Virus record (IMG/VR): IMGVR_UViG_3300027973_000030
Coordinates: 67,295 to 131,294 of that record
Direction: 5' to 3' (one strand)
Source of the DNA: a virus
DNA: 64,000 nucleotides
Position 1 is the first letter of the stretch; the number at the start of each line of letters is the position of its first letter. Position numbers and translations under genes: made by a program. Below, one piece after another: positions 1 through 64,000 of this stretch. The notes below the pieces were generated by a model. That model was not told where the DNA came from. It did not search any database and saw nothing but the letters and a program-made list of their open reading frames with translations.

Positions 1-3000
1 AGATAATTCTAACTTTTTAAGTTCTTGCTCATACACATTATTACTAATACTCTTTTCAAGTACATATGCGTTCTTAAGCTCAGTTATCTTTTCGTTTATT
101 GCGTTTATACGAGCTTCATTACGAGGATCGTTAGTATATAAAATAGGTAAATTATCTACAGGAACACCTTCATCATCAGTAAGTCTCTGTGTAGAATGCA
201 CTCTTCCAGATACATCAAACCAACTTCTTACAGATTTTGCTATAGCACCTAATGTAGAAGCACCATTTCTTTTAGCAGCATTAATGTAGTTATCTTTAAC
301 TCTAGCCACCTTACCTAACATCTTTTGTTGAATATCAATAGGAAGCATCTCAAGCGTAGCTCTCATCTCTTTATTAAACACTTCAAAGAACTCTTTCTGA
401 GCACGTTCTACTTCTGTAGTAGGATTCATTAGTTTTACATAACGCTCATCACGCATCTCTTTACCAGCTAAAGTAGTTTCTCTAATCTCAATATACTTAG
501 CTTTAACAAAATATCCAGTTTTTAATTCTGTACGTCCTTTATATACACCGTTCTTTTCAAATACGGCACCCATATATTCTACACGATCATAATGTTTATC
601 TCTAAACTTTCTATAGGCTTCATCAGATACTGTAGATTTCTTAACCCAAGATAGAATACCACGCTTAGCAGAAGGACCATGGGGCACCTCATATAAAGCA
701 CGCTCATTAATAAAGTCACTAGAGTATTTATGATGCTCACCACTAATTATATTATTATTGTCATCTAGCTGTTCAGCTTGTCTGAACTGTCTCACTTTAT
801 CTTTACGTCTTTGAAGTTCTATATTATATAATACATCTTCACCTTTTGCGTCTTCAAGATTTTCAATAGGGATATAAGTCATCTTTTCACCCTTATCATC
901 TCTAACAAGAGCAAATATATCCTTCTTAAGATCATAATACTTTTGACCTATAACCTGTAAGTATCTTCCACTAAAGTTACCATCTTTATCATAGTTTAAC
1001 ATAAAAGAGAAATCAATCTTCTTTACACCAAACGCTGCAGCTAACTTATTACCTGCTGTTTTAATCTTACGCACAAACTCATCTGTACGATTCATAGCTT
1101 TTTGACTAGCTTCTGTATATAGATTTGCTGCTATAGCTAAAAGTCTTTCTTTACTATTCTGAAGATCTCCTAAAGCATATTGATCTAAACTAATATCAAA
1201 ACCTTCTTTAAGAATCTTTGTAATCTCTTCCTCAGTTAATGTACCATTAGACTTTTTAGCAATCAAGTCTTTCATGTATGATTCTAAAGCAGGATTTATC
1301 TGATCTTTTACAACATTAAGCATGCTCTGAACTTCACGCATAAGCTTATATTGTTCTTGAGATCCCAATCCTAACTCAGGAATTGCAGCTAAACCTCTAT
1401 ATGATTCTATAAACTTCTCAGCTTCTAACACTACATCTATATATCCAGGATTACCAACCTTAGTTGGGTCTGTGATATACTTATACATATTTGTTAATGT
1501 ACTCTTTGTATAGTTAAGTAGTCTACCAAATGAGATATCTGGTCTACCAGCATCTTTCATTTCTATAGCAGATAACAATTCAGATATTTTATCAACGCTC
1601 TGCTCACGACTCTCTTCAGAAAAAGATTCAAATCTAGCAGACTTATTTAAGTTCTTTAAATACAACTCACGTTGACGTAACTTGTCTACAAAAGTTTTGA
1701 TAGTAAACTGAAGCTTATCTAATAAGTCTCCAGGAATATCATCATCTGGTTGTTCTTCTTCACCATTAAGAAAGTCTTCATCATTAGCAGGGTTCTGTAA
1801 ACCTAAAGCTTTTTTATATCCTTTAACTTTACTCTTAGAACCTTTAGTTTTTACTATCTTTTCTACAAAACTTACATTAGCACTCGGCTGGTGTACCTGG
1901 ATACCTTCCCATTCAAAGTCAGTAACCTTTTGTTCTTTACCAACACCTTCTATAGAAAGTTTAATATGTAAAGTCTGTACTCCTTTAACAGGAAAACCAT
2001 TAATTTCTGCAAGTCTTTTATAAGTACCAACTTGTATACCATGTTGTTGCTGAGTAGTAAGAGGACCTTCTAATACAGATTCTTCCCCTACCGGGAACTT
2101 TCTATTACGATAGTTATCACTTTTGTAACTATTCTTAGAAACTTTTAGATCAGTGATAAAAATATCACCATTAGGTTTAACTATAAATATATCTAGAGAT
2201 CCTGCTATACCGCTCTGAGGATCTGAAAGAATCACCTGCGGTAGAATAATAGAACCATCTGACATTATACCAATAACATAGCCTTGTAAAGCTTCGTATG
2301 ATCTTCTTGATATATCTTCTGATATAATACCAGTCATGTTTTCTTTAGCCTGGTCAAAGGTTTTACCTTCAATAATATCTTGAAGAGTTAAATCAAACTG
2401 AGAACCAAATAAACGGTTAAGCTCAAACATCCCTTCTGGGTCATCAAGCTTACCTTTGATAGCAGTAGTTACAGACTTATATGTTTGTCCTGTAACAGTA
2501 TGTACATAGATATGATTCTTCTCTTCTAAGATAACACGTCCTGGATCTTCCTGGCCCGCTTTAGCTTCAAAATAGACATCATCTACTATTTTCTTTTGTA
2601 GGTCATTACCTAACTGTCTAATACGATTTTTAAAACCTCTTGTTCTATCATCTAACTGATATGATGGCGTAGCACTTACCGGCATCCCTGTTAGATCTAT
2701 CTTACTTTCAGACATGCTTATCATATCTGCAATGTCTTGTAAGTTATAGTTTACTTCTAAATCAGATAACTTGATACTAAAAACATTATTAAACATTCTA
2801 CGTAACCAGTTTTTAAACTGGGTCAACATAGACTGTCTCACTCTAGCAACTTGACTATCAGATATATCACCTGCATCAGTCATGTTACCTGCAGCTAATT
2901 TACCAAGGTAACTAATCAAAGCTTCATCCATCTGATCTTCTTCAGATAAGTTACTGTAACCCTCAGTAGCTTTAACATTTTCAATCTCAGCTAATCCTTC

Positions 3001-3561
3001 TTCTATAGACTGAAGCTCTTTCATAAGCTTGTCATATAGAGACTTATTATCAGTTTTTAATACACTTATGAACGGGTGTAGATACTCATGAAATGGAGTA
3101 TCCTTACTAATTTCTTTAGCAGAGTTAATATAAACTTTACCGTTTTGAAACTTAGCTTTCCACTCAGCATTTGGTTCACTAACCATTTGATAATCAACAC
3201 CAAATCTTTCCTTAAGTCTATCAAGCATTTTAGTAGCTGTAGCCATATCTACTGGAACTTGTGGTGTTTCAATCTTAGGAGCTTCTATTGTAGGCTCAGA
3301 TCCTAAGTATTTTCTAACTGAACTAATAAATGGCTCGTTATTACTATCTACTAAACCTTTAGCTTCTCCAGATTCAAAGTCACCAAAGTAAGCTTTAAAA
3401 GATGGCGTGTATGCAAGTAGATACATATCTACAGCTAACTCTTGATCTTTACCTACTTCAGGTAATGAGATGATGTCACTATACAATTTAGACTCAACAC
3501 CATTAGGAGCCTTAACTGTTACAACTTCACCTTTATCATTTCTAAATATTTTACAAGCCAT
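1..3561 (-). CDS. Large polyvalent virion (cargo) protein with zincin metallopeptidase and PD-(D/E)XK nuclease domains; 3' end runs off the window
   Basis: Missing from the ORF track because it is truncated. ATG at 3561. My partial translation (MACKIFRNDKGEVVTVKAPNGVESKLY...AYTPSFKAYFGDF...) and the last codons at position 1 are in the same frame (>=1187 aa). HEYLH at 3076-3090; GIAGSLDIFIVKPNGDIFITDLKVS at ~2137-2212, followed by QHGIQVGTYK. Confidence 0.85.
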   Translation of the reverse strand, partial: MACKIFRNDKGEVVTVKAPNGVESKLYSDIISLPEVGKDQELAVDMYLLAYTPSFKAYFGDFESGEAKGLVDSNNEPFISSVRKYLGSEPTIEAPKIETPQVPVDMATATKMLDRLKERFGVDYQMVSEPNAEWKAKFQNGKVYINSAKEISKDTPFHEYLHPFISVLKTDNKSLYDKLMKELQSIEEGLAEIENVKATEGYSNLSEEDQMDEALISYLGKLAAGNMTDAGDISDSQVARVRQSMLTQFKNWLRRMFNNVFSIKLSDLEVNYNLQDIADMISMSESKIDLTGMPVSATPSYQLDDRTRGFKNRIRQLGNDLQKKIVDDVYFEAKAGQEDPGRVILEEKNHIYVHTVTGQTYKSVTTAIKGKLDDPEGMFELNRLFGSQFDLTLQDIIEGKTFDQAKENMTGIISEDISRRSYEALQGYVIGIMSDGSIILPQVILSDPQSGIAGSLDIFIVKPNGDIFITDLKVSKNSYKSDNYRNRKFPVGEESVLEGPLTTQQQHGIQVGTYKRLAEINGFPVKGVQTLHIKLSIEGVGKEQKVTDFEWEGIQVHQPSANVSFVEKIVKTKGSKSKVKGYKKALGLQNPANDEDFLNGEEEQPDDDIPGDLLDKLQFTIKTFVDKLRQRELYLKNLNKSARFESFSEESREQSVDKISELLSAIEMKDAGRPDISFGRLLNYTKSTLTNMYKYITDPTKVGNPGYIDVVLEAEKFIESYRGLAAIPELGLGSQEQYKLMREVQSMLNVVKDQINPALESYMKDLIAKKSNGTLTEEEITKILKEGFDISLDQYALGDLQNSKERLLAIAANLYTEASQKAMNRTDEFVRKIKTAGNKLAAAFGVKKIDFSFMLNYDKDGNFSGRYLQVIGQKYYDLKKDIFALVRDDKGEKMTYIPIENLEDAKGEDVLYNIELQRRKDKVRQFRQAEQLDDNNNIISGEHHKYSSDFINERALYEVPHGPSAKRGILSWVKKSTVSDEAYRKFRDKHYDRVEYMGAVFEKNGVYKGRTELKTGYFVKAKYIEIRETTLAGKEMRDERYVKLMNPTTEVERAQKEFFEVFNKEMRATLEMLPIDIQQKMLGKVARVKDNYINAAKRNGASTLGAIAKSVRSWFDVSGRVHSTQRLTDDEGVPVDNLPILYTNDPRNEARINAINEKITELKNAYVLEKSISNNVYEQELKKLELS

Positions 3562-3589
3562 GTGTTATGTGTATATAAATTAATAATTA

Positions 3590-6500
3590 TTATCCTGCTG
3601 CTTCACAACCAGCGTCATCTTCTTTCTTACGCTCATCTAACTCTTTCCTTCTAGCTTCTAACAATATCTTCATATTTTTCTTAGCTTCTTCAGGATCAAC
3701 TTCAAAGTTAGGAACTTTTATGTCAGTTTCCTCAGTAGCTTTAAAAGTATTTTTCATAGCTTTAGGTGACGTAGTTTCCTCTCTAGGAGCTTGATTTAGC
3801 ATACGTAGTAACTCAGCAGGTTCTGTAATATCAGTTTGATATGGTGTGTTCTTACCATTTTCTACTTTAAAGAATGTAATCTTATTACCTATAAACTGAA
3901 TACGAATACCCCAATCTTGCTGTAGCTCATAAGCTTCTTGAGAAGTTAACACTGGATTTATATTTCCTATAATGTTATCTATAGATGCTTCAGCTTTAGA
4001 TATAGAATCATCAAGACCGTACTTCTTACTGTTTGCAGCTTGCCTATTTCTAAGAACTACATTAGTAGGCATCTCACCTGTTAAACCTCCAACCTTCCAT
4101 TGTTTCTTAGAACCAGTGGGATCAAACTTCTCATAGATAGCTGTATTACTTAATGCTATAGTATCACCTACTTCTTTAATAAATGAACCAATACCTTCTG
4201 TAGGAGTAGACTTAGTAACAGTTTCTTGTAGTCTTGTAAGTTCTGCATTTAAATACTCAAATGTTCTAGGAGCTTTCTCTGAAAGTTTAGCTAATCCAAC
4301 ACCAATTGGGGGAACTAATAATTTATTATATTTACCTGTATTCCAAGCTGCAATAATATTGTCTATATCTGCAGTAATTATACGTGCATTTTCTTCAAAC
4401 TGATTATCAGATTTAAAAGCAGAATCATCCATATTAGGAGCTTTCTTAGTAGAAATACCCATAGCATTAGGTTCTCCTCTCATCTCTTTAGCTTGACCAC
4501 CCAAACCACTTCTTTGATCATTATCTCCAAAGACATATAATGTACCTGGATTTTTCTTAAGATCTTCTCTTTTAAGAATTCTAGTAGTTCTTGAAAAAGC
4601 AGTAGCTGTATCTACTTTTTTAGCAGTGCTTCTAAGCTTATAGAAAATAGCCTTTTCATTAACTCCTTTTTGACCAGTTACAATTTTAATAGTATAAGGA
4701 AGTTCAATATAGTATCTATTGTTACCTTTATCATCAGGACGATTTGTTAATTTAAAACCGTTAGCTTTAAGAACTTCTTTATTATAGTTTAACTTATCTA
4801 GGTCTTTTTGTTCAAATTTACCTGTAGCTATAACTTCATCTATAAATTCATTACCGTATTGATCAGTTAACAACATCATTTCTGGTTTACGAATACCACC
4901 AAACAAGTCAATTGCTAATATAGAATTATCTTCAGACTGCAGTATGACTTCAGGTACATATCCTTTAGGTTTATTCTTTTCAACCTCTGTTGAAGGTTTA
5001 GCACCTGCATAAACACGCTTGATATTAAATGCATTATTAATATTTGTAGTGTATAATCCAGTAAACTGATTAAACAACTCCATAGCTGTAGCACCAAATA
5101 TTTCTTTATACTTCTCATTATCATTAATTAAAGCATCTTCTTTAAGTAATTGATGAGAAACTCCTGTTGCATCTAACAACTCTTTAAACATAGCAGGAGG
5201 AATAAACTTAATAAAACTACCGCTCTTAAACTGACCACCGTCTTTAACTATAAGATAGTTAAACATGTTGTAAGCTAACTGTCTAGTCTTAGGATTACTA
5301 TATATCTCAATAAAGCTATCTGCAATACGATTTTGTTCGTACTCTCCTAACTTAGCCCATGTATTAGACTCTACAGTGTTGATACCACCTCTAGACTTAG
5401 CATTGTAATATTCTTGACTGCTGTTAGCGTCATATAACTTTACAGGAATAATGTTTAAGAACTTATTAGCAAAGTAGTTCTTAGGTAATTGCTGTCTTAT
5501 AGACTTAACTGTATCAATTATATCCATAAATCCATCACCTCTAGACACAGCTTCAGCATCATAAATCATAGCATTATCTAAACCGGCAAGCTTAGCTCCT
5601 TTACCATTTACCTTTAAGTATTGTACATAAGCTTTGATACCTAGGTAAGCTATAATGTCACGCTTAAGTGTTGTGTTAAAAGTCTCAGTCTCTTTCTTAG
5701 TAACTTGTAAGTTGTTAAGAATTGTATTCTTAAGCCTTTGGAAGATGTAAGTCTTTTCTGTAAAGACACTCTTCTGAAGTTCTTTAATCTGATTCTTTAT
5801 TCTTATATAGTTAGCTGTAATATTGTGATGTGGTTTAGCAGCTTCTTTACCTGTAAGTACTTGACGAACATCAAAAGGTATCTTACTCTTAGCAAAATCA
5901 ACATCACCCATATTCAAACCTAACATCTCTTCTTTCTCTTCTATCTTATCAATAGACTCATTACTTGTACCTAAACCTTTAGATAGTTTAAGTACTTGAG
6001 CTACAGCAGAATAGTATTCAGTTTGGTTATAAAACTGTAAGAAAGAATTGAATACTGCAAAGTCAACGTCTGAATTAGTACCTGCAGACTTAATATTATT
6101 CTCTAACAAATCAGTAGTAATATCTTGTACTCCAGAATCTTTAGATAGTTTAGAAGCAAGTTCTTCTAATAGCTTATCACCCACTTGTGACTTAATTAAC
6201 TTTTCTTCTTGAGTAGTTTTAATCTTTTTAGAAGCTACCTCAATACGTTTGTAGAACTCACGAACCGATGGCTGTAAGTTAAACATAAGTGCTGTTTCTA
6301 AAGGTACACCTAGTGCCACCATATTAGATACAACACCTACAGCATTAATATTAAGACCAAGTCTAGCAGCTAAACGCTCTTTAGCGTTATCCGTCATAGC
6401 AGATACTATAGCAGAAATATGATAGAATATACGCTCACCTTCGTAAGTGTCAGTATCTTTATTATATGCCTTATTATATTCATAACTGTTAAACTTATGA

Positions 6501-9500
6501 CCATCTATAGTAAGTACAAACATCTCTTCACCTGCACCATTAGTTTCTCTAATTCTAGTTTGTTTACCAAAACTATTCATAACAGAGTAAACCAACATAG
6601 AGTTTACAGCTGGTCCAATATTACGAGCTCCTTCTTTATTATTTTTAAATGCTTTGTATTGACCAATCATTGAATCAACATCTGATCCAGTTTCAACAAG
6701 TACATCTCTTAATATAGGGAATCTATCTATAAAATTATCTACAACATCAATAAGAGGTTGAACCTCAGCTACTTGGAATGCTGATGGTATAGAACCATCT
6801 TTAGTCTTAGTAACTCCATCATTATTCTGTAGCTTTATTTTAGCTTCAAGAATACGATTGTTAAGAACACCGTTATTAAGTTCACCATATTGATCTACAG
6901 CTTTAGCATACTCATCAGCATTACTAGGTAATCCTAATTCTTTTAAAGCATTTTCAATCATCATTGATTCCAAAGACTTAGTTAATAAATCTTTAGCTAA
7001 CTCTTCAAAGCTATCATAAATACCACCTTCTTCTGAATAGACTTCGTCATCTTGAGCTTCATCTCTAAGTTGTACAAGTTTAGTTTTAAAAGTTTTATTG
7101 TTAGCCTGTAAATACATTACATATTCTGTAAACTTTCCTTCTTTAGTTTTATCTGTACCGTACGCTACACGCTCTCCATCTTTACGATAAAAGTCCATGA
7201 TTTGCATGTACACCTTATCTATATCAAAGTCAGCTCCAGAGATCTCAATCAACTCATGAGGGAACACTGCAGTAGAACCATAGAATGCCGGTAAGAAATC
7301 TATAAGTTTAGTAGTAGCAAATGAGTGCTTATCCTGTGAAGGAATACGTACAGCAAATGCTTTTAAAGCAGCTTCTGAAATAGTACCATCTTCATTGTAC
7401 ATACGCATATCTTCTCTAAAGTGAGGAGGCATCATATACTCTGTAAAGTAACCTGTGATATTACCTTGTTCATCAAACTCAGGTACATTATGTCTTAAAT
7501 CATCTATGTAAATATCACCAACTTTTAAACCATCAAACTCACGATCCATATCATTATTAAAACGCTTAGCTGCTTTTACTTCAGCTAGTAACGCTCTATC
7601 TTTTTCGTATTGACGTCTAGTAATAACTTCCCAACTTAATGGTTGACCATTCTCATCTAGTCTAGTTACACGCTTAGCAACCTTCATACCATAGTTAGAA
7701 GCTAAAGCTAAAGAGTGACCTGGAGCTTTCTCACTCATTACACCTTTAGAGAAATAAGCTAAGAACAATTGAGTAAACTTATCTAATGTAATAGGGTGGT
7801 TAAGATCATACTTAGGAGTATACTCACCAGTTTCTTTATTCTTTATAGGAGTAAAGAACTCAATCAATTGAGGATCAGCACCTGTAGACTTAAGAGTTTC
7901 AACTTGTTTACTTAAGAACTTACCTAATGTAGGAGTAATCTGAGATTGTTTAAGAGACTTTTTAAGTTCTTTAAATGCTCCTTCAATATCAAACATCTCA
8001 TCACGAGCTGAAAAGAAGTTATTCTTAACACGCTGTTCAGTATCAGATAAGTAGTTATCAATCACTTGACCTAAAGTCATCTCTTCTCCTTGGTAGTTAA
8101 CTATAAGATCTCTTGACTGCTCAGCAATAATTAACTGCTTAGCTTGTGTAGGATCAGTAATTAACAACTTGTTAGAAGGGTTTTCTAACTGAAGTCTCCA
8201 GAAATTATTATCATGCTCTACAAAATTCTCATTTGTAATTGAATTTACATCTGAAGCAATGTTTTGTTTAACCCCTTTAGAAGCAGACTTAGGTATAGCA
8301 AATGTAATAGTCTCGTTAGCAGCTTCGTATCCTTCAAGTTTTTCTCTAAGTGTATGAAGTTCTTCGTAGCCTGGTCTTGCTATCCAACTATTACCTTGTG
8401 GAAGAGATGTAAGTTGCTTAGTAAGTATAATACCAGAAGTTTTAATGTACTTTTTACCATCATTGTAAACAAGCTTGATTGAATTTGTCTGAGCATTATA
8501 AGTGATAGATCCACCTCTTGTACGAGTGATGCCATCTTTATCTTTAACACGCTCTCCAAAAATATCTTTTACAGATACATCTTGACCTTTTTCAATCTTA
8601 TCTAGTAATTCAGCTTGAGCTTGGTTTAATTTACCAAGTCCAAACAATGTATAGCGTAAAGCTTTTACAGACATCCACATCTGAGCATCTGCTTTCTCTT
8701 TATTCTTACCTGAAAACTTACCTTTGTATTGAGGATCAGTAATAGTAACTACGTGTGACTTAGTATTAGTATGATTGATGCCTAAGTTAGATGCTGTAAC
8801 AACACTAGATATGTTATTACCAGAACCATTTAAACCTTTATTACGCTTAACTTCATCTATACCACCATCGTTCTTATAGTTCTCAGCAGCATCTCCAATA
8901 AACAATTGTCTAGCTGACAATGTATTAATAAAGTTGTTTACTAGAACTTGACCAATGTTATGCTCAGCTGCACCTACTACCATGTTTAGCATGGCGTTTC
9001 TGTCTTTATCAGTTTTACCGTTGCTCTTAAATCCTTGGAAGACATAGTTATTAAGCAATTGACTATATAAAGTATCTTTCTCAGAAACTCCAATGATACC
9101 TTGATCTTTTAATAGTTTAACCATTTGATCAACTTGACCACCATCTCCCAACCAATATTTGTTGATTGCAGATAAGATCTCATCATTGTATTGAGCAATG
9201 TCTTCACTATTCTTAGCAGCATCTTCTAAAGTAGAAGTTAAACTACCAAGCATATTACCCATCTTAATAAACTTAAGACCTCTCTCTTCACCATTATGAT
9301 ATCCTTCTATGATACCATTAGTATATCTACCGCTTTCTATTTCACTATTTACTCTAGCTATTCTCTCAAACTCACGTTTTACTTCGTTAAACAATATTTT
9401 TTCAGCATCTTTAGTAAGAAGTATTTCACCTTTCTTATATTCAACAGATCTAATTACAGGCAAGTTTAACATATCTGCGGTATTAGATGCTTCTAAGACA

Positions 9501-12500
9501 GCTAATAACACTGAAGATGTCATAAACTCTTTACGAGGCTGACCATCTGCAGCAGGGATCACATGCTTTTTATTGTTTGCATATAACTCAAATAGACTAA
9601 TCAAGAACTCACGGTCAGACATGCTACCGTAAGTAACTCCATCATTTTGGTTTACATTAAGACGCTTATCTTCTGTTAAAGTTCCATCTTCATTCTTAGT
9701 AAGACTAGATGCTTTAATACCATCTATACGAGAAACCTTAATAGTATCAGCAATATAGTTAAAGAAAGGACTATTTAATAAGTGGTTGGTAGCCAAGAAC
9801 TTATTCTTCTTAAGTTCATTACGGAACTCTTCTTTCTGTAATTCAGCAGCTCTCACTAAATTAAATGTAGGTAACTGATGAGAGTATACAAGTTCACCTT
9901 CTGCATTCTTATAAGAAGTAGAAGACACTTGTTCATCAAATACAGCATTACCAGCAGCTATCTTAGTCAAACGACCAATGGCAGCATCTACATCATCTTC
10001 AACATCTTCTTCTTGATTTTCAAAATCTTCTTCAGATTGAATCTTAGGTTCTTCAGCAGCAGTTAATGTAGAGACTTGTTGCTCAGATTCAGCAATCTTA
10101 TCTGGATCAATATTAGTACCAAATGGATTTTTACCACTTCTAATAGCAGCACCAATTTCTCTAGCGTCATCTTCAGTCATTACCTCAGTACCCTCAAATG
10201 CTTTAAGAATTCTTAAGTCATCATCTGTAAGATCTTTAGTATCTACACTTGATAGATAACTATACTTGACAAATAATGGAGATAAAGAAATACCTAACTC
10301 ATCTTTTAAAGAAAGTATAATATTATCAATTTGAGTGGTAAGTACGTCTTTACTATATACATTTCCTTTCTTTAATATAGTAGCAAGCTTATCTAAAGCA
10401 ACTGTTTTAGTCTTTATAAACTTAGAAAGACTCTCAGAATCTCTAGGCGTATCTGCATATTGATCTGCATACAGTCTCAAGAAAGCATTATACCATATAG
10501 AAAATTGATTTCTAGCAGCTCCTTTACGGTTAGCTTCACTAACTCTAGTTTCTTTCTTAGAGATATCTTTATTAATAAAGTAGTAATCAACAGAGAATTG
10601 ATTAAATCCTTTTACAACAGCTTGGAATAAATTAGCTTGATTCTTGTTACCGATATCTACAAAGTTTCCATCTTCATCATATTGTAGATCAACGTCATTA
10701 GAAAACTTAGTCCAGAACTTTCTAGCTTCTGGATTATGCTCAGCAAATATTTTTAAACGCTCAAGCATCTGATACTGATCAGTAGAACCTGCTACAGCTT
10801 TAAGAATACCATTATATAATACGTTTGCGTTAACAGCTTCAATTAATACTTCTTCAGTAGGAGCACCATCTTCAGAAACAAATCTAGTGTTACCAAACTC
10901 ATCAACTGTTTCTTCTGTAATAGTAGATAGGTATTGACGTAGTTCTTTAGATAGAGAACCATATCCTCCAATACTATAAGTTTCTTTCCAGTTATCTGTA
11001 GTTACTCTGTCTCCGTATTCATCTACTTGCTGGTCAAATTCATCAGATTCTAGCTCTTCTTGATAACCCATAATACGAGTATGCTCACGTATAGAATCTT
11101 TAAGAGTTTCTATTAACTCAGGATTACTAAATATTTTATATTTCTGATCTAATTTTTCTATAGCTTTTTGCATAGCTAAAGCATTTTCAAACCTTTCTAC
11201 AAACTCATCTGATTGATAGTAAGGGTTAATTCTTCTATCATATAGGTTAGCATAGTCAGCAAGTACACCATCCATGATATCTACACTATGGTCAGTTAAT
11301 CCAGCTTCAGACATACGTCTATGATATATAGCTGCAATAGTAGAAGCTAATACGTCTCCTTCTTGTTGACTTAAGTATATAGGAATACGTTCTCTCTCAC
11401 CATCTTCATTATCTATAACAGTATACCCAATCTGAATAGCTTTTAAAGCTGTCTGAGTAACTGCAATATTAGGACCAGTAGTAAATCTATTAGTAGCTAA
11501 TGCAGCATTCTTATAGTTACCTTTCTCTATAGATTGAAATAATCTATCTAAAGGAGATGCCTTAATGTTCTTGAAAAAGCTTCTAATAAAGTCTAATAAC
11601 TTTCTAAAGAAACCTTTATTTTCTGCAGAAGTAGGAGTCTTAATATCAGACTTCCATGCATCAAACTTATCTGCTAAATATTCTTCATATACACGCTCTT
11701 CTAATTGTTCTTCAGTAAGCTTAGAATAGAACTCTGGTTTAGAAGCTATTAATTCTTGTTTAAGTTTAGATAAGCTCTTACCTTGTTGACGAAGCTCTTG
11801 CTTAGCAATATTCAAGTACTTATCAATCTGTTGATCAGTAAGAAGCATACGGAAAATACCGTGGAATGCTTCATGATATTTAAAAGGGGTATTTTTACCT
11901 ACAGCAATCTTACCTTCTAGTCTATTGTTTAACTCATTCATATGAGTATAAAACATACCAACTGTCACACCTTCTGCCTTCATCTTACGAGCCATATTAC
12001 TAAGCTCTTCTACAGAAATAAATTCTGGTAAATGTTGTTGAGCCCACTTTCTAAACTCATTAATATGTACAGCGTCTTCTCCTGTAAGTCTATCTGACAC
12101 TTTAAGAGCAGCACTGTTATTAATCTGAGCAATCTCTTGATTAACAGCAGCTACACGTGGATCAGCATTATAGTTATGCTTCATCACATCAACTCTTTTC
12201 ATACCAGATTTAAGAAGCTCACCTTCTATCTCATTGATTAAAGCATCTTTCTTATCACTAAGTTCTTGTAATCTATCTTGAGCACTAGTTTTCTTTTGCT
12301 CAGCTTTACGTCTAGCTAAAAACTCTGCTTGTGCAGCAGCAATAGCTGGAGGTATAACCACACCTTCTAATGCAGCATCTGATGGTTCTTGATTTACTTT
12401 AGGTTTACTAGTAGGTACTATAACATTGCTAGATGGAGAAATCTGTTGTTTCTTAGGGTATACAAATATACCTTCATTCTTAACTACAGGTTTATTTACA

Positions 12501-15500
12501 CCCGATATTAACTGACGGTATACAGAAAGAGGAGCACTTTCGTCTAAAGAATTTTTAAAACTATTTTTGTTTAATTTAACATTACCAATCTTATCTACAT
12601 ATAGCTGATTATAGTCTTCTATAGCACGATTAATTCTTTCAATTAAATCTGTAGAATCTTTTAACTGTAAAGGTTTATTAAAATCTGTAGATTCTGAAAT
12701 AGTTAATTTCATCCTTTTTGGATTTTTTTGACCCTTAGTATAGAAAGCAAATTCTATTCTAATATTTCCAGAAGGGTGCATTTCAAAATTAACTTTAAGT
12801 CCACGTTTACCTGCTACAGCTATATAAATAGAGTCATTAATTTCAGAGTTTATATCATTAGCAGCTGTAGGATCAATAGGACCCATGTATTTTTTCTTAG
12901 TTTCAGGATCTGTCTTCTCTTCTATGTTATTCTCTTTCAATACTTTAGACTTCTTGTTTAATTTATCAACAAGAATATCTAAGTCTTCAGATGGAAGTAC
13001 ACTAGACTGTAATTCTATAAACTTAATAGCACCATTAGGTAAAGCTACTACTGCTACATAACGACCATAGTTTCTAAGCTTATCTTCACCACCTTCAAAC
13101 CTAGCAGCTTCAATTCTTTTTTCTAACTCTTCAGTATCAACAGCATTAGTATGTGGAGACACAAGACTTTCTTCATACATACCATTTCCTAAATACTTAG
13201 TTCTGCGGTCAATAATATATGTGAACCCATCAATAGTGCTATGATCTAATTCATCTAACGATACTCTAGCGTTTTTATCTGTAGCAAAATCATACTCACC
13301 GGCAGATGGTACAATGTTAAACAATGTATTTACCTCATCATTAGTTAAGGTAACATCTGTAGCTCCATCAACTAACTTATTAGTGATAGCACTATAAAAC
13401 TTCATACCTGAAATATAGTTCTCCTTAAAAGTTTGGAACTCTTTATTTACATCTTTATTCTGAGTATCAAAGATTTGTACAAATTGTTCTTTAGTAATAT
13501 TACTTAATGCAACTGGTTTACCAGCATTATCTAAATAAGTGTACCTATTATAATATGTAGCAAACCCAATAGTTTGACCACCATACATAATCTCAACCAT
13601 GTATGGTTCTGGGTTCTGCTGTAGATGTTTATTTGGATCTTGACCATCTTGACCTGCTGCTAAAGTAGTTTGACCTAATGTACTATTCTTAGTAATTTTA
13701 ATAGTAACACCAGACTGAAAAGCTTCTTTAGAAGTATTATAAATAAGCTCTCTTAATCTTTCATTAGCTTGTTCTTGTTCCTCGTTCTTATTTCTTTTAG
13801 CATAGATTCTATTAAGTTCATTAACTCTTTTTAATCTAAAAGCGTTAGGGTTTTCTGGTTCTATAGCAGATTCAAATGCAGCTTCTAGTTTATATCCAGC
13901 AAGACTTTCAATAGTAGTTGTGGATGTTATACCCTGCATAGGTTGAATAGTAATCTTCAACTTACCTTGAATATTCTTAGGAGCTTTTTGTGTAAGCACT
14001 CTAAACTTCCTACCTCTTGAGTCTACAAGAATATCACCATATTTCAATGTTTGACCATCAAACTGATATTCAGTATACTTATCACTATTAACTTCTGCTA
14101 AAGCATCAAAGATAACTTTAGCTTCTTCTATAGTAGGATAAGTAACAGCAGCTTCATAACGAGGAAACTTTTTAGCATCTAATGTAATATCTGTAACAGG
14201 ATCTCCAGCTTTATTAACAATGTAATAGAACTTCCCTGCTTTAGGATCTTCTTCTTCAATAAGATAAATACCATTCTTCTTTTCAAGAACTTTAGCAGCT
14301 TCTATTAAGCCGTCTGGTACATCTTCTGTAGTATCTCCAGGTTGTAAAGGATCTTTCTTTTTTACAGGAGGTTTTCCAGTAAACTCATTGTTTACTTCCT
14401 CAATATGTTCTTCATTAAGTTTCTTACCTGTAGCATCTATAGCTTCCATTAATCTTTGGTGCACCTTTACAAACTGTATAGGATTAGCCATAATATTATA
14501 AGCATCTACATACTCTTTACTATCATTGTTAAGATCAATATACTCTGTAAGATTCTTATAGATCTCTTGGATATCATCAGCTTTTACAACAGCATCTATA
14601 CCAGACTCTCTATTCTTAGCATTAATATACTTTTCAAAACTCTTAGAAGCTTTATTGTATTTACGTTTCTGTCCAGGCTCCATGCTCTTAAGACTCTCAT
14701 GATGTTCTAACCACTCTTGTAAAGATTCTAATTGTTCTTTCTTAGATTTAAGAAGCTCTCTTCCTGCAGCATCCTTTTTTGGTACAGCAGTTAGGCCCTC
14801 AATCTCAGCTTTAAGAATGTCTATTTCTTTCTGTGTGTTTTGAATAACACCTAAGTTACGAAAAGCTGTACCTACAGAAGCACCAATTTGTGGTGTATTT
14901 GCCATTTCAGTTTGTAACTTAACAGCACGCTGAGCTGCTTTATGAGACTTGTAATCATTAGTAGCCATTATTTCAATAGCATCATCTAATGCACGCTTAG
15001 CCATTAAAGCTGTCTTACGTTCAGGTGTACCCTCTTTGTACATATCAACTAGTACAGAGTCACCATATTTATCTTTAAGAGCTTTCCAGTTTTTATGGAA
15101 TGTCTCTACATCATCTGCAATATTATTAAAGAACTCTTTAGTTGATTTAATATTATCTGTAGTTTTATCTAAACCAAAACCTTGTTTAAACTCTTCATCA
15201 GTAAATGCTTCACCATAACTACGTAATGTATCAAGAACTGATTCTGCCATGTCTGTTTTAATAGCAGCAGAAACCATCTTAGCAAAACCTGAATTCTTAT
15301 TATTAGTGTAAACATATTGGTCTCTGTTTGCAACAGCTTCCTCCATGTTACTAGCCACCTTATTTTGTACTTTAATATTAGCTATATGTTCTGGTAAGAA
15401 CTTATTAGGGTTATCATAGTATGCATTAACTTCTTTTACAGCTTCATTAATATCTTTATACCGAGATGCTCTTTGATCAGAAGTAGTAGCAGCATACATT

Positions 15501-17128
15501 TTAGCTTTGCCTACAGTATAGTTTATAGGTGATAGCATACGACCTGTTAAAGCTCCCATTAAGAAAGTCTTTAAACCTTGTATATTAGCTTGAGAATCAA
15601 TAGCTTTATCTATTGATTTATCCATACTTGTACCTTTGTACCCATGGTATAAATCATAATAGTAATCTTGTAACGCTACATTAGAACCTTCTTGGAATAA
15701 TTCCTGAAGACCTTCTGAAGCTTCCCACTTGAATACATTTTTACCTATAGATTTAGTAGCTTGCCATGCGGCTGTACGCCCACCAAAATCTCTAGATACT
15801 TGACCAAGTAAACCTAATGTTCCTAACTTACCTTTTGTATATAATTTAGTTGTTTCTTCTGCTGCTTCTTTACCAACACGTCTTCCAGTAACTTTTAATA
15901 CATCATCTGCAAATTCACCAGTGGCTCCAAATAAACCACGACTAGCTCCAAATTTACTAAACATGTTATCAAACTGTAAGCGGTTACTTAACATTAAGAT
16001 ACCTGTATTAACTGTAAAGTTATCTTGAGCTGCCGCTTGAGCAGAAGATTTCATACGTTCTTCTAAAGCAAAACTAGGAGCTTGTCCTGTTCTATGAAGT
16101 TCTTCATCATATAGTTTAGTGTATAATTCTCCATAAGTACCAGCAGCTTCCATACGAGCTTCAGTCATAGCCATATTAGCTTCTGCTAAAGCACGTCTTA
16201 CACCACCTATACCAATAGCTGCCATCTGTCCAATACCAGCTCCAGCTCTACCATACTTAGATAACATATATCCAGTATCAGCAAAAGGAACAAGTTGTCT
16301 TGCAGCTTGTACAAAACCTTCTCCTACACTACGAGCTTTCCATACAGGATTGCCAAGTCTAACTAAATCTGTAGCAATCTCAGCTTTAGTTATTACTCTT
16401 CCAAAAGTTGCAGGAGCTCTGATACCAAGTTTAGCTAATGAAAATTCTGTAGATAAACCAAATGTAATTAACTCTTCTGATAAAAACTGTCCAATAGTAC
16501 CTATAGCAAAACCAGATTGCTGTAACATATCACCAAAAAACTTACGGTTAAGAACACCACTCTCAGATTCAGGTGTAGAATAGATAGCATATCTATTCAT
16601 AATATCTTTAGTAGCTTTATCTTGCTCCATTAAATGTTCTGGAGTACCTAATAAATCTTGTTTAGCTTCATCCCAACTAGTACTATATATAGCATCTGCC
16701 ATATTACCCCAACCTTTCCAACCTTCTATAAAAGTATTACCTGCTAATCTAAACATTCCACTTAGACCATTAGACCATACATCTCCCCAAGTTTGATAAG
16801 CTCCATATTTATACTCATTATTAGTTTGACCACTTGGATCAAAACCTAATGCATGAAAATTATCTGAACTTTTATATCTATCTACCTGTGCAGCATCATA
16901 ATCAAAAAAAACAGGTGCTGATAATGTATCTAAACTAGTAGCTTGGTTTTTAAAAGCATTAAGACCGTTTTGTACAACATCACCTATAGGAGCATTATTA
17001 GATTGTGCGTAACCGGGGCTACCCATCAAATCTAACATACTTGTGTTATTTTGTGGTAATGAAAGTATAGGATCTTGAGAGTAAACTCCTTGTAATTCTT
17101 GAGGTATTACACCAGTTTCTAATGCCAT
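3590..17128 (-). CDS. Giant virion-packaged DNA-dependent RNA polymerase polyprotein (crAss-like; phi14:2 gp66-type core) with N-terminal cargo region, zincin domain and C-terminal macro-like domain
   Basis: 4512 aa. Catalytic-type GADFDIDK (DFDID at 7217-7231) preceded by AVRIPSQDKHS; ADAQMW motif; HEAFH...EEYLAD zincin at 11861-11875; YVFGDN..G.GGQA..RGEPNA.GI.TKK near 4445-4540. Confidence 0.9.
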   Translation of the reverse strand: MALETGVIPQELQGVYSQDPILSLPQNNTSMLDLMGSPGYAQSNNAPIGDVVQNGLNAFKNQATSLDTLSAPVFFDYDAAQVDRYKSSDNFHALGFDPSGQTNNEYKYGAYQTWGDVWSNGLSGMFRLAGNTFIEGWKGWGNMADAIYSTSWDEAKQDLLGTPEHLMEQDKATKDIMNRYAIYSTPESESGVLNRKFFGDMLQQSGFAIGTIGQFLSEELITFGLSTEFSLAKLGIRAPATFGRVITKAEIATDLVRLGNPVWKARSVGEGFVQAARQLVPFADTGYMLSKYGRAGAGIGQMAAIGIGGVRRALAEANMAMTEARMEAAGTYGELYTKLYDEELHRTGQAPSFALEERMKSSAQAAAQDNFTVNTGILMLSNRLQFDNMFSKFGASRGLFGATGEFADDVLKVTGRRVGKEAAEETTKLYTKGKLGTLGLLGQVSRDFGGRTAAWQATKSIGKNVFKWEASEGLQELFQEGSNVALQDYYYDLYHGYKGTSMDKSIDKAIDSQANIQGLKTFLMGALTGRMLSPINYTVGKAKMYAATTSDQRASRYKDINEAVKEVNAYYDNPNKFLPEHIANIKVQNKVASNMEEAVANRDQYVYTNNKNSGFAKMVSAAIKTDMAESVLDTLRSYGEAFTDEEFKQGFGLDKTTDNIKSTKEFFNNIADDVETFHKNWKALKDKYGDSVLVDMYKEGTPERKTALMAKRALDDAIEIMATNDYKSHKAAQRAVKLQTEMANTPQIGASVGTAFRNLGVIQNTQKEIDILKAEIEGLTAVPKKDAAGRELLKSKKEQLESLQEWLEHHESLKSMEPGQKRKYNKASKSFEKYINAKNRESGIDAVVKADDIQEIYKNLTEYIDLNNDSKEYVDAYNIMANPIQFVKVHQRLMEAIDATGKKLNEEHIEEVNNEFTGKPPVKKKDPLQPGDTTEDVPDGLIEAAKVLEKKNGIYLIEEEDPKAGKFYYIVNKAGDPVTDITLDAKKFPRYEAAVTYPTIEEAKVIFDALAEVNSDKYTEYQFDGQTLKYGDILVDSRGRKFRVLTQKAPKNIQGKLKITIQPMQGITSTTTIESLAGYKLEAAFESAIEPENPNAFRLKRVNELNRIYAKRNKNEEQEQANERLRELIYNTSKEAFQSGVTIKITKNSTLGQTTLAAGQDGQDPNKHLQQNPEPYMVEIMYGGQTIGFATYYNRYTYLDNAGKPVALSNITKEQFVQIFDTQNKDVNKEFQTFKENYISGMKFYSAITNKLVDGATDVTLTNDEVNTLFNIVPSAGEYDFATDKNARVSLDELDHSTIDGFTYIIDRRTKYLGNGMYEESLVSPHTNAVDTEELEKRIEAARFEGGEDKLRNYGRYVAVVALPNGAIKFIELQSSVLPSEDLDILVDKLNKKSKVLKENNIEEKTDPETKKKYMGPIDPTAANDINSEINDSIYIAVAGKRGLKVNFEMHPSGNIRIEFAFYTKGQKNPKRMKLTISESTDFNKPLQLKDSTDLIERINRAIEDYNQLYVDKIGNVKLNKNSFKNSLDESAPLSVYRQLISGVNKPVVKNEGIFVYPKKQQISPSSNVIVPTSKPKVNQEPSDAALEGVVIPPAIAAAQAEFLARRKAEQKKTSAQDRLQELSDKKDALINEIEGELLKSGMKRVDVMKHNYNADPRVAAVNQEIAQINNSAALKVSDRLTGEDAVHINEFRKWAQQHLPEFISVEELSNMARKMKAEGVTVGMFYTHMNELNNRLEGKIAVGKNTPFKYHEAFHGIFRMLLTDQQIDKYLNIAKQELRQQGKSLSKLKQELIASKPEFYSKLTEEQLEERVYEEYLADKFDAWKSDIKTPTSAENKGFFRKLLDFIRSFFKNIKASPLDRLFQSIEKGNYKNAALATNRFTTGPNIAVTQTALKAIQIGYTVIDNEDGERERIPIYLSQQEGDVLASTIAAIYHRRMSEAGLTDHSVDIMDGVLADYANLYDRRINPYYQSDEFVERFENALAMQKAIEKLDQKYKIFSNPELIETLKDSIREHTRIMGYQEELESDEFDQQVDEYGDRVTTDNWKETYSIGGYGSLSKELRQYLSTITEETVDEFGNTRFVSEDGAPTEEVLIEAVNANVLYNGILKAVAGSTDQYQMLERLKIFAEHNPEARKFWTKFSNDVDLQYDEDGNFVDIGNKNQANLFQAVVKGFNQFSVDYYFINKDISKKETRVSEANRKGAARNQFSIWYNAFLRLYADQYADTPRDSESLSKFIKTKTVALDKLATILKKGNVYSKDVLTTQIDNIILSLKDELGISLSPLFVKYSYLSSVDTKDLTDDDLRILKAFEGTEVMTEDDAREIGAAIRSGKNPFGTNIDPDKIAESEQQVSTLTAAEEPKIQSEEDFENQEEDVEDDVDAAIGRLTKIAAGNAVFDEQVSSTSYKNAEGELVYSHQLPTFNLVRAAELQKEEFRNELKKNKFLATNHLLNSPFFNYIADTIKVSRIDGIKASSLTKNEDGTLTEDKRLNVNQNDGVTYGSMSDREFLISLFELYANNKKHVIPAADGQPRKEFMTSSVLLAVLEASNTADMLNLPVIRSVEYKKGEILLTKDAEKILFNEVKREFERIARVNSEIESGRYTNGIIEGYHNGEERGLKFIKMGNMLGSLTSTLEDAAKNSEDIAQYNDEILSAINKYWLGDGGQVDQMVKLLKDQGIIGVSEKDTLYSQLLNNYVFQGFKSNGKTDKDRNAMLNMVVGAAEHNIGQVLVNNFINTLSARQLFIGDAAENYKNDGGIDEVKRNKGLNGSGNNISSVVTASNLGINHTNTKSHVVTITDPQYKGKFSGKNKEKADAQMWMSVKALRYTLFGLGKLNQAQAELLDKIEKGQDVSVKDIFGERVKDKDGITRTRGGSITYNAQTNSIKLVYNDGKKYIKTSGIILTKQLTSLPQGNSWIARPGYEELHTLREKLEGYEAANETITFAIPKSASKGVKQNIASDVNSITNENFVEHDNNFWRLQLENPSNKLLITDPTQAKQLIIAEQSRDLIVNYQGEEMTLGQVIDNYLSDTEQRVKNNFFSARDEMFDIEGAFKELKKSLKQSQITPTLGKFLSKQVETLKSTGADPQLIEFFTPIKNKETGEYTPKYDLNHPITLDKFTQLFLAYFSKGVMSEKAPGHSLALASNYGMKVAKRVTRLDENGQPLSWEVITRRQYEKDRALLAEVKAAKRFNNDMDREFDGLKVGDIYIDDLRHNVPEFDEQGNITGYFTEYMMPPHFREDMRMYNEDGTISEAALKAFAVRIPSQDKHSFATTKLIDFLPAFYGSTAVFPHELIEISGADFDIDKVYMQIMDFYRKDGERVAYGTDKTKEGKFTEYVMYLQANNKTFKTKLVQLRDEAQDDEVYSEEGGIYDSFEELAKDLLTKSLESMMIENALKELGLPSNADEYAKAVDQYGELNNGVLNNRILEAKIKLQNNDGVTKTKDGSIPSAFQVAEVQPLIDVVDNFIDRFPILRDVLVETGSDVDSMIGQYKAFKNNKEGARNIGPAVNSMLVYSVMNSFGKQTRIRETNGAGEEMFVLTIDGHKFNSYEYNKAYNKDTDTYEGERIFYHISAIVSAMTDNAKERLAARLGLNINAVGVVSNMVALGVPLETALMFNLQPSVREFYKRIEVASKKIKTTQEEKLIKSQVGDKLLEELASKLSKDSGVQDITTDLLENNIKSAGTNSDVDFAVFNSFLQFYNQTEYYSAVAQVLKLSKGLGTSNESIDKIEEKEEMLGLNMGDVDFAKSKIPFDVRQVLTGKEAAKPHHNITANYIRIKNQIKELQKSVFTEKTYIFQRLKNTILNNLQVTKKETETFNTTLKRDIIAYLGIKAYVQYLKVNGKGAKLAGLDNAMIYDAEAVSRGDGFMDIIDTVKSIRQQLPKNYFANKFLNIIPVKLYDANSSQEYYNAKSRGGINTVESNTWAKLGEYEQNRIADSFIEIYSNPKTRQLAYNMFNYLIVKDGGQFKSGSFIKFIPPAMFKELLDATGVSHQLLKEDALINDNEKYKEIFGATAMELFNQFTGLYTTNINNAFNIKRVYAGAKPSTEVEKNKPKGYVPEVILQSEDNSILAIDLFGGIRKPEMMLLTDQYGNEFIDEVIATGKFEQKDLDKLNYNKEVLKANGFKLTNRPDDKGNNRYYIELPYTIKIVTGQKGVNEKAIFYKLRSTAKKVDTATAFSRTTRILKREDLKKNPGTLYVFGDNDQRSGLGGQAKEMRGEPNAMGISTKKAPNMDDSAFKSDNQFEENARIITADIDNIIAAWNTGKYNKLLVPPIGVGLAKLSEKAPRTFEYLNAELTRLQETVTKSTPTEGIGSFIKEVGDTIALSNTAIYEKFDPTGSKKQWKVGGLTGEMPTNVVLRNRQAANSKKYGLDDSISKAEASIDNIIGNINPVLTSQEAYELQQDWGIRIQFIGNKITFFKVENGKNTPYQTDITEPAELLRMLNQAPREETTSPKAMKNTFKATEETDIKVPNFEVDPEEAKKNMKILLEARRKELDERKKEDDAGCEAAG

Positions 17129-17157
17129 GAATATATCTTTATATAATTAATTTACTA

Positions 17158-20100
17158 CTACTGCTTTATTAGATGACTTAAACCAGCTTGTTTTAAGGCA
17201 TTTTTAGGGTCCCAAACTGTACCGCCATTAGTTCCTTTTACTTTATCATATTCTAACTGTACCCTTCTATTCTCTTGCATATTTTCATAATATAAAGATT
17301 TTAACTTTCCAACAATTTCATCAGGTCCTTTAGCGTTTTCACCTGATAGATTTATTGTACTAAGATAAGACTTTTCTTCTACACTAGTATCTACTCGACC
17401 AGTTTGTGGATCTTTTTTATTATTTCTAACTTTATATCTTAAATCTACAGTAACATATTGAGGAGCTGCATCAAGACCTGTAGTATTAGGAGTAATTAAA
17501 TATTTAAAACCAGCAGCTTCTAATATAGAATCAGACTTAATTTCTTTACCTCTAAGCATAGCACCATATACTTGATAACCTGTATTGTTAGGAAGTTGAT
17601 CAAGAAGTGTACCAGTATTTTCTTTAAGTATAAAATTAACTTCTGTATCTTTAGTTATAGAACTTAAAGATTTACCTCCCACCTCATCTTTTGATTCTGA
17701 AGAAATTGGTTTATTAAATATAAATCTAAAGGTTTTTTTACCATCAATACCTTGAGGTATATATTGTCCCACTCCATATTCTTCTAAATTCTTTTCACTT
17801 GATAATAATGCTCTTACAGCAGTTATCATTTCAGTATCAAGTACTTTACCATCTTTATCAGTTACTTTATCAACATTACCTGATTGAACAGATTGGTACA
17901 TTTGCAAAACTGCAATATCACCATTACCCATTGTTTTATTTGGCATTATATTAAAACTAAAAATACCACCTTGTCTACCAGTCATATTTTTGTACATTAA
18001 TAAATCTGGTACTACCAACAAGTTTGCCGCTTTAATTTTTTTAGAAAAATCTTCTGAGGTACCAAACTTTGGAGTTAATACATTATTATACATATCATTC
18101 CATAGTGCTTCAGTATTACCTATCATGCCCCAAGCAGTTGATGATTCTTTACCATCAACTTTATTAATCCAATATATATTATCATCTAATACTATTTCAC
18201 CTTGACTAGTTTGATTTAACTTACCTTGCATATAATATCTAGCTACATCTTCTTTTGATAAAGTTTTTGTAGTTCTATCAGATTTATTAAACAATTCTAA
18301 AGAAGGCATATCAGCAGCTAATTCAGATATTGTTAATAAACTAGCTTTACCATTAGAATTCTTTTTAACTACCGATGCATACTCAGGATTATTAGCTAAT
18401 CTATCTTGCATTAATTTTTGTCTATTATCTTCATTAGCATTATAAGTATCTAACTGTTCAACAGCTAATCCATATCTAATCAAAGCTTCTTGTTCTGATT
18501 CAGTAAATGGAATATCAGAACCATCTGCAGCCACTGTACTACGTTGTTTTAAATAGTCTTCAGTATAAGCCATTAAAGCTCTTCTTACTAATCCTGTATC
18601 ATCTATAGTTAATTTTTTAGGATTAATTCCAGATACTTGTACAGCCTGACTAGTAAGTAAAGCTGCAGTTAATTTATTACCAGCAGCAGTTTGTGCTGCT
18701 GTAGCAACATAAGCACCATCAGTAGCTACTTCTTTTTGCATCAATGTAGCTACTTCTGATATCTCCATTTGAGATAATCCTAGTTTAGTAGCAAAACCAA
18801 GAACACCACGTTGATCAAATATTAAATTATGACTTTGTATAAAACTTTGTTTTTGTGTTTTATTCCAAGCATCATAAGCTGTTTCAGCATTTTTAGTAAT
18901 ATCTATACCAGAAAGTCCTATGTAACTTAATGAGTTATTTACAGGTTCTCCACCAGGTCCAGGTTTAGGAACTATGTTACCATTAGCATCTACTATTGTT
19001 TCACTACCACCAACTTTTTTAGGGTTAGCCATTTCCCACAACTGTTTTTCTCTTTCATATCCAGCTTTCATTACCTCTAATTCAAATTTTCTATTATTTA
19101 AATCAGCAGTAGAAGCAGCTACCCAAGCAGAATTTTCTTTTATAAGTTTCTGATCTATACTTGCTCTACCTGAAGACCAGTTATTAACAAGACGTTGCTT
19201 AGCTAATACAGCAAAATATTGATTAGGTGCATTACTTACATATTCAAGTGTTTTGTCTTTACCTTGATCAAACCCTTTATACTCTTCATTGATAACAGCT
19301 TTTTTTGCTATTAATTCTGAACGTTTTGATACAAGATTATCAAACATAGCTTTATTATTAGGACCACCAGTTTGACTAATAGAAGTTAATAAACTATCTA
19401 TTCTAGCCATCTCAACATCAACTTCTTGATGTCTTTTAGTAAATCCTTGATTTAATTCAGCAACTGCATCTTTAGCAATTAAAGATTTAATTTCTACATC
19501 TGTAAGATTAGGATTACTTTTTTTTAAAATTTTAATACGCTCTTCATTTTCTACTGTACCTGTTACATTAAACTGTCCTTGAAAGTTATTACCAATCATG
19601 GCAGTTGCCCATGTAGCATATTTCTTTTCAGAACGTTCACCATTTTCAGTTGAAATTAAATATGGTCCATCAGGACTATCATATTTAACTTCAAGCTTGT
19701 CAGCTGCAGCCATTTTTTGTAGGTAAGCTTCTATATTAGTAAAAGGTTCTGCTTTACGCATTTCTACAGCACTAAAAGCTTCAGGAGTTCTATCAGCATT
19801 TTGTAACTTACTTAAACCATTCTGAAGATACATCATACCAATGTTATTGTACTTTTCACGATCTTCAGGTTTAGCTGAATCTTTCCAAGAAGCATACTTT
19901 TGTATTTCATTTTGATAAGACTTAGTCATAGCAGCATCTTGTACTATAAACTTGTCTTGCCAGAAAGGAGCATATATACTTTCAGCTGCATTTACATTCT
20001 CCATTAAAGAAAGATCAGATGAAGATAACTTAACAAGTTTTTCTTGTGCATCTTTAATATATTGATCTCTAAGAGGAATATTATTCTTATTAGAAAGTTG

Positions 20101-20259
20101 TGCATTTAGTACCGAGCTGTACGCTGATTTAACTTTACTAGCTCCCTGTTCAAACAGAGATTGCTTCCTCTGAAGCATCTTGTCATAGAAGTTAAAGTCC
20201 GGTTTATATAAAGCCGGTTCAGGAAAGGTCTCTGGTATATAAGGAAGGTATTGTGCCAT
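17158..20259 (-). CDS. Putative virion cargo/ejection protein
   Basis: 1033 aa with a helical-looking N-terminal half. Lies immediately upstream of the vRNAP, as cargo genes do in crAss-like phages. No catalytic motif seen. Confidence 0.6.
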   Translation of the reverse strand: MAQYLPYIPETFPEPALYKPDFNFYDKMLQRKQSLFEQGASKVKSAYSSVLNAQLSNKNNIPLRDQYIKDAQEKLVKLSSSDLSLMENVNAAESIYAPFWQDKFIVQDAAMTKSYQNEIQKYASWKDSAKPEDREKYNNIGMMYLQNGLSKLQNADRTPEAFSAVEMRKAEPFTNIEAYLQKMAAADKLEVKYDSPDGPYLISTENGERSEKKYATWATAMIGNNFQGQFNVTGTVENEERIKILKKSNPNLTDVEIKSLIAKDAVAELNQGFTKRHQEVDVEMARIDSLLTSISQTGGPNNKAMFDNLVSKRSELIAKKAVINEEYKGFDQGKDKTLEYVSNAPNQYFAVLAKQRLVNNWSSGRASIDQKLIKENSAWVAASTADLNNRKFELEVMKAGYEREKQLWEMANPKKVGGSETIVDANGNIVPKPGPGGEPVNNSLSYIGLSGIDITKNAETAYDAWNKTQKQSFIQSHNLIFDQRGVLGFATKLGLSQMEISEVATLMQKEVATDGAYVATAAQTAAGNKLTAALLTSQAVQVSGINPKKLTIDDTGLVRRALMAYTEDYLKQRSTVAADGSDIPFTESEQEALIRYGLAVEQLDTYNANEDNRQKLMQDRLANNPEYASVVKKNSNGKASLLTISELAADMPSLELFNKSDRTTKTLSKEDVARYYMQGKLNQTSQGEIVLDDNIYWINKVDGKESSTAWGMIGNTEALWNDMYNNVLTPKFGTSEDFSKKIKAANLLVVPDLLMYKNMTGRQGGIFSFNIMPNKTMGNGDIAVLQMYQSVQSGNVDKVTDKDGKVLDTEMITAVRALLSSEKNLEEYGVGQYIPQGIDGKKTFRFIFNKPISSESKDEVGGKSLSSITKDTEVNFILKENTGTLLDQLPNNTGYQVYGAMLRGKEIKSDSILEAAGFKYLITPNTTGLDAAPQYVTVDLRYKVRNNKKDPQTGRVDTSVEEKSYLSTINLSGENAKGPDEIVGKLKSLYYENMQENRRVQLEYDKVKGTNGGTVWDPKNALKQAGLSHLIKQ

Positions 20260-20260
20260 A

Positions 20261-20320
20261 GTTTACATATATAATATACAATAAAATCTTTAAAGTTTAA
20301 AACTAAACCTTAAATGTTTA
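20261..20320 (-). promoter_or_regulatory. Conserved intergenic element, copy A (candidate late promoter/operator)
   Basis: Minus strand TAAAC-ATTTAAG-GTTTA-GTTTT-AAAC-TTTAA-AGATTTT-ATT-GTATATTATATATGTA; same architecture as 39371-39428. Confidence 0.55.
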
Positions 20321-22372
20321 CTCATTGTAAGGGTTAGGGTAGCCAAATGGGTATGCACTTTGAGCTGTTGGAGCCATATACTGAGCATTAATAGCTGCAG
20401 CATTATTTGCATTCCTACGAGATCCAAAAGCATTAGGAAATTTTCTTTCCATTAACATATTAATTGTACCAGAATCTAATGATTTATCTGTTTTCAAACG
20501 AGCAGCATAGTTTTCCATTTCTTGTAATGTAGCAGTATCAGTTAGACCTGCCTGACCAGTAACCATATTCATCCAACCATTTTTATCTTTCCACTTAATA
20601 TACTTTCCTTGATTACTATCTTCTAAAGAGTAATAAGGATTAGTTTGATTAAGTACAGTTTGTTTACCAGCATTTTCATACTCGTTCATATCATACATAT
20701 CTCTATTTCTAAGATCCATTCTCATAGCATTACGATAAGCTTTGTCTTCTTGCTGACCGTTGTATACTAACTTATCTGCAGCATCAGCTCTATATGCCAT
20801 TACCTTATTCATAATATCTGTTTGTAAAGGACTAAACTGATTAGCTACTCCTACACTCATATTCTGATATTTACCTTGAGTATTACCAACTTGTTCAGCT
20901 CCTTGAGCATTTAAAGCATTGACTCTAGCAGAAAACTGTTGAGGATCCATTTGCTGCATGTAAGCAGCCATCATACTACGTTGTGATGCACCTTCAGCCA
21001 ACTCTCTGTTAGGATCATAGAACGTAGGTTCTGGTATCATAGCATTAAGAGGAGCGGCATACGGTGTATAACGTTTAGAAGGAACCATAAACTGTTTACC
21101 AAAGAACGGTCTTCTTCCACCTGGTGTTTCATCACCCCCACCTCCACCAGTTCCACCACCAGTAGGTATTTCATCATAAGTTATTTCAGCAGGAGGAGTT
21201 TCCCATGATCTAATACACTTAGTAGGATCATTAGGATCTGGAGTATAATAATTCTTTTCTCCGTTAGGTCCATCTGGACAAGTTTTAGTCTCAGGTGTTC
21301 CAGGTACTACATTTCCAGGAGCAGCCGGTGTATACTTTGGCATTTTACCATGAAGCATATCCCACAATCCTTTTTCTTTTTCTGGATCTGTAGCATCTTT
21401 AAAACCTTGCTTATTTAAGAAAGTATTGTAACAACCAGGTCTAGCTTTCATATCTGCTAGTGTATACTTAAGATTACCACAAGGTCCTCCACCTGTAGGA
21501 CCACCTCTAGGAATATTATATCCTGGAGTTAATGATCCAGGTTTACCACCTGTAGTACTACCTGCTTTACCAGGAGTTATAATAATATCTTTACTATCTT
21601 TACCTGACGTACCAGGTTTTCTCCAAATATTTGTATCACCTACTTTTTTATAACCTTCTTTTTCATATTTAGCAATCTCTTCCTTCTTAACTTTTTTAGG
21701 ACTAGTAGTACCGCCACCTTGCATATAGTCTCCACCATCTTGATAGAAACCACCCATCTTAGCTAGTTGTTCTCCCATACCTTCAGGTAATATAGACTTA
21801 GCTACATCAGGAATACCTTGAGGAAATCCTTTCATACCTTCTTGAACTAAAGCTAAACCACCTAACTTCTTTTCAAAGTTTTGAATCATCAAAGCTGCAG
21901 TGTTTTTAGACATCTTATCAGCATATGGATCGTCAAGGATTGCTTTATACTTGTTAACATCATATTGTTTAGCTAGTTCAGCAGGTGTGTATTTTTGTTT
22001 AGTCTCTGGAGACTTACCAAATTTACCTAGAACAGCACCACCAATACGTAACTTCTTAGTATCTGAATATATAAATGTACCTTCAGGAACTTTTAATGGT
22101 GTACCACCTTGTGTATGTTTTTTACCACCGATGTTCATATGTTCATTATGACCATCGTTATTAAAGTCTCCATAAGCAGTCTCACCTTTCTCTGCTTCAA
22201 TGTTAGCTTCATCTCTATCAACTGGTTGTAGAGTTGTGGATACTGAATCATATGGATTATTATTCATATCAGAGTAAACATTTCTCTGACCTAAATCTAA
22301 ACCATAATTACTTTGACCTCCATAAGCCATAGACTCTGGAGCACTTTTAATTCTTACTTTATATGTTTTCAT
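20318..22372 (-). CDS. Putative cargo protein with EAEKGE...HTQGG domain and Gly/Pro-rich linker
   Basis: 684 aa. ANIEAEKGETAY...GGKKHTQGGTP resembles a motif I recall from crAss-like virion proteins. Contains MAYGG, YQDGG and MQGGG motifs. Confidence 0.6.
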   Translation of the reverse strand: MKTYKVRIKSAPESMAYGGQSNYGLDLGQRNVYSDMNNNPYDSVSTTLQPVDRDEANIEAEKGETAYGDFNNDGHNEHMNIGGKKHTQGGTPLKVPEGTFIYSDTKKLRIGGAVLGKFGKSPETKQKYTPAELAKQYDVNKYKAILDDPYADKMSKNTAALMIQNFEKKLGGLALVQEGMKGFPQGIPDVAKSILPEGMGEQLAKMGGFYQDGGDYMQGGGTTSPKKVKKEEIAKYEKEGYKKVGDTNIWRKPGTSGKDSKDIIITPGKAGSTTGGKPGSLTPGYNIPRGGPTGGGPCGNLKYTLADMKARPGCYNTFLNKQGFKDATDPEKEKGLWDMLHGKMPKYTPAAPGNVVPGTPETKTCPDGPNGEKNYYTPDPNDPTKCIRSWETPPAEITYDEIPTGGGTGGGGGDETPGGRRPFFGKQFMVPSKRYTPYAAPLNAMIPEPTFYDPNRELAEGASQRSMMAAYMQQMDPQQFSARVNALNAQGAEQVGNTQGKYQNMSVGVANQFSPLQTDIMNKVMAYRADAADKLVYNGQQEDKAYRNAMRMDLRNRDMYDMNEYENAGKQTVLNQTNPYYSLEDSNQGKYIKWKDKNGWMNMVTGQAGLTDTATLQEMENYAARLKTDKSLDSGTINMLMERKFPNAFGSRRNANNAAAINAQYMAPTAQSAYPFGYPNPYNE

Positions 22373-22393
22373 ATTCTTATAGATATTACAAAT

Positions 22394-24232
22394 TTATAGA
22401 AATTCTACCTCACCACCTGAAGCTAGTATATGTTTTATTTCATCTTCAGTTAATTCATATACTCCGTCAGGTTCATATGATTTAGAATTAATAGACCCAC
22501 CTTCAGCAAAAAGATTCATATCTTTTATTTTAGTATAAGCTTTTTTACCTTCCCACCTAGCAAATTCTTTAAAAAGCTTATCTTTTTCTGCAGGAGATAG
22601 ATCACTTAACCTCTTATCTCCTCCCATATTTTTTACTATATCAGATGTAGAAGCATTAGGTGTATTACGATTACCACTCACCCATTGATTTCTAGCTTCA
22701 GATATAGTTAGACCTGAATAGTTAGGACCAAATAATAAATCTTTACCAGCTTGAATTCCTGTATTAAGATCTGGGAACCTACCTACATTTCCACCACTAT
22801 CTTTAGCACCTTTAGTAGCTCCATATTTAGAAGTAAAATCTCCGTAATGAATGTTTAATGGATTGTTATGTGATAAAGCAACTTCATCACTATTGTCTGA
22901 ACCTCTATTAAAGCTTACATGAACATGATCAGTATGAGGATTATCTCCATTATATGGTCTCCAAGAATCAGATACAGATGGATTCCATATCTGCTTATTC
23001 CAGATAATATATTTAACGTTCTTATCTTGAGCTTCTTTAATAAGCTTTTGAGCTATCTGAGTTCCTTGATCAACACCTAAGATACCAATATCTAAAGCAT
23101 CACCAGTGTTATGATCACTTACCTTTTTTTGGTGAGCTTTATCTCCCCATATACCATAGTTCTTAACTCCTTGAAACTGAGAAGAAATCTCTTGCCAAGT
23201 TTGTTCAGCTATAGGATTAGCTCCACTACTTGCTGCTACTGGAGCAGAAGATTCATAAGCTTCACCTGTACTAACTGGATTAGTCAATGCTGCAGACAAC
23301 TGAGTTTCTTCTATAGGCATAGTTAATGCATCAGGAATAACACCCCCACCATACTGAGCCATACGTGGTAAGAACTGACCTGTATACATTCCTTTATTTA
23401 CAACATACTCATCAGGTCTAAACTCACCAAATCTACTACCACTAACTACATAGTCTCCACGATTACCTGACATTTCACTAGTAACTTCAGGAAATAATGA
23501 GTCTGTAGATGTTTGACGTCTCATATACTTATCAAAATCTTTCTTCTTTTTATATCCGTTAACTAACTGTGTACCAAGGTTTCCCCATGATACAAGTTGG
23601 TCCATACCTTCAAAAGCTTTTTCTACAGGTTGTCCTATATTTTTATTATACCAACCAGCTGCTTGTGCAAGTTTACCAGGACCTTTAGCTTGTGCAGCTG
23701 CTGCAGTTTGTGGTGGTTGATAATTTTCTCCAGCAGGATCTGTATCAAAACCTTCATCATCCCACTCACTATGCCATTTTCTAGCAGGTTGTGGTGTAGT
23801 TATAGGTGCAGCTGGTTGAGCTGTACCCATTGGTTGAACTGCTGCAGGTAAAATATTATTAGATTGGCTAAATGGATTAATACTAGCAGCTTGCCCAGAA
23901 GCTGATAAAGGTTTAAAACTTAAACTAGGAGCTTTAGGAGCTAATGATCTAAGAAGATTTACTCTATTATAATTAGGTGTTGTAAAGTTAGGCATTACAG
24001 ACTTAGGTGTAGTCATACTAGTATTAAATGTATTAGTATTAAACTGTCCTTTAGAATCTAAAGCTTGTTTAAGTAAAGCAATACCACCAGGACTATTAGG
24101 ATCTATTTGCATACCATTGTATTGTACTGCACCATTAGACATACTTGTAGGCATACCAAACTGACTAGCTGGTAAACCATTAGTTCCAAATTGAGCTTTT
24201 GGCATGCTCCTACCTGTAATACGTATTTTCAT
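22394..24232 (-). CDS. Modular virion protein with M15/LAS-like Zn peptidase and lysozyme-like (NNPxNI) muramidase domains
   Basis: 612 aa. SDHNTGDALDIG...YIIWNKQIW...HTDHVHVSF (H-x6-D and HxH) at ~22905-23210; HNNPLNIHYG...GRFPDLNTGIQAG at ~22520-22870. Confidence 0.75.
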   Translation of the reverse strand: MKIRITGRSMPKAQFGTNGLPASQFGMPTSMSNGAVQYNGMQIDPNSPGGIALLKQALDSKGQFNTNTFNTSMTTPKSVMPNFTTPNYNRVNLLRSLAPKAPSLSFKPLSASGQAASINPFSQSNNILPAAVQPMGTAQPAAPITTPQPARKWHSEWDDEGFDTDPAGENYQPPQTAAAAQAKGPGKLAQAAGWYNKNIGQPVEKAFEGMDQLVSWGNLGTQLVNGYKKKKDFDKYMRRQTSTDSLFPEVTSEMSGNRGDYVVSGSRFGEFRPDEYVVNKGMYTGQFLPRMAQYGGGVIPDALTMPIEETQLSAALTNPVSTGEAYESSAPVAASSGANPIAEQTWQEISSQFQGVKNYGIWGDKAHQKKVSDHNTGDALDIGILGVDQGTQIAQKLIKEAQDKNVKYIIWNKQIWNPSVSDSWRPYNGDNPHTDHVHVSFNRGSDNSDEVALSHNNPLNIHYGDFTSKYGATKGAKDSGGNVGRFPDLNTGIQAGKDLLFGPNYSGLTISEARNQWVSGNRNTPNASTSDIVKNMGGDKRLSDLSPAEKDKLFKEFARWEGKKAYTKIKDMNLFAEGGSINSKSYEPDGVYELTEDEIKHILASGGEVEFL

Positions 24233-25662
24233 TAGTCAATAATTTCAAAATTATAACCACCTTGTTTTAACATTTGTAATTCTTCTGGCGTAACATCAAG
24301 TACATCACCTTCTACTGGACCACCCATTTGCTTAGCAAAGTTCTTAGCAAAGTTAGCTTTTTTCCTCATAGCAGGACTATACTTTCCTTTAGGAGCGTTA
24401 AGTATAGTAGATGCAGCTTGTTGTACTCCCATGCCCATACGAGTTGCTTGAGCTTTAAATGTACCTTTCTTAGCAGGATCTAGATGTATACCACCATATG
24501 CCATTTCTCCATATTGAGGAATATATGTATCACTATCTGTTATCATAGAACCACCCACTTGATACCACGCATTACCACTAAATGTAGAACCACCATTCTT
24601 TCTTGTAGGAGCAACTGCTAATGACTTTTGCATAGCTTTACTAAACTGCATGTCATCCGCTACCTTTGTCATACGACTAAGATCTGTTTTGCTACTTCCA
24701 GGATGTGGATTAGTCATAATACAAGAAAATGTACCATCTCCATTACTATATTTAGTATAACCTGGAGGACAATCAAAACCACCTGGTCTAGGTATAGAAC
24801 CTGCTGTGTTTGATACAGGGTAACCTGTTACATAATCTTTGTGATAAGCTGAAGGATACTTTTCAGCATCTGCAGCATTTTGTTCAAGTATAGAATTATA
24901 ATCAGGTTGACCACCTTGTTGATAGTTAGCACCTGGCATTTCATTTTCTGGTTCTTGTTGTTCACCATACTGCATATAATCAGCTACAGTATTAAGATAG
25001 TCATCAGCTAATGTAATCTTAGAAGCAACCCAAGGATCAACTTCTGTATCAGCACTATTAATAAACTTTTGTAAACGAGATAACTTATCATGCATAGCAG
25101 CTATTTGACCCATAGCCATACCTGCATTACTTTCACCACCGTCTGCCATCTCACTCATTGGATTATAATGTCCACCATATCCCATATTACTTAAGATCTT
25201 AGCTTGTACATAATCAGGTAGTGCATCAAAACCTGCATTGTTAGTACCACCGTTACCATACACTCCACCATATGCAGCTTCTTGTGCACGAATCTTTGAT
25301 TCTTGTTCTAGCATTTCTTTAGTGGGTTTTTTACCAGAACCTTTATTAGCTCTAATATTATCCCATAAACCACGTTTAGAATAAGAACCATCAGCTCTAC
25401 GTATCATTCCACCATCAACAAACATACCTGTAGTATATCCACCATATGCCATAGCAGCTTGTTCCATATCAGGTTGCTCTTGTTGTTGAGCACTACCTTG
25501 TTGTAAAGTCTGCATCATCTGTTGAATAGCTTGCTGTTGTTGTTCAGCGGGCATCTGTTGTAGCTTCTGCATTAACTGTTTAGGATCAATCTTATTCATC
25601 TGAGCATACTGTTGAATAATCTGCATGATCTGAGCTTGTTGCCCACCTTGTTGAAAGTACAT
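24232..25662 (-). CDS. Modular low-complexity virion protein built from short modules separated by xxGG motifs
   Basis: 476 aa. Q/M-rich N-terminus; modules RRADGSYSKRGLWDNIRA, DPWVASKITLADDYL and IHLDPAKKGTF...RKKANFAKNF; about 13 xxxGG motifs. Confidence 0.7.
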   Translation of the reverse strand: MYFQQGGQQAQIMQIIQQYAQMNKIDPKQLMQKLQQMPAEQQQQAIQQMMQTLQQGSAQQQEQPDMEQAAMAYGGYTTGMFVDGGMIRRADGSYSKRGLWDNIRANKGSGKKPTKEMLEQESKIRAQEAAYGGVYGNGGTNNAGFDALPDYVQAKILSNMGYGGHYNPMSEMADGGESNAGMAMGQIAAMHDKLSRLQKFINSADTEVDPWVASKITLADDYLNTVADYMQYGEQQEPENEMPGANYQQGGQPDYNSILEQNAADAEKYPSAYHKDYVTGYPVSNTAGSIPRPGGFDCPPGYTKYSNGDGTFSCIMTNPHPGSSKTDLSRMTKVADDMQFSKAMQKSLAVAPTRKNGGSTFSGNAWYQVGGSMITDSDTYIPQYGEMAYGGIHLDPAKKGTFKAQATRMGMGVQQAASTILNAPKGKYSPAMRKKANFAKNFAKQMGGPVEGDVLDVTPEELQMLKQGGYNFEIID

Positions 25663-25666
25663 AATG

Positions 25667-28600
25667 TTATTTTTTATAAGTTACTTTTATACTGTGTTTC
25701 TTTTCTAAATATTGTTTACCTAAAGCTACACCACCCATTTGTTTTTTAGGAGTAAAGTTTGGATTCTTAGAATTAAATGGTTGGTAATCATTAGTATTCC
25801 AAATACGACCATACCAAGTATCATTATAATCACTATTAGGTACACCAGGAGCTGGGTTATTTATATTTCTATAATACCAATCTCTTCCTTTATTCATTAG
25901 AACTCTTCTTTGGTTTTCTGGAAGTTTACCTATTGTACCATCATACTCTTGATCAAATGAATATGGTGCATTTTTTCTACCTGCCCACTTACCATGTGCA
26001 TCTAATTTAGATCCATCATTCTCTCTATAGTATTCTTGTAAAGCAAACGCTCTAGGATCTTTAGTTATTTTATTATTAGCTTTATCCCACCCTGCATTAA
26101 ATATAAAGTCCATAGCTTCACCAGCTTCCATAGCACTTGCGTTTGGTAATATTTTTTGTACTTCAGGATATATTTTATCCATAAGTATTGTTTTATACTT
26201 AGGGTCTCTATAATCAGGATTACCATTTGTACCATCTAAAGGTGCACTACCTGAACCTCCTCTTAATACTTCATATTGTAATATTTTATTAGCTTGATGT
26301 CTAACACTATCTGTTTTACTAACTTGTCCTGCCATTTGATATGGTGGTATAGTACCGCCATCTTCCCAAGTCTTTCTAGCAAATGCTCTAAAGAATGGAT
26401 TACCAGCTAAGTTACTTTTATGTCTAGCATAGAAAGCAGCTTTTCTTTTAGGATCATTAGGATGCTGTCCTAATTTAGAATCACCAAAGTATTTAACAGT
26501 TCCATCAGGTCCTGTCACTTTATGTGTCTTACCTTTTCTATCATGACTTCTAGTTACTACATATCCTCCACCTTTCATTTTATTTTTACTAGCAGTAAGT
26601 TTATCATATTCTTTATCAGCTAATATTTGAAACTCTTCTCTCAATTTAGGTTCAATAATAGAATGAGCTTCATACTCTTGAGTACCTGGAGCATAATAGT
26701 TTTTATCATACGCACTTTTCCATGAGTCTGCATTAAATATATCACTTAAACTCATATTCTTTAATGTGTTTAAGTAATCATTACCTATGTGTGATTTAAT
26801 AAATCCTAGGTTACCTTTTTTATTTAATTGTACTTTATGAGCTAGTTCACTAATAAGTGAATCACCACGATAATCACTTTCAGGATTATGTATTTGTAAA
26901 GTGTCACTGAAAGGAGTAACTCTAAGCATAGGTCTATCTTGCTTATCAAGCATCTTTATATCATGACCTTTATATTTAGTATACATCTGTTCTCCTGCAA
27001 GATAAGAAGACATAGGACTATTTACAGGTGACTCACGATCTTGCCAATCTTCAGCTTCTTTCCTCCATCTATCAAAATAAGCTTTAGCTGTAGGGTTTCT
27101 ATGTCCATAAACAGTTACTTCTGGAAGAGTATATCCACCAGTTTGCATCATAGGATATTCATCCACATGCTCAGCTTCACCAAAAGAATAATCTTTACCT
27201 GGATACATCATTTGCTTTTTACCATTAGAACCTATACCTAATACAGGATAGTTAACACCTTGCATAGTAATGTCTGATCCTGGTATACGTGTAACCTCAC
27301 CTGGGTGAGCCCACTGACCCATTGGATCTACCACTGGACCACCTTGTGCATAATATCCTTTTTTCTTAAGTGCCTTTATAATACGATCATAGTCAATCTG
27401 ATTAACATCCGGCTTACCTAATACTTCTTTATCTTTAGGGTTAGCTTTCATATAGTTAGTACGGATCTGCTTATGAGTAATAATACTATTTAAAGGTATC
27501 TTATTCTTCTTAATAATAGGACCAGCGTATTCTACAAATGAGTTAATCTGTTTGTCTGTAAGACGAGTCTTATCAGTATCACCTTGGAATTCTATACCTA
27601 CACCAAAGTCATTTACATTATCTCTACCATTCATCATTGACTTACCAGCATGGAAAGTAACTTGATCTGGACGAGCGTAATTATAACGTGTACCATCAAA
27701 GTCAATCACTACGTGTGAAGACTCACCAGGATTACTAAATTGTTTAGCAACACCTTGCATAGCTTTAGACATTCCTTTACTTACACCTGTAGTATCTGAG
27801 TATCCTGTATGGTGAAGAATAATAGCTTTCTGTTCATTAGTTAATGAGTGCCCCTTTTTAAAAGACTCATCATTCTTAGTCCTAATGTTAGGAGTATTCA
27901 TTGGTACATCTCTAAACTGAGTTTGTGGTGCCGCCTCGTTAGTACCTCTAGTATAATTACCTGGTTTTAAATATAAAAACGCAGAACCACTTGTATTTTC
28001 ACCTTGATAATCTTTAAGTTGTTGAGCTGTAATCTTTTGATTTTTATTTCTAAGACCCATAGCATAACTACCATTATCAAGCGTTATAGCTTCTACATAT
28101 GGATTGTCACCTTTAATTTGTTTAAACGCTCTACGTATATCTTCTGCTGAACCTGATACTAAGAACTGTTCACCTTTAGGAGTTTTAAAAATAACACGTC
28201 CTCCAGTAATCTGACCAAATGATTTAGTGTCTCTATTCCCTTTAGGTATTAATAGATTTAAACTACCTTCAGTCATCTTACCATCATCACCCATTACTTT
28301 TACAACAGGACTAAGATGTTTATTAGAAGCTTTAGCTTTTGAGTCTTTAAGTTTCATAGAGCCGTCAGCTTCATCTATAAAGTCAACAATCTTATTACCA
28401 AATGTTTTAGTAATTCTATAATCAGTATTTACAAAATCTGCCTTATTACCAACTTTGATTTTACCAGCTGCATCTACACCAATATAAGTTGAGTTGTTAG
28501 CATCTTTAGCATTTTTAGCAAAGTAGTCTTTAGCTTTCTCAAATGATTGGAATGTAGTAATATCTGCTGCTTCTGTATCAATATCTTTATATTCATCTCT

Positions 28601-31600
28601 ATTACGTGTATCCCAATTAGTTTGATTAAGATCGATCATAGCTGGAATAACATAACGATTTTTATCTATGTTTATAGTATCTCCTGTAGATATAGCTGGT
28701 CTACCTACAGTAGGAATATTAAACTTAGTTTTAGTTTCTTGTAGATTATCATTATTTTTAAGATCTTGTCTTTTAAAATAATTCTCTACAATTTTTCCAT
28801 TATCAGGTGAAACAAATTTAGCTAAATTAACTAAACCCTTTTTAGCACTTGCTGTTACATCTTTAGTAATAGCTATTGCACCTTCTGGTGAAAGACCTGA
28901 TGGTGCCATAGTCATCTTAGAAAAATCTAAAGGTGACCTGTTAACTGCATCTTCAAAATCATTATACAAGTCTTCATACCAAGTTGTTTTTTTAATATCA
29001 GCTGCACTTTGTTTTTTAGTTTCTACAACTGGTTTATTAGCTGGAATAACAACTGGTATATTTTCTTTAGTATATGGTCCTAATTTATTTGGATTCTGTC
29101 TAAGGAAAGCAAATGGATCAGCAGGATTATAATTACCAAATGTAGTGTTACTATTAAAAGGTACAGGTGTATTTACTGGTGGTGCAACAACTGGAGGATT
29201 TTGTACTCCAGAACTCATAAAAGAATATGGATCAAACTTTGGAATATTAATCTGTGGTGTTGGAGCAGTAGCAGCAACTGGTTGTACAACAGGAGGTGGT
29301 GTATTAACAGCAGCTTTTGCTGGAGTTAATGGCATTGGTATAACCATCTTAGGTTTTAAAGAAAACTTATCATATACCACTTTAGGTTGTAATGACAAAT
29401 TAACTTTAGTCTTAGGTACTTCCTGATCCATAAATGCAGGTCTGTACAAAGGTTGTGTATTACGCACAGGTGCAGCTTGACGCTGTTCCATTTGCATCAT
29501 CTTCTCTACAGCTATAGGAGCCTGAGTTTGTTCATACTCTTTTTCTAATAAGTCGTCATTCTCACGAAGCTTATTAAGAAGTTCTGTATTCTTAGCAGCA
29601 GAATAGTTATAGTCTTCTACACCATACTTTTCAGCAAGACCTTTTCTAAATGCTTTATTACCTGAGTATCCTTTAGTAGCTAAATAGTCTACAATACTTG
29701 GACCTTTATATTCTGTACCGTCTTGAGCAAATACTTGAAACATATTATTCTCACCACCATACTTTTGTTCTTTAGCACCTATTGCAGCTGCTCCAACTCC
29801 TACAGCTCCAGGTACAACATAAGATTTATTTAATGCATCTAATAATCTTTTACGTGCCGGATATGATTTATCCTTTCCATATTTAGTAGCAATTTCATTT
29901 ACATAATCAGCTACATCAGAGTAACGTCTTGCATAACTATTTACATTATCATCTTGAGAAATTTTCTTTAAAAAGTCATGAAGATTTTTTGAACTTATTT
30001 GCTGTCCTCTTTTAATTCCTTCTGACTCTTCAATATGATCTAATAATTCTAAATTTCTAACTTGTTGTTCTGATGGTCTATTAAGATATTGAATATTATC
30101 AGCTTTTTTACCAATACCAGCAATATTTCTTTGAAACCAATTTCCTAGTTTAATTGTTGGATATCCTTTGTAATTAGGTTCAGTATTAGAAACCTGAGAA
30201 AATGCATGTTTTATTTCATGATCTAATGTAGCTAAGCCTTCATCTCTAGGTACATTATCACCTACTACTACTTTTGGATTTATAGATTGTTTTCCAAATA
30301 TTTGTTTACCAATAACATTTGGCGTATATTCTTTTGAATAATAACCTGCTGCACTATTACCAATTGGTGCTGTTATAACATCTGTTCTTTTAAATCTTTC
30401 ACTAATTTTAGCTACATCTGCTTTTACTTGTTCTGCAGTTTCTCCACTAGCAGCCATCCTTCTTTTTAAATACTCATCACTATTTATCCAATCATTTTCT
30501 CTTTTAGCCATTTTATCAATCTCAAATTTAGCTATTTGATTTTTAGGTTCCAGTTCATTTCTCATCACATTACCTTCTGCTATAGATAAGTTTGGTCTAG
30601 TTAAATCTATTGGTAATCCACTAACATTTCCACTTAGATCTGGAACTTTACTAAATTCTGGAGTTGGTTGTTTAACTTGTTTATATCCTTGTAACCAATC
30701 TTTCTGTAATATTCTACCTTGATCTACAGGAATATCTTCACGAGCTATTTGACTCCAATCAGATCTATATCTTTTACCCCAACTACTAGCATCTCTAGGA
30801 ACTTCAGCAATAAAACCATCACCGTAATTATCAGCTACATTAAACTTAGGACTATAATAAGCTTTACTAAATTGTTTAGCTACATTAAAGTTTCCATCCA
30901 TTATAGGTTGAACATCTTGTTTAGCTCTAAAAACACCAGATGCTAAAGCATCTTCCATTCCTTCTTTACCTAACCCTCTATACATTACATTATCAGGTAG
31001 ATTATTCTGATAAGAAAAAGGATTAACTTTGTATGCATTAGATAGTATCCCAGATTCTTTAGATGCATTTACAGCAGCTCTTACTCCCGGTGCTGCTTCT
31101 GCAGCAAAAGGCATCATATCAAGAGCAGTAACTCCTGTTTCTAGAGCTGCATTTCCTACATTACCCCATGAAGGATTTTGGTAAGCTTTTTTTATAGAAC
31201 TAGCAACATTAGGAATGTTTTTAGCACCTTCGTATGCAAAACCAGCATTAATAAAATTAGTTCCAGTAAGTCCAGCTACACCCGCAATAGGTGCATTAAG
31301 ACCTGCTAATACTGACGGTAAAGCTGATGCACCTGCTGCACCTGCAAGAATGATAGGTACTGTTTTAACAAACTGATTAGCTGCTATAGCACCAGCTGCT
31401 GAGTTATTTCCGCTAGGAGTAAATGATCCAAACGTTTGAGCAAGTTCAGAGTTAGCCATAGCTTCTTGTCTCTGTGCTTCTAAACGTCTTTGTCTATCTG
31501 CCTCTCTACTTGCAGGAGTACTTCTATCTTGTGAGATATAAGTTCTATTATTAAATTCTCTTTCTAAAAGTTCTTTTTGTTCTCTTTCCTTTTTGTTTTT

Positions 31601-31813
31601 AAGAAACTGTTGTTGTTGTTCATACTCTTTTACATAAGCAGGTTGTCTAGGTATATTATCATTACTACTTAAATTAACATTAGGCATGTTCTTTAAGTCT
31701 TGCTTATATTTAGATAACCAATCTGTACCACCTTTTTGCATCTTCTGCAATCCAGGAAGTACTCTGTGATCTACATCACCCGCATCAATAATATGTTGTA
31801 ATAGCTTATTCAT
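25667..31813 (-). CDS. Multidomain polyvalent virion protein: ART-like, zincin, PG-binding, N-acetylmuramoyl-L-alanine amidase, second zincin-like and GH108-like lysozyme domains
   Basis: 2048 aa. Amidase_2 motifs IILHHTG/SSHVVI/FHAG/GIEF/ITHK (~27360-27830); HEIKH 30206-30220; SIVDYL..RK.LA..Y..A.KN..LL (~29564-29710); ELAH..Q...EYEAH; AMDFIFNAG...RDWYYRNI...WYGRI (~25790-26310). Confidence 0.8.
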   Translation of the reverse strand: MNKLLQHIIDAGDVDHRVLPGLQKMQKGGTDWLSKYKQDLKNMPNVNLSSNDNIPRQPAYVKEYEQQQQFLKNKKEREQKELLEREFNNRTYISQDRSTPASREADRQRRLEAQRQEAMANSELAQTFGSFTPSGNNSAAGAIAANQFVKTVPIILAGAAGASALPSVLAGLNAPIAGVAGLTGTNFINAGFAYEGAKNIPNVASSIKKAYQNPSWGNVGNAALETGVTALDMMPFAAEAAPGVRAAVNASKESGILSNAYKVNPFSYQNNLPDNVMYRGLGKEGMEDALASGVFRAKQDVQPIMDGNFNVAKQFSKAYYSPKFNVADNYGDGFIAEVPRDASSWGKRYRSDWSQIAREDIPVDQGRILQKDWLQGYKQVKQPTPEFSKVPDLSGNVSGLPIDLTRPNLSIAEGNVMRNELEPKNQIAKFEIDKMAKRENDWINSDEYLKRRMAASGETAEQVKADVAKISERFKRTDVITAPIGNSAAGYYSKEYTPNVIGKQIFGKQSINPKVVVGDNVPRDEGLATLDHEIKHAFSQVSNTEPNYKGYPTIKLGNWFQRNIAGIGKKADNIQYLNRPSEQQVRNLELLDHIEESEGIKRGQQISSKNLHDFLKKISQDDNVNSYARRYSDVADYVNEIATKYGKDKSYPARKRLLDALNKSYVVPGAVGVGAAAIGAKEQKYGGENNMFQVFAQDGTEYKGPSIVDYLATKGYSGNKAFRKGLAEKYGVEDYNYSAAKNTELLNKLRENDDLLEKEYEQTQAPIAVEKMMQMEQRQAAPVRNTQPLYRPAFMDQEVPKTKVNLSLQPKVVYDKFSLKPKMVIPMPLTPAKAAVNTPPPVVQPVAATAPTPQINIPKFDPYSFMSSGVQNPPVVAPPVNTPVPFNSNTTFGNYNPADPFAFLRQNPNKLGPYTKENIPVVIPANKPVVETKKQSAADIKKTTWYEDLYNDFEDAVNRSPLDFSKMTMAPSGLSPEGAIAITKDVTASAKKGLVNLAKFVSPDNGKIVENYFKRQDLKNNDNLQETKTKFNIPTVGRPAISTGDTINIDKNRYVIPAMIDLNQTNWDTRNRDEYKDIDTEAADITTFQSFEKAKDYFAKNAKDANNSTYIGVDAAGKIKVGNKADFVNTDYRITKTFGNKIVDFIDEADGSMKLKDSKAKASNKHLSPVVKVMGDDGKMTEGSLNLLIPKGNRDTKSFGQITGGRVIFKTPKGEQFLVSGSAEDIRRAFKQIKGDNPYVEAITLDNGSYAMGLRNKNQKITAQQLKDYQGENTSGSAFLYLKPGNYTRGTNEAAPQTQFRDVPMNTPNIRTKNDESFKKGHSLTNEQKAIILHHTGYSDTTGVSKGMSKAMQGVAKQFSNPGESSHVVIDFDGTRYNYARPDQVTFHAGKSMMNGRDNVNDFGVGIEFQGDTDKTRLTDKQINSFVEYAGPIIKKNKIPLNSIITHKQIRTNYMKANPKDKEVLGKPDVNQIDYDRIIKALKKKGYYAQGGPVVDPMGQWAHPGEVTRIPGSDITMQGVNYPVLGIGSNGKKQMMYPGKDYSFGEAEHVDEYPMMQTGGYTLPEVTVYGHRNPTAKAYFDRWRKEAEDWQDRESPVNSPMSSYLAGEQMYTKYKGHDIKMLDKQDRPMLRVTPFSDTLQIHNPESDYRGDSLISELAHKVQLNKKGNLGFIKSHIGNDYLNTLKNMSLSDIFNADSWKSAYDKNYYAPGTQEYEAHSIIEPKLREEFQILADKEYDKLTASKNKMKGGGYVVTRSHDRKGKTHKVTGPDGTVKYFGDSKLGQHPNDPKRKAAFYARHKSNLAGNPFFRAFARKTWEDGGTIPPYQMAGQVSKTDSVRHQANKILQYEVLRGGSGSAPLDGTNGNPDYRDPKYKTILMDKIYPEVQKILPNASAMEAGEAMDFIFNAGWDKANNKITKDPRAFALQEYYRENDGSKLDAHGKWAGRKNAPYSFDQEYDGTIGKLPENQRRVLMNKGRDWYYRNINNPAPGVPNSDYNDTWYGRIWNTNDYQPFNSKNPNFTPKKQMGGVALGKQYLEKKHSIKVTYKK

Positions 31814-31820
31814 AGTCTCT

Positions 31821-34800
31821 CTACCTAAAAGATGGTTGTATTTTTTGGTTAGATATTTTAAAGATCATCTTTAGATCATTACTTGTAAGTTTTCTAAGTA
31901 ACACTCTATTTACATTGTGTCTAAACTTTTTATGTTCTAAAGCTGACTTCTGGTAGTTTACATAAGCTGGGTTAATTGAATACTCGTAACCATTAGCTTT
32001 AGTGTTAAACATAGGTACATTAGTAGTAGTAGCAAACTCACCACGGTTCTTAGTAATATCCCAGAACTGATTGAATCTAAATTTATTTTCTTCTTTAGCA
32101 TAATTAATCTTTATAGAAGCTGTACCTACTTGTGGGTAAGACAACATTTGTATAGGGTTTGTTTTACTCTTCAAGCTCATCTCTAATAAACCAGATATTT
32201 GTTCTGAGTTATAGATGACAGCTTGATCAAAGTTCTCATCTAAGATATGAAACTTATCAGCACAACCGTTATGATATTTATAAGTTTCTAACATGTATTC
32301 TACATTTCTAACAGTAGTAACTGTCTGTCCTGTAGATGATACAAACTCCACCTCAAAAGGATAATCTTTGTTATAGAAGTTAGCAAACTTATCACAACGT
32401 ACATTATGTTTCCATATAGTATTAGCGTTAACGCTTAAAAAATGTGACTTACTAGGAATTAAGAAAGTAGGAATCCAGTCATGGAATGATAACCACATTT
32501 TGTTTTTAGGATCATAACTTACAGTCCAAGAAGCTTCTTCAAATGCATCACTCTTAAATGTATAATAAGTTTTAACACCGCCTACAATTCTATAGAATCC
32601 TTTAGAGTCATATACTAAGTCAGCAAACTTAGGTTTGTAATCTTTCTTAGTGATATATATAATCTCATGAGTATTATCATAAATCATCTGTACTCCTACA
32701 CCGGCAACCTGATTATCATATAACGGGTAGTCTGGGAATGCTTTAAGTAACTCACTAGGTAAATACTTAGCAAACCACCACTTCATACCATTACGAGATA
32801 TCTCATCAAGCTGTCCAGCATATTGGAATATCTTACCTTGATTCTGACTAACCCAGAACACACCATGTGTAGTTCCTATAGAACAAAATCTACCCTGATT
32901 AGAACCATATTCATATGAGTCATCTGAGTTAACTAAAGCTTGCATTGGTTGACTAAATAATCCACCATCACCAATAGTTATCTTTGTACCAGCATCTGTC
33001 TGTAATTGATCCACACCCATAAACTGAACAGGACTTTGGTACGCCATCATAAACAAAGCACCATTTTTATTAACTGGTTTAATACTAGCAACTCTAGATT
33101 GAAAATCTTTATAGTTGTTAGCTAAGAATAGTCTCCAGTTATCTTTACTCACTTCTTCTTGTTGCGGTAAAGAATAGATAACTCTATTTGGTCTATACGT
33201 AAAGCATGAAGAATAAGTTGTAGGATCATAACTTCTAGGAAGTAAGTTACCCCATGATATAAAGTTAGAATACAGTTTAGATATGCTTAATGAATAGTCA
33301 TATTTGTAATAATTACCACTCTTAATAATATCACTTCTAAACATTAAACTTAAGTCAGTAAACTCATTAGCATCGTAGTGACGCTTAGATGTTTCATCTT
33401 CCCAATCACGGAAAGCTAAGTTAATCTCAGACTCTACAAAGAACTCTCTAACACCTGAGTTAAACAAATACATGTAACCCTGATGAATATAAAAGAACCT
33501 TGTAACTGACTTATCTAAGTGATGATGTTCTTTAGCTGAACTCTCTATAAGTTTATATTCAGCTTCTGCAGTGTTCATCCAATATCTAGGATACGGAACG
33601 TTTATATAGTTTCTATAATCATAAGCAGTTTCATCTGGAAAGTCTATCATCCAATCATTAAAGAATGGCATAGTATTTTTCTCAGTAAACTTATTTATAT
33701 ATACATCACCGCCAAATATAATATCAGATGTAAACTTAGTATTAGGTTGACCATTAGTTAAACCTACACAAGTAGTAATAGGTAATTGTTTAATTGATTC
33801 TAACTGCCCATATTGAGAAGCTAAAGGAATCTTGATAGATCCATAATGACAAGATATATTACGTTGAAATCCTTTATTAGGTTCTACTGCTGCATTTGCT
33901 AGTGGTATTCTGGCAGCATCACTTATTAACACTCTACTATTATCTAAATTAGTTGGATCTGCAAAAGTTTTACCATCAGGTAGTTTTATAATTACAAAGT
34001 TGTTTCTATATAGATTATTGATTCTATATCCATTATTAAAACCTTGTACGTTTCCTTTTACATATAAACTATCATCTATCTTTCTTCTTCTGTTACCTAC
34101 TTTAGATTGACTAAAGTTATTAAAGAAACCATGAGAGTTATATTGTAAAGCATATTGACGTTTAGGTATTAAACCATAAACCAACACTTGTAATTGAGCT
34201 GCAGTAGTTTCAGAATGAATATATTTAACTACAGCCATTTGAGCTTCATACCCAACTACATTCAAACCATAAGCAATAGTATCAACTATATCAGATACAA
34301 GATCACCTACACCAAAAATACTTCCAACTGCTCCTAAAACAGATCCTAATATTGTTTTCTTTTTTTCAGGTTTAACAGGAACAAGGTTAAGTTTAACAGG
34401 CATTTTAGTAGTACCTGTTAACTCAACACTGCCAACAGGAAAGTTATCATTAGAAAGACTATTAAAAATTCTAATTATTTGTAAAGTTTTAGTAACTATC
34501 TCTACGTTTTTACCAAGGAATTTATTTTTAGGATGTCTCCATGGTTGTTCAAATACCCCTTCAGATCTACCATACACTTCACCATACAATTTAATTTCTT
34601 GTACAGATAAGAATGGTTGAGTAAAAGTAGTATCAGGACTATGAAAAGAAAATACATCTTTTCTATAACCAGTTAATGGATCAGATTTACGGTTATCAAA
34701 TGAACCATTATTAATATGATCTACATTAGAAGTTAAATAATAGTCAGCAGATAAATCATTATAAGGATAGTTTTGATATAATCCTTGTATACCTGTAGTA

Positions 34801-36881
34801 CTTTCTGGTATTGTATACTCACGCATATTATTAAATATACCTGTAGCTACGATTGTCTTATGACCTTCTCTAGTTCCTCTAAGTATTTCATACCCAACTA
34901 CAGAAGCAATTGGTTTACCATCTATACCTAAAGGATGAGTGATATTTTCAAACTGTACACCTAACACTACAATATTTTGTCCATCTGTGTTATAGTGATT
35001 AACTATTGGATCTACAGTAGCATCAGGAAACTTATGGTGTCTAATAGGTTGACCGCACAATGTTCCCCATATTTGAGGTTTATTGTCAGGATATAACTCT
35101 GTAGATTCCCAATACCCCATCTGCCCACTTGCAATAATTTTACCACCATCTGTTAATATACTTGTTGTTAAACTGTCTACTGTTGCTGTGTTGTCTACTT
35201 GCCAACGCTGTGGTATTAAACCATCTGCTATTTCATATACATCATCTCCACCAGCTAATGTTCTATCAGAAGCTATAGGAGCTCTTCCTGGAATATGATA
35301 AGAATCAGAACGTTCACCTGTTGTGTATACCCATCTAATAAAGAATGAATATTGTTCATCTCTCATAAAAGAAGGATTGTTTCCTCCTTTAGGATAATAT
35401 GTTGCTGGATACTGTACAGCTACCCATTTTGATTTAATAGCATTAGCTTGTTGTTGATAATTAAATCTGAACTTACTATATGTACCTACACGTAATAGAT
35501 AATTATTTACAGAATACATTGCATCTGACTTCTCAATTGGTTCTGTTCTAAGAACAATCATTGTAAGAGGAACCGTAATTAATTCAGGTCCTACAGAACT
35601 AATGTAAATAACCCCTTGGCTAGTAGAATAATAACCAAGACTTTTAGCTACAGCTTGTTGATTGATATTAGATATTACCACCAATTCAAACTCATCAAAG
35701 CTTTTATCAATATTAGTAATAGTTACTTCTAAAGAACCTGATAAGTTCTGATGACTAAACAAAGCTTGCACTTCACTAAGTCCAAAATAATCAGTAATCT
35801 TAACTTGATCTATAGTGTATGCTAATGCAACTTGATATGAACCATTAGCTAACGTACCCGAACCTTTACCTTTTTGTAAAGACATGCAAGGTTGTTTAAC
35901 TAATGGAGCAAGTCTAATCTTTTCACAATCTAATCTATCTGAACATACTGGAGTCTTACAACCTATTCCAGAACTAGCTGGTGTTAAACTTGTAATGTCA
36001 TTTATTTTATATGGAGTAGTAACAGTACTTTGAGAAAATCCTGCACACGGTATAGTATTACCATTATAATCTTTTTTTGTACCAATAGTAAGTAGGGCAT
36101 TAAGAACCCCTCCAGGAAATTGTTGCTCGTACGCTTGTTGATCTGTTAAACATAACTCATATGTTGTACGACCAGCTGTAGGAATAGCAATACTAATAAC
36201 ATGTATATAGGATTGTTCTGCAATACAACTTGAAGGAACAATCTGCATTGCAGCAGGTTTATCAAAAGATAAAAACTCAAATACTTCTCCATCAACTAAA
36301 TATTTAGTTTGGGAAGTGTAGTTAATGTCTATATAGGTAAGTTTAGTAGAAGCTGTTTTAGCTGGACATGTTGCACCAATTAATCTATACTTAAACGGTT
36401 GTTTAGTAACAGAAGGTTGTGTACATACATATGGTACGTCATCAATATTTAAAACTCTAGTTGGGTTTAAACCATCATCCCAATAAAGCATTTTCTCACA
36501 ATCAAACTTTTTACGGAATACTCCAGTAATAAGATTTGAACGTTTAAAGTTTAAACATGGATCATTTATAACTTTAGTATAAGAGCAAGCAGACTCATCA
36601 AATACACCAATTTCAGAGTTAAGATCGTCTGTAGTAAATACAGCCCATTGGTCATCTAACATATGTATTAGACCAATCAATGTATATGGTAGAGTTACAC
36701 AATACAAGTTAGCTGGTTCATTACCTATGACACCAACCTGACCATCATGTGAATTATTAACTGCATTACGTGCATGAGTGTACAATCCCTCACCTACGAA
36801 AGTCTCGTTGTAATCTTTAACCATACCTTTACTAAAGGTATTAGTGACAGCTCCCGGATTTTGTGATTCTTGTTCAGCCAT
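31821..36881 (-). CDS. crAss-like tail muzzle / tail stabilization protein
   Basis: 1686 aa. N-terminal TNTFSKGMVKD...ARNAV, FMRDEQYSFFIRWV...HIPGR, ISRNGMKWWF and WTVSYDP..WLSFHDWIP. Lies downstream of the ring genes. Confidence 0.8.
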   Translation of the reverse strand: MAEQESQNPGAVTNTFSKGMVKDYNETFVGEGLYTHARNAVNNSHDGQVGVIGNEPANLYCVTLPYTLIGLIHMLDDQWAVFTTDDLNSEIGVFDESACSYTKVINDPCLNFKRSNLITGVFRKKFDCEKMLYWDDGLNPTRVLNIDDVPYVCTQPSVTKQPFKYRLIGATCPAKTASTKLTYIDINYTSQTKYLVDGEVFEFLSFDKPAAMQIVPSSCIAEQSYIHVISIAIPTAGRTTYELCLTDQQAYEQQFPGGVLNALLTIGTKKDYNGNTIPCAGFSQSTVTTPYKINDITSLTPASSGIGCKTPVCSDRLDCEKIRLAPLVKQPCMSLQKGKGSGTLANGSYQVALAYTIDQVKITDYFGLSEVQALFSHQNLSGSLEVTITNIDKSFDEFELVVISNINQQAVAKSLGYYSTSQGVIYISSVGPELITVPLTMIVLRTEPIEKSDAMYSVNNYLLRVGTYSKFRFNYQQQANAIKSKWVAVQYPATYYPKGGNNPSFMRDEQYSFFIRWVYTTGERSDSYHIPGRAPIASDRTLAGGDDVYEIADGLIPQRWQVDNTATVDSLTTSILTDGGKIIASGQMGYWESTELYPDNKPQIWGTLCGQPIRHHKFPDATVDPIVNHYNTDGQNIVVLGVQFENITHPLGIDGKPIASVVGYEILRGTREGHKTIVATGIFNNMREYTIPESTTGIQGLYQNYPYNDLSADYYLTSNVDHINNGSFDNRKSDPLTGYRKDVFSFHSPDTTFTQPFLSVQEIKLYGEVYGRSEGVFEQPWRHPKNKFLGKNVEIVTKTLQIIRIFNSLSNDNFPVGSVELTGTTKMPVKLNLVPVKPEKKKTILGSVLGAVGSIFGVGDLVSDIVDTIAYGLNVVGYEAQMAVVKYIHSETTAAQLQVLVYGLIPKRQYALQYNSHGFFNNFSQSKVGNRRRKIDDSLYVKGNVQGFNNGYRINNLYRNNFVIIKLPDGKTFADPTNLDNSRVLISDAARIPLANAAVEPNKGFQRNISCHYGSIKIPLASQYGQLESIKQLPITTCVGLTNGQPNTKFTSDIIFGGDVYINKFTEKNTMPFFNDWMIDFPDETAYDYRNYINVPYPRYWMNTAEAEYKLIESSAKEHHHLDKSVTRFFYIHQGYMYLFNSGVREFFVESEINLAFRDWEDETSKRHYDANEFTDLSLMFRSDIIKSGNYYKYDYSLSISKLYSNFISWGNLLPRSYDPTTYSSCFTYRPNRVIYSLPQQEEVSKDNWRLFLANNYKDFQSRVASIKPVNKNGALFMMAYQSPVQFMGVDQLQTDAGTKITIGDGGLFSQPMQALVNSDDSYEYGSNQGRFCSIGTTHGVFWVSQNQGKIFQYAGQLDEISRNGMKWWFAKYLPSELLKAFPDYPLYDNQVAGVGVQMIYDNTHEIIYITKKDYKPKFADLVYDSKGFYRIVGGVKTYYTFKSDAFEEASWTVSYDPKNKMWLSFHDWIPTFLIPSKSHFLSVNANTIWKHNVRCDKFANFYNKDYPFEVEFVSSTGQTVTTVRNVEYMLETYKYHNGCADKFHILDENFDQAVIYNSEQISGLLEMSLKSKTNPIQMLSYPQVGTASIKINYAKEENKFRFNQFWDITKNRGEFATTTNVPMFNTKANGYEYSINPAYVNYQKSALEHKKFRHNVNRVLLRKLTSNDLKMIFKISNQKIQPSFR

Positions 36882-37233
36882 GTTTTATATCAAGCTTCTT
36901 CTTTTCTAAAAATTTATATGTCACAGCGGTTAAGTGTCCTGCCAACCAAGCTTGTGCTTCTTCATCTACCACTCCTCTATCTTCTGTCACTCTAACAGCA
37001 GCATGAAAGATTTCATGAGCTATTGTATTATGCGTTAGATACTTTACTCCTAATAGTAAATAGTAAACATCTGTATCAGGCATAACTAAAGCACCTTCTG
37101 CTTCATCTCCAAAAGTTTCTTTTATCTTACATCTTTTGTATATTCTATCTGCCTCAACAGAAACACTTTCAACTATACTTATAATAATCTTGCAACTATA
37201 AGTAGGTAATTTTATGGTTGTACTTACACTCAT
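36874..37233 (-). CDS. Small zincin-like metallopeptidase
   Basis: 119 aa; TIAHEIFHAA...DEEAQAWL gives HExxH plus a downstream Glu ligand. Confidence 0.7.
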   Translation of the reverse strand: MSVSTTIKLPTYSCKIIISIVESVSVEADRIYKRCKIKETFGDEAEGALVMPDTDVYYLLLGVKYLTHNTIAHEIFHAAVRVTEDRGVVDEEAQAWLAGHLTAVTYKFLEKKKLDIKHG

Positions 37234-37236
37234 ACA

Positions 37237-38103
37237 TTATACTCCCTCTGTTGATTTAAACATATCGTAATACTTGTTGTATTGAGCTTTACGATTTGTC
37301 TGCCATAACTTATACATTTCTGCAAAGTCTGGAGTGTTAACAATACTTAATGCGTTATTCCTTGCAGATCTAAGACGTTGCTCAACCAATTGAATCTTCT
37401 GAGAAACATCTTCCCCATTCATATATAAGTTTTCTAGAATACGCTGTTTCATAGCATATTCATAATACTCATTAATCATAGGATGATCTAATACTAATAA
37501 ATTACCATCATCATCTTCTAAAGAACCTTGGTATGAAATAAATACAGAACCTTCTTCTACATTAGTATATATAAAACCATTTTTAATAAGTGCACTTTTT
37601 GCATAATCATCAAGAGCATCTGTTTTTCCTGTAGAAGAAGCTATATGTAATTTTTCAAAAGTATCGTAAGTTTTAGTTTCATATTTACGTTTCTCTACCA
37701 CCTGTACAAAAACCTTTTCTCCTGTCTTACATTCTACAGTGTATGTAGATTCACAAGTACAAGTGGGGTCAGGTTGACCGCACTTTCTACATAGATCAGA
37801 TTTAAGAATAACATTTTCTGTTTCACGACCAGATAATGTTGGCGTAGTTACAGTATATTTACCACACAAATAAGCGTAGTTAAGAACATAGAAATCATCA
37901 GGAAGTTTAGTCTTTCTTTTTTCTATGTCTAATACTTTTTCTTTTGTACCATGAATTTTAAGACCTAAGTCATAGTTTATACGCTGAGCCACTTTGATTA
38001 ACTGACCTGGTTCTATCATCCCCTCATTACTATACGTAACAAAGTCTGCCGAAACCTCATTAAGAAGTTGGTCAAAAGTTCTATATTGTAATTCAGTTTT
38101 CAT
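37237..38103 (-). CDS. Tail ring (tubular/neck) protein with Cys-rich insert
   Basis: 288 aa. LPDDFY, IKNGFIYTNVEEGSVFISYQG..DDDGNLLV pattern of crAss ring proteins; CRKC..C.C insert. Confidence 0.7.
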   Translation of the reverse strand: MKTELQYRTFDQLLNEVSADFVTYSNEGMIEPGQLIKVAQRINYDLGLKIHGTKEKVLDIEKRKTKLPDDFYVLNYAYLCGKYTVTTPTLSGRETENVILKSDLCRKCGQPDPTCTCESTYTVECKTGEKVFVQVVEKRKYETKTYDTFEKLHIASSTGKTDALDDYAKSALIKNGFIYTNVEEGSVFISYQGSLEDDDGNLLVLDHPMINEYYEYAMKQRILENLYMNGEDVSQKIQLVEQRLRSARNNALSIVNTPDFAEMYKLWQTNRKAQYNKYYDMFKSTEGV

Positions 38104-38774
38104 CGGAATGCACTTTGTTTATCTGGAGATGAATCAGTTGGTAATGATAACATACCAGCTAAATCTTTAAATGTGTTACTTTCAATTTCACCAAATAAGT
38201 AATCTGGTACATTAAAAGGTTGGTCTGTCTTTTGAATACAGCTATCAGCAGCACATGTAAATATAGAAATATCTTCTTCAAAGATTCCTTCTATACGTAC
38301 AGCATCCCATTCTAAATTAGGAAAATATAAATAGTCATTTAAATACCAATAGTATTTAGTCATATTAAACTTAAAGTTTTTTGACTTAGACATTGATAAA
38401 TAACTATTTGGGTTAGTCGGTTGCAAACTTTCTGACCCATCAATTGATGTAGTGGAACGAATTAACGGACCGTTATAACCCTGCATAAAAACAGGCATTT
38501 TTTCTTTTGTACGTTTAATTTTACAATCAGAACTAATACCTGTACAGCAAGCTTCCACTTTATCCACTTCAATAAGTTCTACAAAATCCATAGTTTGCAC
38601 TACGCCTGAATAAGCTAATAGTCTATTCTTACCATCCTCACGTTTCATTAACCACTTTGCATGCTTTAATATAAAAGCATAGATAGCTCTATCAGTCAAG
38701 AAAGCATCTTGTCTAACAGCTTTTATCTGCGTTCTCATTCTTGAGATTACATCTCCTATAGTAGTTTTAGCCAT
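38100..38774 (-). CDS. Tail ring protein (crAss-like structural protein)
   Basis: 224 aa. VELIEVDKVEAC...RTKEKMP...YYWYLNDYLY...VRIEGIFE; ATGA overlap with the next gene. Confidence 0.7.
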   Translation of the reverse strand: MAKTTIGDVISRMRTQIKAVRQDAFLTDRAIYAFILKHAKWLMKREDGKNRLLAYSGVVQTMDFVELIEVDKVEACCTGISSDCKIKRTKEKMPVFMQGYNGPLIRSTTSIDGSESLQPTNPNSYLSMSKSKNFKFNMTKYYWYLNDYLYFPNLEWDAVRIEGIFEEDISIFTCAADSCIQKTDQPFNVPDYLFGEIESNTFKDLAGMLSLPTDSSPDKQSAFR

Positions 38775-38778
38775 GGTG

Positions 38779-39363
38779 TTAATCTAAATTAAACTCATCA
38801 TACTGTTCTAACAGTTGTTCCGTTTCATTTTTAATAAAATCCTGCATCTTCTGTTTCCTAAATATTCTACTCACTTTAATCATATTGTCAAGTAGTATAT
38901 ATCGTTTCCAGTTCTCAGGGTATGTTTTAGCCACCGTTCTTTTAAAATCTCTTACACCTGTAAAAGACCACATTTCGTTATTTTTAAAACGATACTTAGT
39001 CTCATAGTTAGTGTATAAAATCTTAGCTACATAACTATCACTTTCCCAGTTCTGGTATTGCACCTTAGAACCGAGTTCGTTAGATACTTTGTAGTTAGTA
39101 TTGTGTCTCTTTTTTCGTGGACAAGATCCAATAAATAAATTACCTAACTGTTCTGGTAGTTCTACACCATCACGTTCATTAATAGCCGTTTCCCAAAGTT
39201 TACCATTGAAGGTACTTATCACTTCTTTAAACTTATCTATAGTTAAAGAAGCATATCTTGGGTGCTCTTCTATAAACCTATCGTAAAACTCAACATTAGT
39301 AAAGTTTAACTTCTTAGATCTATATCTAGGAGCATTTAGGTCAGGTCGTTTATATGTTTTCAC
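38779..39363 (-). CDS. IHF/HU-like DNA-binding protein of crAss-like phages
   Basis: 194 aa, GTG start, basic. GVELPEQLGNLFI and F...RDFKRTVAK; position just upstream of the ring genes matches crAss gene order. Confidence 0.6.
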   Translation of the reverse strand: MKTYKRPDLNAPRYRSKKLNFTNVEFYDRFIEEHPRYASLTIDKFKEVISTFNGKLWETAINERDGVELPEQLGNLFIGSCPRKKRHNTNYKVSNELGSKVQYQNWESDSYVAKILYTNYETKYRFKNNEMWSFTGVRDFKRTVAKTYPENWKRYILLDNMIKVSRIFRKQKMQDFIKNETEQLLEQYDEFNLD

Positions 39364-39370
39364 TATACCG

Positions 39371-39428
39371 CTACATTAATAATTTACGAAAAATCTACGA
39401 GGTTTCCTAGGTAAACTTTTAGAGTTTA
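39371..39428 (-). promoter_or_regulatory. Conserved intergenic element, copy B (candidate late promoter/operator)
   Basis: Minus strand TAAAC-TCTAAAA-GTTTA-CCTAGG-AAAC-CTCGT-AGATTTT-TC-GTAAATTATTAATGTAG. Confidence 0.55.
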
Positions 39429-40742
39429 AGCATTATACGTAAACTCAGATACTTTACCTTTAGTCAAGTCATGGATTTCCATAACAGCTTGACGTTTAGC
39501 TCCTGTAAACTTATTGTGATAATGCCAGTAATCTGTCTTAGAAAGTGACGGTAAGTGCTTGATTGAGAACCCGTGAACCTCATTATCTGTAACAAACTCT
39601 ACTACCTTTTTACTATGAAAGTGTCCAGTGTAGCAGGTTCTAAAGCTAGTCATTCCCCATTGTAATGGAAACTCTGTAGCATATACTAATGGTGTATTTT
39701 TCTTAGTGACATCTCCATGCTCAAAAGCAAAGAAGTTTTCACCCCATGTAATCACCTTTCTTTCTGCATAGGTTGCATTAAAAGTGATAGATATTTCTTG
39801 TGTAAAACATTTAGAGAGAGCGTGTACTAAATGATATGATGATAAACGATCATGGTTACCAGGTAGGTAAACCACTTCTAATTCTTTACAGAACTGTTTA
39901 ATAAAGTTAACTGACCAGAACATTGCATCAAATGCCTCATTGTAAGCATCCTGAGCTCTAAGGTCAGAGTCTACTGGTGTTCCCTTAGTAGTTAATCCAC
40001 TGAACGTATCCATGTTAAGAAGGTCTCCTCCAATCACATATACAATTTTTTCTAGATTATGTGACATGTAACTTTTCATAACCAAGTTTGTAATACACTC
40101 TTTAAAGTCTTTTACAATGTCTAGGTTACCCTCTTTACCAAAGTGGAGATCCTGAATGCTCAAGATCCCCACGGTTGGATTATCAAACTTGTTATTAATA
40201 AAAACCTCTGCAATGGGTTTGTAAACAGGTTTAAATGACTTAATTGTTTCAGCTAAAAAGTCTTTTGCCTCCAATTGTTTTTGAGTGACCATAGCTGACA
40301 CTAACCAATAGTCCTTATGTTGTTTGTTCCAATAAGAACTAAGTTTCCATTTGTCAGTATCTATCTTAAGTATTCTAATAATTTCTTCAGCACTCTTAGG
40401 TTCAGCAAAAGCTATACCTTTGATTTCAGCTGTACCCTCTTCTAAGTTTTCTTTAAACTCAACTACTTTCTCTTTGTTTAGATTAATAGCTTCTACTAAA
40501 CTATCTTCTAATTGAGATATATACTGTGACTTAATAGCCTCATCATCAATGAGTTCCATCATTCTTTGTCCAGCTATGTTAATAAGCTGTGAGTCCAGTT
40601 CGTCTTGTAAAAGACCTTTAGTTTGTAAAATTTGTTTCTTGATTTCTTGGTATTTTTGTAGAGAAATACCTAACTTAGAAGCACAGTAGTCATCTGTTTT
40701 CTTCCATTTAAAAGACCCATAGACCTGGTTGATTAGTGTCAT
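39426..40742 (-). CDS. Calcineurin-like metallophosphoesterase with N-terminal HTH-like region
   Basis: 438 aa. All five motifs present: DLHFG, GGDLL, GNHD, HGD, GHFH. N-terminal YCASKLGISLQKYQEIK. Confidence 0.85.
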   Translation of the reverse strand: MTLINQVYGSFKWKKTDDYCASKLGISLQKYQEIKKQILQTKGLLQDELDSQLINIAGQRMMELIDDEAIKSQYISQLEDSLVEAINLNKEKVVEFKENLEEGTAEIKGIAFAEPKSAEEIIRILKIDTDKWKLSSYWNKQHKDYWLVSAMVTQKQLEAKDFLAETIKSFKPVYKPIAEVFINNKFDNPTVGILSIQDLHFGKEGNLDIVKDFKECITNLVMKSYMSHNLEKIVYVIGGDLLNMDTFSGLTTKGTPVDSDLRAQDAYNEAFDAMFWSVNFIKQFCKELEVVYLPGNHDRLSSYHLVHALSKCFTQEISITFNATYAERKVITWGENFFAFEHGDVTKKNTPLVYATEFPLQWGMTSFRTCYTGHFHSKKVVEFVTDNEVHGFSIKHLPSLSKTDYWHYHNKFTGAKRQAVMEIHDLTKGKVSEFTYNA

Positions 40743-40762
40743 ATTGTATATTTTGGTATATG

Positions 40763-40810
40763 GTGTATAAAGCTAGGTGGAAATAATCACCTTAGATACA
40801 TTTTATACAC
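40763..40810. repeat. Nested inverted repeat upstream of the phosphoesterase gene
   Basis: GTGTATAAA (40763-71) pairs with TTTATACAC (40802-10), enclosing AGGTG...CACCT. Confidence 0.5.
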
Positions 40811-40828
40811 ATTTTTTCAACACTGGTT

Positions 40829-40866
40829 TAAAAAGAAACCCCCGATGTAGAAACACCAGGGGTTTT
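40829..40866 (-). terminator. Rho-independent terminator
   Basis: Minus strand AAACCCCUGGUGU-UUCU-ACAUCGGGGGUUU then CUUUUU; the stem is fully paired only on the minus strand (G-U wobbles). Confidence 0.75.
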
Positions 40867-40909
40867 GTAATGTCAGGGAAACCAACAAAACCACTGACTT
40901 TTTTATATT

Positions 40910-41428
40910 TTAAATAGAACCAACTGCACTACATATTACCCCACTACTTGGCACATACATACCACCACCAATACATGGATCAATGGTTGCGGAAGAAGCT
41001 CCAATAGGTATAGTACCATAAAGAGTTGTTCTAAGATTTGTATTTACATTACATGCAACACCTGTATTTGTATACTGTACATCAATTGTAAAGTTAGTGG
41101 CTACAGTTACAGGAGCTGATACAGTAATCTGACCACCCATAAAATCATCTATAGTTCCACCAATACATGGTTGGAAACTAGCACTTGCTCCAGTTACGCT
41201 AACTGTTGTAGCAGTAAAACTTCTTGTTGAACCATATATACCACCGCCACAACTTGCCTCTACAGTTCCTGAATATGATGTAGCAGTTAAACCTGATACA
41301 CTAAATGAATTAGTAGCAGTAGTTGCTGTAGTTACTAAAGCAGCATTATTAGTGGGCCAATACTTTACCCTATACCCCAAAGTAGGAGTAGGCGTTACTG
41401 CCGGAAAAGTTATACTTAAAGTTGCCAT
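40910..41428 (-). CDS. Fn3-like structural (decoration/fibre) protein
   Basis: 172 aa. GYRVKYW...VSGLTATSYSGTVEASC; N-terminus paralogous to 41631-42749. Confidence 0.65.
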   Translation of the reverse strand: MATLSITFPAVTPTPTLGYRVKYWPTNNAALVTTATTATNSFSVSGLTATSYSGTVEASCGGGIYGSTRSFTATTVSVTGASASFQPCIGGTIDDFMGGQITVSAPVTVATNFTIDVQYTNTGVACNVNTNLRTTLYGTIPIGASSATIDPCIGGGMYVPSSGVICSAVGSI

Positions 41429-41631
41429 TATGAATTAGTATTTATCCAAGTATCTGCTTCAATAAGATCATTAAAAAATGGACTAAGTGTATTATGATCT
41501 TTCATAACTACACATCTCATTCCATCATATTGTTTATATATAGTGTAATGAAAATTATTAAGTTTATAAGATGCATGCAATACATGGTCTACACCTAAAT
41601 TATTTTCTACTATAGTTGTTAATTCTTTCAT
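41428..41631 (-). CDS. Hypothetical protein
   Basis: 67 aa; TAATG stop/start coupling on both sides. Confidence 0.6.
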   Translation of the reverse strand: MKELTTIVENNLGVDHVLHASYKLNNFHYTIYKQYDGMRCVVMKDHNTLSPFFNDLIEADTWINTNS

Positions 41632-42749
41632 TATACTACAGGGGTTGTTGTATCATTAATATCTATAGATCCTACATTTGTAGTTCTGTTATATTTAATA
41701 ACAGCTAAACGTTGTCCTCTTGTTAAATTGGATGTAATATTAGGACTTTCTAAATCAGAAGAACCTGTAACAATATTACTACCATTTTTATATGCTGTAA
41801 TTACTTTACTAGCAGATGCTCCTGCTAATGATGAAGTTGCTGTAAGGTTAGTAAATGTATATGCTGGAGAACCAGAATCTCCTTGTTTAACTATACAACC
41901 ACCCTTGTAAAGTTTAAAACTTAAATTTACAGCATTAGTACCAAGAATTTCAAACCAGAAAGCACGACAATCTATAACTATTTCACTTTGTCCTGCACCT
42001 AATTGTGTAAAATCAATCATTACAGATTCATAACCTGTACCTACATTATCAGATCCCCATATTGCTAATGGTTTAACAGCTACACTACACACATTACCAT
42101 TCTCTATATAAGTAGCTGATTGTGGAGTTCTTTTATATTGACTCCAACCTATATATCTACCCTGAGCATTTTGATCTGCATATGTTGTACCATCTATAGA
42201 TACTACTCTTGTTCTTGTATCTAAATCTTTACCATTTGTAAATTCATAAGTGATTACCATGTAATCAGCATCAAACGTAAAGTTTGTTTGACCAACAACA
42301 ATATTTTTAGTAGTTACACAAGCAGTAATAGTATCTGTAACTGTAGCAACATATGTTTGACCAGCTGTTAATCCAGTGGCTGTTATTGTTGTCTGTGCGG
42401 GAACTGTATTCCAACTATATGTATATGTTCCAGAACCTCCTACAATATTACTAATAGTAGCTGTACCGTTAGTTCCTGCTTGATTAGTTGGAGAAGTAGA
42501 AGAAACGTTAAATGTTACAAGACAAGCTAGTTTAGTAAAATTCACTCTTGTAGAGTTAGCAAAACTACATACAGATTCAATAGTACCTGTATAATTATAA
42601 CCAGTTAAACCAGTAATAACTGCAGGACTAGATGCAACAGTTGTTGTTAACACTGTTCCAGGTGTAGAAGTTTCCCAATACCTAACTAGATATCCACCAG
42701 ATGGTGCGGGACTTGCAGCAGTAAAAGTTACACTTAATTGATTAGCCAT
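41631..42749 (-). CDS. Fn3-like plus SprB-repeat structural protein
   Basis: 372 aa. GYLVRYW...ITGLTGYNYTGTIESVC, then NGTATIS..GGSGTYTYSWN..TGLTAG.TYVATVTD...C. Confidence 0.7.
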   Translation of the reverse strand: MANQLSVTFTAASPAPSGGYLVRYWETSTPGTVLTTTVASSPAVITGLTGYNYTGTIESVCSFANSTRVNFTKLACLVTFNVSSTSPTNQAGTNGTATISNIVGGSGTYTYSWNTVPAQTTITATGLTAGQTYVATVTDTITACVTTKNIVVGQTNFTFDADYMVITYEFTNGKDLDTRTRVVSIDGTTYADQNAQGRYIGWSQYKRTPQSATYIENGNVCSVAVKPLAIWGSDNVGTGYESVMIDFTQLGAGQSEIVIDCRAFWFEILGTNAVNLSFKLYKGGCIVKQGDSGSPAYTFTNLTATSSLAGASASKVITAYKNGSNIVTGSSDLESPNITSNLTRGQRLAVIKYNRTTNVGSIDINDTTTPVV

Positions 42750-42753
42750 TTAA

Positions 42754-43224
42754 TTATGCTTGGGTTCCTAAACATTGATCTTTACGAATAAATCTTCCGC
42801 CACTCACTGATCCATCTACAGCACATATAGCTTGGTTTGCTGATAATACATCTACGCTAGTAGTATTATATATACTTACAGAATTTGTAGTACCACATGG
42901 TGTATAAGTATATTGTCCAGTATCAATAAGATCAAAAGTATAACATGAACTAGAACCAGATCCTTGTACACCAAAAGTTTCTACTATTTGTAATCCTGTA
43001 CCACAATCAACCATTAATCTAACTTCTAAAGGATAGCAAGATGGAACACCAGAAATAACAATTGGGTTAGCTTTTTTATTTGCTTCTGTATACCAAGTCT
43101 CAGTACCCACAGCTCTCCATTGTACTGTATAACCTGCACTAGGCATTATACTATCAGTAAAGTACTGAATAGTAAGAGTTTTAAGAGAAGAACAAGGTAA
43201 ATCTATAAGTGCTGATGATGCCAT
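42754..43224 (-). CDS. Cys-rich Fn3-like structural protein
   Basis: 156 aa. GYTVQWR...LEVRLMVDCG; C-terminal CY...YTPCG...IC module. Confidence 0.6.
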   Translation of the reverse strand: MASSALIDLPCSSLKTLTIQYFTDSIMPSAGYTVQWRAVGTETWYTEANKKANPIVISGVPSCYPLEVRLMVDCGTGLQIVETFGVQGSGSSSCYTFDLIDTGQYTYTPCGTTNSVSIYNTTSVDVLSANQAICAVDGSVSGGRFIRKDQCLGTQA

Positions 43225-43235
43225 ATAATTATTTA

Positions 43236-43859
43236 TTATGCAATCGTACCTGTACCGCTCACTTTAACAGATGAGCCAACAAATGCTTTAAATGTTTTAG
43301 GAGTTCCTTGAGTCACTGTAATACTAAATACTTGGTGATCAGTTCCAGTAGCTGTAATCACTGAAGCTCCACCAGACAATGCTGTACTAGGTGCAACAGA
43401 AGCTGCAAAAACTGTAGCACTTGAAATAGCTGCAACAGTTGCTCCAGCAGGAAAAGCTCCTATACCAGCAGTAACTTCTAAAGTCATACCTACAACTAAA
43501 CCAGCTGTAGAACCAACAGTGATAGAAGTAGTAGTACCAGTTGCTCCAGGTGTTGATGTATAAACAGGACCAAGTCCTAAGTATCTTACAACTAAAGGTA
43601 CAGTGGTAGTAGATGTAGCTACATAAGTAGCTCTTGTAATTGGTGTAAGAAATGTACTATTACTATTAATAAGTTTATGTAACTTACTTAATATAGTTGT
43701 TAATCTATCACCATCTAATATACCTAATGCTGGAAAATTTGATCCTACTAGTTTAGTACAATTAGACTGAATAATTTCTTCACATAATTCACCACCTACA
43801 CAAGGTATTAAATTAGTGGCGTTAGAAGGTAGAGGAGTATCGTTACAACCGCAAGACAT
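43236..43859 (-). CDS. Cys-rich structural/fibre protein
   Basis: 207 aa. N-terminal CEEIIQSNCTKLVG...GDRLTTILSKL is shared with the 411-aa protein. Confidence 0.6.
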   Translation of the reverse strand: MSCGCNDTPLPSNATNLIPCVGGELCEEIIQSNCTKLVGSNFPALGILDGDRLTTILSKLHKLINSNSTFLTPITRATYVATSTTTVPLVVRYLGLGPVYTSTPGATGTTTSITVGSTAGLVVGMTLEVTAGIGAFPAGATVAAISSATVFAASVAPSTALSGGASVITATGTDHQVFSITVTQGTPKTFKAFVGSSVKVSGTGTIA

Positions 43860-43883
43860 ATGTTATATTATTAAATGTTTATA

Positions 43884-44438
43884 TTAAGGTGTAACTGTTA
43901 CATCAGCCGTTACTGCCGTAGGTACACTACATACAGCAGGAGCAGAAGTTGTAGCAGAAGTAAATTCACAATCAGTTTTTGTTATAGTTCCTGCTGTAGG
44001 AACCACTCTAATTTTATAAGTTGTACTAGCTGTAAGAGCAGTAAACGTTCCAGTAAGAGTTGTTGTTCCTGTAGGTGTTTGTGAAGATAATTCTGATGTA
44101 CCAGCTGAGTTAAAAAGTTTAACAGCATAACTACTCACTGAACCACCAATCTCTGGAAAACTATATGATATTGTAGTAGTCGCTAATGTAGTTGTAACTG
44201 TAGGACAAATCATATTGATTTGTTTTACAACAGCACTTGAACCAGCTGTTCCACCATTACAATTAGAAACAATTTTAAGATCATATAATAAATTATCACT
44301 AAGACCGGTAACTGTTTCTGTTACAGCTGTCCCTGTCACTGTACTAAATGTTGTCCATGTAGAAGCTGATGCAAGTTTATATTGCACATTTTGTGATGTT
44401 GCACCAGCACCAACCGTCCAATTAAGAGTTACATTCAT
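43884..44438 (-). CDS. Tandem fibronectin type III domain protein
   Basis: 184 aa. LNW...VQYK..W...VTGLSDNLLYDLKI and LTASTTYKIRV. Confidence 0.75.
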   Translation of the reverse strand: MNVTLNWTVGAGATSQNVQYKLASASTWTTFSTVTGTAVTETVTGLSDNLLYDLKIVSNCNGGTAGSSAVVKQINMICPTVTTTLATTTISYSFPEIGGSVSSYAVKLFNSAGTSELSSQTPTGTTTLTGTFTALTASTTYKIRVVPTAGTITKTDCEFTSATTSAPAVCSVPTAVTADVTVTP

Positions 44439-44439
44439 G

Positions 44440-45675
44440 TTATGATAATGTTGCAGTTACAGATGAAATTACTGGACATGGTACAGATAATGTAAACGTT
44501 GCTGTTTTAGAACATGTACTACCATTCTTAGTAAGACATCCATCAACAGTAATTAAATAGTTCTGACCAGCATTTAAACTTGCACCTGACACTGTAAACT
44601 GAATACCGCTAGCATTTGATACTGCTGTAACAAGATTTACATTGTCTGTGTATATATGACCTGACGTATCTGAAATTGTAATTTTAGAACCTAACGCTGT
44701 GCAGTTTGCAAATCCTGAAGGAATAACAGTACCACTACCATTAAAATACACTGTAACTACAGTACGAGCTTCGTTAGCAGATGCTGTAAAACCAAGTAAG
44801 AAAGCTGAACAATCTATATTACCAGCTGCAAGTTTAAGATCATAAATTGTTTGACGCATGTCACATAATACCACCCATATATTTTGAATAGTTGATGCTA
44901 CAGTTGTAGAGCTAGCATTCCAACCTGGTAATCCACTAATAGTACCAGTTGTACTTAATGCATTAGAAGCTCCAAGTCCTTGACATTGTTGAGCAATAGA
45001 TGTACTTAATGCTGTGTTAGTTCCTAATACTCCTCTTAATGTACAATACTGTGCTTCTAATTCATCAAGAACTAAATTCATAGCAGTGGCTACACCTGGA
45101 GTTAAAATACAGTTAGGTGTTACTAAAGGTAAAGATACAGATGGAGCATTCTCCAAAGCTGTAATTCTGGTGTTATAAGTTGCTAAAGTAGTAGTGTGTC
45201 CATCTACTGTAGCTTTTAAAGTACAGAACTGATTACCAAGTCTTAAAGTATATTGGTTGTGTACCAATTGACTTACAGTTTGTCCTGTAGCAGGGTCTGT
45301 ATACTGTAAACAAGTAGGTAATGTAATATTAGGTTCTGTGTATGCTGCTGCACCACTACCAGTGATTGCATCAACTTTTGTATTAAGACAACATACTTTA
45401 TCAATAATAAAATCCAATACCGCTGACAGGGTCTTAGTAGTTGGAGCCGGATTTACGGAAGCACAAAAAGATACAAGACAACTTAAATCCAGAGGAGTTA
45501 AATCCAAAGATGTCTTAATTGTGCAAAGGTCCGTTGCTACCTTGTAAACTACACTAGATATAGTGTCACCATTGCAGAGGTTAATACATGACAAGTCTGG
45601 ACCTTGCCATATGACACAGTTAGAAGATACTGGGGAACAACCCTGATCAGCAGTATTAGATTTCGTAGGTAACAT
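44440..45675 (-). CDS. Cys-rich fibre/needle-like structural protein
   Basis: 411 aa. CSPVSSNCVIWQGPDLSC...GDTISSVV; coiled-coil segment (NTRITALEN); many Cys. Confidence 0.6.
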   Translation of the reverse strand: MLPTKSNTADQGCSPVSSNCVIWQGPDLSCINLCNGDTISSVVYKVATDLCTIKTSLDLTPLDLSCLVSFCASVNPAPTTKTLSAVLDFIIDKVCCLNTKVDAITGSGAAAYTEPNITLPTCLQYTDPATGQTVSQLVHNQYTLRLGNQFCTLKATVDGHTTTLATYNTRITALENAPSVSLPLVTPNCILTPGVATAMNLVLDELEAQYCTLRGVLGTNTALSTSIAQQCQGLGASNALSTTGTISGLPGWNASSTTVASTIQNIWVVLCDMRQTIYDLKLAAGNIDCSAFLLGFTASANEARTVVTVYFNGSGTVIPSGFANCTALGSKITISDTSGHIYTDNVNLVTAVSNASGIQFTVSGASLNAGQNYLITVDGCLTKNGSTCSKTATFTLSVPCPVISSVTATLS

Positions 45676-45699
45676 AATTAATTATATATCAATGAGTTA

Positions 45700-46206
45700 T
45701 TAACAATCAACCACGTGCTCAGCACCGAATAAACCAGACAACTTAGTTTTTAAATGAGCATACCCAAACTCAAATACATCTATACCTTCAGCAGAAGATA
45801 AGTCAGGAACAGTCTTAGTGATTGTTTCTTCTACATCTTGCTCTTGCATAGTCTGTCTTGTAACAGTTTGAATAGTTGGTTCTTCACCTTCTACAGGAGA
45901 AGGTACACTAACTTCTTCAGTTGTTTCTACAGAAACCATACGCTTTACTGTAACAGTTTCTTCTACTTGTTTAGTCATAGCTACATATAAGCTTTCACCA
46001 ATTTGTTGGTTACGAGCTATACCGCCACCCATACCTGGGTAAATACCAGCAGCACCTGGGCTAGCTATATCATCTACACTTTGAAATAATTCAAGTCTGA
46101 AGTTAGCAGAACCATACTTAGAGATCTGATAATCAGCTATTCGTACGTAAGCCTCAGAAGTAATACCCTTATCGGTTCCAATCTGAGAAGTAATTTTTAG
46201 TGCCAT
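45700..46206 (-). CDS. Hypothetical protein (possible fibre-associated)
   Basis: 168 aa ORF downstream of a terminator and a promoter-like core. Confidence 0.6.
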   Translation of the reverse strand: MALKITSQIGTDKGITSEAYVRIADYQISKYGSANFRLELFQSVDDIASPGAAGIYPGMGGGIARNQQIGESLYVAMTKQVEETVTVKRMVSVETTEEVSVPSPVEGEEPTIQTVTRQTMQEQDVEETITKTVPDLSSAEGIDVFEFGYAHLKTKLSGLFGAEHVVDC

Positions 46207-46232
46207 ATAATTTTATGTTTAAGTTTTAAGTA

Positions 46233-46250
46233 GTCTACAATATAATATAC
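46233..46250 (-). promoter_or_regulatory. Third copy of the promoter-like core only
   Basis: Minus strand GTATATTATATTGTAGAC matches the core of the 20261 and 39371 elements; lies directly after a terminator. Confidence 0.45.
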
Positions 46251-46270
46251 ATTATTTTTAGCTAATTAAC

Positions 46271-46301
46271 AAAAAAACCACCCCAATAAATGGAGTGGTT
46301 T
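46271..46301 (-). terminator. Rho-independent terminator
   Basis: Minus strand AAACCACUCCA-UUUAU-UGGGGUGGUUU followed by a U-run. Confidence 0.8.
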
Positions 46302-46327
46302 AGTATATATAGAGGAAAGCAGGGAGT

Positions 46328-46840
46328 TTAGTTCAAAGGAACCACTTTGGTTTCTTCAACTTTTACAAGTTTAAAGAATGTTCCGTAGTTTTCAGAAGTC
46401 TCAACCTTTTCAAAGTCATCAAGAGTAAAGACTTTATACTCTAATTCCTTCTCAGTTTGAAGCAAGTCGTTAAACTCTTTTTCAAATGATTGGTAATCAG
46501 GGTTAATAGTTTTTTTGGTGAACCAGTTACCATCCTTGTCTAGGTCTTTAATAGGCTGACCGTCTGAGTCAAGCTCTTCAATTACCATAGGGATAGATAT
46601 ACCACCCTTGTCATCTTCCTTACCATACTTCTTGATAAGGTCATTTTTAAGTTCCTCTACTGAAGCTTTTTCAGCAGCTACTTTTTTACCTAAGTCTGTT
46701 AACCAGTACTTAGTAACTAAAGATAACTTCTCCTGGATGAGACCAGAAGCAATTTTTTCACCTGTTTGCTGGTTGGTTAAACCATTAAGTTCTGCATCTA
46801 GATTGTAGAACTCAAACAATTTTAAAGAAATTTTTTCCAT
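46328..46840 (-). CDS. Acidic hypothetical protein (DUF1617-like / possible tail assembly chaperone)
   Basis: 170 aa. KYWL...E...LIKKYG...F.KEFNDLL..E.ELE pattern; has its own promoter-like and terminator signals. Confidence 0.55.
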   Translation of the reverse strand: MEKISLKLFEFYNLDAELNGLTNQQTGEKIASGLIQEKLSLVTKYWLTDLGKKVAAEKASVEELKNDLIKKYGKEDDKGGISIPMVIEELDSDGQPIKDLDKDGNWFTKKTINPDYQSFEKEFNDLLQTEKELEYKVFTLDDFEKVETSENYGTFFKLVKVEETKVVPLN

Positions 46841-46869
46841 GTGTTTTTAAATTTTAGATTAATCTGTTA

Positions 46870-46903
46870 CGAATATACAAAGATATGCAAATGTAGTACC
46901 AAA
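46870..46903 (-). promoter_or_regulatory. Bacteroidota sigma-70-type promoter
   Basis: Minus strand TATCTTTG (46885-46878) is an exact TAnnTTTG -7 element. Adjacent variant TATATTCG and an upstream TTTG, but the spacing is not ideal. Confidence 0.5.
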
Positions 46904-46927
46904 AAAGATATCCACAAATGTTAATGT

Positions 46928-47155
46928 CTAAATGACAGATAGTGCTGCTAACACTGCAGACTTGGCTGTATTAAACTCTTCTTCTGTAATAGATGGCCAA
47001 GCTTCTGCATCAGCTGCAAATCTTGTATAGTAGTCTTCATTAGTCATAAACCCTAAAATCTTTTGATCAGGTTTGTTTACTACGTTAGTAACGGTCTTAG
47101 CGTCACTATCAATTCTTACTGGAATTGTGTCAGGTCTTTGTTTGTAAGTTATCAT
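46928..47155 (-). CDS. Hypothetical protein
   Basis: 75 aa; last gene of the fibre cluster. Confidence 0.6.
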   Translation of the reverse strand: MITYKQRPDTIPVRIDSDAKTVTNVVNKPDQKILGFMTNEDYYTRFAADAEAWPSITEEEFNTAKSAVLAALSVI

Positions 47156-47172
47156 ATTTTATTTTTTATTAA

Positions 47173-47646
47173 TTAACAAGGTATTAAATCTAAATAGTAA
47201 GTATCAAATACATAGTTCTGATTACCAGAAGAACTTACAGAAAAATATACGTTATAACTGTTAAAATATTCTCCATAACAGTTAACAGCACTTGTATAAA
47301 CAGAGTAGTTACTACCACAAGTAGTTCCAACACCAATATAAACAGTACCTTGAAAAGCTCCACCTAAATCACCATACCAATACATTGTAACCCCTAATGT
47401 CGTATTTAATGCTTCTGTAGCTGTAGCTGCAAAGTAAGTGTAATTATAACAACCAACATTATTTGGATAAAATAAGTTTATATACACATTGTGAGTTGCT
47501 GGGGCAGCACTATACCCATAGAACTCACTCATAGCATCTGGAGTAGATTTACCAGCTGCAGCACTTAAAGCTCTTAAACTATAAGATCCTCCAACTTCTG
47601 CTTGTATTTGACTAATGCTTATAGCACCTGATGATTGTAAAGCCAT
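47173..47646 (-). CDS. Putative tail-fibre tip adhesin
   Basis: 157 aa. N-terminal MALQSSGAISISQI...MSEFYG attachment-like motif, common after S74 fibres; Tyr/Cys-rich C-terminus. Confidence 0.55.
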   Translation of the reverse strand: MALQSSGAISISQIQAEVGGSYSLRALSAAAGKSTPDAMSEFYGYSAAPATHNVYINLFYPNNVGCYNYTYFAATATEALNTTLGVTMYWYGDLGGAFQGTVYIGVGTTCGSNYSVYTSAVNCYGEYFNSYNVYFSVSSSGNQNYVFDTYYLDLIPC

Positions 47647-47672
47647 ATTGTAAAGATATTAATTATTTTTTA

Positions 47673-49250
47673 TTAACAGCAACCTTGTTGTATTGTTTGA
47701 CCTAATGTTCCTATCTGTATAGTACAACCATTTTCAAAAGTTGAGTCCATATACCAAGAATCTAGACCATTAAATCTACTTGTTAGTCCAGTATTTGTAT
47801 AAAATATTGCACCAGATAAAAATGACGGATTATTAGAATATACTGTAGTTGGATAATAACCAAATCCAGAACACATATCATTTTGTGCTTCACTTATATA
47901 CCAAGTGTAATAAGTTTCAACAACAGGTGTATAAAGAAGAGCTTTTCTATATATTTGTTTCCAATAATAATCGGTAGTAGCTTTTGGTGTAAATGTTACA
48001 CCACCATTATTACTGTAATTAAACTGTCCAGTTTGATATAACATCATTGCTATATAGTTATTTGTTATACCTGTAGTTACAGCTGTTCCACCTGCTATAC
48101 CTCTATTACCAACATAACCTTCAGTTAATGAAAAATTAGCTCCATAATTAGAAGAGGCAATTACCATAGGTGTTAATCCTGATTGACCATAACCTACAAA
48201 AGCTTGTTCATTAGTTGCACCAACCATAGTCTTTCCATCATCTGTTATTGTAGCAGATACAAAACCAACATGAGATGCACCTCCTAAATAATAAGCAGTT
48301 GTATTTGAAAACTTTTCACTAAAACTTGAACCATAGTTATTTGATACATATGCTTTTAAACCTATTGAACCAAATACTCCAGGTTTAAACCAATCTGAAG
48401 TTATAAACTGATTTTGTCCGCTATAGTCTAAAGCTACATCAGCAAATGCAGCAAACTCACTACCGCCACTCTTTGTAAAAGATGCACCATAGTTACTTGA
48501 ATAAACTCTAAATGACCAAGGTCTAGGAATATTAGGCCATCCAGGATCAACTTCATAAGAAAATACAGCAGTGATGTATTGACCATTACCTGATACAGCT
48601 ACCTTTCCTGATGGAATAGTATACATTTTATATGAAGTATTATCACCATATCCTGAAGAAAATGAACTTCCATAATTTGATGATACAGATACAAGAGCAT
48701 TTCTACTACCACTCATGTTTGTTGTAAGTCCAGAAACAGCTATATAATTACCATTATTAGACATTGAAACTCCTGTAGGATAAAATCCTACAAGAACATA
48801 ACTTAATATTTTTGCAGTAAAAGATGCACCGCCATCAGTAGAAATATATATTTGATTATTTTGAGTAAAATCTATTGCAGCAATATATGTACCTGTACTA
48901 TCTCCAGCTATAGCTGTCCAAAATAATGATGGTAATCCTGAAAGAGCTGTAAAAGTATTTCCACCGTCTATTGATTTATAACCAGCTGTAGCTGCTACAC
49001 CATACATTATATATGGAGATGCTGCAGTTATACCTGATAAGTCTTGTTTAGTAATTAATCTATTAGATGCTTTAGCAAGATACGAAGGAAGTGATGTATT
49101 AATATTTATATATACATTAGCTTGAGCTTTAGTAACTTGTTTATTACTAGATGGTATAGTTGTCTTAGCAGTAAAAACTCCTTGATTTACACCACTTTGT
49201 AAGTTATTATAACTAACCGTTTGATTATTTGCTAAGTCATTATAAGCCAT
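47673..49250 (-). CDS. BNR/Asp-box beta-propeller receptor-binding protein
   Basis: 525 aa with seven S-x-[DN]-x-G-x-[TSN]-F boxes (SIDGGNTF, STDGGASF, SSNYGSSF, SSNYGASF, SNNYGSSF, SSNYGANF, SNNGGVTF). Confidence 0.8.
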   Translation of the reverse strand: MAYNDLANNQTVSYNNLQSGVNQGVFTAKTTIPSSNKQVTKAQANVYININTSLPSYLAKASNRLITKQDLSGITAASPYIMYGVAATAGYKSIDGGNTFTALSGLPSLFWTAIAGDSTGTYIAAIDFTQNNQIYISTDGGASFTAKILSYVLVGFYPTGVSMSNNGNYIAVSGLTTNMSGSRNALVSVSSNYGSSFSSGYGDNTSYKMYTIPSGKVAVSGNGQYITAVFSYEVDPGWPNIPRPWSFRVYSSNYGASFTKSGGSEFAAFADVALDYSGQNQFITSDWFKPGVFGSIGLKAYVSNNYGSSFSEKFSNTTAYYLGGASHVGFVSATITDDGKTMVGATNEQAFVGYGQSGLTPMVIASSNYGANFSLTEGYVGNRGIAGGTAVTTGITNNYIAMMLYQTGQFNYSNNGGVTFTPKATTDYYWKQIYRKALLYTPVVETYYTWYISEAQNDMCSGFGYYPTTVYSNNPSFLSGAIFYTNTGLTSRFNGLDSWYMDSTFENGCTIQIGTLGQTIQQGCC

Positions 49251-49252
49251 TG

Positions 49253-51946
49253 TTATTTTAATTTAGCTTCTAGTTCTGCAATACGTTTTTCTAATGCTGC
49301 TATTTTAGCTGTGTGTATTTGACGGTAAGACAAACTTAATACACCATCTTTATCTTTTAATATAGCACTATCTAACACTCCCTCAAAATCTTGAGCAAAA
49401 TAACCTAGCTCTTCTTTACCTTCTTTTATATAAGACTTTGCAGTTATAGAACCTACATTAATAATATTAGGATTTTCTTCAATTAATGTTTTAAATCTTT
49501 TATCTGAAAATTCATAATAGGCATCTGCATATACACCACCACCTGCTAACACTTTAAATCTTGTAGTAATATTACTCTCATTTAATATCCAATCATTTGC
49601 ATACATGGATATATCCCATGTCTTATTACTTGAGTCTCCATTAATAAATACCATAGAAGCACTAGTATTACTACCCACTGACGTTATTGGTCCTGTACTT
49701 GACGTATAAAAAATTACACCTGCATTACTTGTCACCTTAGCAACTGTTACACCACTTGCTACTAAGTTTAATGCTCCTCCATTAAAATTACCTACATAAG
49801 CATCGTACCCTGCAGATGGATATATTCTAATACCTGCAGTATTTGTAGCTCCAGTTGCATTTATATGAACAAAAGGTTGAACTTGGTTAATAGTTAATGG
49901 AATATTTGAAACACCATTAATAGTTACATCACCAGATACAGTACCTCCACTAGTAGAATACCAACTACCATAGTTACCAAGATCATTAGTAAATGAGCTT
50001 AGTGCTGTAGGTCTACCTGTTACACTTGTCCAAGCTATTGAACCAATAAAACTAGCTGCAGTGACATTACCAACTGTCCATATTCCAGTACCAATTGCTG
50101 TAGTAGTTACACCATTTTGCATATGTAACAACTGATGATTTAATCCTGCTTTAGATTGAGGATTATTTCCTGCACCACCATAATCTGGATTATAAGACCA
50201 TGCTAAACCATATAGATTACCTATATTAGATGAAGCTCCACCATCTGTTAATATGTATGCAGCACCCATAGCAAATATAGCTTGAGTTTGTGCAGCATCA
50301 TAGACACCTATTAATCCTTTTCTTCCATTACTAAAAACAAGATTTTGTGATGTAGAGTTACCTCTATTTGTAACAGATCCTAATGTATCTGTTTCAGAAT
50401 AAGAAGTAATATATCCGGGTCCATTAGTTAACTGATTAAGATTAGTTAAGTTAGCAGCATGCCATATAGTATTACCATTTACCTTAGCAGCACTATCATT
50501 AGGTACAGATATATTAAACCAATCATCAGCATCATTAGTAAGATATACTTCTAAAGACATAGATTCACCAGCACGAGTTATTAATCTCATTCCTGCTGTA
50601 TCACCGCTTCCTCCAAACACATCATTAGGAAACTTAAGACCATTAGCTGCACCTTCTTTTAAAGTGATAGCACCAGTCATAATTCCGCCAGCTAATGGTA
50701 ACCCACCAAGTCCAGCTAATGTATAAGTAGTATCTGCATCATCTCTCCATGCTGGGTTACCTACTGCATCTGTTTTCCACACCTTATTTGCAACAGCTCC
50801 AGGAGCTGCTACATATCCTGCAACTGTTTTAGTATTAGCATCCCATGTATTAGTATCAGTGTCTGTATCAGGAGGAACCTGCCATGTTCCATCTTCTCTC
50901 AAATATTTAGTAGTACCTGTACCTGCCGGTGCTGCTGGAGTTAATCCATTAGCACTTCTTGTAAACACTACATAAGTAGTATCATTATCAGCTCCCCATA
51001 CTGCTGTACCATCTGCAGACCATCTAAGTATTTCACCAGCAACTCCACCAGCAGGAATATGTTTATTACCTGCCGTAGTTGGATGTACATAAATTGTATC
51101 ATTATCTGGTGGGATTACCCACGTACCATCTTCTCGTAAATAACGATTAGTGGTTGCTGCTCCAGGATTAGGTACAAGACCTGGTATAGTTCTTGTAAAG
51201 TTTGCATAAATTGGTAATGTCTGCCAAGACTTATCACCTCTCCAATATTGTAAATTAGTACCAGCTGTAATAGTTGGTTCTTTACTATCTAATGCAATTT
51301 GCAAACCTGTAACGTTTGCTATAGTATGAATATGATTTAATAAAGAATATAAACCAGCATGATCACCCCATCCGTAAGCTGTATTCCAATTTGCAGAGTT
51401 ATTAACTATACTTGCTCCCCAAGATGTACCATTAGATAAAGGTATACCTGTAGATGGATATGGTATTGTATCAATACTAAATGCTCTATCTACAGATAAA
51501 TCTGCTGTCTGACCATTAATACTGATCGTTCTTGTAAGAGGAACATAACTACCACCAGTACCACTACCACTATCAGATACATACTGTGGTATATTTAATA
51601 TACCTGTACCACTATCATAAGTGGCAGGACCCGATGTATTAAATGTAGTTAAGAATATAGATTTTCTAACTCTACTTGTAGAAAAGTATTGAGCTTCACC
51701 TTCTGTAATTTGATCTGTATTATAGTCTCCTTGTTGAGCTGTAACTACACCTGTTCTACCAAATACAGAACTAATAAGATTACCACCACTCTGTGTAATA
51801 AGCTGTGCTACAGTAGCAGATGATATCTTACCATTAACTCCAGGTACAAGAACTTTAGCTTGTGTACCAGTAGTAACAGGTATAGAAGCTACAGATACGC
51901 CTGCGGGAAAGTAAGCATTACCATAACTATCTACTTGATAAGACAT
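49253..51946 (-). CDS. Tail fibre with C-terminal S74 intramolecular chaperone
   Basis: 897 aa. SVFGRTGVVTAQQGDY, YLREDGTW repeats, SDKRFK...GYFAQD...RIAELEAK. Confidence 0.85.
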   Translation of the reverse strand: MSYQVDSYGNAYFPAGVSVASIPVTTGTQAKVLVPGVNGKISSATVAQLITQSGGNLISSVFGRTGVVTAQQGDYNTDQITEGEAQYFSTSRVRKSIFLTTFNTSGPATYDSGTGILNIPQYVSDSGSGTGGSYVPLTRTISINGQTADLSVDRAFSIDTIPYPSTGIPLSNGTSWGASIVNNSANWNTAYGWGDHAGLYSLLNHIHTIANVTGLQIALDSKEPTITAGTNLQYWRGDKSWQTLPIYANFTRTIPGLVPNPGAATTNRYLREDGTWVIPPDNDTIYVHPTTAGNKHIPAGGVAGEILRWSADGTAVWGADNDTTYVVFTRSANGLTPAAPAGTGTTKYLREDGTWQVPPDTDTDTNTWDANTKTVAGYVAAPGAVANKVWKTDAVGNPAWRDDADTTYTLAGLGGLPLAGGIMTGAITLKEGAANGLKFPNDVFGGSGDTAGMRLITRAGESMSLEVYLTNDADDWFNISVPNDSAAKVNGNTIWHAANLTNLNQLTNGPGYITSYSETDTLGSVTNRGNSTSQNLVFSNGRKGLIGVYDAAQTQAIFAMGAAYILTDGGASSNIGNLYGLAWSYNPDYGGAGNNPQSKAGLNHQLLHMQNGVTTTAIGTGIWTVGNVTAASFIGSIAWTSVTGRPTALSSFTNDLGNYGSWYSTSGGTVSGDVTINGVSNIPLTINQVQPFVHINATGATNTAGIRIYPSAGYDAYVGNFNGGALNLVASGVTVAKVTSNAGVIFYTSSTGPITSVGSNTSASMVFINGDSSNKTWDISMYANDWILNESNITTRFKVLAGGGVYADAYYEFSDKRFKTLIEENPNIINVGSITAKSYIKEGKEELGYFAQDFEGVLDSAILKDKDGVLSLSYRQIHTAKIAALEKRIAELEAKLK

Positions 51947-54900
51947 TATCTAGTTTATTTTTAAGTTCTTCAATCTGTAATTGTTGTTCTTTAATAGCCT
52001 CAATAAGTACACCTGCAATATTACCATAAGAAACACCATAGTGATCTACATCAGCAGCATATGTAACAACTTCAGGTAACACTTCATTTATTTCTTGTGC
52101 AATAACACCTGTTTGTCTGCCTCTTAGTGGATCGTCAATTCTAGTATAATAAACACCACGTAAATTAATAACTTTATGTAAAGCATTATCTATAGTAACA
52201 ATATCTGTTTTCTTTCTAACATCTGAAAATGCTACTATATCACCTTCAGCATATAAAGCACCACCAACATAAGCTCTATATGAAGCAGAAGTAGTTGAAG
52301 TTGCTAAAGCTGTACAGTTGTTTCCTAAATGATGATACCAATACCATCTGCCATTAGCTTCTCTATATACTCCTCCATTACCCGCAGTGTCATACATCAT
52401 TCCATTTACAGCACTATCTCCTAAATATACACCTGTATAACCACCTCTTACACCATCAAATCTAAGTTGAGTATATGAACCAGTAGTATTAGCATAAATA
52501 TGTGCTCCATTATAAGAAGGCCAATACATACCATGAGCACCATTCATTTGTAACCAAGTATTTACTTGATAGTAAGATGTTCCTGCTTTATTAGGGGCAT
52601 CTATATATGAAGTGAAATTACTACTATTTAAATAATAAACCCATCCTCCAAAACTATTGCCTGTAATGTTTCTAGTTGCTAATCTATTAGCATTATCTTC
52701 CCATCCCCATGCTACTTGTGTTCCCCAATAATTAGAAGAATTGCTATGTCTATAACTTTCAGAAAACCACCAAGATCCACCAGGACTATTAGCGTCACCT
52801 GCATTGTCACCATAATATCTATAACTACTTGCTGGTGTATTTTGAAAATCTGTATTCCAATTTCCACTAAATCCACCTCTATAAATCTGCCCACCACCAT
52901 TTAAATATGCTGCTGCTGTAGAAGTACCTCCATTTGCAGGAGCAGAGCCCGCTGTTGAAGCATATGACACTGATTGAGAACCAATGTTACCTGAGTCTAT
53001 TACTGTTCTCCATGCTTGCCATGTACCTGAATTTTTACCTCTAATTGCTATTTGACCTGTTCTAAAATCACCATAAATTTGATGTATCCAAGATGAACTA
53101 TATGCGGAAGAATATAAACCACCATCTGTTTGTCCAAATAAACTTACAGAATTATTATAACCTAATTGATTTTGTGTTACTCCATCTGGATTAATTCCGT
53201 TTGCAGAACTTGTTAATGTTAATCCAGAAACAGCAGCTGCAGAAGCTACTGATTGAGAACCTATATTTGAATCTGTAATTAATGTTCTCCATGCTCTCCA
53301 TGTACCATTACCCCACATTAATCTCATGTAAATACCAGCACCATTAGATTGATAATACCATTGTGTTTTTACATCGGTGCCACCTGCATCTGAAATTTGT
53401 ATCCAATGTCCATTGCTTTCTATTGGTCTATTTGTACTTCCATTATATTCAGAACTATATAGACCTGGAGTATTATATGTATTTAAATCCCCAGCATTAG
53501 CATTTAATAATATCATATAAGCAGAACTATCACCACCAGTTAAATAACCAGCAGATGTAGCAGTTGCAGCATTACCACTAATATTTGTTTGGTCACCTGT
53601 ATTAGTTCCAGATAAATTAGCTCCTGTTATATTACCATTAGCTCTAATTGTTCCATTTGTCCAAATACCTAATCCAATAACAGTAGCAACAACACCAGCA
53701 TTTGCAACTGCCATACAGTGTTGAAGATTATATCCTGTATTAAGTTGGCGTCCTGAATAATCATATGACCAAGAAACTCCATAAAAATTAGCTAAAGTAC
53801 CACCAGCTCCAAGTGTATAAGCAGATCCCATTGCAAAAAAGCCCTGATGTATATCTGGGTTATAAACACCTACTAATCCATATCCTCCTCCCCCTGTATT
53901 AAGTGTAAAATGTGCTCCTGAGTTTTGGCCTCCTGCTGTACCTGCACTAGTAGCTGTAGCAGAGTTACCATTATATTGTGAACCATTAGCACTAATATTA
54001 TAGGTACCACCATTTAAATATATTATACCATTACGATAATAATTTAAATACATAGATTTTCCAGTGCCGCCATCCATATGTAAATTACCATCTGTAGCTT
54101 GAACAACAGCAGTACCTGCAATTGCTCCTGGATCACCATTTCCCCCTAATTGTATTCTTCCTGACCATGTAGAGTTTGGTTGAGTTAAAAAACTTACACC
54201 TGCTGCTGCTGTTGCTGTAGTAGCATTACCACTTAACGCTCCACTAAATGTTGTTGCAGTTAAAGTACCTGTACTAGATTGAATAGTAACTGCAGCACAA
54301 GAATATGCTATAGTTCCTATAGTATTTGTATAATTAGCTCCCCAAAGAACAGGATAAGCAGCCGAATCTGTTCTGTTCATTAAATAAGTTACAGAACCTG
54401 CATTTCCTGTTATACTTCCAGAAGAAGTAATTAATCCTAATTGACTTATTAAGTGAGCAGGGGTTGATTTTCTTAAATAGTTATCTCCTGTACTTTGAGT
54501 CCAAATTTGACCGATAGTAGGATTTTCTGAATTACCAGCTGATGAGTTGAAATAGCTACCTAATATGTAGTTACCTGTAATATGACCATTGCCATCTCTA
54601 TATACTATTGTATTAGCTGTAGCTGCTGTAGTAGGATTATTAAATCCTGATATAGATGCTGCTGTACCTGTTGTATTCTGATTCCACGTAGGAATATTAG
54701 CTGAGTGATAAAGAGTATAAAATGTAGTACCATCACCAACCATAATTTTAGGAACCACTGCTGAACCAGCTGTATTCTTAGCATAGAATCTAAGTTCATC
54801 ACTTGTATTATAGTATGCTCTTATTGTATTAGTTGTAAGTGAGGTACCATTACTCATAATAAAATCATAAGTACCTATATTCTTTAACCATAAGTTTGAA

Positions 54901-56090
54901 GTTAATGTTACTGCACCTGCTGTTATACTATAACCACCAGTATCTATATTAGCGGTTGCACCAGTGTATGGCACATAGCTAGTTAAAGATGAAGATGTGA
55001 TATAACTACTTGGGTTAGTAGAGTTATAAGGAGTAAATCCAAGAGAAGCTTGTTTACCATCAAGAGCTGTCTGTAAACCCGTTACATCAGAAATGATATG
55101 ACTATGTGTTGCAGCAGCATATGATCCTGATGCTTGCTTACCGTCTAATGCTGTTTGTAATCCTGTTATATTAGCTATACTATGTGTATGACTAGCTAAT
55201 GCAAAATCTCCTGTGTTATTATTAGCAGCTGTACCAAATGTACGGTATGCTACAAAGTCACCTGTAGCAGAAGTGGCAGCTGTACCTAGTCCTAAGTTTG
55301 TTCTACCATATCCTTGTAATGTAGCAGATAACCCTTGAGTGTTAATGTCCACTCTTAATCTATTACCAAGAGCTGTAGATATAGTTGTAGAGAATGCAGC
55401 ATCATTTCCCAAAGCTGCTGCTAACTCATTGAGTGTATCAAGAGTAGCCGGTGCTGCTGCCACAAGATTTGATACTTGTGTATTTACATAAGATTGTGTT
55501 GCATAACTATTAGTAGTAAGGTATGTCCCTACTCTTGTGTCTGTATAGTATAGTCTAGTTCCTTCTGCAATATCTGTAGTGGTTGCACTAGCTCCTACGG
55601 TAACTCTACCTTTAGAGTCTACTGTTACCTTAGTGTATGTTCCAGCTGTTACACCAGATGCTGCTAATGTTAGAGCTGTACTAGTTCCAGTTGTTCCAGA
55701 TCCAGTTACATCTCCTGTAAAGGTGAGTGATCCTGATATAGCAGCTGTAGTTACAGAAGTAATACGTCCTTTAGAATCAACTGTTACTACGGGTACGAGT
55801 GTAGTAGATCCGTAAGTACCGGGCGTCACTGCTGTATTAGCAAGTGTAAGAGCAATAGATGTTGTACCAGATCCTGTAGCATCACCACTAACAGTAATAG
55901 ATTGATTACCTGTAAGGTAAGTAAGACCAGTTACGTATGTACGCACCCATGCTGTAGTACCCACCTTAGTACTATTATCATCACTAGCAGGAGCAGTTAA
56001 TACAAGTGTACTAGGAAGCGTTACGGCTCCTGTAGTTTCATCATACTGAAATACATTAAGTATATGGGAGGTCTTCCTTTGTTTGTTCAT
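51927..56090 (-). CDS. Long tail fibre with C-terminal S74 intramolecular chaperone
   Basis: 1387 aa. VTVDSKGR repeats, APATLDTLNELAAALGND, GNA.TAT repeats, SDVRKK...GVIAQE...LIEAIKEQQ. Confidence 0.9.
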   Translation of the reverse strand: MNKQRKTSHILNVFQYDETTGAVTLPSTLVLTAPASDDNSTKVGTTAWVRTYVTGLTYLTGNQSITVSGDATGSGTTSIALTLANTAVTPGTYGSTTLVPVVTVDSKGRITSVTTAAISGSLTFTGDVTGSGTTGTSTALTLAASGVTAGTYTKVTVDSKGRVTVGASATTTDIAEGTRLYYTDTRVGTYLTTNSYATQSYVNTQVSNLVAAAPATLDTLNELAAALGNDAAFSTTISTALGNRLRVDINTQGLSATLQGYGRTNLGLGTAATSATGDFVAYRTFGTAANNNTGDFALASHTHSIANITGLQTALDGKQASGSYAAATHSHIISDVTGLQTALDGKQASLGFTPYNSTNPSSYITSSSLTSYVPYTGATANIDTGGYSITAGAVTLTSNLWLKNIGTYDFIMSNGTSLTTNTIRAYYNTSDELRFYAKNTAGSAVVPKIMVGDGTTFYTLYHSANIPTWNQNTTGTAASISGFNNPTTAATANTIVYRDGNGHITGNYILGSYFNSSAGNSENPTIGQIWTQSTGDNYLRKSTPAHLISQLGLITSSGSITGNAGSVTYLMNRTDSAAYPVLWGANYTNTIGTIAYSCAAVTIQSSTGTLTATTFSGALSGNATTATAAAGVSFLTQPNSTWSGRIQLGGNGDPGAIAGTAVVQATDGNLHMDGGTGKSMYLNYYRNGIIYLNGGTYNISANGSQYNGNSATATSAGTAGGQNSGAHFTLNTGGGGYGLVGVYNPDIHQGFFAMGSAYTLGAGGTLANFYGVSWSYDYSGRQLNTGYNLQHCMAVANAGVVATVIGLGIWTNGTIRANGNITGANLSGTNTGDQTNISGNAATATSAGYLTGGDSSAYMILLNANAGDLNTYNTPGLYSSEYNGSTNRPIESNGHWIQISDAGGTDVKTQWYYQSNGAGIYMRLMWGNGTWRAWRTLITDSNIGSQSVASAAAVSGLTLTSSANGINPDGVTQNQLGYNNSVSLFGQTDGGLYSSAYSSSWIHQIYGDFRTGQIAIRGKNSGTWQAWRTVIDSGNIGSQSVSYASTAGSAPANGGTSTAAAYLNGGGQIYRGGFSGNWNTDFQNTPASSYRYYGDNAGDANSPGGSWWFSESYRHSNSSNYWGTQVAWGWEDNANRLATRNITGNSFGGWVYYLNSSNFTSYIDAPNKAGTSYYQVNTWLQMNGAHGMYWPSYNGAHIYANTTGSYTQLRFDGVRGGYTGVYLGDSAVNGMMYDTAGNGGVYREANGRWYWYHHLGNNCTALATSTTSASYRAYVGGALYAEGDIVAFSDVRKKTDIVTIDNALHKVINLRGVYYTRIDDPLRGRQTGVIAQEINEVLPEVVTYAADVDHYGVSYGNIAGVLIEAIKEQQLQIEELKNKLDNVLSSR

Positions 56091-56128
56091 TATCTGTACT
56101 ATTATCTATTTATAATTTCATTCTAATA

Positions 56129-56314
56129 TTAAAGAATTACTTGAATTTGATCATCTATTACCGACACATTACTTGGCATTGGTAAAGAACTATGGTTCCA
56201 TATAAACTCATAAAATTTATAATTTGGATTAGTTTCTAAAAAGAAAGCTTTTTGTGATTCTTCTGTAATAAAACCTACAAAGATTTCATCTAAATATATT
56301 GCAAAGTAGTTCAT
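56129..56314 (-). CDS. Small hypothetical protein
   Basis: 61 aa in operon orientation between two fibre genes. Confidence 0.55.
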   Translation of the reverse strand: MNYFAIYLDEIFVGFITEESQKAFFLETNPNYKFYEFIWNHSSLPMPSNVSVIDDQIQVIL

Positions 56315-56319
56315 AATTA

Positions 56320-58614
56320 TTATCCTATTCTTTTTAAATTAACACGAAATGATTTTCCACCAGAAACATTATCCATACCAGCCCAAGTAGCATTAGGATT
56401 AAATTGTAAATATATACCAGCTCCTCCTAATGTCATCTGAAGTCTAAATAAAGGAAATGCATTACCTAAGTGGTGACCTGTACCTAATACAGGAGGTAAA
56501 TCTACAAAAGTAACACTATTTGAACCTACGTCCCACATATAAAAAGGAACACTAACAAAACTTACAAAATAAATTCCACCACCTGCTGCATATGTATCAA
56601 CCATTCCTTGTAATATATAAATTCCAGTAGGTATTACATTTACACCTACTATATTATAATAAGTACCATTAGTATAATTACCACTAGCAGTAAAGTTAAA
56701 TTGATCATAAATACCACCTCTATATCTTACATCACCATTTATATCTAATCTTGCTGAAGGGCTTCCTGTATTTATACCAACATTGCCTCCATTGTCCATT
56801 AAAATATTACCACCACTAAGCCTCATCTGCCAAGTATCATTACCACCAAGATATAATTCATCTCCAGAACCAGCTTTTATCATAGAAGCATCTGTTCCAC
56901 CTGATGTAAGTGTTATACTAGATGAAGCATTTACGTTAAATAAAGCTGATCCACCACTACTTAATGTTAATCTAGGAGTACCATTATCAAAAATTACATC
57001 ACCACTAGGATTATATAAAAACCTCATGGCAGTAGCACCACCATTATAAACACCCCATCTATTTGATGCTATTAAACCACCTGCATCTGATTGGTATATG
57101 CTTGCTTGTCCTGTTAGCAAGCCAGCTGTAGTTACTGTACTTGAAAAAGTAGCTGCTCCTGATGCAGCTATTGTAAGTCTTGTTGAATATCCCGCTCCTG
57201 TTGCAAATACAAGTTTACTAGTAGCTGAACCATTTGTACCCATGCCTACATCAGTAGCTAAAACACCCGCATCTGATGTAAAATTATTACCTGACCCAAC
57301 TCCACCAAAACCTGTACCGTTTAGTTGAAACTCTAGACCTACTTGACCATAACTTGTATTAATTTTTAATGGAACAAAATATGTACTATTAATAGTTACA
57401 GTACCTGTTGAATCTATTTTCATTCTTTCTACAAAAGTAGAATTAAAGGTGTTGCCAGCAGTTGTATTATGAGTGTAGAATGATAAAGCTCCACCCCAAC
57501 TACCACCATCTCTAATGGCCCTTATACCGCCAGTTATTACATCTTCATTTTGGAATTGAAGAATACCTCCATGACCTGCTGTATATGTACCTGCTTGAGT
57601 ATGTATGTTTATACCATTGTTAAATGCAGCTGCACCACTTGTTGAAAATGATGTTATAGTACTAGAAAATACAGCACTAGTTCCGTTAATTGGAACATAT
57701 GCATTTATTAAACTACTATTCCATTCAAATAAATCTAATCTTGAATTGTTACCATCTATCCATGCTAAAGCACCACTTCTATCTGATAACGCACCTGCTC
57801 CTGCATGACTTTTTAATCTTAATACAGCACCATTTGTAGGACCACCTCCTGCTGCTTGAGGTTGTAAATACCATGCTACACCATTACCTACACCATAACT
57901 AATGTTACCTGACATTATACCACCAGCTAAAGGTAAATATGTAGAAGTAGCAGAAGCTGTAGTTAGATATGTACTATTATCATAAGATATAGTTGTACCA
58001 GAGATTTTAACAAATCCAGTTCCAGATAACGCTGGTTGCCCACCTAAGCTTGATAGTGTTGGAATATCACTAGTCATAGCAATAGTTCCATCTTTATCAG
58101 GAAGTCCTACAATTCTCACACCACTTGAATAACTTAACAACATTGAATACAAAGATGTATTTCCACTATTCTGTACTTTAAAAGCAGGAGATACTACTTG
58201 AATATCAGTTATGATCTGACTAGTAAAAGTTTTAGTACCTCCAACTGTTTGTGTACCAGTTAGTTTTACAACTGCACTATCTAATGCATAAGTTGAGTTA
58301 TCATATGTAATAGTAGTTCCACTAGCTTTTATAAATCCAGTTCCGTTAAGAGAAGCTTGTTTACCTGATAATGATGTAGTGAGCGTAGCAGCAAAGTTAG
58401 CATCGTCACCCAATGCAGCAGCGAGCTCATCTAATGTATCTAATAGACCGGGTGCTCCATTAATTAAATTATTAATCTGAGTGGTTACATATGATGTAGT
58501 GGCATAACCTGTTATACTACCTGTAACGGTAAGGTTAGCTGGTAATGTAATATTATTACTAGCATCATATTGTACTATGTTCTGTAAGTACCCAGTATTT
58601 CTTGTATTACCCAT
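56320..58614 (-). CDS. Tail fibre protein
   Basis: 764 aa. APGLLDTLDELAAALGDD, GTGF.K.SGTTI.YDNSTY x2, GNVGINTGSPSARLDING. Confidence 0.85.
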   Translation of the reverse strand: MGNTRNTGYLQNIVQYDASNNITLPANLTVTGSITGYATTSYVTTQINNLINGAPGLLDTLDELAAALGDDANFAATLTTSLSGKQASLNGTGFIKASGTTITYDNSTYALDSAVVKLTGTQTVGGTKTFTSQIITDIQVVSPAFKVQNSGNTSLYSMLLSYSSGVRIVGLPDKDGTIAMTSDIPTLSSLGGQPALSGTGFVKISGTTISYDNSTYLTTASATSTYLPLAGGIMSGNISYGVGNGVAWYLQPQAAGGGPTNGAVLRLKSHAGAGALSDRSGALAWIDGNNSRLDLFEWNSSLINAYVPINGTSAVFSSTITSFSTSGAAAFNNGINIHTQAGTYTAGHGGILQFQNEDVITGGIRAIRDGGSWGGALSFYTHNTTAGNTFNSTFVERMKIDSTGTVTINSTYFVPLKINTSYGQVGLEFQLNGTGFGGVGSGNNFTSDAGVLATDVGMGTNGSATSKLVFATGAGYSTRLTIAASGAATFSSTVTTAGLLTGQASIYQSDAGGLIASNRWGVYNGGATAMRFLYNPSGDVIFDNGTPRLTLSSGGSALFNVNASSSITLTSGGTDASMIKAGSGDELYLGGNDTWQMRLSGGNILMDNGGNVGINTGSPSARLDINGDVRYRGGIYDQFNFTASGNYTNGTYYNIVGVNVIPTGIYILQGMVDTYAAGGGIYFVSFVSVPFYMWDVGSNSVTFVDLPPVLGTGHHLGNAFPLFRLQMTLGGAGIYLQFNPNATWAGMDNVSGGKSFRVNLKRIG

Positions 58615-58979
58615 TAGTTAATTATTATATTTTCTAGTGACCCGTCCCATGGATCAGGATTTTCTTGATTAGACCAAGCTCTAACAGCATCTATAAAACT
58701 ACTCATCTTCAATATCTCTACTTCATCACCTTCTCTCAATATATTAGACTGTTTCCAAACTGGATAGTATTTATAAATATGATCTTGTGCAAACTGATTA
58801 ATCTCTGACTTTTCCCATTCTATATAAAACTCCTCGTCTGTTTTTGTATAAACTAAAACAGGTGGATCTTGAGTAAAATCATATACTTGTTTAAGATGTA
58901 ATAAATCATCTTTACTACTTATTCCTTTATTTTCTTTTGTGCCATTCCATACACAAAGTCCATATTCTATAATTTTCAT
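58614..58979 (-). CDS. Putative tail fibre assembly/chaperone protein
   Basis: 121 aa. I...YP.WKQ.N...M..FID.VR..SN pattern; located between fibre genes. Confidence 0.5.
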   Translation of the reverse strand: MKIIEYGLCVWNGTKENKGISSKDDLLHLKQVYDFTQDPPVLVYTKTDEEFYIEWEKSEINQFAQDHIYKYYPVWKQSNILREGDEVEILKMSSFIDAVRAWSNQENPDPWDGSLENIIIN

Positions 58980-58990
58980 AATTAAATATT

Positions 58991-59686
58991 TTAAGTAGTA
59001 CCTAATTTACCATGAATAATATATACAAGATCTATTATTCTTAATCTGCTACGAGCATCTGTGTTCCCACCTAAATTTATAATTCTAAGTGTATCAGAAC
59101 TTCCAAATAATCCATTAGAGTAGTTTGCTAAACAATACCATCCACCATATGCACCACCAGCATAATATTGACCACTAAGATGAAGATTTGCAAAAGTATT
59201 AAGACTATTTGCACCATCTAAAGTTCTGGGTTCAGCATAGTTTGGAGAAGGTGAATTAGTTGTTTGATATGAATGGTAGGAACCAGCTTGATTCATTAAC
59301 ATAGCTACTCTAGTATATGAATAATCAAAACCAGGATGAGGACTATCACCAATACCTAATTGTGCCCATAAAGAAACTTTACCTATATCTGATATTGCCG
59401 TACTTGAGTTACCGTTTCTCCTTCCAGAATTTGAATCATGTGTATTATTATACCAATTACCATGATGTGGAAACATTGGTAATGTTATATCAATATAGGC
59501 ATTACCGCCAGCTGCAGCACCTGGTGCGTAATCACCTGCTGAACTAAATAACTTAGTATCAGCAGTAGAATCATTATATCTTGGATTAAGTGTAATAGTA
59601 CCAATAACAGCTGATGCATGTTGTACAATAGGAATTGGTATCTGCATAAAACCAATAGGTAAGCTTGCACTTGATAATATTGCCAT
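58991..59686 (-). CDS. Putative fibre-tip / receptor-binding protein
   Basis: 231 aa; MAILSS start directly after the 834-aa fibre; beta-rich, Gly/Tyr-rich. Confidence 0.45.
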   Translation of the reverse strand: MAILSSASLPIGFMQIPIPIVQHASAVIGTITLNPRYNDSTADTKLFSSAGDYAPGAAAGGNAYIDITLPMFPHHGNWYNNTHDSNSGRRNGNSSTAISDIGKVSLWAQLGIGDSPHPGFDYSYTRVAMLMNQAGSYHSYQTTNSPSPNYAEPRTLDGANSLNTFANLHLSGQYYAGGAYGGWYCLANYSNGLFGSSDTLRIINLGGNTDARSRLRIIDLVYIIHGKLGTT

Positions 59687-59688
59687 AA

Positions 59689-62193
59689 CTATATTTTTTC
59701 TAATTTTATTTTAAATTTCTCACCACTTCTATTGTTCAGCATAAAAATATCATTCTCTCCTTCTTGCAATGTCCAATCACCCCATGTACCATCAACTATA
59801 TTTTGTTTTCCTTCATTAGAAAGATGTAAGTCAGTTGTGTAAACATGATTCCATCTAAATGAAGGTGAGCCTAAAGTATATACAGCATCTGATACAGGTA
59901 AAACATTACCACTAAATACGCTATTACCATTTGTATTTATATTTAGATATTCATAAAAAGTACCTGACGTATTTTTACCTAATCTTAAATTTGTATTATT
60001 AGCTGATATAATACCATTGTTTGAAGTATCAGCTCCTAATGATAAAGCTGCAGCTGAACTTGCATTTCTACTAATTGCTAAACCAAAACCATTAGTTCCA
60101 GAAAAAGAATGTTGTATAAAAACAGTACCAGCGTTTTCATCTGTTGAGCTATTACCATTTACTTGTAGTTTAGTATTAGCATAACCAATTGATGAAGCAT
60201 TAATAGAAACACTACCACCTTGGTATACTTTAAATCCTTGTTCTGTATAACCAGAAAAACCCATTGCAAAATAACTATTACCACTAACAGGAACCATACC
60301 AAACCAACCATCAATTATATTACTATCTGTAAAAGTAATTTTAGTTACTCCTCCACTTATATAATTAGTTAATCTCATAATACTAGGTATAGTAGACCAA
60401 CCAGCACTATTACTTATTTGTACACCAAGTTTTTCATTGTTCCATAAAGTAGAAGTATTAACTAATGCAGAACCTAACGTAGCAGTATTAGTAACAGTTA
60501 AACCATTATTTAATATTAAATTATATGAACTATCTAACTTCATCCTTTCGTTACCTGAAGTATTTCCTGGTACTGAATTACTTCTAAAACTTAAGTTACC
60601 AGCATTGTTCATAATAACAAAACCTTCACCACCGGTTCTCATAAAAAATAATCTACCGCTATTATTAGTATCACTTGAATCTGCAGCTAAAATAATACCA
60701 CTTGCACCAGAAGGAGAAAATGTAGCCGAACCAGTTACTTGTAACTTACTTCCATTATCAACAATAGTACCTTGAGTAATTATTACATTACCACTACCTA
60801 CAAATGCAATTGGTTTATAAGCTGATGTACTTCTATTATATCCAAATAAATATGGAATACCTGTATCAAAACCAAACTCTATTCCTTCTGCACCACTATT
60901 GCTTACTACAAATTTATCTGCTGGAGTGGTAGTACCAACTCCAACTCTACCTGAACTTGTTGCAAAATTAGAACCAGTTGTAGAATAAAATCCTGTTGAC
61001 GTTACACTACTATAAAATGTAGTTGCTCCAGTATTAGCTATAGTAACCGCAGATAATAAACTACCTGCATTAGCTACTTGTAAAATCATACGACCATTAT
61101 GAGCACCAGTCGTATTAACTTGTATATCAGCATATACCCCTGCATAGTTTACAGCAGTTCCACTAGCATCATTAAACTTCATATAAAAGTTCTGACCTAC
61201 TCCTGCACTACTACTCTGTCTATGTTGAGATATTAATCCATGAGCTGCATAACTTACTGTTAATGGTTCAACAACAGTTCCTGTTCCAACTAAAACTGAA
61301 GTACTAAATGCAGCACTGGTTCCAATTAAAGGTCCAGTAAGCGTACCACCAGCAAGAGGTAAGTAACTACTTAAGTTACTAGTAAGAGCTAGAGTACCAT
61401 CTGAATCAGGAAGAGTATATTGTCTACGAGTATTGTTAGTTAAACCATCAAATCTTAGTGTAAAGTTTTTATAAGTAGATACTCCTGTATAACCATAAAA
61501 ATCAAAGGCAACAAAAGAAGAAGTTATACTAGAATAACCATTACCTTTAGCTAAGTATGCAGCATCTTGTTTAATACTAATTACACCTCCTAATCCAGCT
61601 GATCCTTCTGCTATTACATATTTAGCTCCTAATTCATAATTACCTAAAGAAACATTACCAGTAGCTCCTGTATAAGGGACATAAGTGGTTCCAGCTGTGC
61701 CCGTTGTTAGGTAAGTAGAACTATCATAGCTTATTGTAGTTCCGCTAATTTTCACAAAACCTGTACCGTTTAGTTGTGGCTGTTTAGTTCCAATACTAGT
61801 TGCAACGGTAGTAGCAAAGTTTGCGTCATTACCTAATGCTGTAGCCAGCTCATTAAGAGTATCTAATGTACTAGGTGCTGATGCAACTAGATTACTTATT
61901 GCTGTACCAACATAAGTTTGTGTGGCGTAAGTACTATTATCGTATGATATAGTGGTGCCACTTATCTTTACAAAGCCGGTTCCTGATAAGGCAGCTTGAT
62001 AACTACCAGAAGCTTGTGCTCCTATATCAGATAATAATTGAGCAGCTGTTCTAAACTTTAGTACACCAGTATCAGATACTAAGAACTTATCTGTATTAGT
62101 AGTAGCGGCTGATACAGTAGTAAATACCACATTACCACTACCATCATAAGAGATGTAGTTAATTAATTCTGATATGTTTGTATTCTTGCTCAT
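59689..62193 (-). CDS. Tail fibre protein with cyanomyovirus-type C-terminal module
   Basis: 834 aa. APSTLDTLNELATALGND; GRVGVGTTTP; ends YTTDLHLSNEG..N.VDGTWGDWTLQEGENDIFMLNNRSGEKFKIKLEKI. Confidence 0.85.
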   Translation of the reverse strand: MSKNTNISELINYISYDGSGNVVFTTVSAATTNTDKFLVSDTGVLKFRTAAQLLSDIGAQASGSYQAALSGTGFVKISGTTISYDNSTYATQTYVGTAISNLVASAPSTLDTLNELATALGNDANFATTVATSIGTKQPQLNGTGFVKISGTTISYDSSTYLTTGTAGTTYVPYTGATGNVSLGNYELGAKYVIAEGSAGLGGVISIKQDAAYLAKGNGYSSITSSFVAFDFYGYTGVSTYKNFTLRFDGLTNNTRRQYTLPDSDGTLALTSNLSSYLPLAGGTLTGPLIGTSAAFSTSVLVGTGTVVEPLTVSYAAHGLISQHRQSSSAGVGQNFYMKFNDASGTAVNYAGVYADIQVNTTGAHNGRMILQVANAGSLLSAVTIANTGATTFYSSVTSTGFYSTTGSNFATSSGRVGVGTTTPADKFVVSNSGAEGIEFGFDTGIPYLFGYNRSTSAYKPIAFVGSGNVIITQGTIVDNGSKLQVTGSATFSPSGASGIILAADSSDTNNSGRLFFMRTGGEGFVIMNNAGNLSFRSNSVPGNTSGNERMKLDSSYNLILNNGLTVTNTATLGSALVNTSTLWNNEKLGVQISNSAGWSTIPSIMRLTNYISGGVTKITFTDSNIIDGWFGMVPVSGNSYFAMGFSGYTEQGFKVYQGGSVSINASSIGYANTKLQVNGNSSTDENAGTVFIQHSFSGTNGFGLAISRNASSAAALSLGADTSNNGIISANNTNLRLGKNTSGTFYEYLNINTNGNSVFSGNVLPVSDAVYTLGSPSFRWNHVYTTDLHLSNEGKQNIVDGTWGDWTLQEGENDIFMLNNRSGEKFKIKLEKI

Positions 62194-62208
62194 TAGTTCT
62201 TAAATATT

Positions 62209-64000
62209 TTAATAAGATGCATATGTTGAATTAACTGTTACTCCAGATGTAATAACTTGAAATGACCCATTAGATACCTGATCCGTTAATCTATAACCAG
62301 ACCATAAAACATCTATTTCAGGATTAGATGTAAATCTTAATGCAATATATCTTCCAGAATTATAAGTAATATCTACAACTGAAAAATCACAACCTGATTT
62401 AGCTATTCCAGTAATAACTGCTTGTCCTGATAATGATGAATAATCTTTGCGTATATAAACATCAGATACATTCCAACAAGTATAAGAAGCAGCATTTACT
62501 TTACCAACTAATGAAAATCCAGCAGCAACATTTAAATCACATAATAGTATATAAGCTGGTGCAGATGGCATGTTAGATGATATATTACCAGCAACAAGAT
62601 TACTCCCTATTATTACATTAGTATTTAATTTAGGTATTGATACATTGTTAACAAATGTAGCTATACCTGTACCAGTCATTGTAAAAAGATTTACTCCTAC
62701 TGAACCATTTCTAATTCCAAAAACTCCAGTACCAGCAGAACCACCACTTAATAGTGCATATTGAATTTCACTTGCTCCTGTATTATTTAATGTTAAACGT
62801 AATCCACCAGGACCACCATCGGCTGTACTAGTAAAATTACCTCCTGCAGTTACACTACTAGAGAATGTAGCTGCTCCTGTTACTGATAATACACCTGTAC
62901 CTTTTGTTGCTAAATTCAAATCAACATTTGCAGAACTTCCTGCCATTCTTATACCACCATACCATATATCAACTTGTTGACTTAAATTATTAGCAGCAAA
63001 AGAAGCAATAGCAGTTGTTAAATTATCAATTTTAACAATATTTAAAGATGTAGCTGATACACTACTAGAGAATGTAGCTGCTCCTGTTGTGCCATCTAAA
63101 TTTAATATTCTAGAACCTTTACCATTATATACATCAAAACTTCTAAATTGAGTTAATCCTTGATTATATCCATAATAGTTAATTGCTAATGTTGCTGCTG
63201 CGTTACTTGAATAATAGCAGTTTATTTGGTCTTCTGTAAAATAAATATACCCTTTTGTTGAACCAAAATAAGAATTAGATGCTCTTACATCTAATGCACC
63301 ACTAAACCTTCCTGTACCATTAACATCTAGTTTATATCCTGCGTTGGTGCTTGTTCCCAAACCTAAATTTCCATCGGAAAATAAGGTCATTGCTTGGGTA
63401 AAGGTTATAGCGTTACCTGCCGTTCCTGAAGGAGCATTATACCATTTGTGAGCATTGCCATCTAATTGATATAATGATGCTGTTCCTGTTGATGAATAAA
63501 TATAATTTCCTCCTGTATTAATATATGAATTGCTATATAATTCTAAAGTACCATCAGTTGTTCCACCTGCAATAGAATTTCCTGCACCTCCTAAACTAAA
63601 TGCTTTTCTAAATGTACTCCACGCACTCGGTGTAACTCCTAATCCTAAATTGCCTGTTGAAGATAATGTTAATCTTGAAGCAGAAGCGGTGTAATCATAT
63701 AATACAAAATTGCTATTTACATTTTGTATTGAGTATATTCTTGCATAAGTGCTATTAGTATTATTTAAAACTAATCCAACATTTACACTTGACTGATTCC
63801 CAATAACATTAAGCATATTGCCATCGGTAATAGTTGTTCCACCAATAGCCACATTACCGCTAAAACTTGCACTTGTTCCACTTAATGCACCTGTTAAAGT
63901 ACCACCAGTTAATAGTAAGTAATTAGCTAATGAAGCAGTTGATACTTTATTATTAAAGGTAGTCCAATCTGTATTTGATAAGTAACCATTTGTTGATCCA
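62209..64000 (-). CDS. Tail fibre protein, 5' end beyond the window
   Basis: The track starts it at GTG 63852, but the frame stays open to the window edge (GSTNGYLSNTDWTTFNNK...LLTGGTLTG). Contains GNLGLGVTP and YKLDVNGTGRF. Confidence 0.85.
   Translation of the reverse strand, partial: GSTNGYLSNTDWTTFNNKVSTASLANYLLLTGGTLTGALSGTSASFSGNVAIGGTTITDGNMLNVIGNQSSVNVGLVLNNTNSTYARIYSIQNVNSNFVLYDYTASASRLTLSSTGNLGLGVTPSAWSTFRKAFSLGGAGNSIAGGTTDGTLELYSNSYINTGGNYIYSSTGTASLYQLDGNAHKWYNAPSGTAGNAITFTQAMTLFSDGNLGLGTSTNAGYKLDVNGTGRFSGALDVRASNSYFGSTKGYIYFTEDQINCYYSSNAAATLAINYYGYNQGLTQFRSFDVYNGKGSRILNLDGTTGAATFSSSVSATSLNIVKIDNLTTAIASFAANNLSQQVDIWYGGIRMAGSSANVDLNLATKGTGVLSVTGAATFSSSVTAGGNFTSTADGGPGGLRLTLNNTGASEIQYALLSGGSAGTGVFGIRNGSVGVNLFTMTGTGIATFVNNVSIPKLNTNVIIGSNLVAGNISSNMPSAPAYILLCDLNVAAGFSLVGKVNAASYTCWNVSDVYIRKDYSSLSGQAVITGIAKSGCDFSVVDITYNSGRYIALRFTSNPEIDVLWSGYRLTDQVSNGSFQVITSGVTVNSTYASY
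62851..63088. repeat. Exact 31-bp direct repeat within a tail fibre gene
   Basis: TACACTACTAGAGAATGTAGCTGCTCCTGTT at 62851-62881 and 63058-63088, encoding TGAATFSSSV. Confidence 0.9.

Follow-up and report, generated by a model that had tools for sequence, protein, structure and literature searches.

The window analysed is a stretch of 64,000 nucleotides from IMG/VR virus record IMGVR_UViG_3300027973_000030 (positions 67,295 to 131,294). It belongs to an uncultured lake crAss-like phage and carries four neighbouring minus-strand genes, flanked on one side by a muzzle-like tail gene and on the other by the genes for the virion RNA polymerase (vRNAP). The features are listed below in the direction of transcription, with positions -3 to -1 denoting the residues that precede a Gly-Gly (GG) run.

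31821-36881, minus strand: 1686-aa muzzle-like tail protein that borders the cargo block upstream (phrog_37948, E 7.5e-66)
25667-31813, minus strand: 2048-aa cargo protein, the first of the block, a string of modules; 9 GG runs, 7 with M/Y/F/W at -3 to -1
27134-27352, minus strand: module aa 1493-1558 of the 2048-aa protein, between YAQGG (27338-27352) and MQTGG (27134-27148)
26354-26578, minus strand: module aa 1751-1818 of the 2048-aa protein, between MKGGG (26564-26578) and WEDGG (26354-26368)
24232-25662, minus strand: 476-aa cargo protein resembling beads on a string; 14 GG runs, 11 with M/Y/F/W at -3 to -1
22394-24232, minus strand: 612-aa cargo protein; 6 GG runs, 3 with the motif
20318-22372, minus strand: 684-aa cargo protein; 14 GG runs, 5 with the motif
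3590-17128, minus strand: 4512-aa vRNAP-associated protein, a fusion of crAss001 gp47-like and gp50-like parts
1-3561, minus strand: N-terminal part of a 1719-aa protein resembling crAss001 gp49 (catalytic vRNAP), which borders the virion-protein block downstream

The family matched by the 1686-aa protein, phrog_37948, is a virion structural protein, and hhalign aligned the same protein with crAss001 gp44 over 349 columns (probability 50%, E 1.6e-4). By BLAST, crAss001 gp47 and gp50 both matched the 4512-aa protein and gp49 matched the 1719-aa protein. The gene order muzzle, cargo, vRNAP recurs in related loci L001-L017 and L021-L025. Judged by this synteny, the four proteins of the cargo block, which total 3820 residues, are most likely carried in the particle and enter the host by ejection.

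The 2048-aa protein starts with a 28-aa peptide that has the motif at its end, and contains an Amidase_2 domain at aa 1329-1456 (E 4e-17). Two hydrolases had been assigned to the 612-aa protein in the preliminary description; one was recovered, weakly, as a LAS/M15-type peptidoglycan peptidase-like domain at aa 366-442 (PF06904 E 0.0047, below the cut-off; phrog_32486 E 2e-9), and the second found no support. The C-terminal tail of this protein has the form GG-E-V-E-F-L. The 684-aa protein has a conserved N-terminal domain (aa ~50-190) that is possibly the counterpart of crAss001 C1's portal-bound domain, the match not being significant, and its GG runs at 275-420 form a Gly/Pro/Thr-rich low-complexity stretch that is not the motif. 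The 476-aa protein is predicted to be mostly disordered, with short helices.

A recurrent seam confined to the cargo block

A Met or aromatic residue (M/Y/F/W) was found at -3 to -1 of 26 of the 43 GG runs in the four proteins, versus 64 of 197 elsewhere in the 131-kb genome, counted over ORFs of 100 aa or more (Fisher p = 9e-4; motif density per 100 aa, 0.68 in the four cargo proteins versus 0.18). The enrichment over the rest of the proteome that the preliminary description anticipated was thereby borne out. Its pattern, [M/Y/F/K/W]-x-x-G-G, gave 6+3+10+7 = 26 copies where it had counted about 27, and the seven sites it read in the 2048-aa protein were right in both bases and strings, each base being the last of the second Gly codon. 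When each of the four proteins was shuffled 2000 times, the excess was strong for the 476-aa protein (11 motif sites versus 2.2 expected, reached in 0/2000 shuffles), moderate for the 2048-aa protein (7 versus 3.4; 89/2000), and not significant for the 684-aa (5 versus 3.0; 336/2000) and 612-aa (3 versus 1.6; 426/2000) proteins taken alone.

Across nine related IMG/VR loci the motif marks the block from the muzzle-like gene to the vRNAP genes, being present at 210 of the 357 GG runs of proteins inside that block and at 30 of the 93 in the proteins that flank it (p = 7e-6). The motif occurs in at least 2474 protein clusters. In a remote set of 150 relatives out of 2474 protein clusters (E <= 1e-3), 1624 of 2260 GG runs carried the motif, versus 440±22 in 50 per-protein shuffles that kept composition. 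Motif copies are internal (median 11 in each protein), and some lie only 2-7 residues from the protein N-terminus. The vRNAP-associated proteins of the present genome have [MYFW]-x-x-G-G at 2 of 14 GG runs (4512-aa protein), 0 of 6 and 1 of 3. The motif is a trait of the family and is confined to the cargo block.

The residue preference is specific to one position. Among 2013 distinct contexts, M (6.0x), Y (4.0x) and W (3.8x) were enriched at -3 and L (0.5x), I (0.3x) and V (0.4x) were depleted there, while M/Y/W were depleted at -2 (M 0.7x, with L 0.2x and I 0.3x). The consensus is [M/Y/W/F]-[A/Q/E/K]-x-G-G, hereafter called the seam. The GG is unchanged in orthologues that are otherwise ~55% identical; in relatives L003 and L005 the N-terminal seam is G-S, not G-G. 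Seams are often closely spaced, 457 of 1474 gaps (~30%) being shorter than 15 residues and 450 of 1474 measuring 6-14 residues.

Module borders and module exchange

At the GG seams, whole modules have been added, dropped, relocated, fused or split off as separate genes, and in this respect the plug-and-play concatenation originally proposed for these proteins stands. Comparison of the 2048-aa protein with the cargo of relatives placed BLAST block ends within a few residues of GG28, GG686, GG1491, GG1559, GG1748 and GG1819, in agreement with the earlier placement of GG at domain boundaries. Overall, 159 of 485 block-end clusters lay no more than 3 residues from GG, versus 62 expected; the block-end ratio was 2.55 for GG and 0.74-1.49 for twelve control patterns. 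In two alignments (A1 and A3), indels and swaps of whole modules start and stop at GG. The module at aa 1493-1558 is present in seven of the nine rows of A3 between unrelated flanks, and that at aa 1751-1818 is located in the 476-like protein in relatives L001, L008, L010 and L012. The C-terminal block past GG2027 is common to L001, L003 and L005. Lineages L021-L025 have all modules in one fused protein of up to 2845 aa, and in L010 and L012 the border between the 612- and 684-aa genes is fused, so that tail and head peptides adjoin. The 2474 clusters have modules in common at varied positions. A homologue of one module occurs in Microcystis phage Mel-JY01 on its own, without any GG, which indicates that the seam belongs to the cargo context and not to the module fold.

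Structure predictions were in line with this placement. The AF2 models of the 476-aa protein and of aa 1290-2048 of the 2048-aa protein are both of low confidence (mean pLDDT 38 and 46). In the former, all 14 GG runs are outside helices and strands and 5 of the 14 lie no more than 2 residues past a helix end, at low confidence; in the latter, two confident modules have their edges at GG1491/GG1559 and GG1748/GG1819, four of the BLAST block ends.

Comparison with known systems

Among the viruses of gut and aquatic Bacteroidota, crAss-like phages rank with the most abundant, and their injected proteins are largely uncharacterised. The cargo genes C1 (gp45) and C2 (gp46) of crAss001 have the same position as the present block, between the muzzle and vRNAP genes. 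Both products were reported in virions, and an extended chain passing via the portal, with partial unfolding on ejection, was proposed for them (Bayfield et al. 2023, PMC10172136). The motif is shared by crAss001 gp45 (9 of 20 GG runs, of the A-Y-G-G and A-F-G-G types) and by phi14:2 g069/g070 (6 of 9 GG runs). However, gp45/gp46 gave no BLAST match to the present proteins, hhalign probabilities of 0.2-0.7% and only short collinear similarities, and the present block differs in having four proteins and many more modules and seams. PF25725 (crAss_CARG1) matched crAss001 gp45 (E 2.3e-66) and phi14:2 g070 (E 2.8e-10) but did not match the 684-aa protein or its L015 counterpart at E <= 1. No reference to the motif or to cutting was found in PMC10172136, whose main text has 0 occurrences each of 'cleav', 'proteol' and 'protease', and a description of the motif was not found in the literature searched.

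The cargo proteins also resemble the polyvalent proteins (Iyer, Burroughs, Anand, de Souza and Aravind 2017, PMC5512222), large mosaic phage proteins in which many structural, enzyme and effector domains of unrelated types are strung together. Here as well, single polypeptides were found to combine several enzymatic or effector domains that are unrelated to one another, in mosaic architectures (Amidase_2 plus modules shared piecemeal). According to the same article, polyvalent proteins of phages and conjugative elements are thought to be packaged and injected, and processing by an embedded zincin-like peptidase has been proposed; a conserved inter-module seam was not found described there ('linker', 'glycine' and 'crAss' occur 0 times in its main text). 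The present genome had no match to MPTase-PolyVal (PF18818, E <= 1), though it does have HExxH motifs (see below), and none to Pfam LPD23. One cluster with LPD23 is among the language-model look-alikes of aa 385-685, but at a score of 0.86, so that it serves as a lead only.

Possible roles of the seam

The explanation we favour, and to which we would give roughly even chances, is that the seam is an uncut flexible joint of modular ejection proteins at the crAss001 gp45/gp46 position. Each protein would consist of small modules in a row, each autonomous and about 20-170 residues long, among them peptidoglycan hydrolases, Zn-ribbons, halves of DUF5872 and helical mini-domains, and every one closed by a short seam of the above consensus. 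The Met or aromatic residue would close the module's final helix or strand, and the invariant Gly-Gly would interrupt secondary structure, giving a flexible joint. Left uncut, such seams would make the structure of each bead independent of its neighbours, and the chain could then be kept in an extended form and pass via portal and tail one bead after another; we propose such a hinge and threading function. A module framed by seams could also be inserted, deleted, moved or separated without damage to its neighbours, and seams would therefore also be evolution's shuffling points. A module-delimiting seam is a simple way to divide giant "hypothetical" proteins into functional units, shows how effector repertoires get reshuffled, and frames the question of whether ejected proteins are delivered as a single thread or as released pieces.

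A plain hinge leaves several observations unexplained, namely the M/Y/W preference and L/I/V depletion at -3, the GG invariance in orthologues, and the 6-14-residue seam repeats with no module between them. Together with the Mel-JY01 homologue that lacks GG, these hint at recognition by something. The seam may be a code, read either by a packaged zincin-like protease that releases modules after ejection or by portal, tail or cargo-zone machinery for which it would be a universal handle in the loading and metering of module strings of any kind; we consider this doubtful. If true, it would amount to a general 'plug-in' standard for adding injected effectors in crAss-like phages.

In a related proposal, which we consider doubtful, seams are multivalent short linear motifs that bind a virion part (portal, tail barrel or scaffold) or one another, so that a seam-bearing module string is loaded into the cargo zone and held as a cohesive extended mass. 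The capsid-targeting tag that the preliminary description offered as an alternative may also apply. The use of M, Y, W and H but not L, I and V at -3, with tandem copies separated by 6-14-residue spacers, is sticker-and-spacer-like, and modules that other phages have without a seam have had one added. In crAss001 gp45 (domain limits from PMC10172136), an A-F-G-G copy stands at the start of the ordered domain bound to the portal, and helix 214-245 in the tail barrel begins four residues past an A-Y-G-G copy. However, no structure shows a contact, and although crAss001 packages its vRNAP-associated proteins, those of the present genome are nearly motif-free; the motif is thus not a universal packaging tag.

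A processing code, with seams cut by a phage-encoded (for example packaged zincin-like) or host protease and modules released in the capsid or after ejection, is unlikely. G-G is strict and the residue set at -3 is specific, and the substrates of di-glycine proteases (adenovirus C5, Ulp/SUMO C48, bacteriocin C39, ASFV S273R) likewise have a hydrophobic residue and then G-G. In the consensus sites of these proteases, such as adenain (M/I/L)-x-G-G, the hydrophobic residue is at -2, whereas the present motif is Phi-x-x-G-G with Leu, Ile and Val depleted at Phi, so the likeness to (M/I/L)-x-G-G drawn in the preliminary description does not hold. The present sites are also internal, numerous and often tandem, unlike a single N-terminal double-glycine leader. 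The search for a maturation protease called for earlier gave no match at E <= 1 in the CheckV-complete genome to C5 (PF00770, six-frame search), C39 (PF03412), C48 (PF02902) or the prohead-protease families S78, S77, ClpP and S49 (PF04586, PF03420, PF00574, PF01343), nor, as above, to MPTase-PolyVal. Adenain-type, C39-type and Ulp/SUMO-type cutting find no support here, nor does prohead-protease maturation (HK97 S78, T4 S77, ClpP/S49), for which a divergent protease is conceivable. The phiKZ head and inner-body proteins and T4 internal proteins are packaged and ejected and have a short recurring site, which ends in Glu and is cut by a T4 gp21-type prohead protease; the present genome differs in lacking S77 and S78.

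HExxH was found in three probably packaged proteins, those of 2048 aa (at aa 532), 4512 aa (at aa 1752) and 1719 aa (at aa 158), as well as in one 119-aa ORF, the 4512-aa protein being a candidate zincin-like protease, and zincin-like processing of packaged polyproteins has been proposed in the Drobysheva preprint (10.1101/2020.03.07.982082) and by Iyer et al. Against this, the four HExxH regions had no Pfam peptidase match at E <= 1, and HExxH modules occur in only 5 of 37 cargo proteins of relatives, several motif-bearing relatives having none. Cutting at gaps under 15 residues, or at seams 2-7 residues from the N-terminus, would yield useless peptides, and the G-S seam of L003 and L005 does not fit a G-G cutter. 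In crAss001 gp45, residues 425-552 are described as a single ordered, portal-bound domain (PMC10172136), and this domain holds three intact GG runs (GG427, GG434 and GG447). The reported crAss001 virion bands of 150, 270 and >300 kDa (PMC6235969) are compatible with intact large cargo. With protease families unmatched, register different, seams too close and GG inside an ordered domain, the release of modules by GG cleavage envisaged in the preliminary description is not supported, and we infer that seams are probably not cut.

The further suggestion of a recombination joint, in which GGTGG codons drive shuffling at the DNA level, either through microhomology or by signalling recombination, and the peptide has no role, is very improbable. 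The indels of A1 are bordered by direct seam repeats and the first Gly is GGT at 23 of the 26 motif sites of the window, but in the genome and nine loci GGT use was the same at motif sites (77%, n = 328) as at GG runs that lack the motif (73%, n = 349; p = 0.38), and -3 to -1 are conserved at the amino-acid level with several residues permitted. Lastly, the motif could be due to chance, or to a composition rich in Gly, Met and Tyr. The 684- and 612-aa proteins alone would agree with such an artefact, but it is refuted for the family as a whole by the 1624 sites found versus 440±22 in shuffles, by the marked asymmetry of -3 versus -2 and by conservation of the motif in orthologues.

Gene order around the cargo block

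A single contig of 131,294 bp, rated complete by CheckV, makes up the virus record. The window spans its right half, where every large gene lies on the minus strand. Along the direction of transcription, tail-fibre genes are followed by genes for proteins of 1686, 2048, 476, 612, 684, 1033, 4512 and 1719 aa. The four cargo genes and the gene that precedes them are listed below.

Cargo genes and the preceding gene, in order of transcription
31821-36881, minus strand: 1686-aa protein, matching PHROG 'virion structural protein' families (E 7.5e-66)
25667-31813, minus strand: 2048-aa cargo protein, the first cargo gene after the 1686-aa gene
24232-25662, minus strand: 476-aa cargo protein
22394-24232, minus strand: 612-aa cargo protein
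20318-22372, minus strand: 684-aa cargo protein

The N-terminal 390 residues of gp44, the muzzle protein of Bacteroides phage crAss001, were collinear with the profile of the 1686-aa protein (hhalign E 1.6e-4, probability 50%). Further along, the 1719-aa protein was matched by crAss001 gp49 (E 6e-26) and the 4512-aa protein (3590-17128, minus strand) by both gp47 and gp50, so the latter is a natural fusion of two proteins associated with the virion RNA polymerase. Given these flanking matches, the four genes sit where crAss001 has its cargo genes for gp45 and gp46, proteins that were found in virions and partly resolved within the capsid and tail (PMC10172136). From this synteny and from the content of the block, which includes an Amidase_2 domain (E 4e-17) and a weakly matched LAS/M15-type peptidase-like domain, we infer that the four proteins are packaged in the virion. 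The 476- and 612-aa reading frames overlap by one base (24232) and the 2048- and 476-aa frames lie four bases apart (25662-25667), a tight packing which suggests that the cargo genes may be translationally coupled. No GenBank phage matched the block by megablast, and tblastn of the 476-aa protein returned five records, every one partial.

Occurrence and anatomy of the seam motif

The cargo proteins carry a recurring Met/Tyr/Trp/Phe-x-x-Gly-Gly motif, hereafter the seam, in which position -3 is the third residue before the first glycine. The motif strings and coordinates in the preliminary description were correct, and its pattern, said to occur about 27 times, returned 26 copies in the four proteins. 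The expected enrichment was also observed: Met, Tyr, Phe or Trp stood at positions -3 to -1 in 26 of 43 GG runs, versus 64 of 197 in all other reading frames of 100 aa or more (p = 9e-4). Judged against 2000 shuffles of each protein, the excess was strong for the 476-aa protein (11 motifs, 2.2 in shuffles, reached in 0/2000), moderate for the 2048-aa protein (7 motifs, 3.4 in shuffles, reached in 89/2000) and not individually significant for the 684- and 612-aa proteins. Residues 275-420 of the 684-aa protein (21121-21550, minus strand) form a Gly/Pro/Thr-rich low-complexity stretch with up to five glycines in a row, which is not the seam motif.

Relatives give the motif its weight. Among the 17 IMG/VR loci, nine with the block in common were counted; there the motif accounted for 210 of 357 GG runs in cargo-block proteins, or 0.76 per 100 aa, versus 30 of 93 runs, or 0.11 per 100 aa, in flanking proteins (p = 7e-6). 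With the 476-aa protein as query, an exhaustive HMMER search recovered 2474 clusters at E <= 1e-3. The proteins of the best 150 of these clusters (128,147 residues; lengths 136-2293 aa) had the motif in 1624 of 2260 GG runs versus 440±22 in shuffles, with a median of 11 motifs per protein and at least three in 149 of the 150.

Over 2013 distinct contexts, position -3 was enriched in Met (6.0-fold), Tyr (4.0-fold), Trp (3.8-fold), His (2.4-fold) and Phe (2.1-fold) and depleted in Leu (0.5-fold), Ile (0.3-fold) and Val (0.4-fold). Position -2 favoured Gln, Ala and Glu, with aromatics and Met depleted; position -1 favoured Tyr, His, Met, Asp and Glu; and the glycines were followed by Glu, Tyr, Ile or Met at +1 and by Ile, Met, Thr, Val or Pro at +2. 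Exactly two glycines were present in 2084 of 2260 runs. Spacing between seams was multimodal, with 6-14 residues in 450 of 1474 intervals and peaks at 20-29 and 60-79. From these preferences at -3, -2 and -1 and the counted spacing, the seam is position-specific and chemically specific and not a by-product of composition. A separate minor class, C-x-x-C-G-G, occurs in Zn-ribbon modules.

Module borders, gene borders and predicted structure

The placement of the motif at module borders, proposed in the preliminary description, was borne out: BLAST blocks of the 2048-aa protein start or end at GG28, 686, 1491, 1559, 1748 and 1819. Across 41 hand-picked cargo-block proteins (near-duplicate loci L002, L004, L006 and L011 and parts of L009, L014 and L016 omitted), 159 of 485 block-end clusters lay within three residues of GG versus 62 expected, a ratio of 2.55. 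Twelve control patterns, including Trp (1.30) and other glycine dipeptides, gave ratios of 0.74-1.49, which rules out that such blocks end at any conserved residue. When eight orthologues of the 476-aa protein were aligned (mean column identity 55%), the GG pairs were invariant, three whole blocks were variably present, and every gap started and stopped at a seam. The module at residues 1751-1818 of the 2048-aa protein was located in the 476-like protein of four related loci (L001, L008, L010 and L012), and that at residues 1493-1558 appeared in seven of the nine rows of cargo-protein alignment A3, with unrelated flanks on either side. Microcystis phage Mel-JY01, a 190-kb cyanophage, encodes a stand-alone 187-aa homologue of one helical module (L019:5797-6360) that matches residues ~175-235 of the 476-aa protein and has no G-G anywhere; the seam thus belongs to the cargo context and not to the module.

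The cargo block is a single protein of up to 2845 aa in lineages L021-L025 and two proteins in L015-L017. In L010 and L012 the 612- and 684-like genes are fused and the tail and head peptides described below are retained side by side within the one protein, which identifies these gene borders as fission points. Module exchange and gene fusion or fission happen at the same places, the seams. An acidic tail after G-G is common to the C-termini of the 476- and 612-aa proteins (weakly DUF7210-like), and a basic M-K-(I/V)-R-(I/V)-T head starts the genes downstream of both; tail and head may pair with each other when the genes are split.

Sites of the tail and head peptides
Window: 22372-22417 and 24232-24261
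Related loci: L010:11086-14049 and L012:11305-15216

The 2048-aa protein begins with 28 residues (31727-31813) that end in the motif and are 96% identical in L003 and L005, where the ~650 residues that follow are unrelated. They may serve as a docking or targeting peptide of this protein, the first of the cargo set, whose gene comes immediately after that of the muzzle. DUF5872, a Pfam domain described in giant viruses, comprises two separable modules split at a seam, and its N- and C-terminal halves are in different cargo proteins of L012 (5775-9857 and 9866-11302). DUF5754 ends exactly at a seam (DUF5872/DUF5754 loci: these two and L015:7724-11818).

AlphaFold2 predicted the 476-aa protein poorly (pLDDT 38), as short helices with coil between; none of its 14 GG runs lay in a helix or strand and five lay within two residues after a helix end. 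For residues 1290-2048 of the 2048-aa protein (pLDDT 46), two confident modules were predicted (model residues ~225-266 and 462-529; blocks of pLDDT 70-84), with GG1491, GG1559, GGG1748 and GG1819 in their low-confidence borders. Foldseek found no PDB match to this multi-domain, low-confidence model at E <= 0.001. PDB sequence searches with the 684-aa protein and its N-terminal profile and with the 1686- and 612-aa proteins returned nothing useful, the sole match being a weak one of a LysM entry to the M15-like domain. The N-terminal domain of the 684-aa protein was not significantly similar to the C1 domain of crAss001, and a possible relationship is retained as a lead.

Possible functions of the seam

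Injected proteins of the modular 'polyvalent' kind (PMC5512222) were already known, as were the cargo proteins of crassviruses (PMC10172136). The words 'linker' and 'glycine' do not occur in the main text of the former, nor 'cleav', 'proteol' and 'protease' in that of the latter, and neither appears to describe a conserved inter-module seam. A literature search found no paper on such a seam, and a search for the commonest 5-mer of the motif gave no phage paper among the matches listed.

The most likely mechanism, with about an even chance of being right, is an uncut flexible seam. A Met or aromatic residue would close each module and Gly-Gly would interrupt the secondary structure of the chain, so that the beads would stay independent and the protein could be kept extended and threaded through the portal and tail; the same independence would make seams tolerated sites of module insertion, loss and gene fission. 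An extended, threaded chain is likewise what the authors of the crAss001 structure infer for gp45, with two ordered parts ~420 Å apart across the portal (PMC10172136). The flexible seam leaves the specific choice of Met, Tyr or Trp and the tandem seams unaccounted for, and sizeable weight therefore goes to a seam that is read as a code, either as a handle or as a protease site. That it serves as a handle for loading or cohesion is possible but rather doubtful.

The preliminary description favoured release of modules by cleavage at GG, for which we found no support. In a six-frame HMM search of the genome, Peptidase C39, C5 and C48, proposed there as maturation proteases, were absent at E <= 1, as were S78, S77, ClpP and S49 peptidases and MPTase-PolyVal. 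HExxH is present in the 2048-aa (aa 532), 4512-aa (aa 1752, within the gp47-like match) and 1719-aa (aa 158) proteins and in a 119-aa reading frame. None of the four regions matched a Pfam peptidase at E <= 1; an Atlas search yielded nothing beyond viral clusters without names and a below-threshold lead to LPD23, which had no match in the genome; and HExxH cargo modules occurred in only 5 of 37 relatives' cargo proteins. The register also differs from the (M/I/L)-x-G-G site that had been cited, being hydrophobic-x-x-G-G with Leu and Ile depleted. Full cutting would yield many peptides of 6-14 residues, plus one of seven from the start of the 476-aa protein; an N-terminal seam is G-S in L003 and L005, and the second glycine is variable in 612-like proteins. 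crAss001 gp45 likewise has the motif, in 9 of 20 GG runs, and GG427, 434 and 447 lie within residues 425-552, which fold into a single compact, ordered domain at the portal (PMC10172136). crAss001 virion bands of ~150, 270 and >300 kDa (PMC6235969) fit intact large cargo; the four gp45 peptide ranges quoted in the text of PMC10172136 span no GG run. Zincin-like processing of packaged polyproteins has been proposed in publications including PMC5512222, and a seam that is cut, perhaps at a subset of sites or after ejection, is an unlikely reading that keeps some weight. The 119-aa HExxH reading frame (36874-37233, minus strand) lies just upstream of the muzzle-like gene and matched no Pfam family at E <= 1.

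A recombination joint acting as a DNA-level signal, also raised in the preliminary description, was rejected, since the first-glycine codon was GGT at 77% of 328 motif sites versus 73% of 349 GG runs without the motif (p = 0.38).
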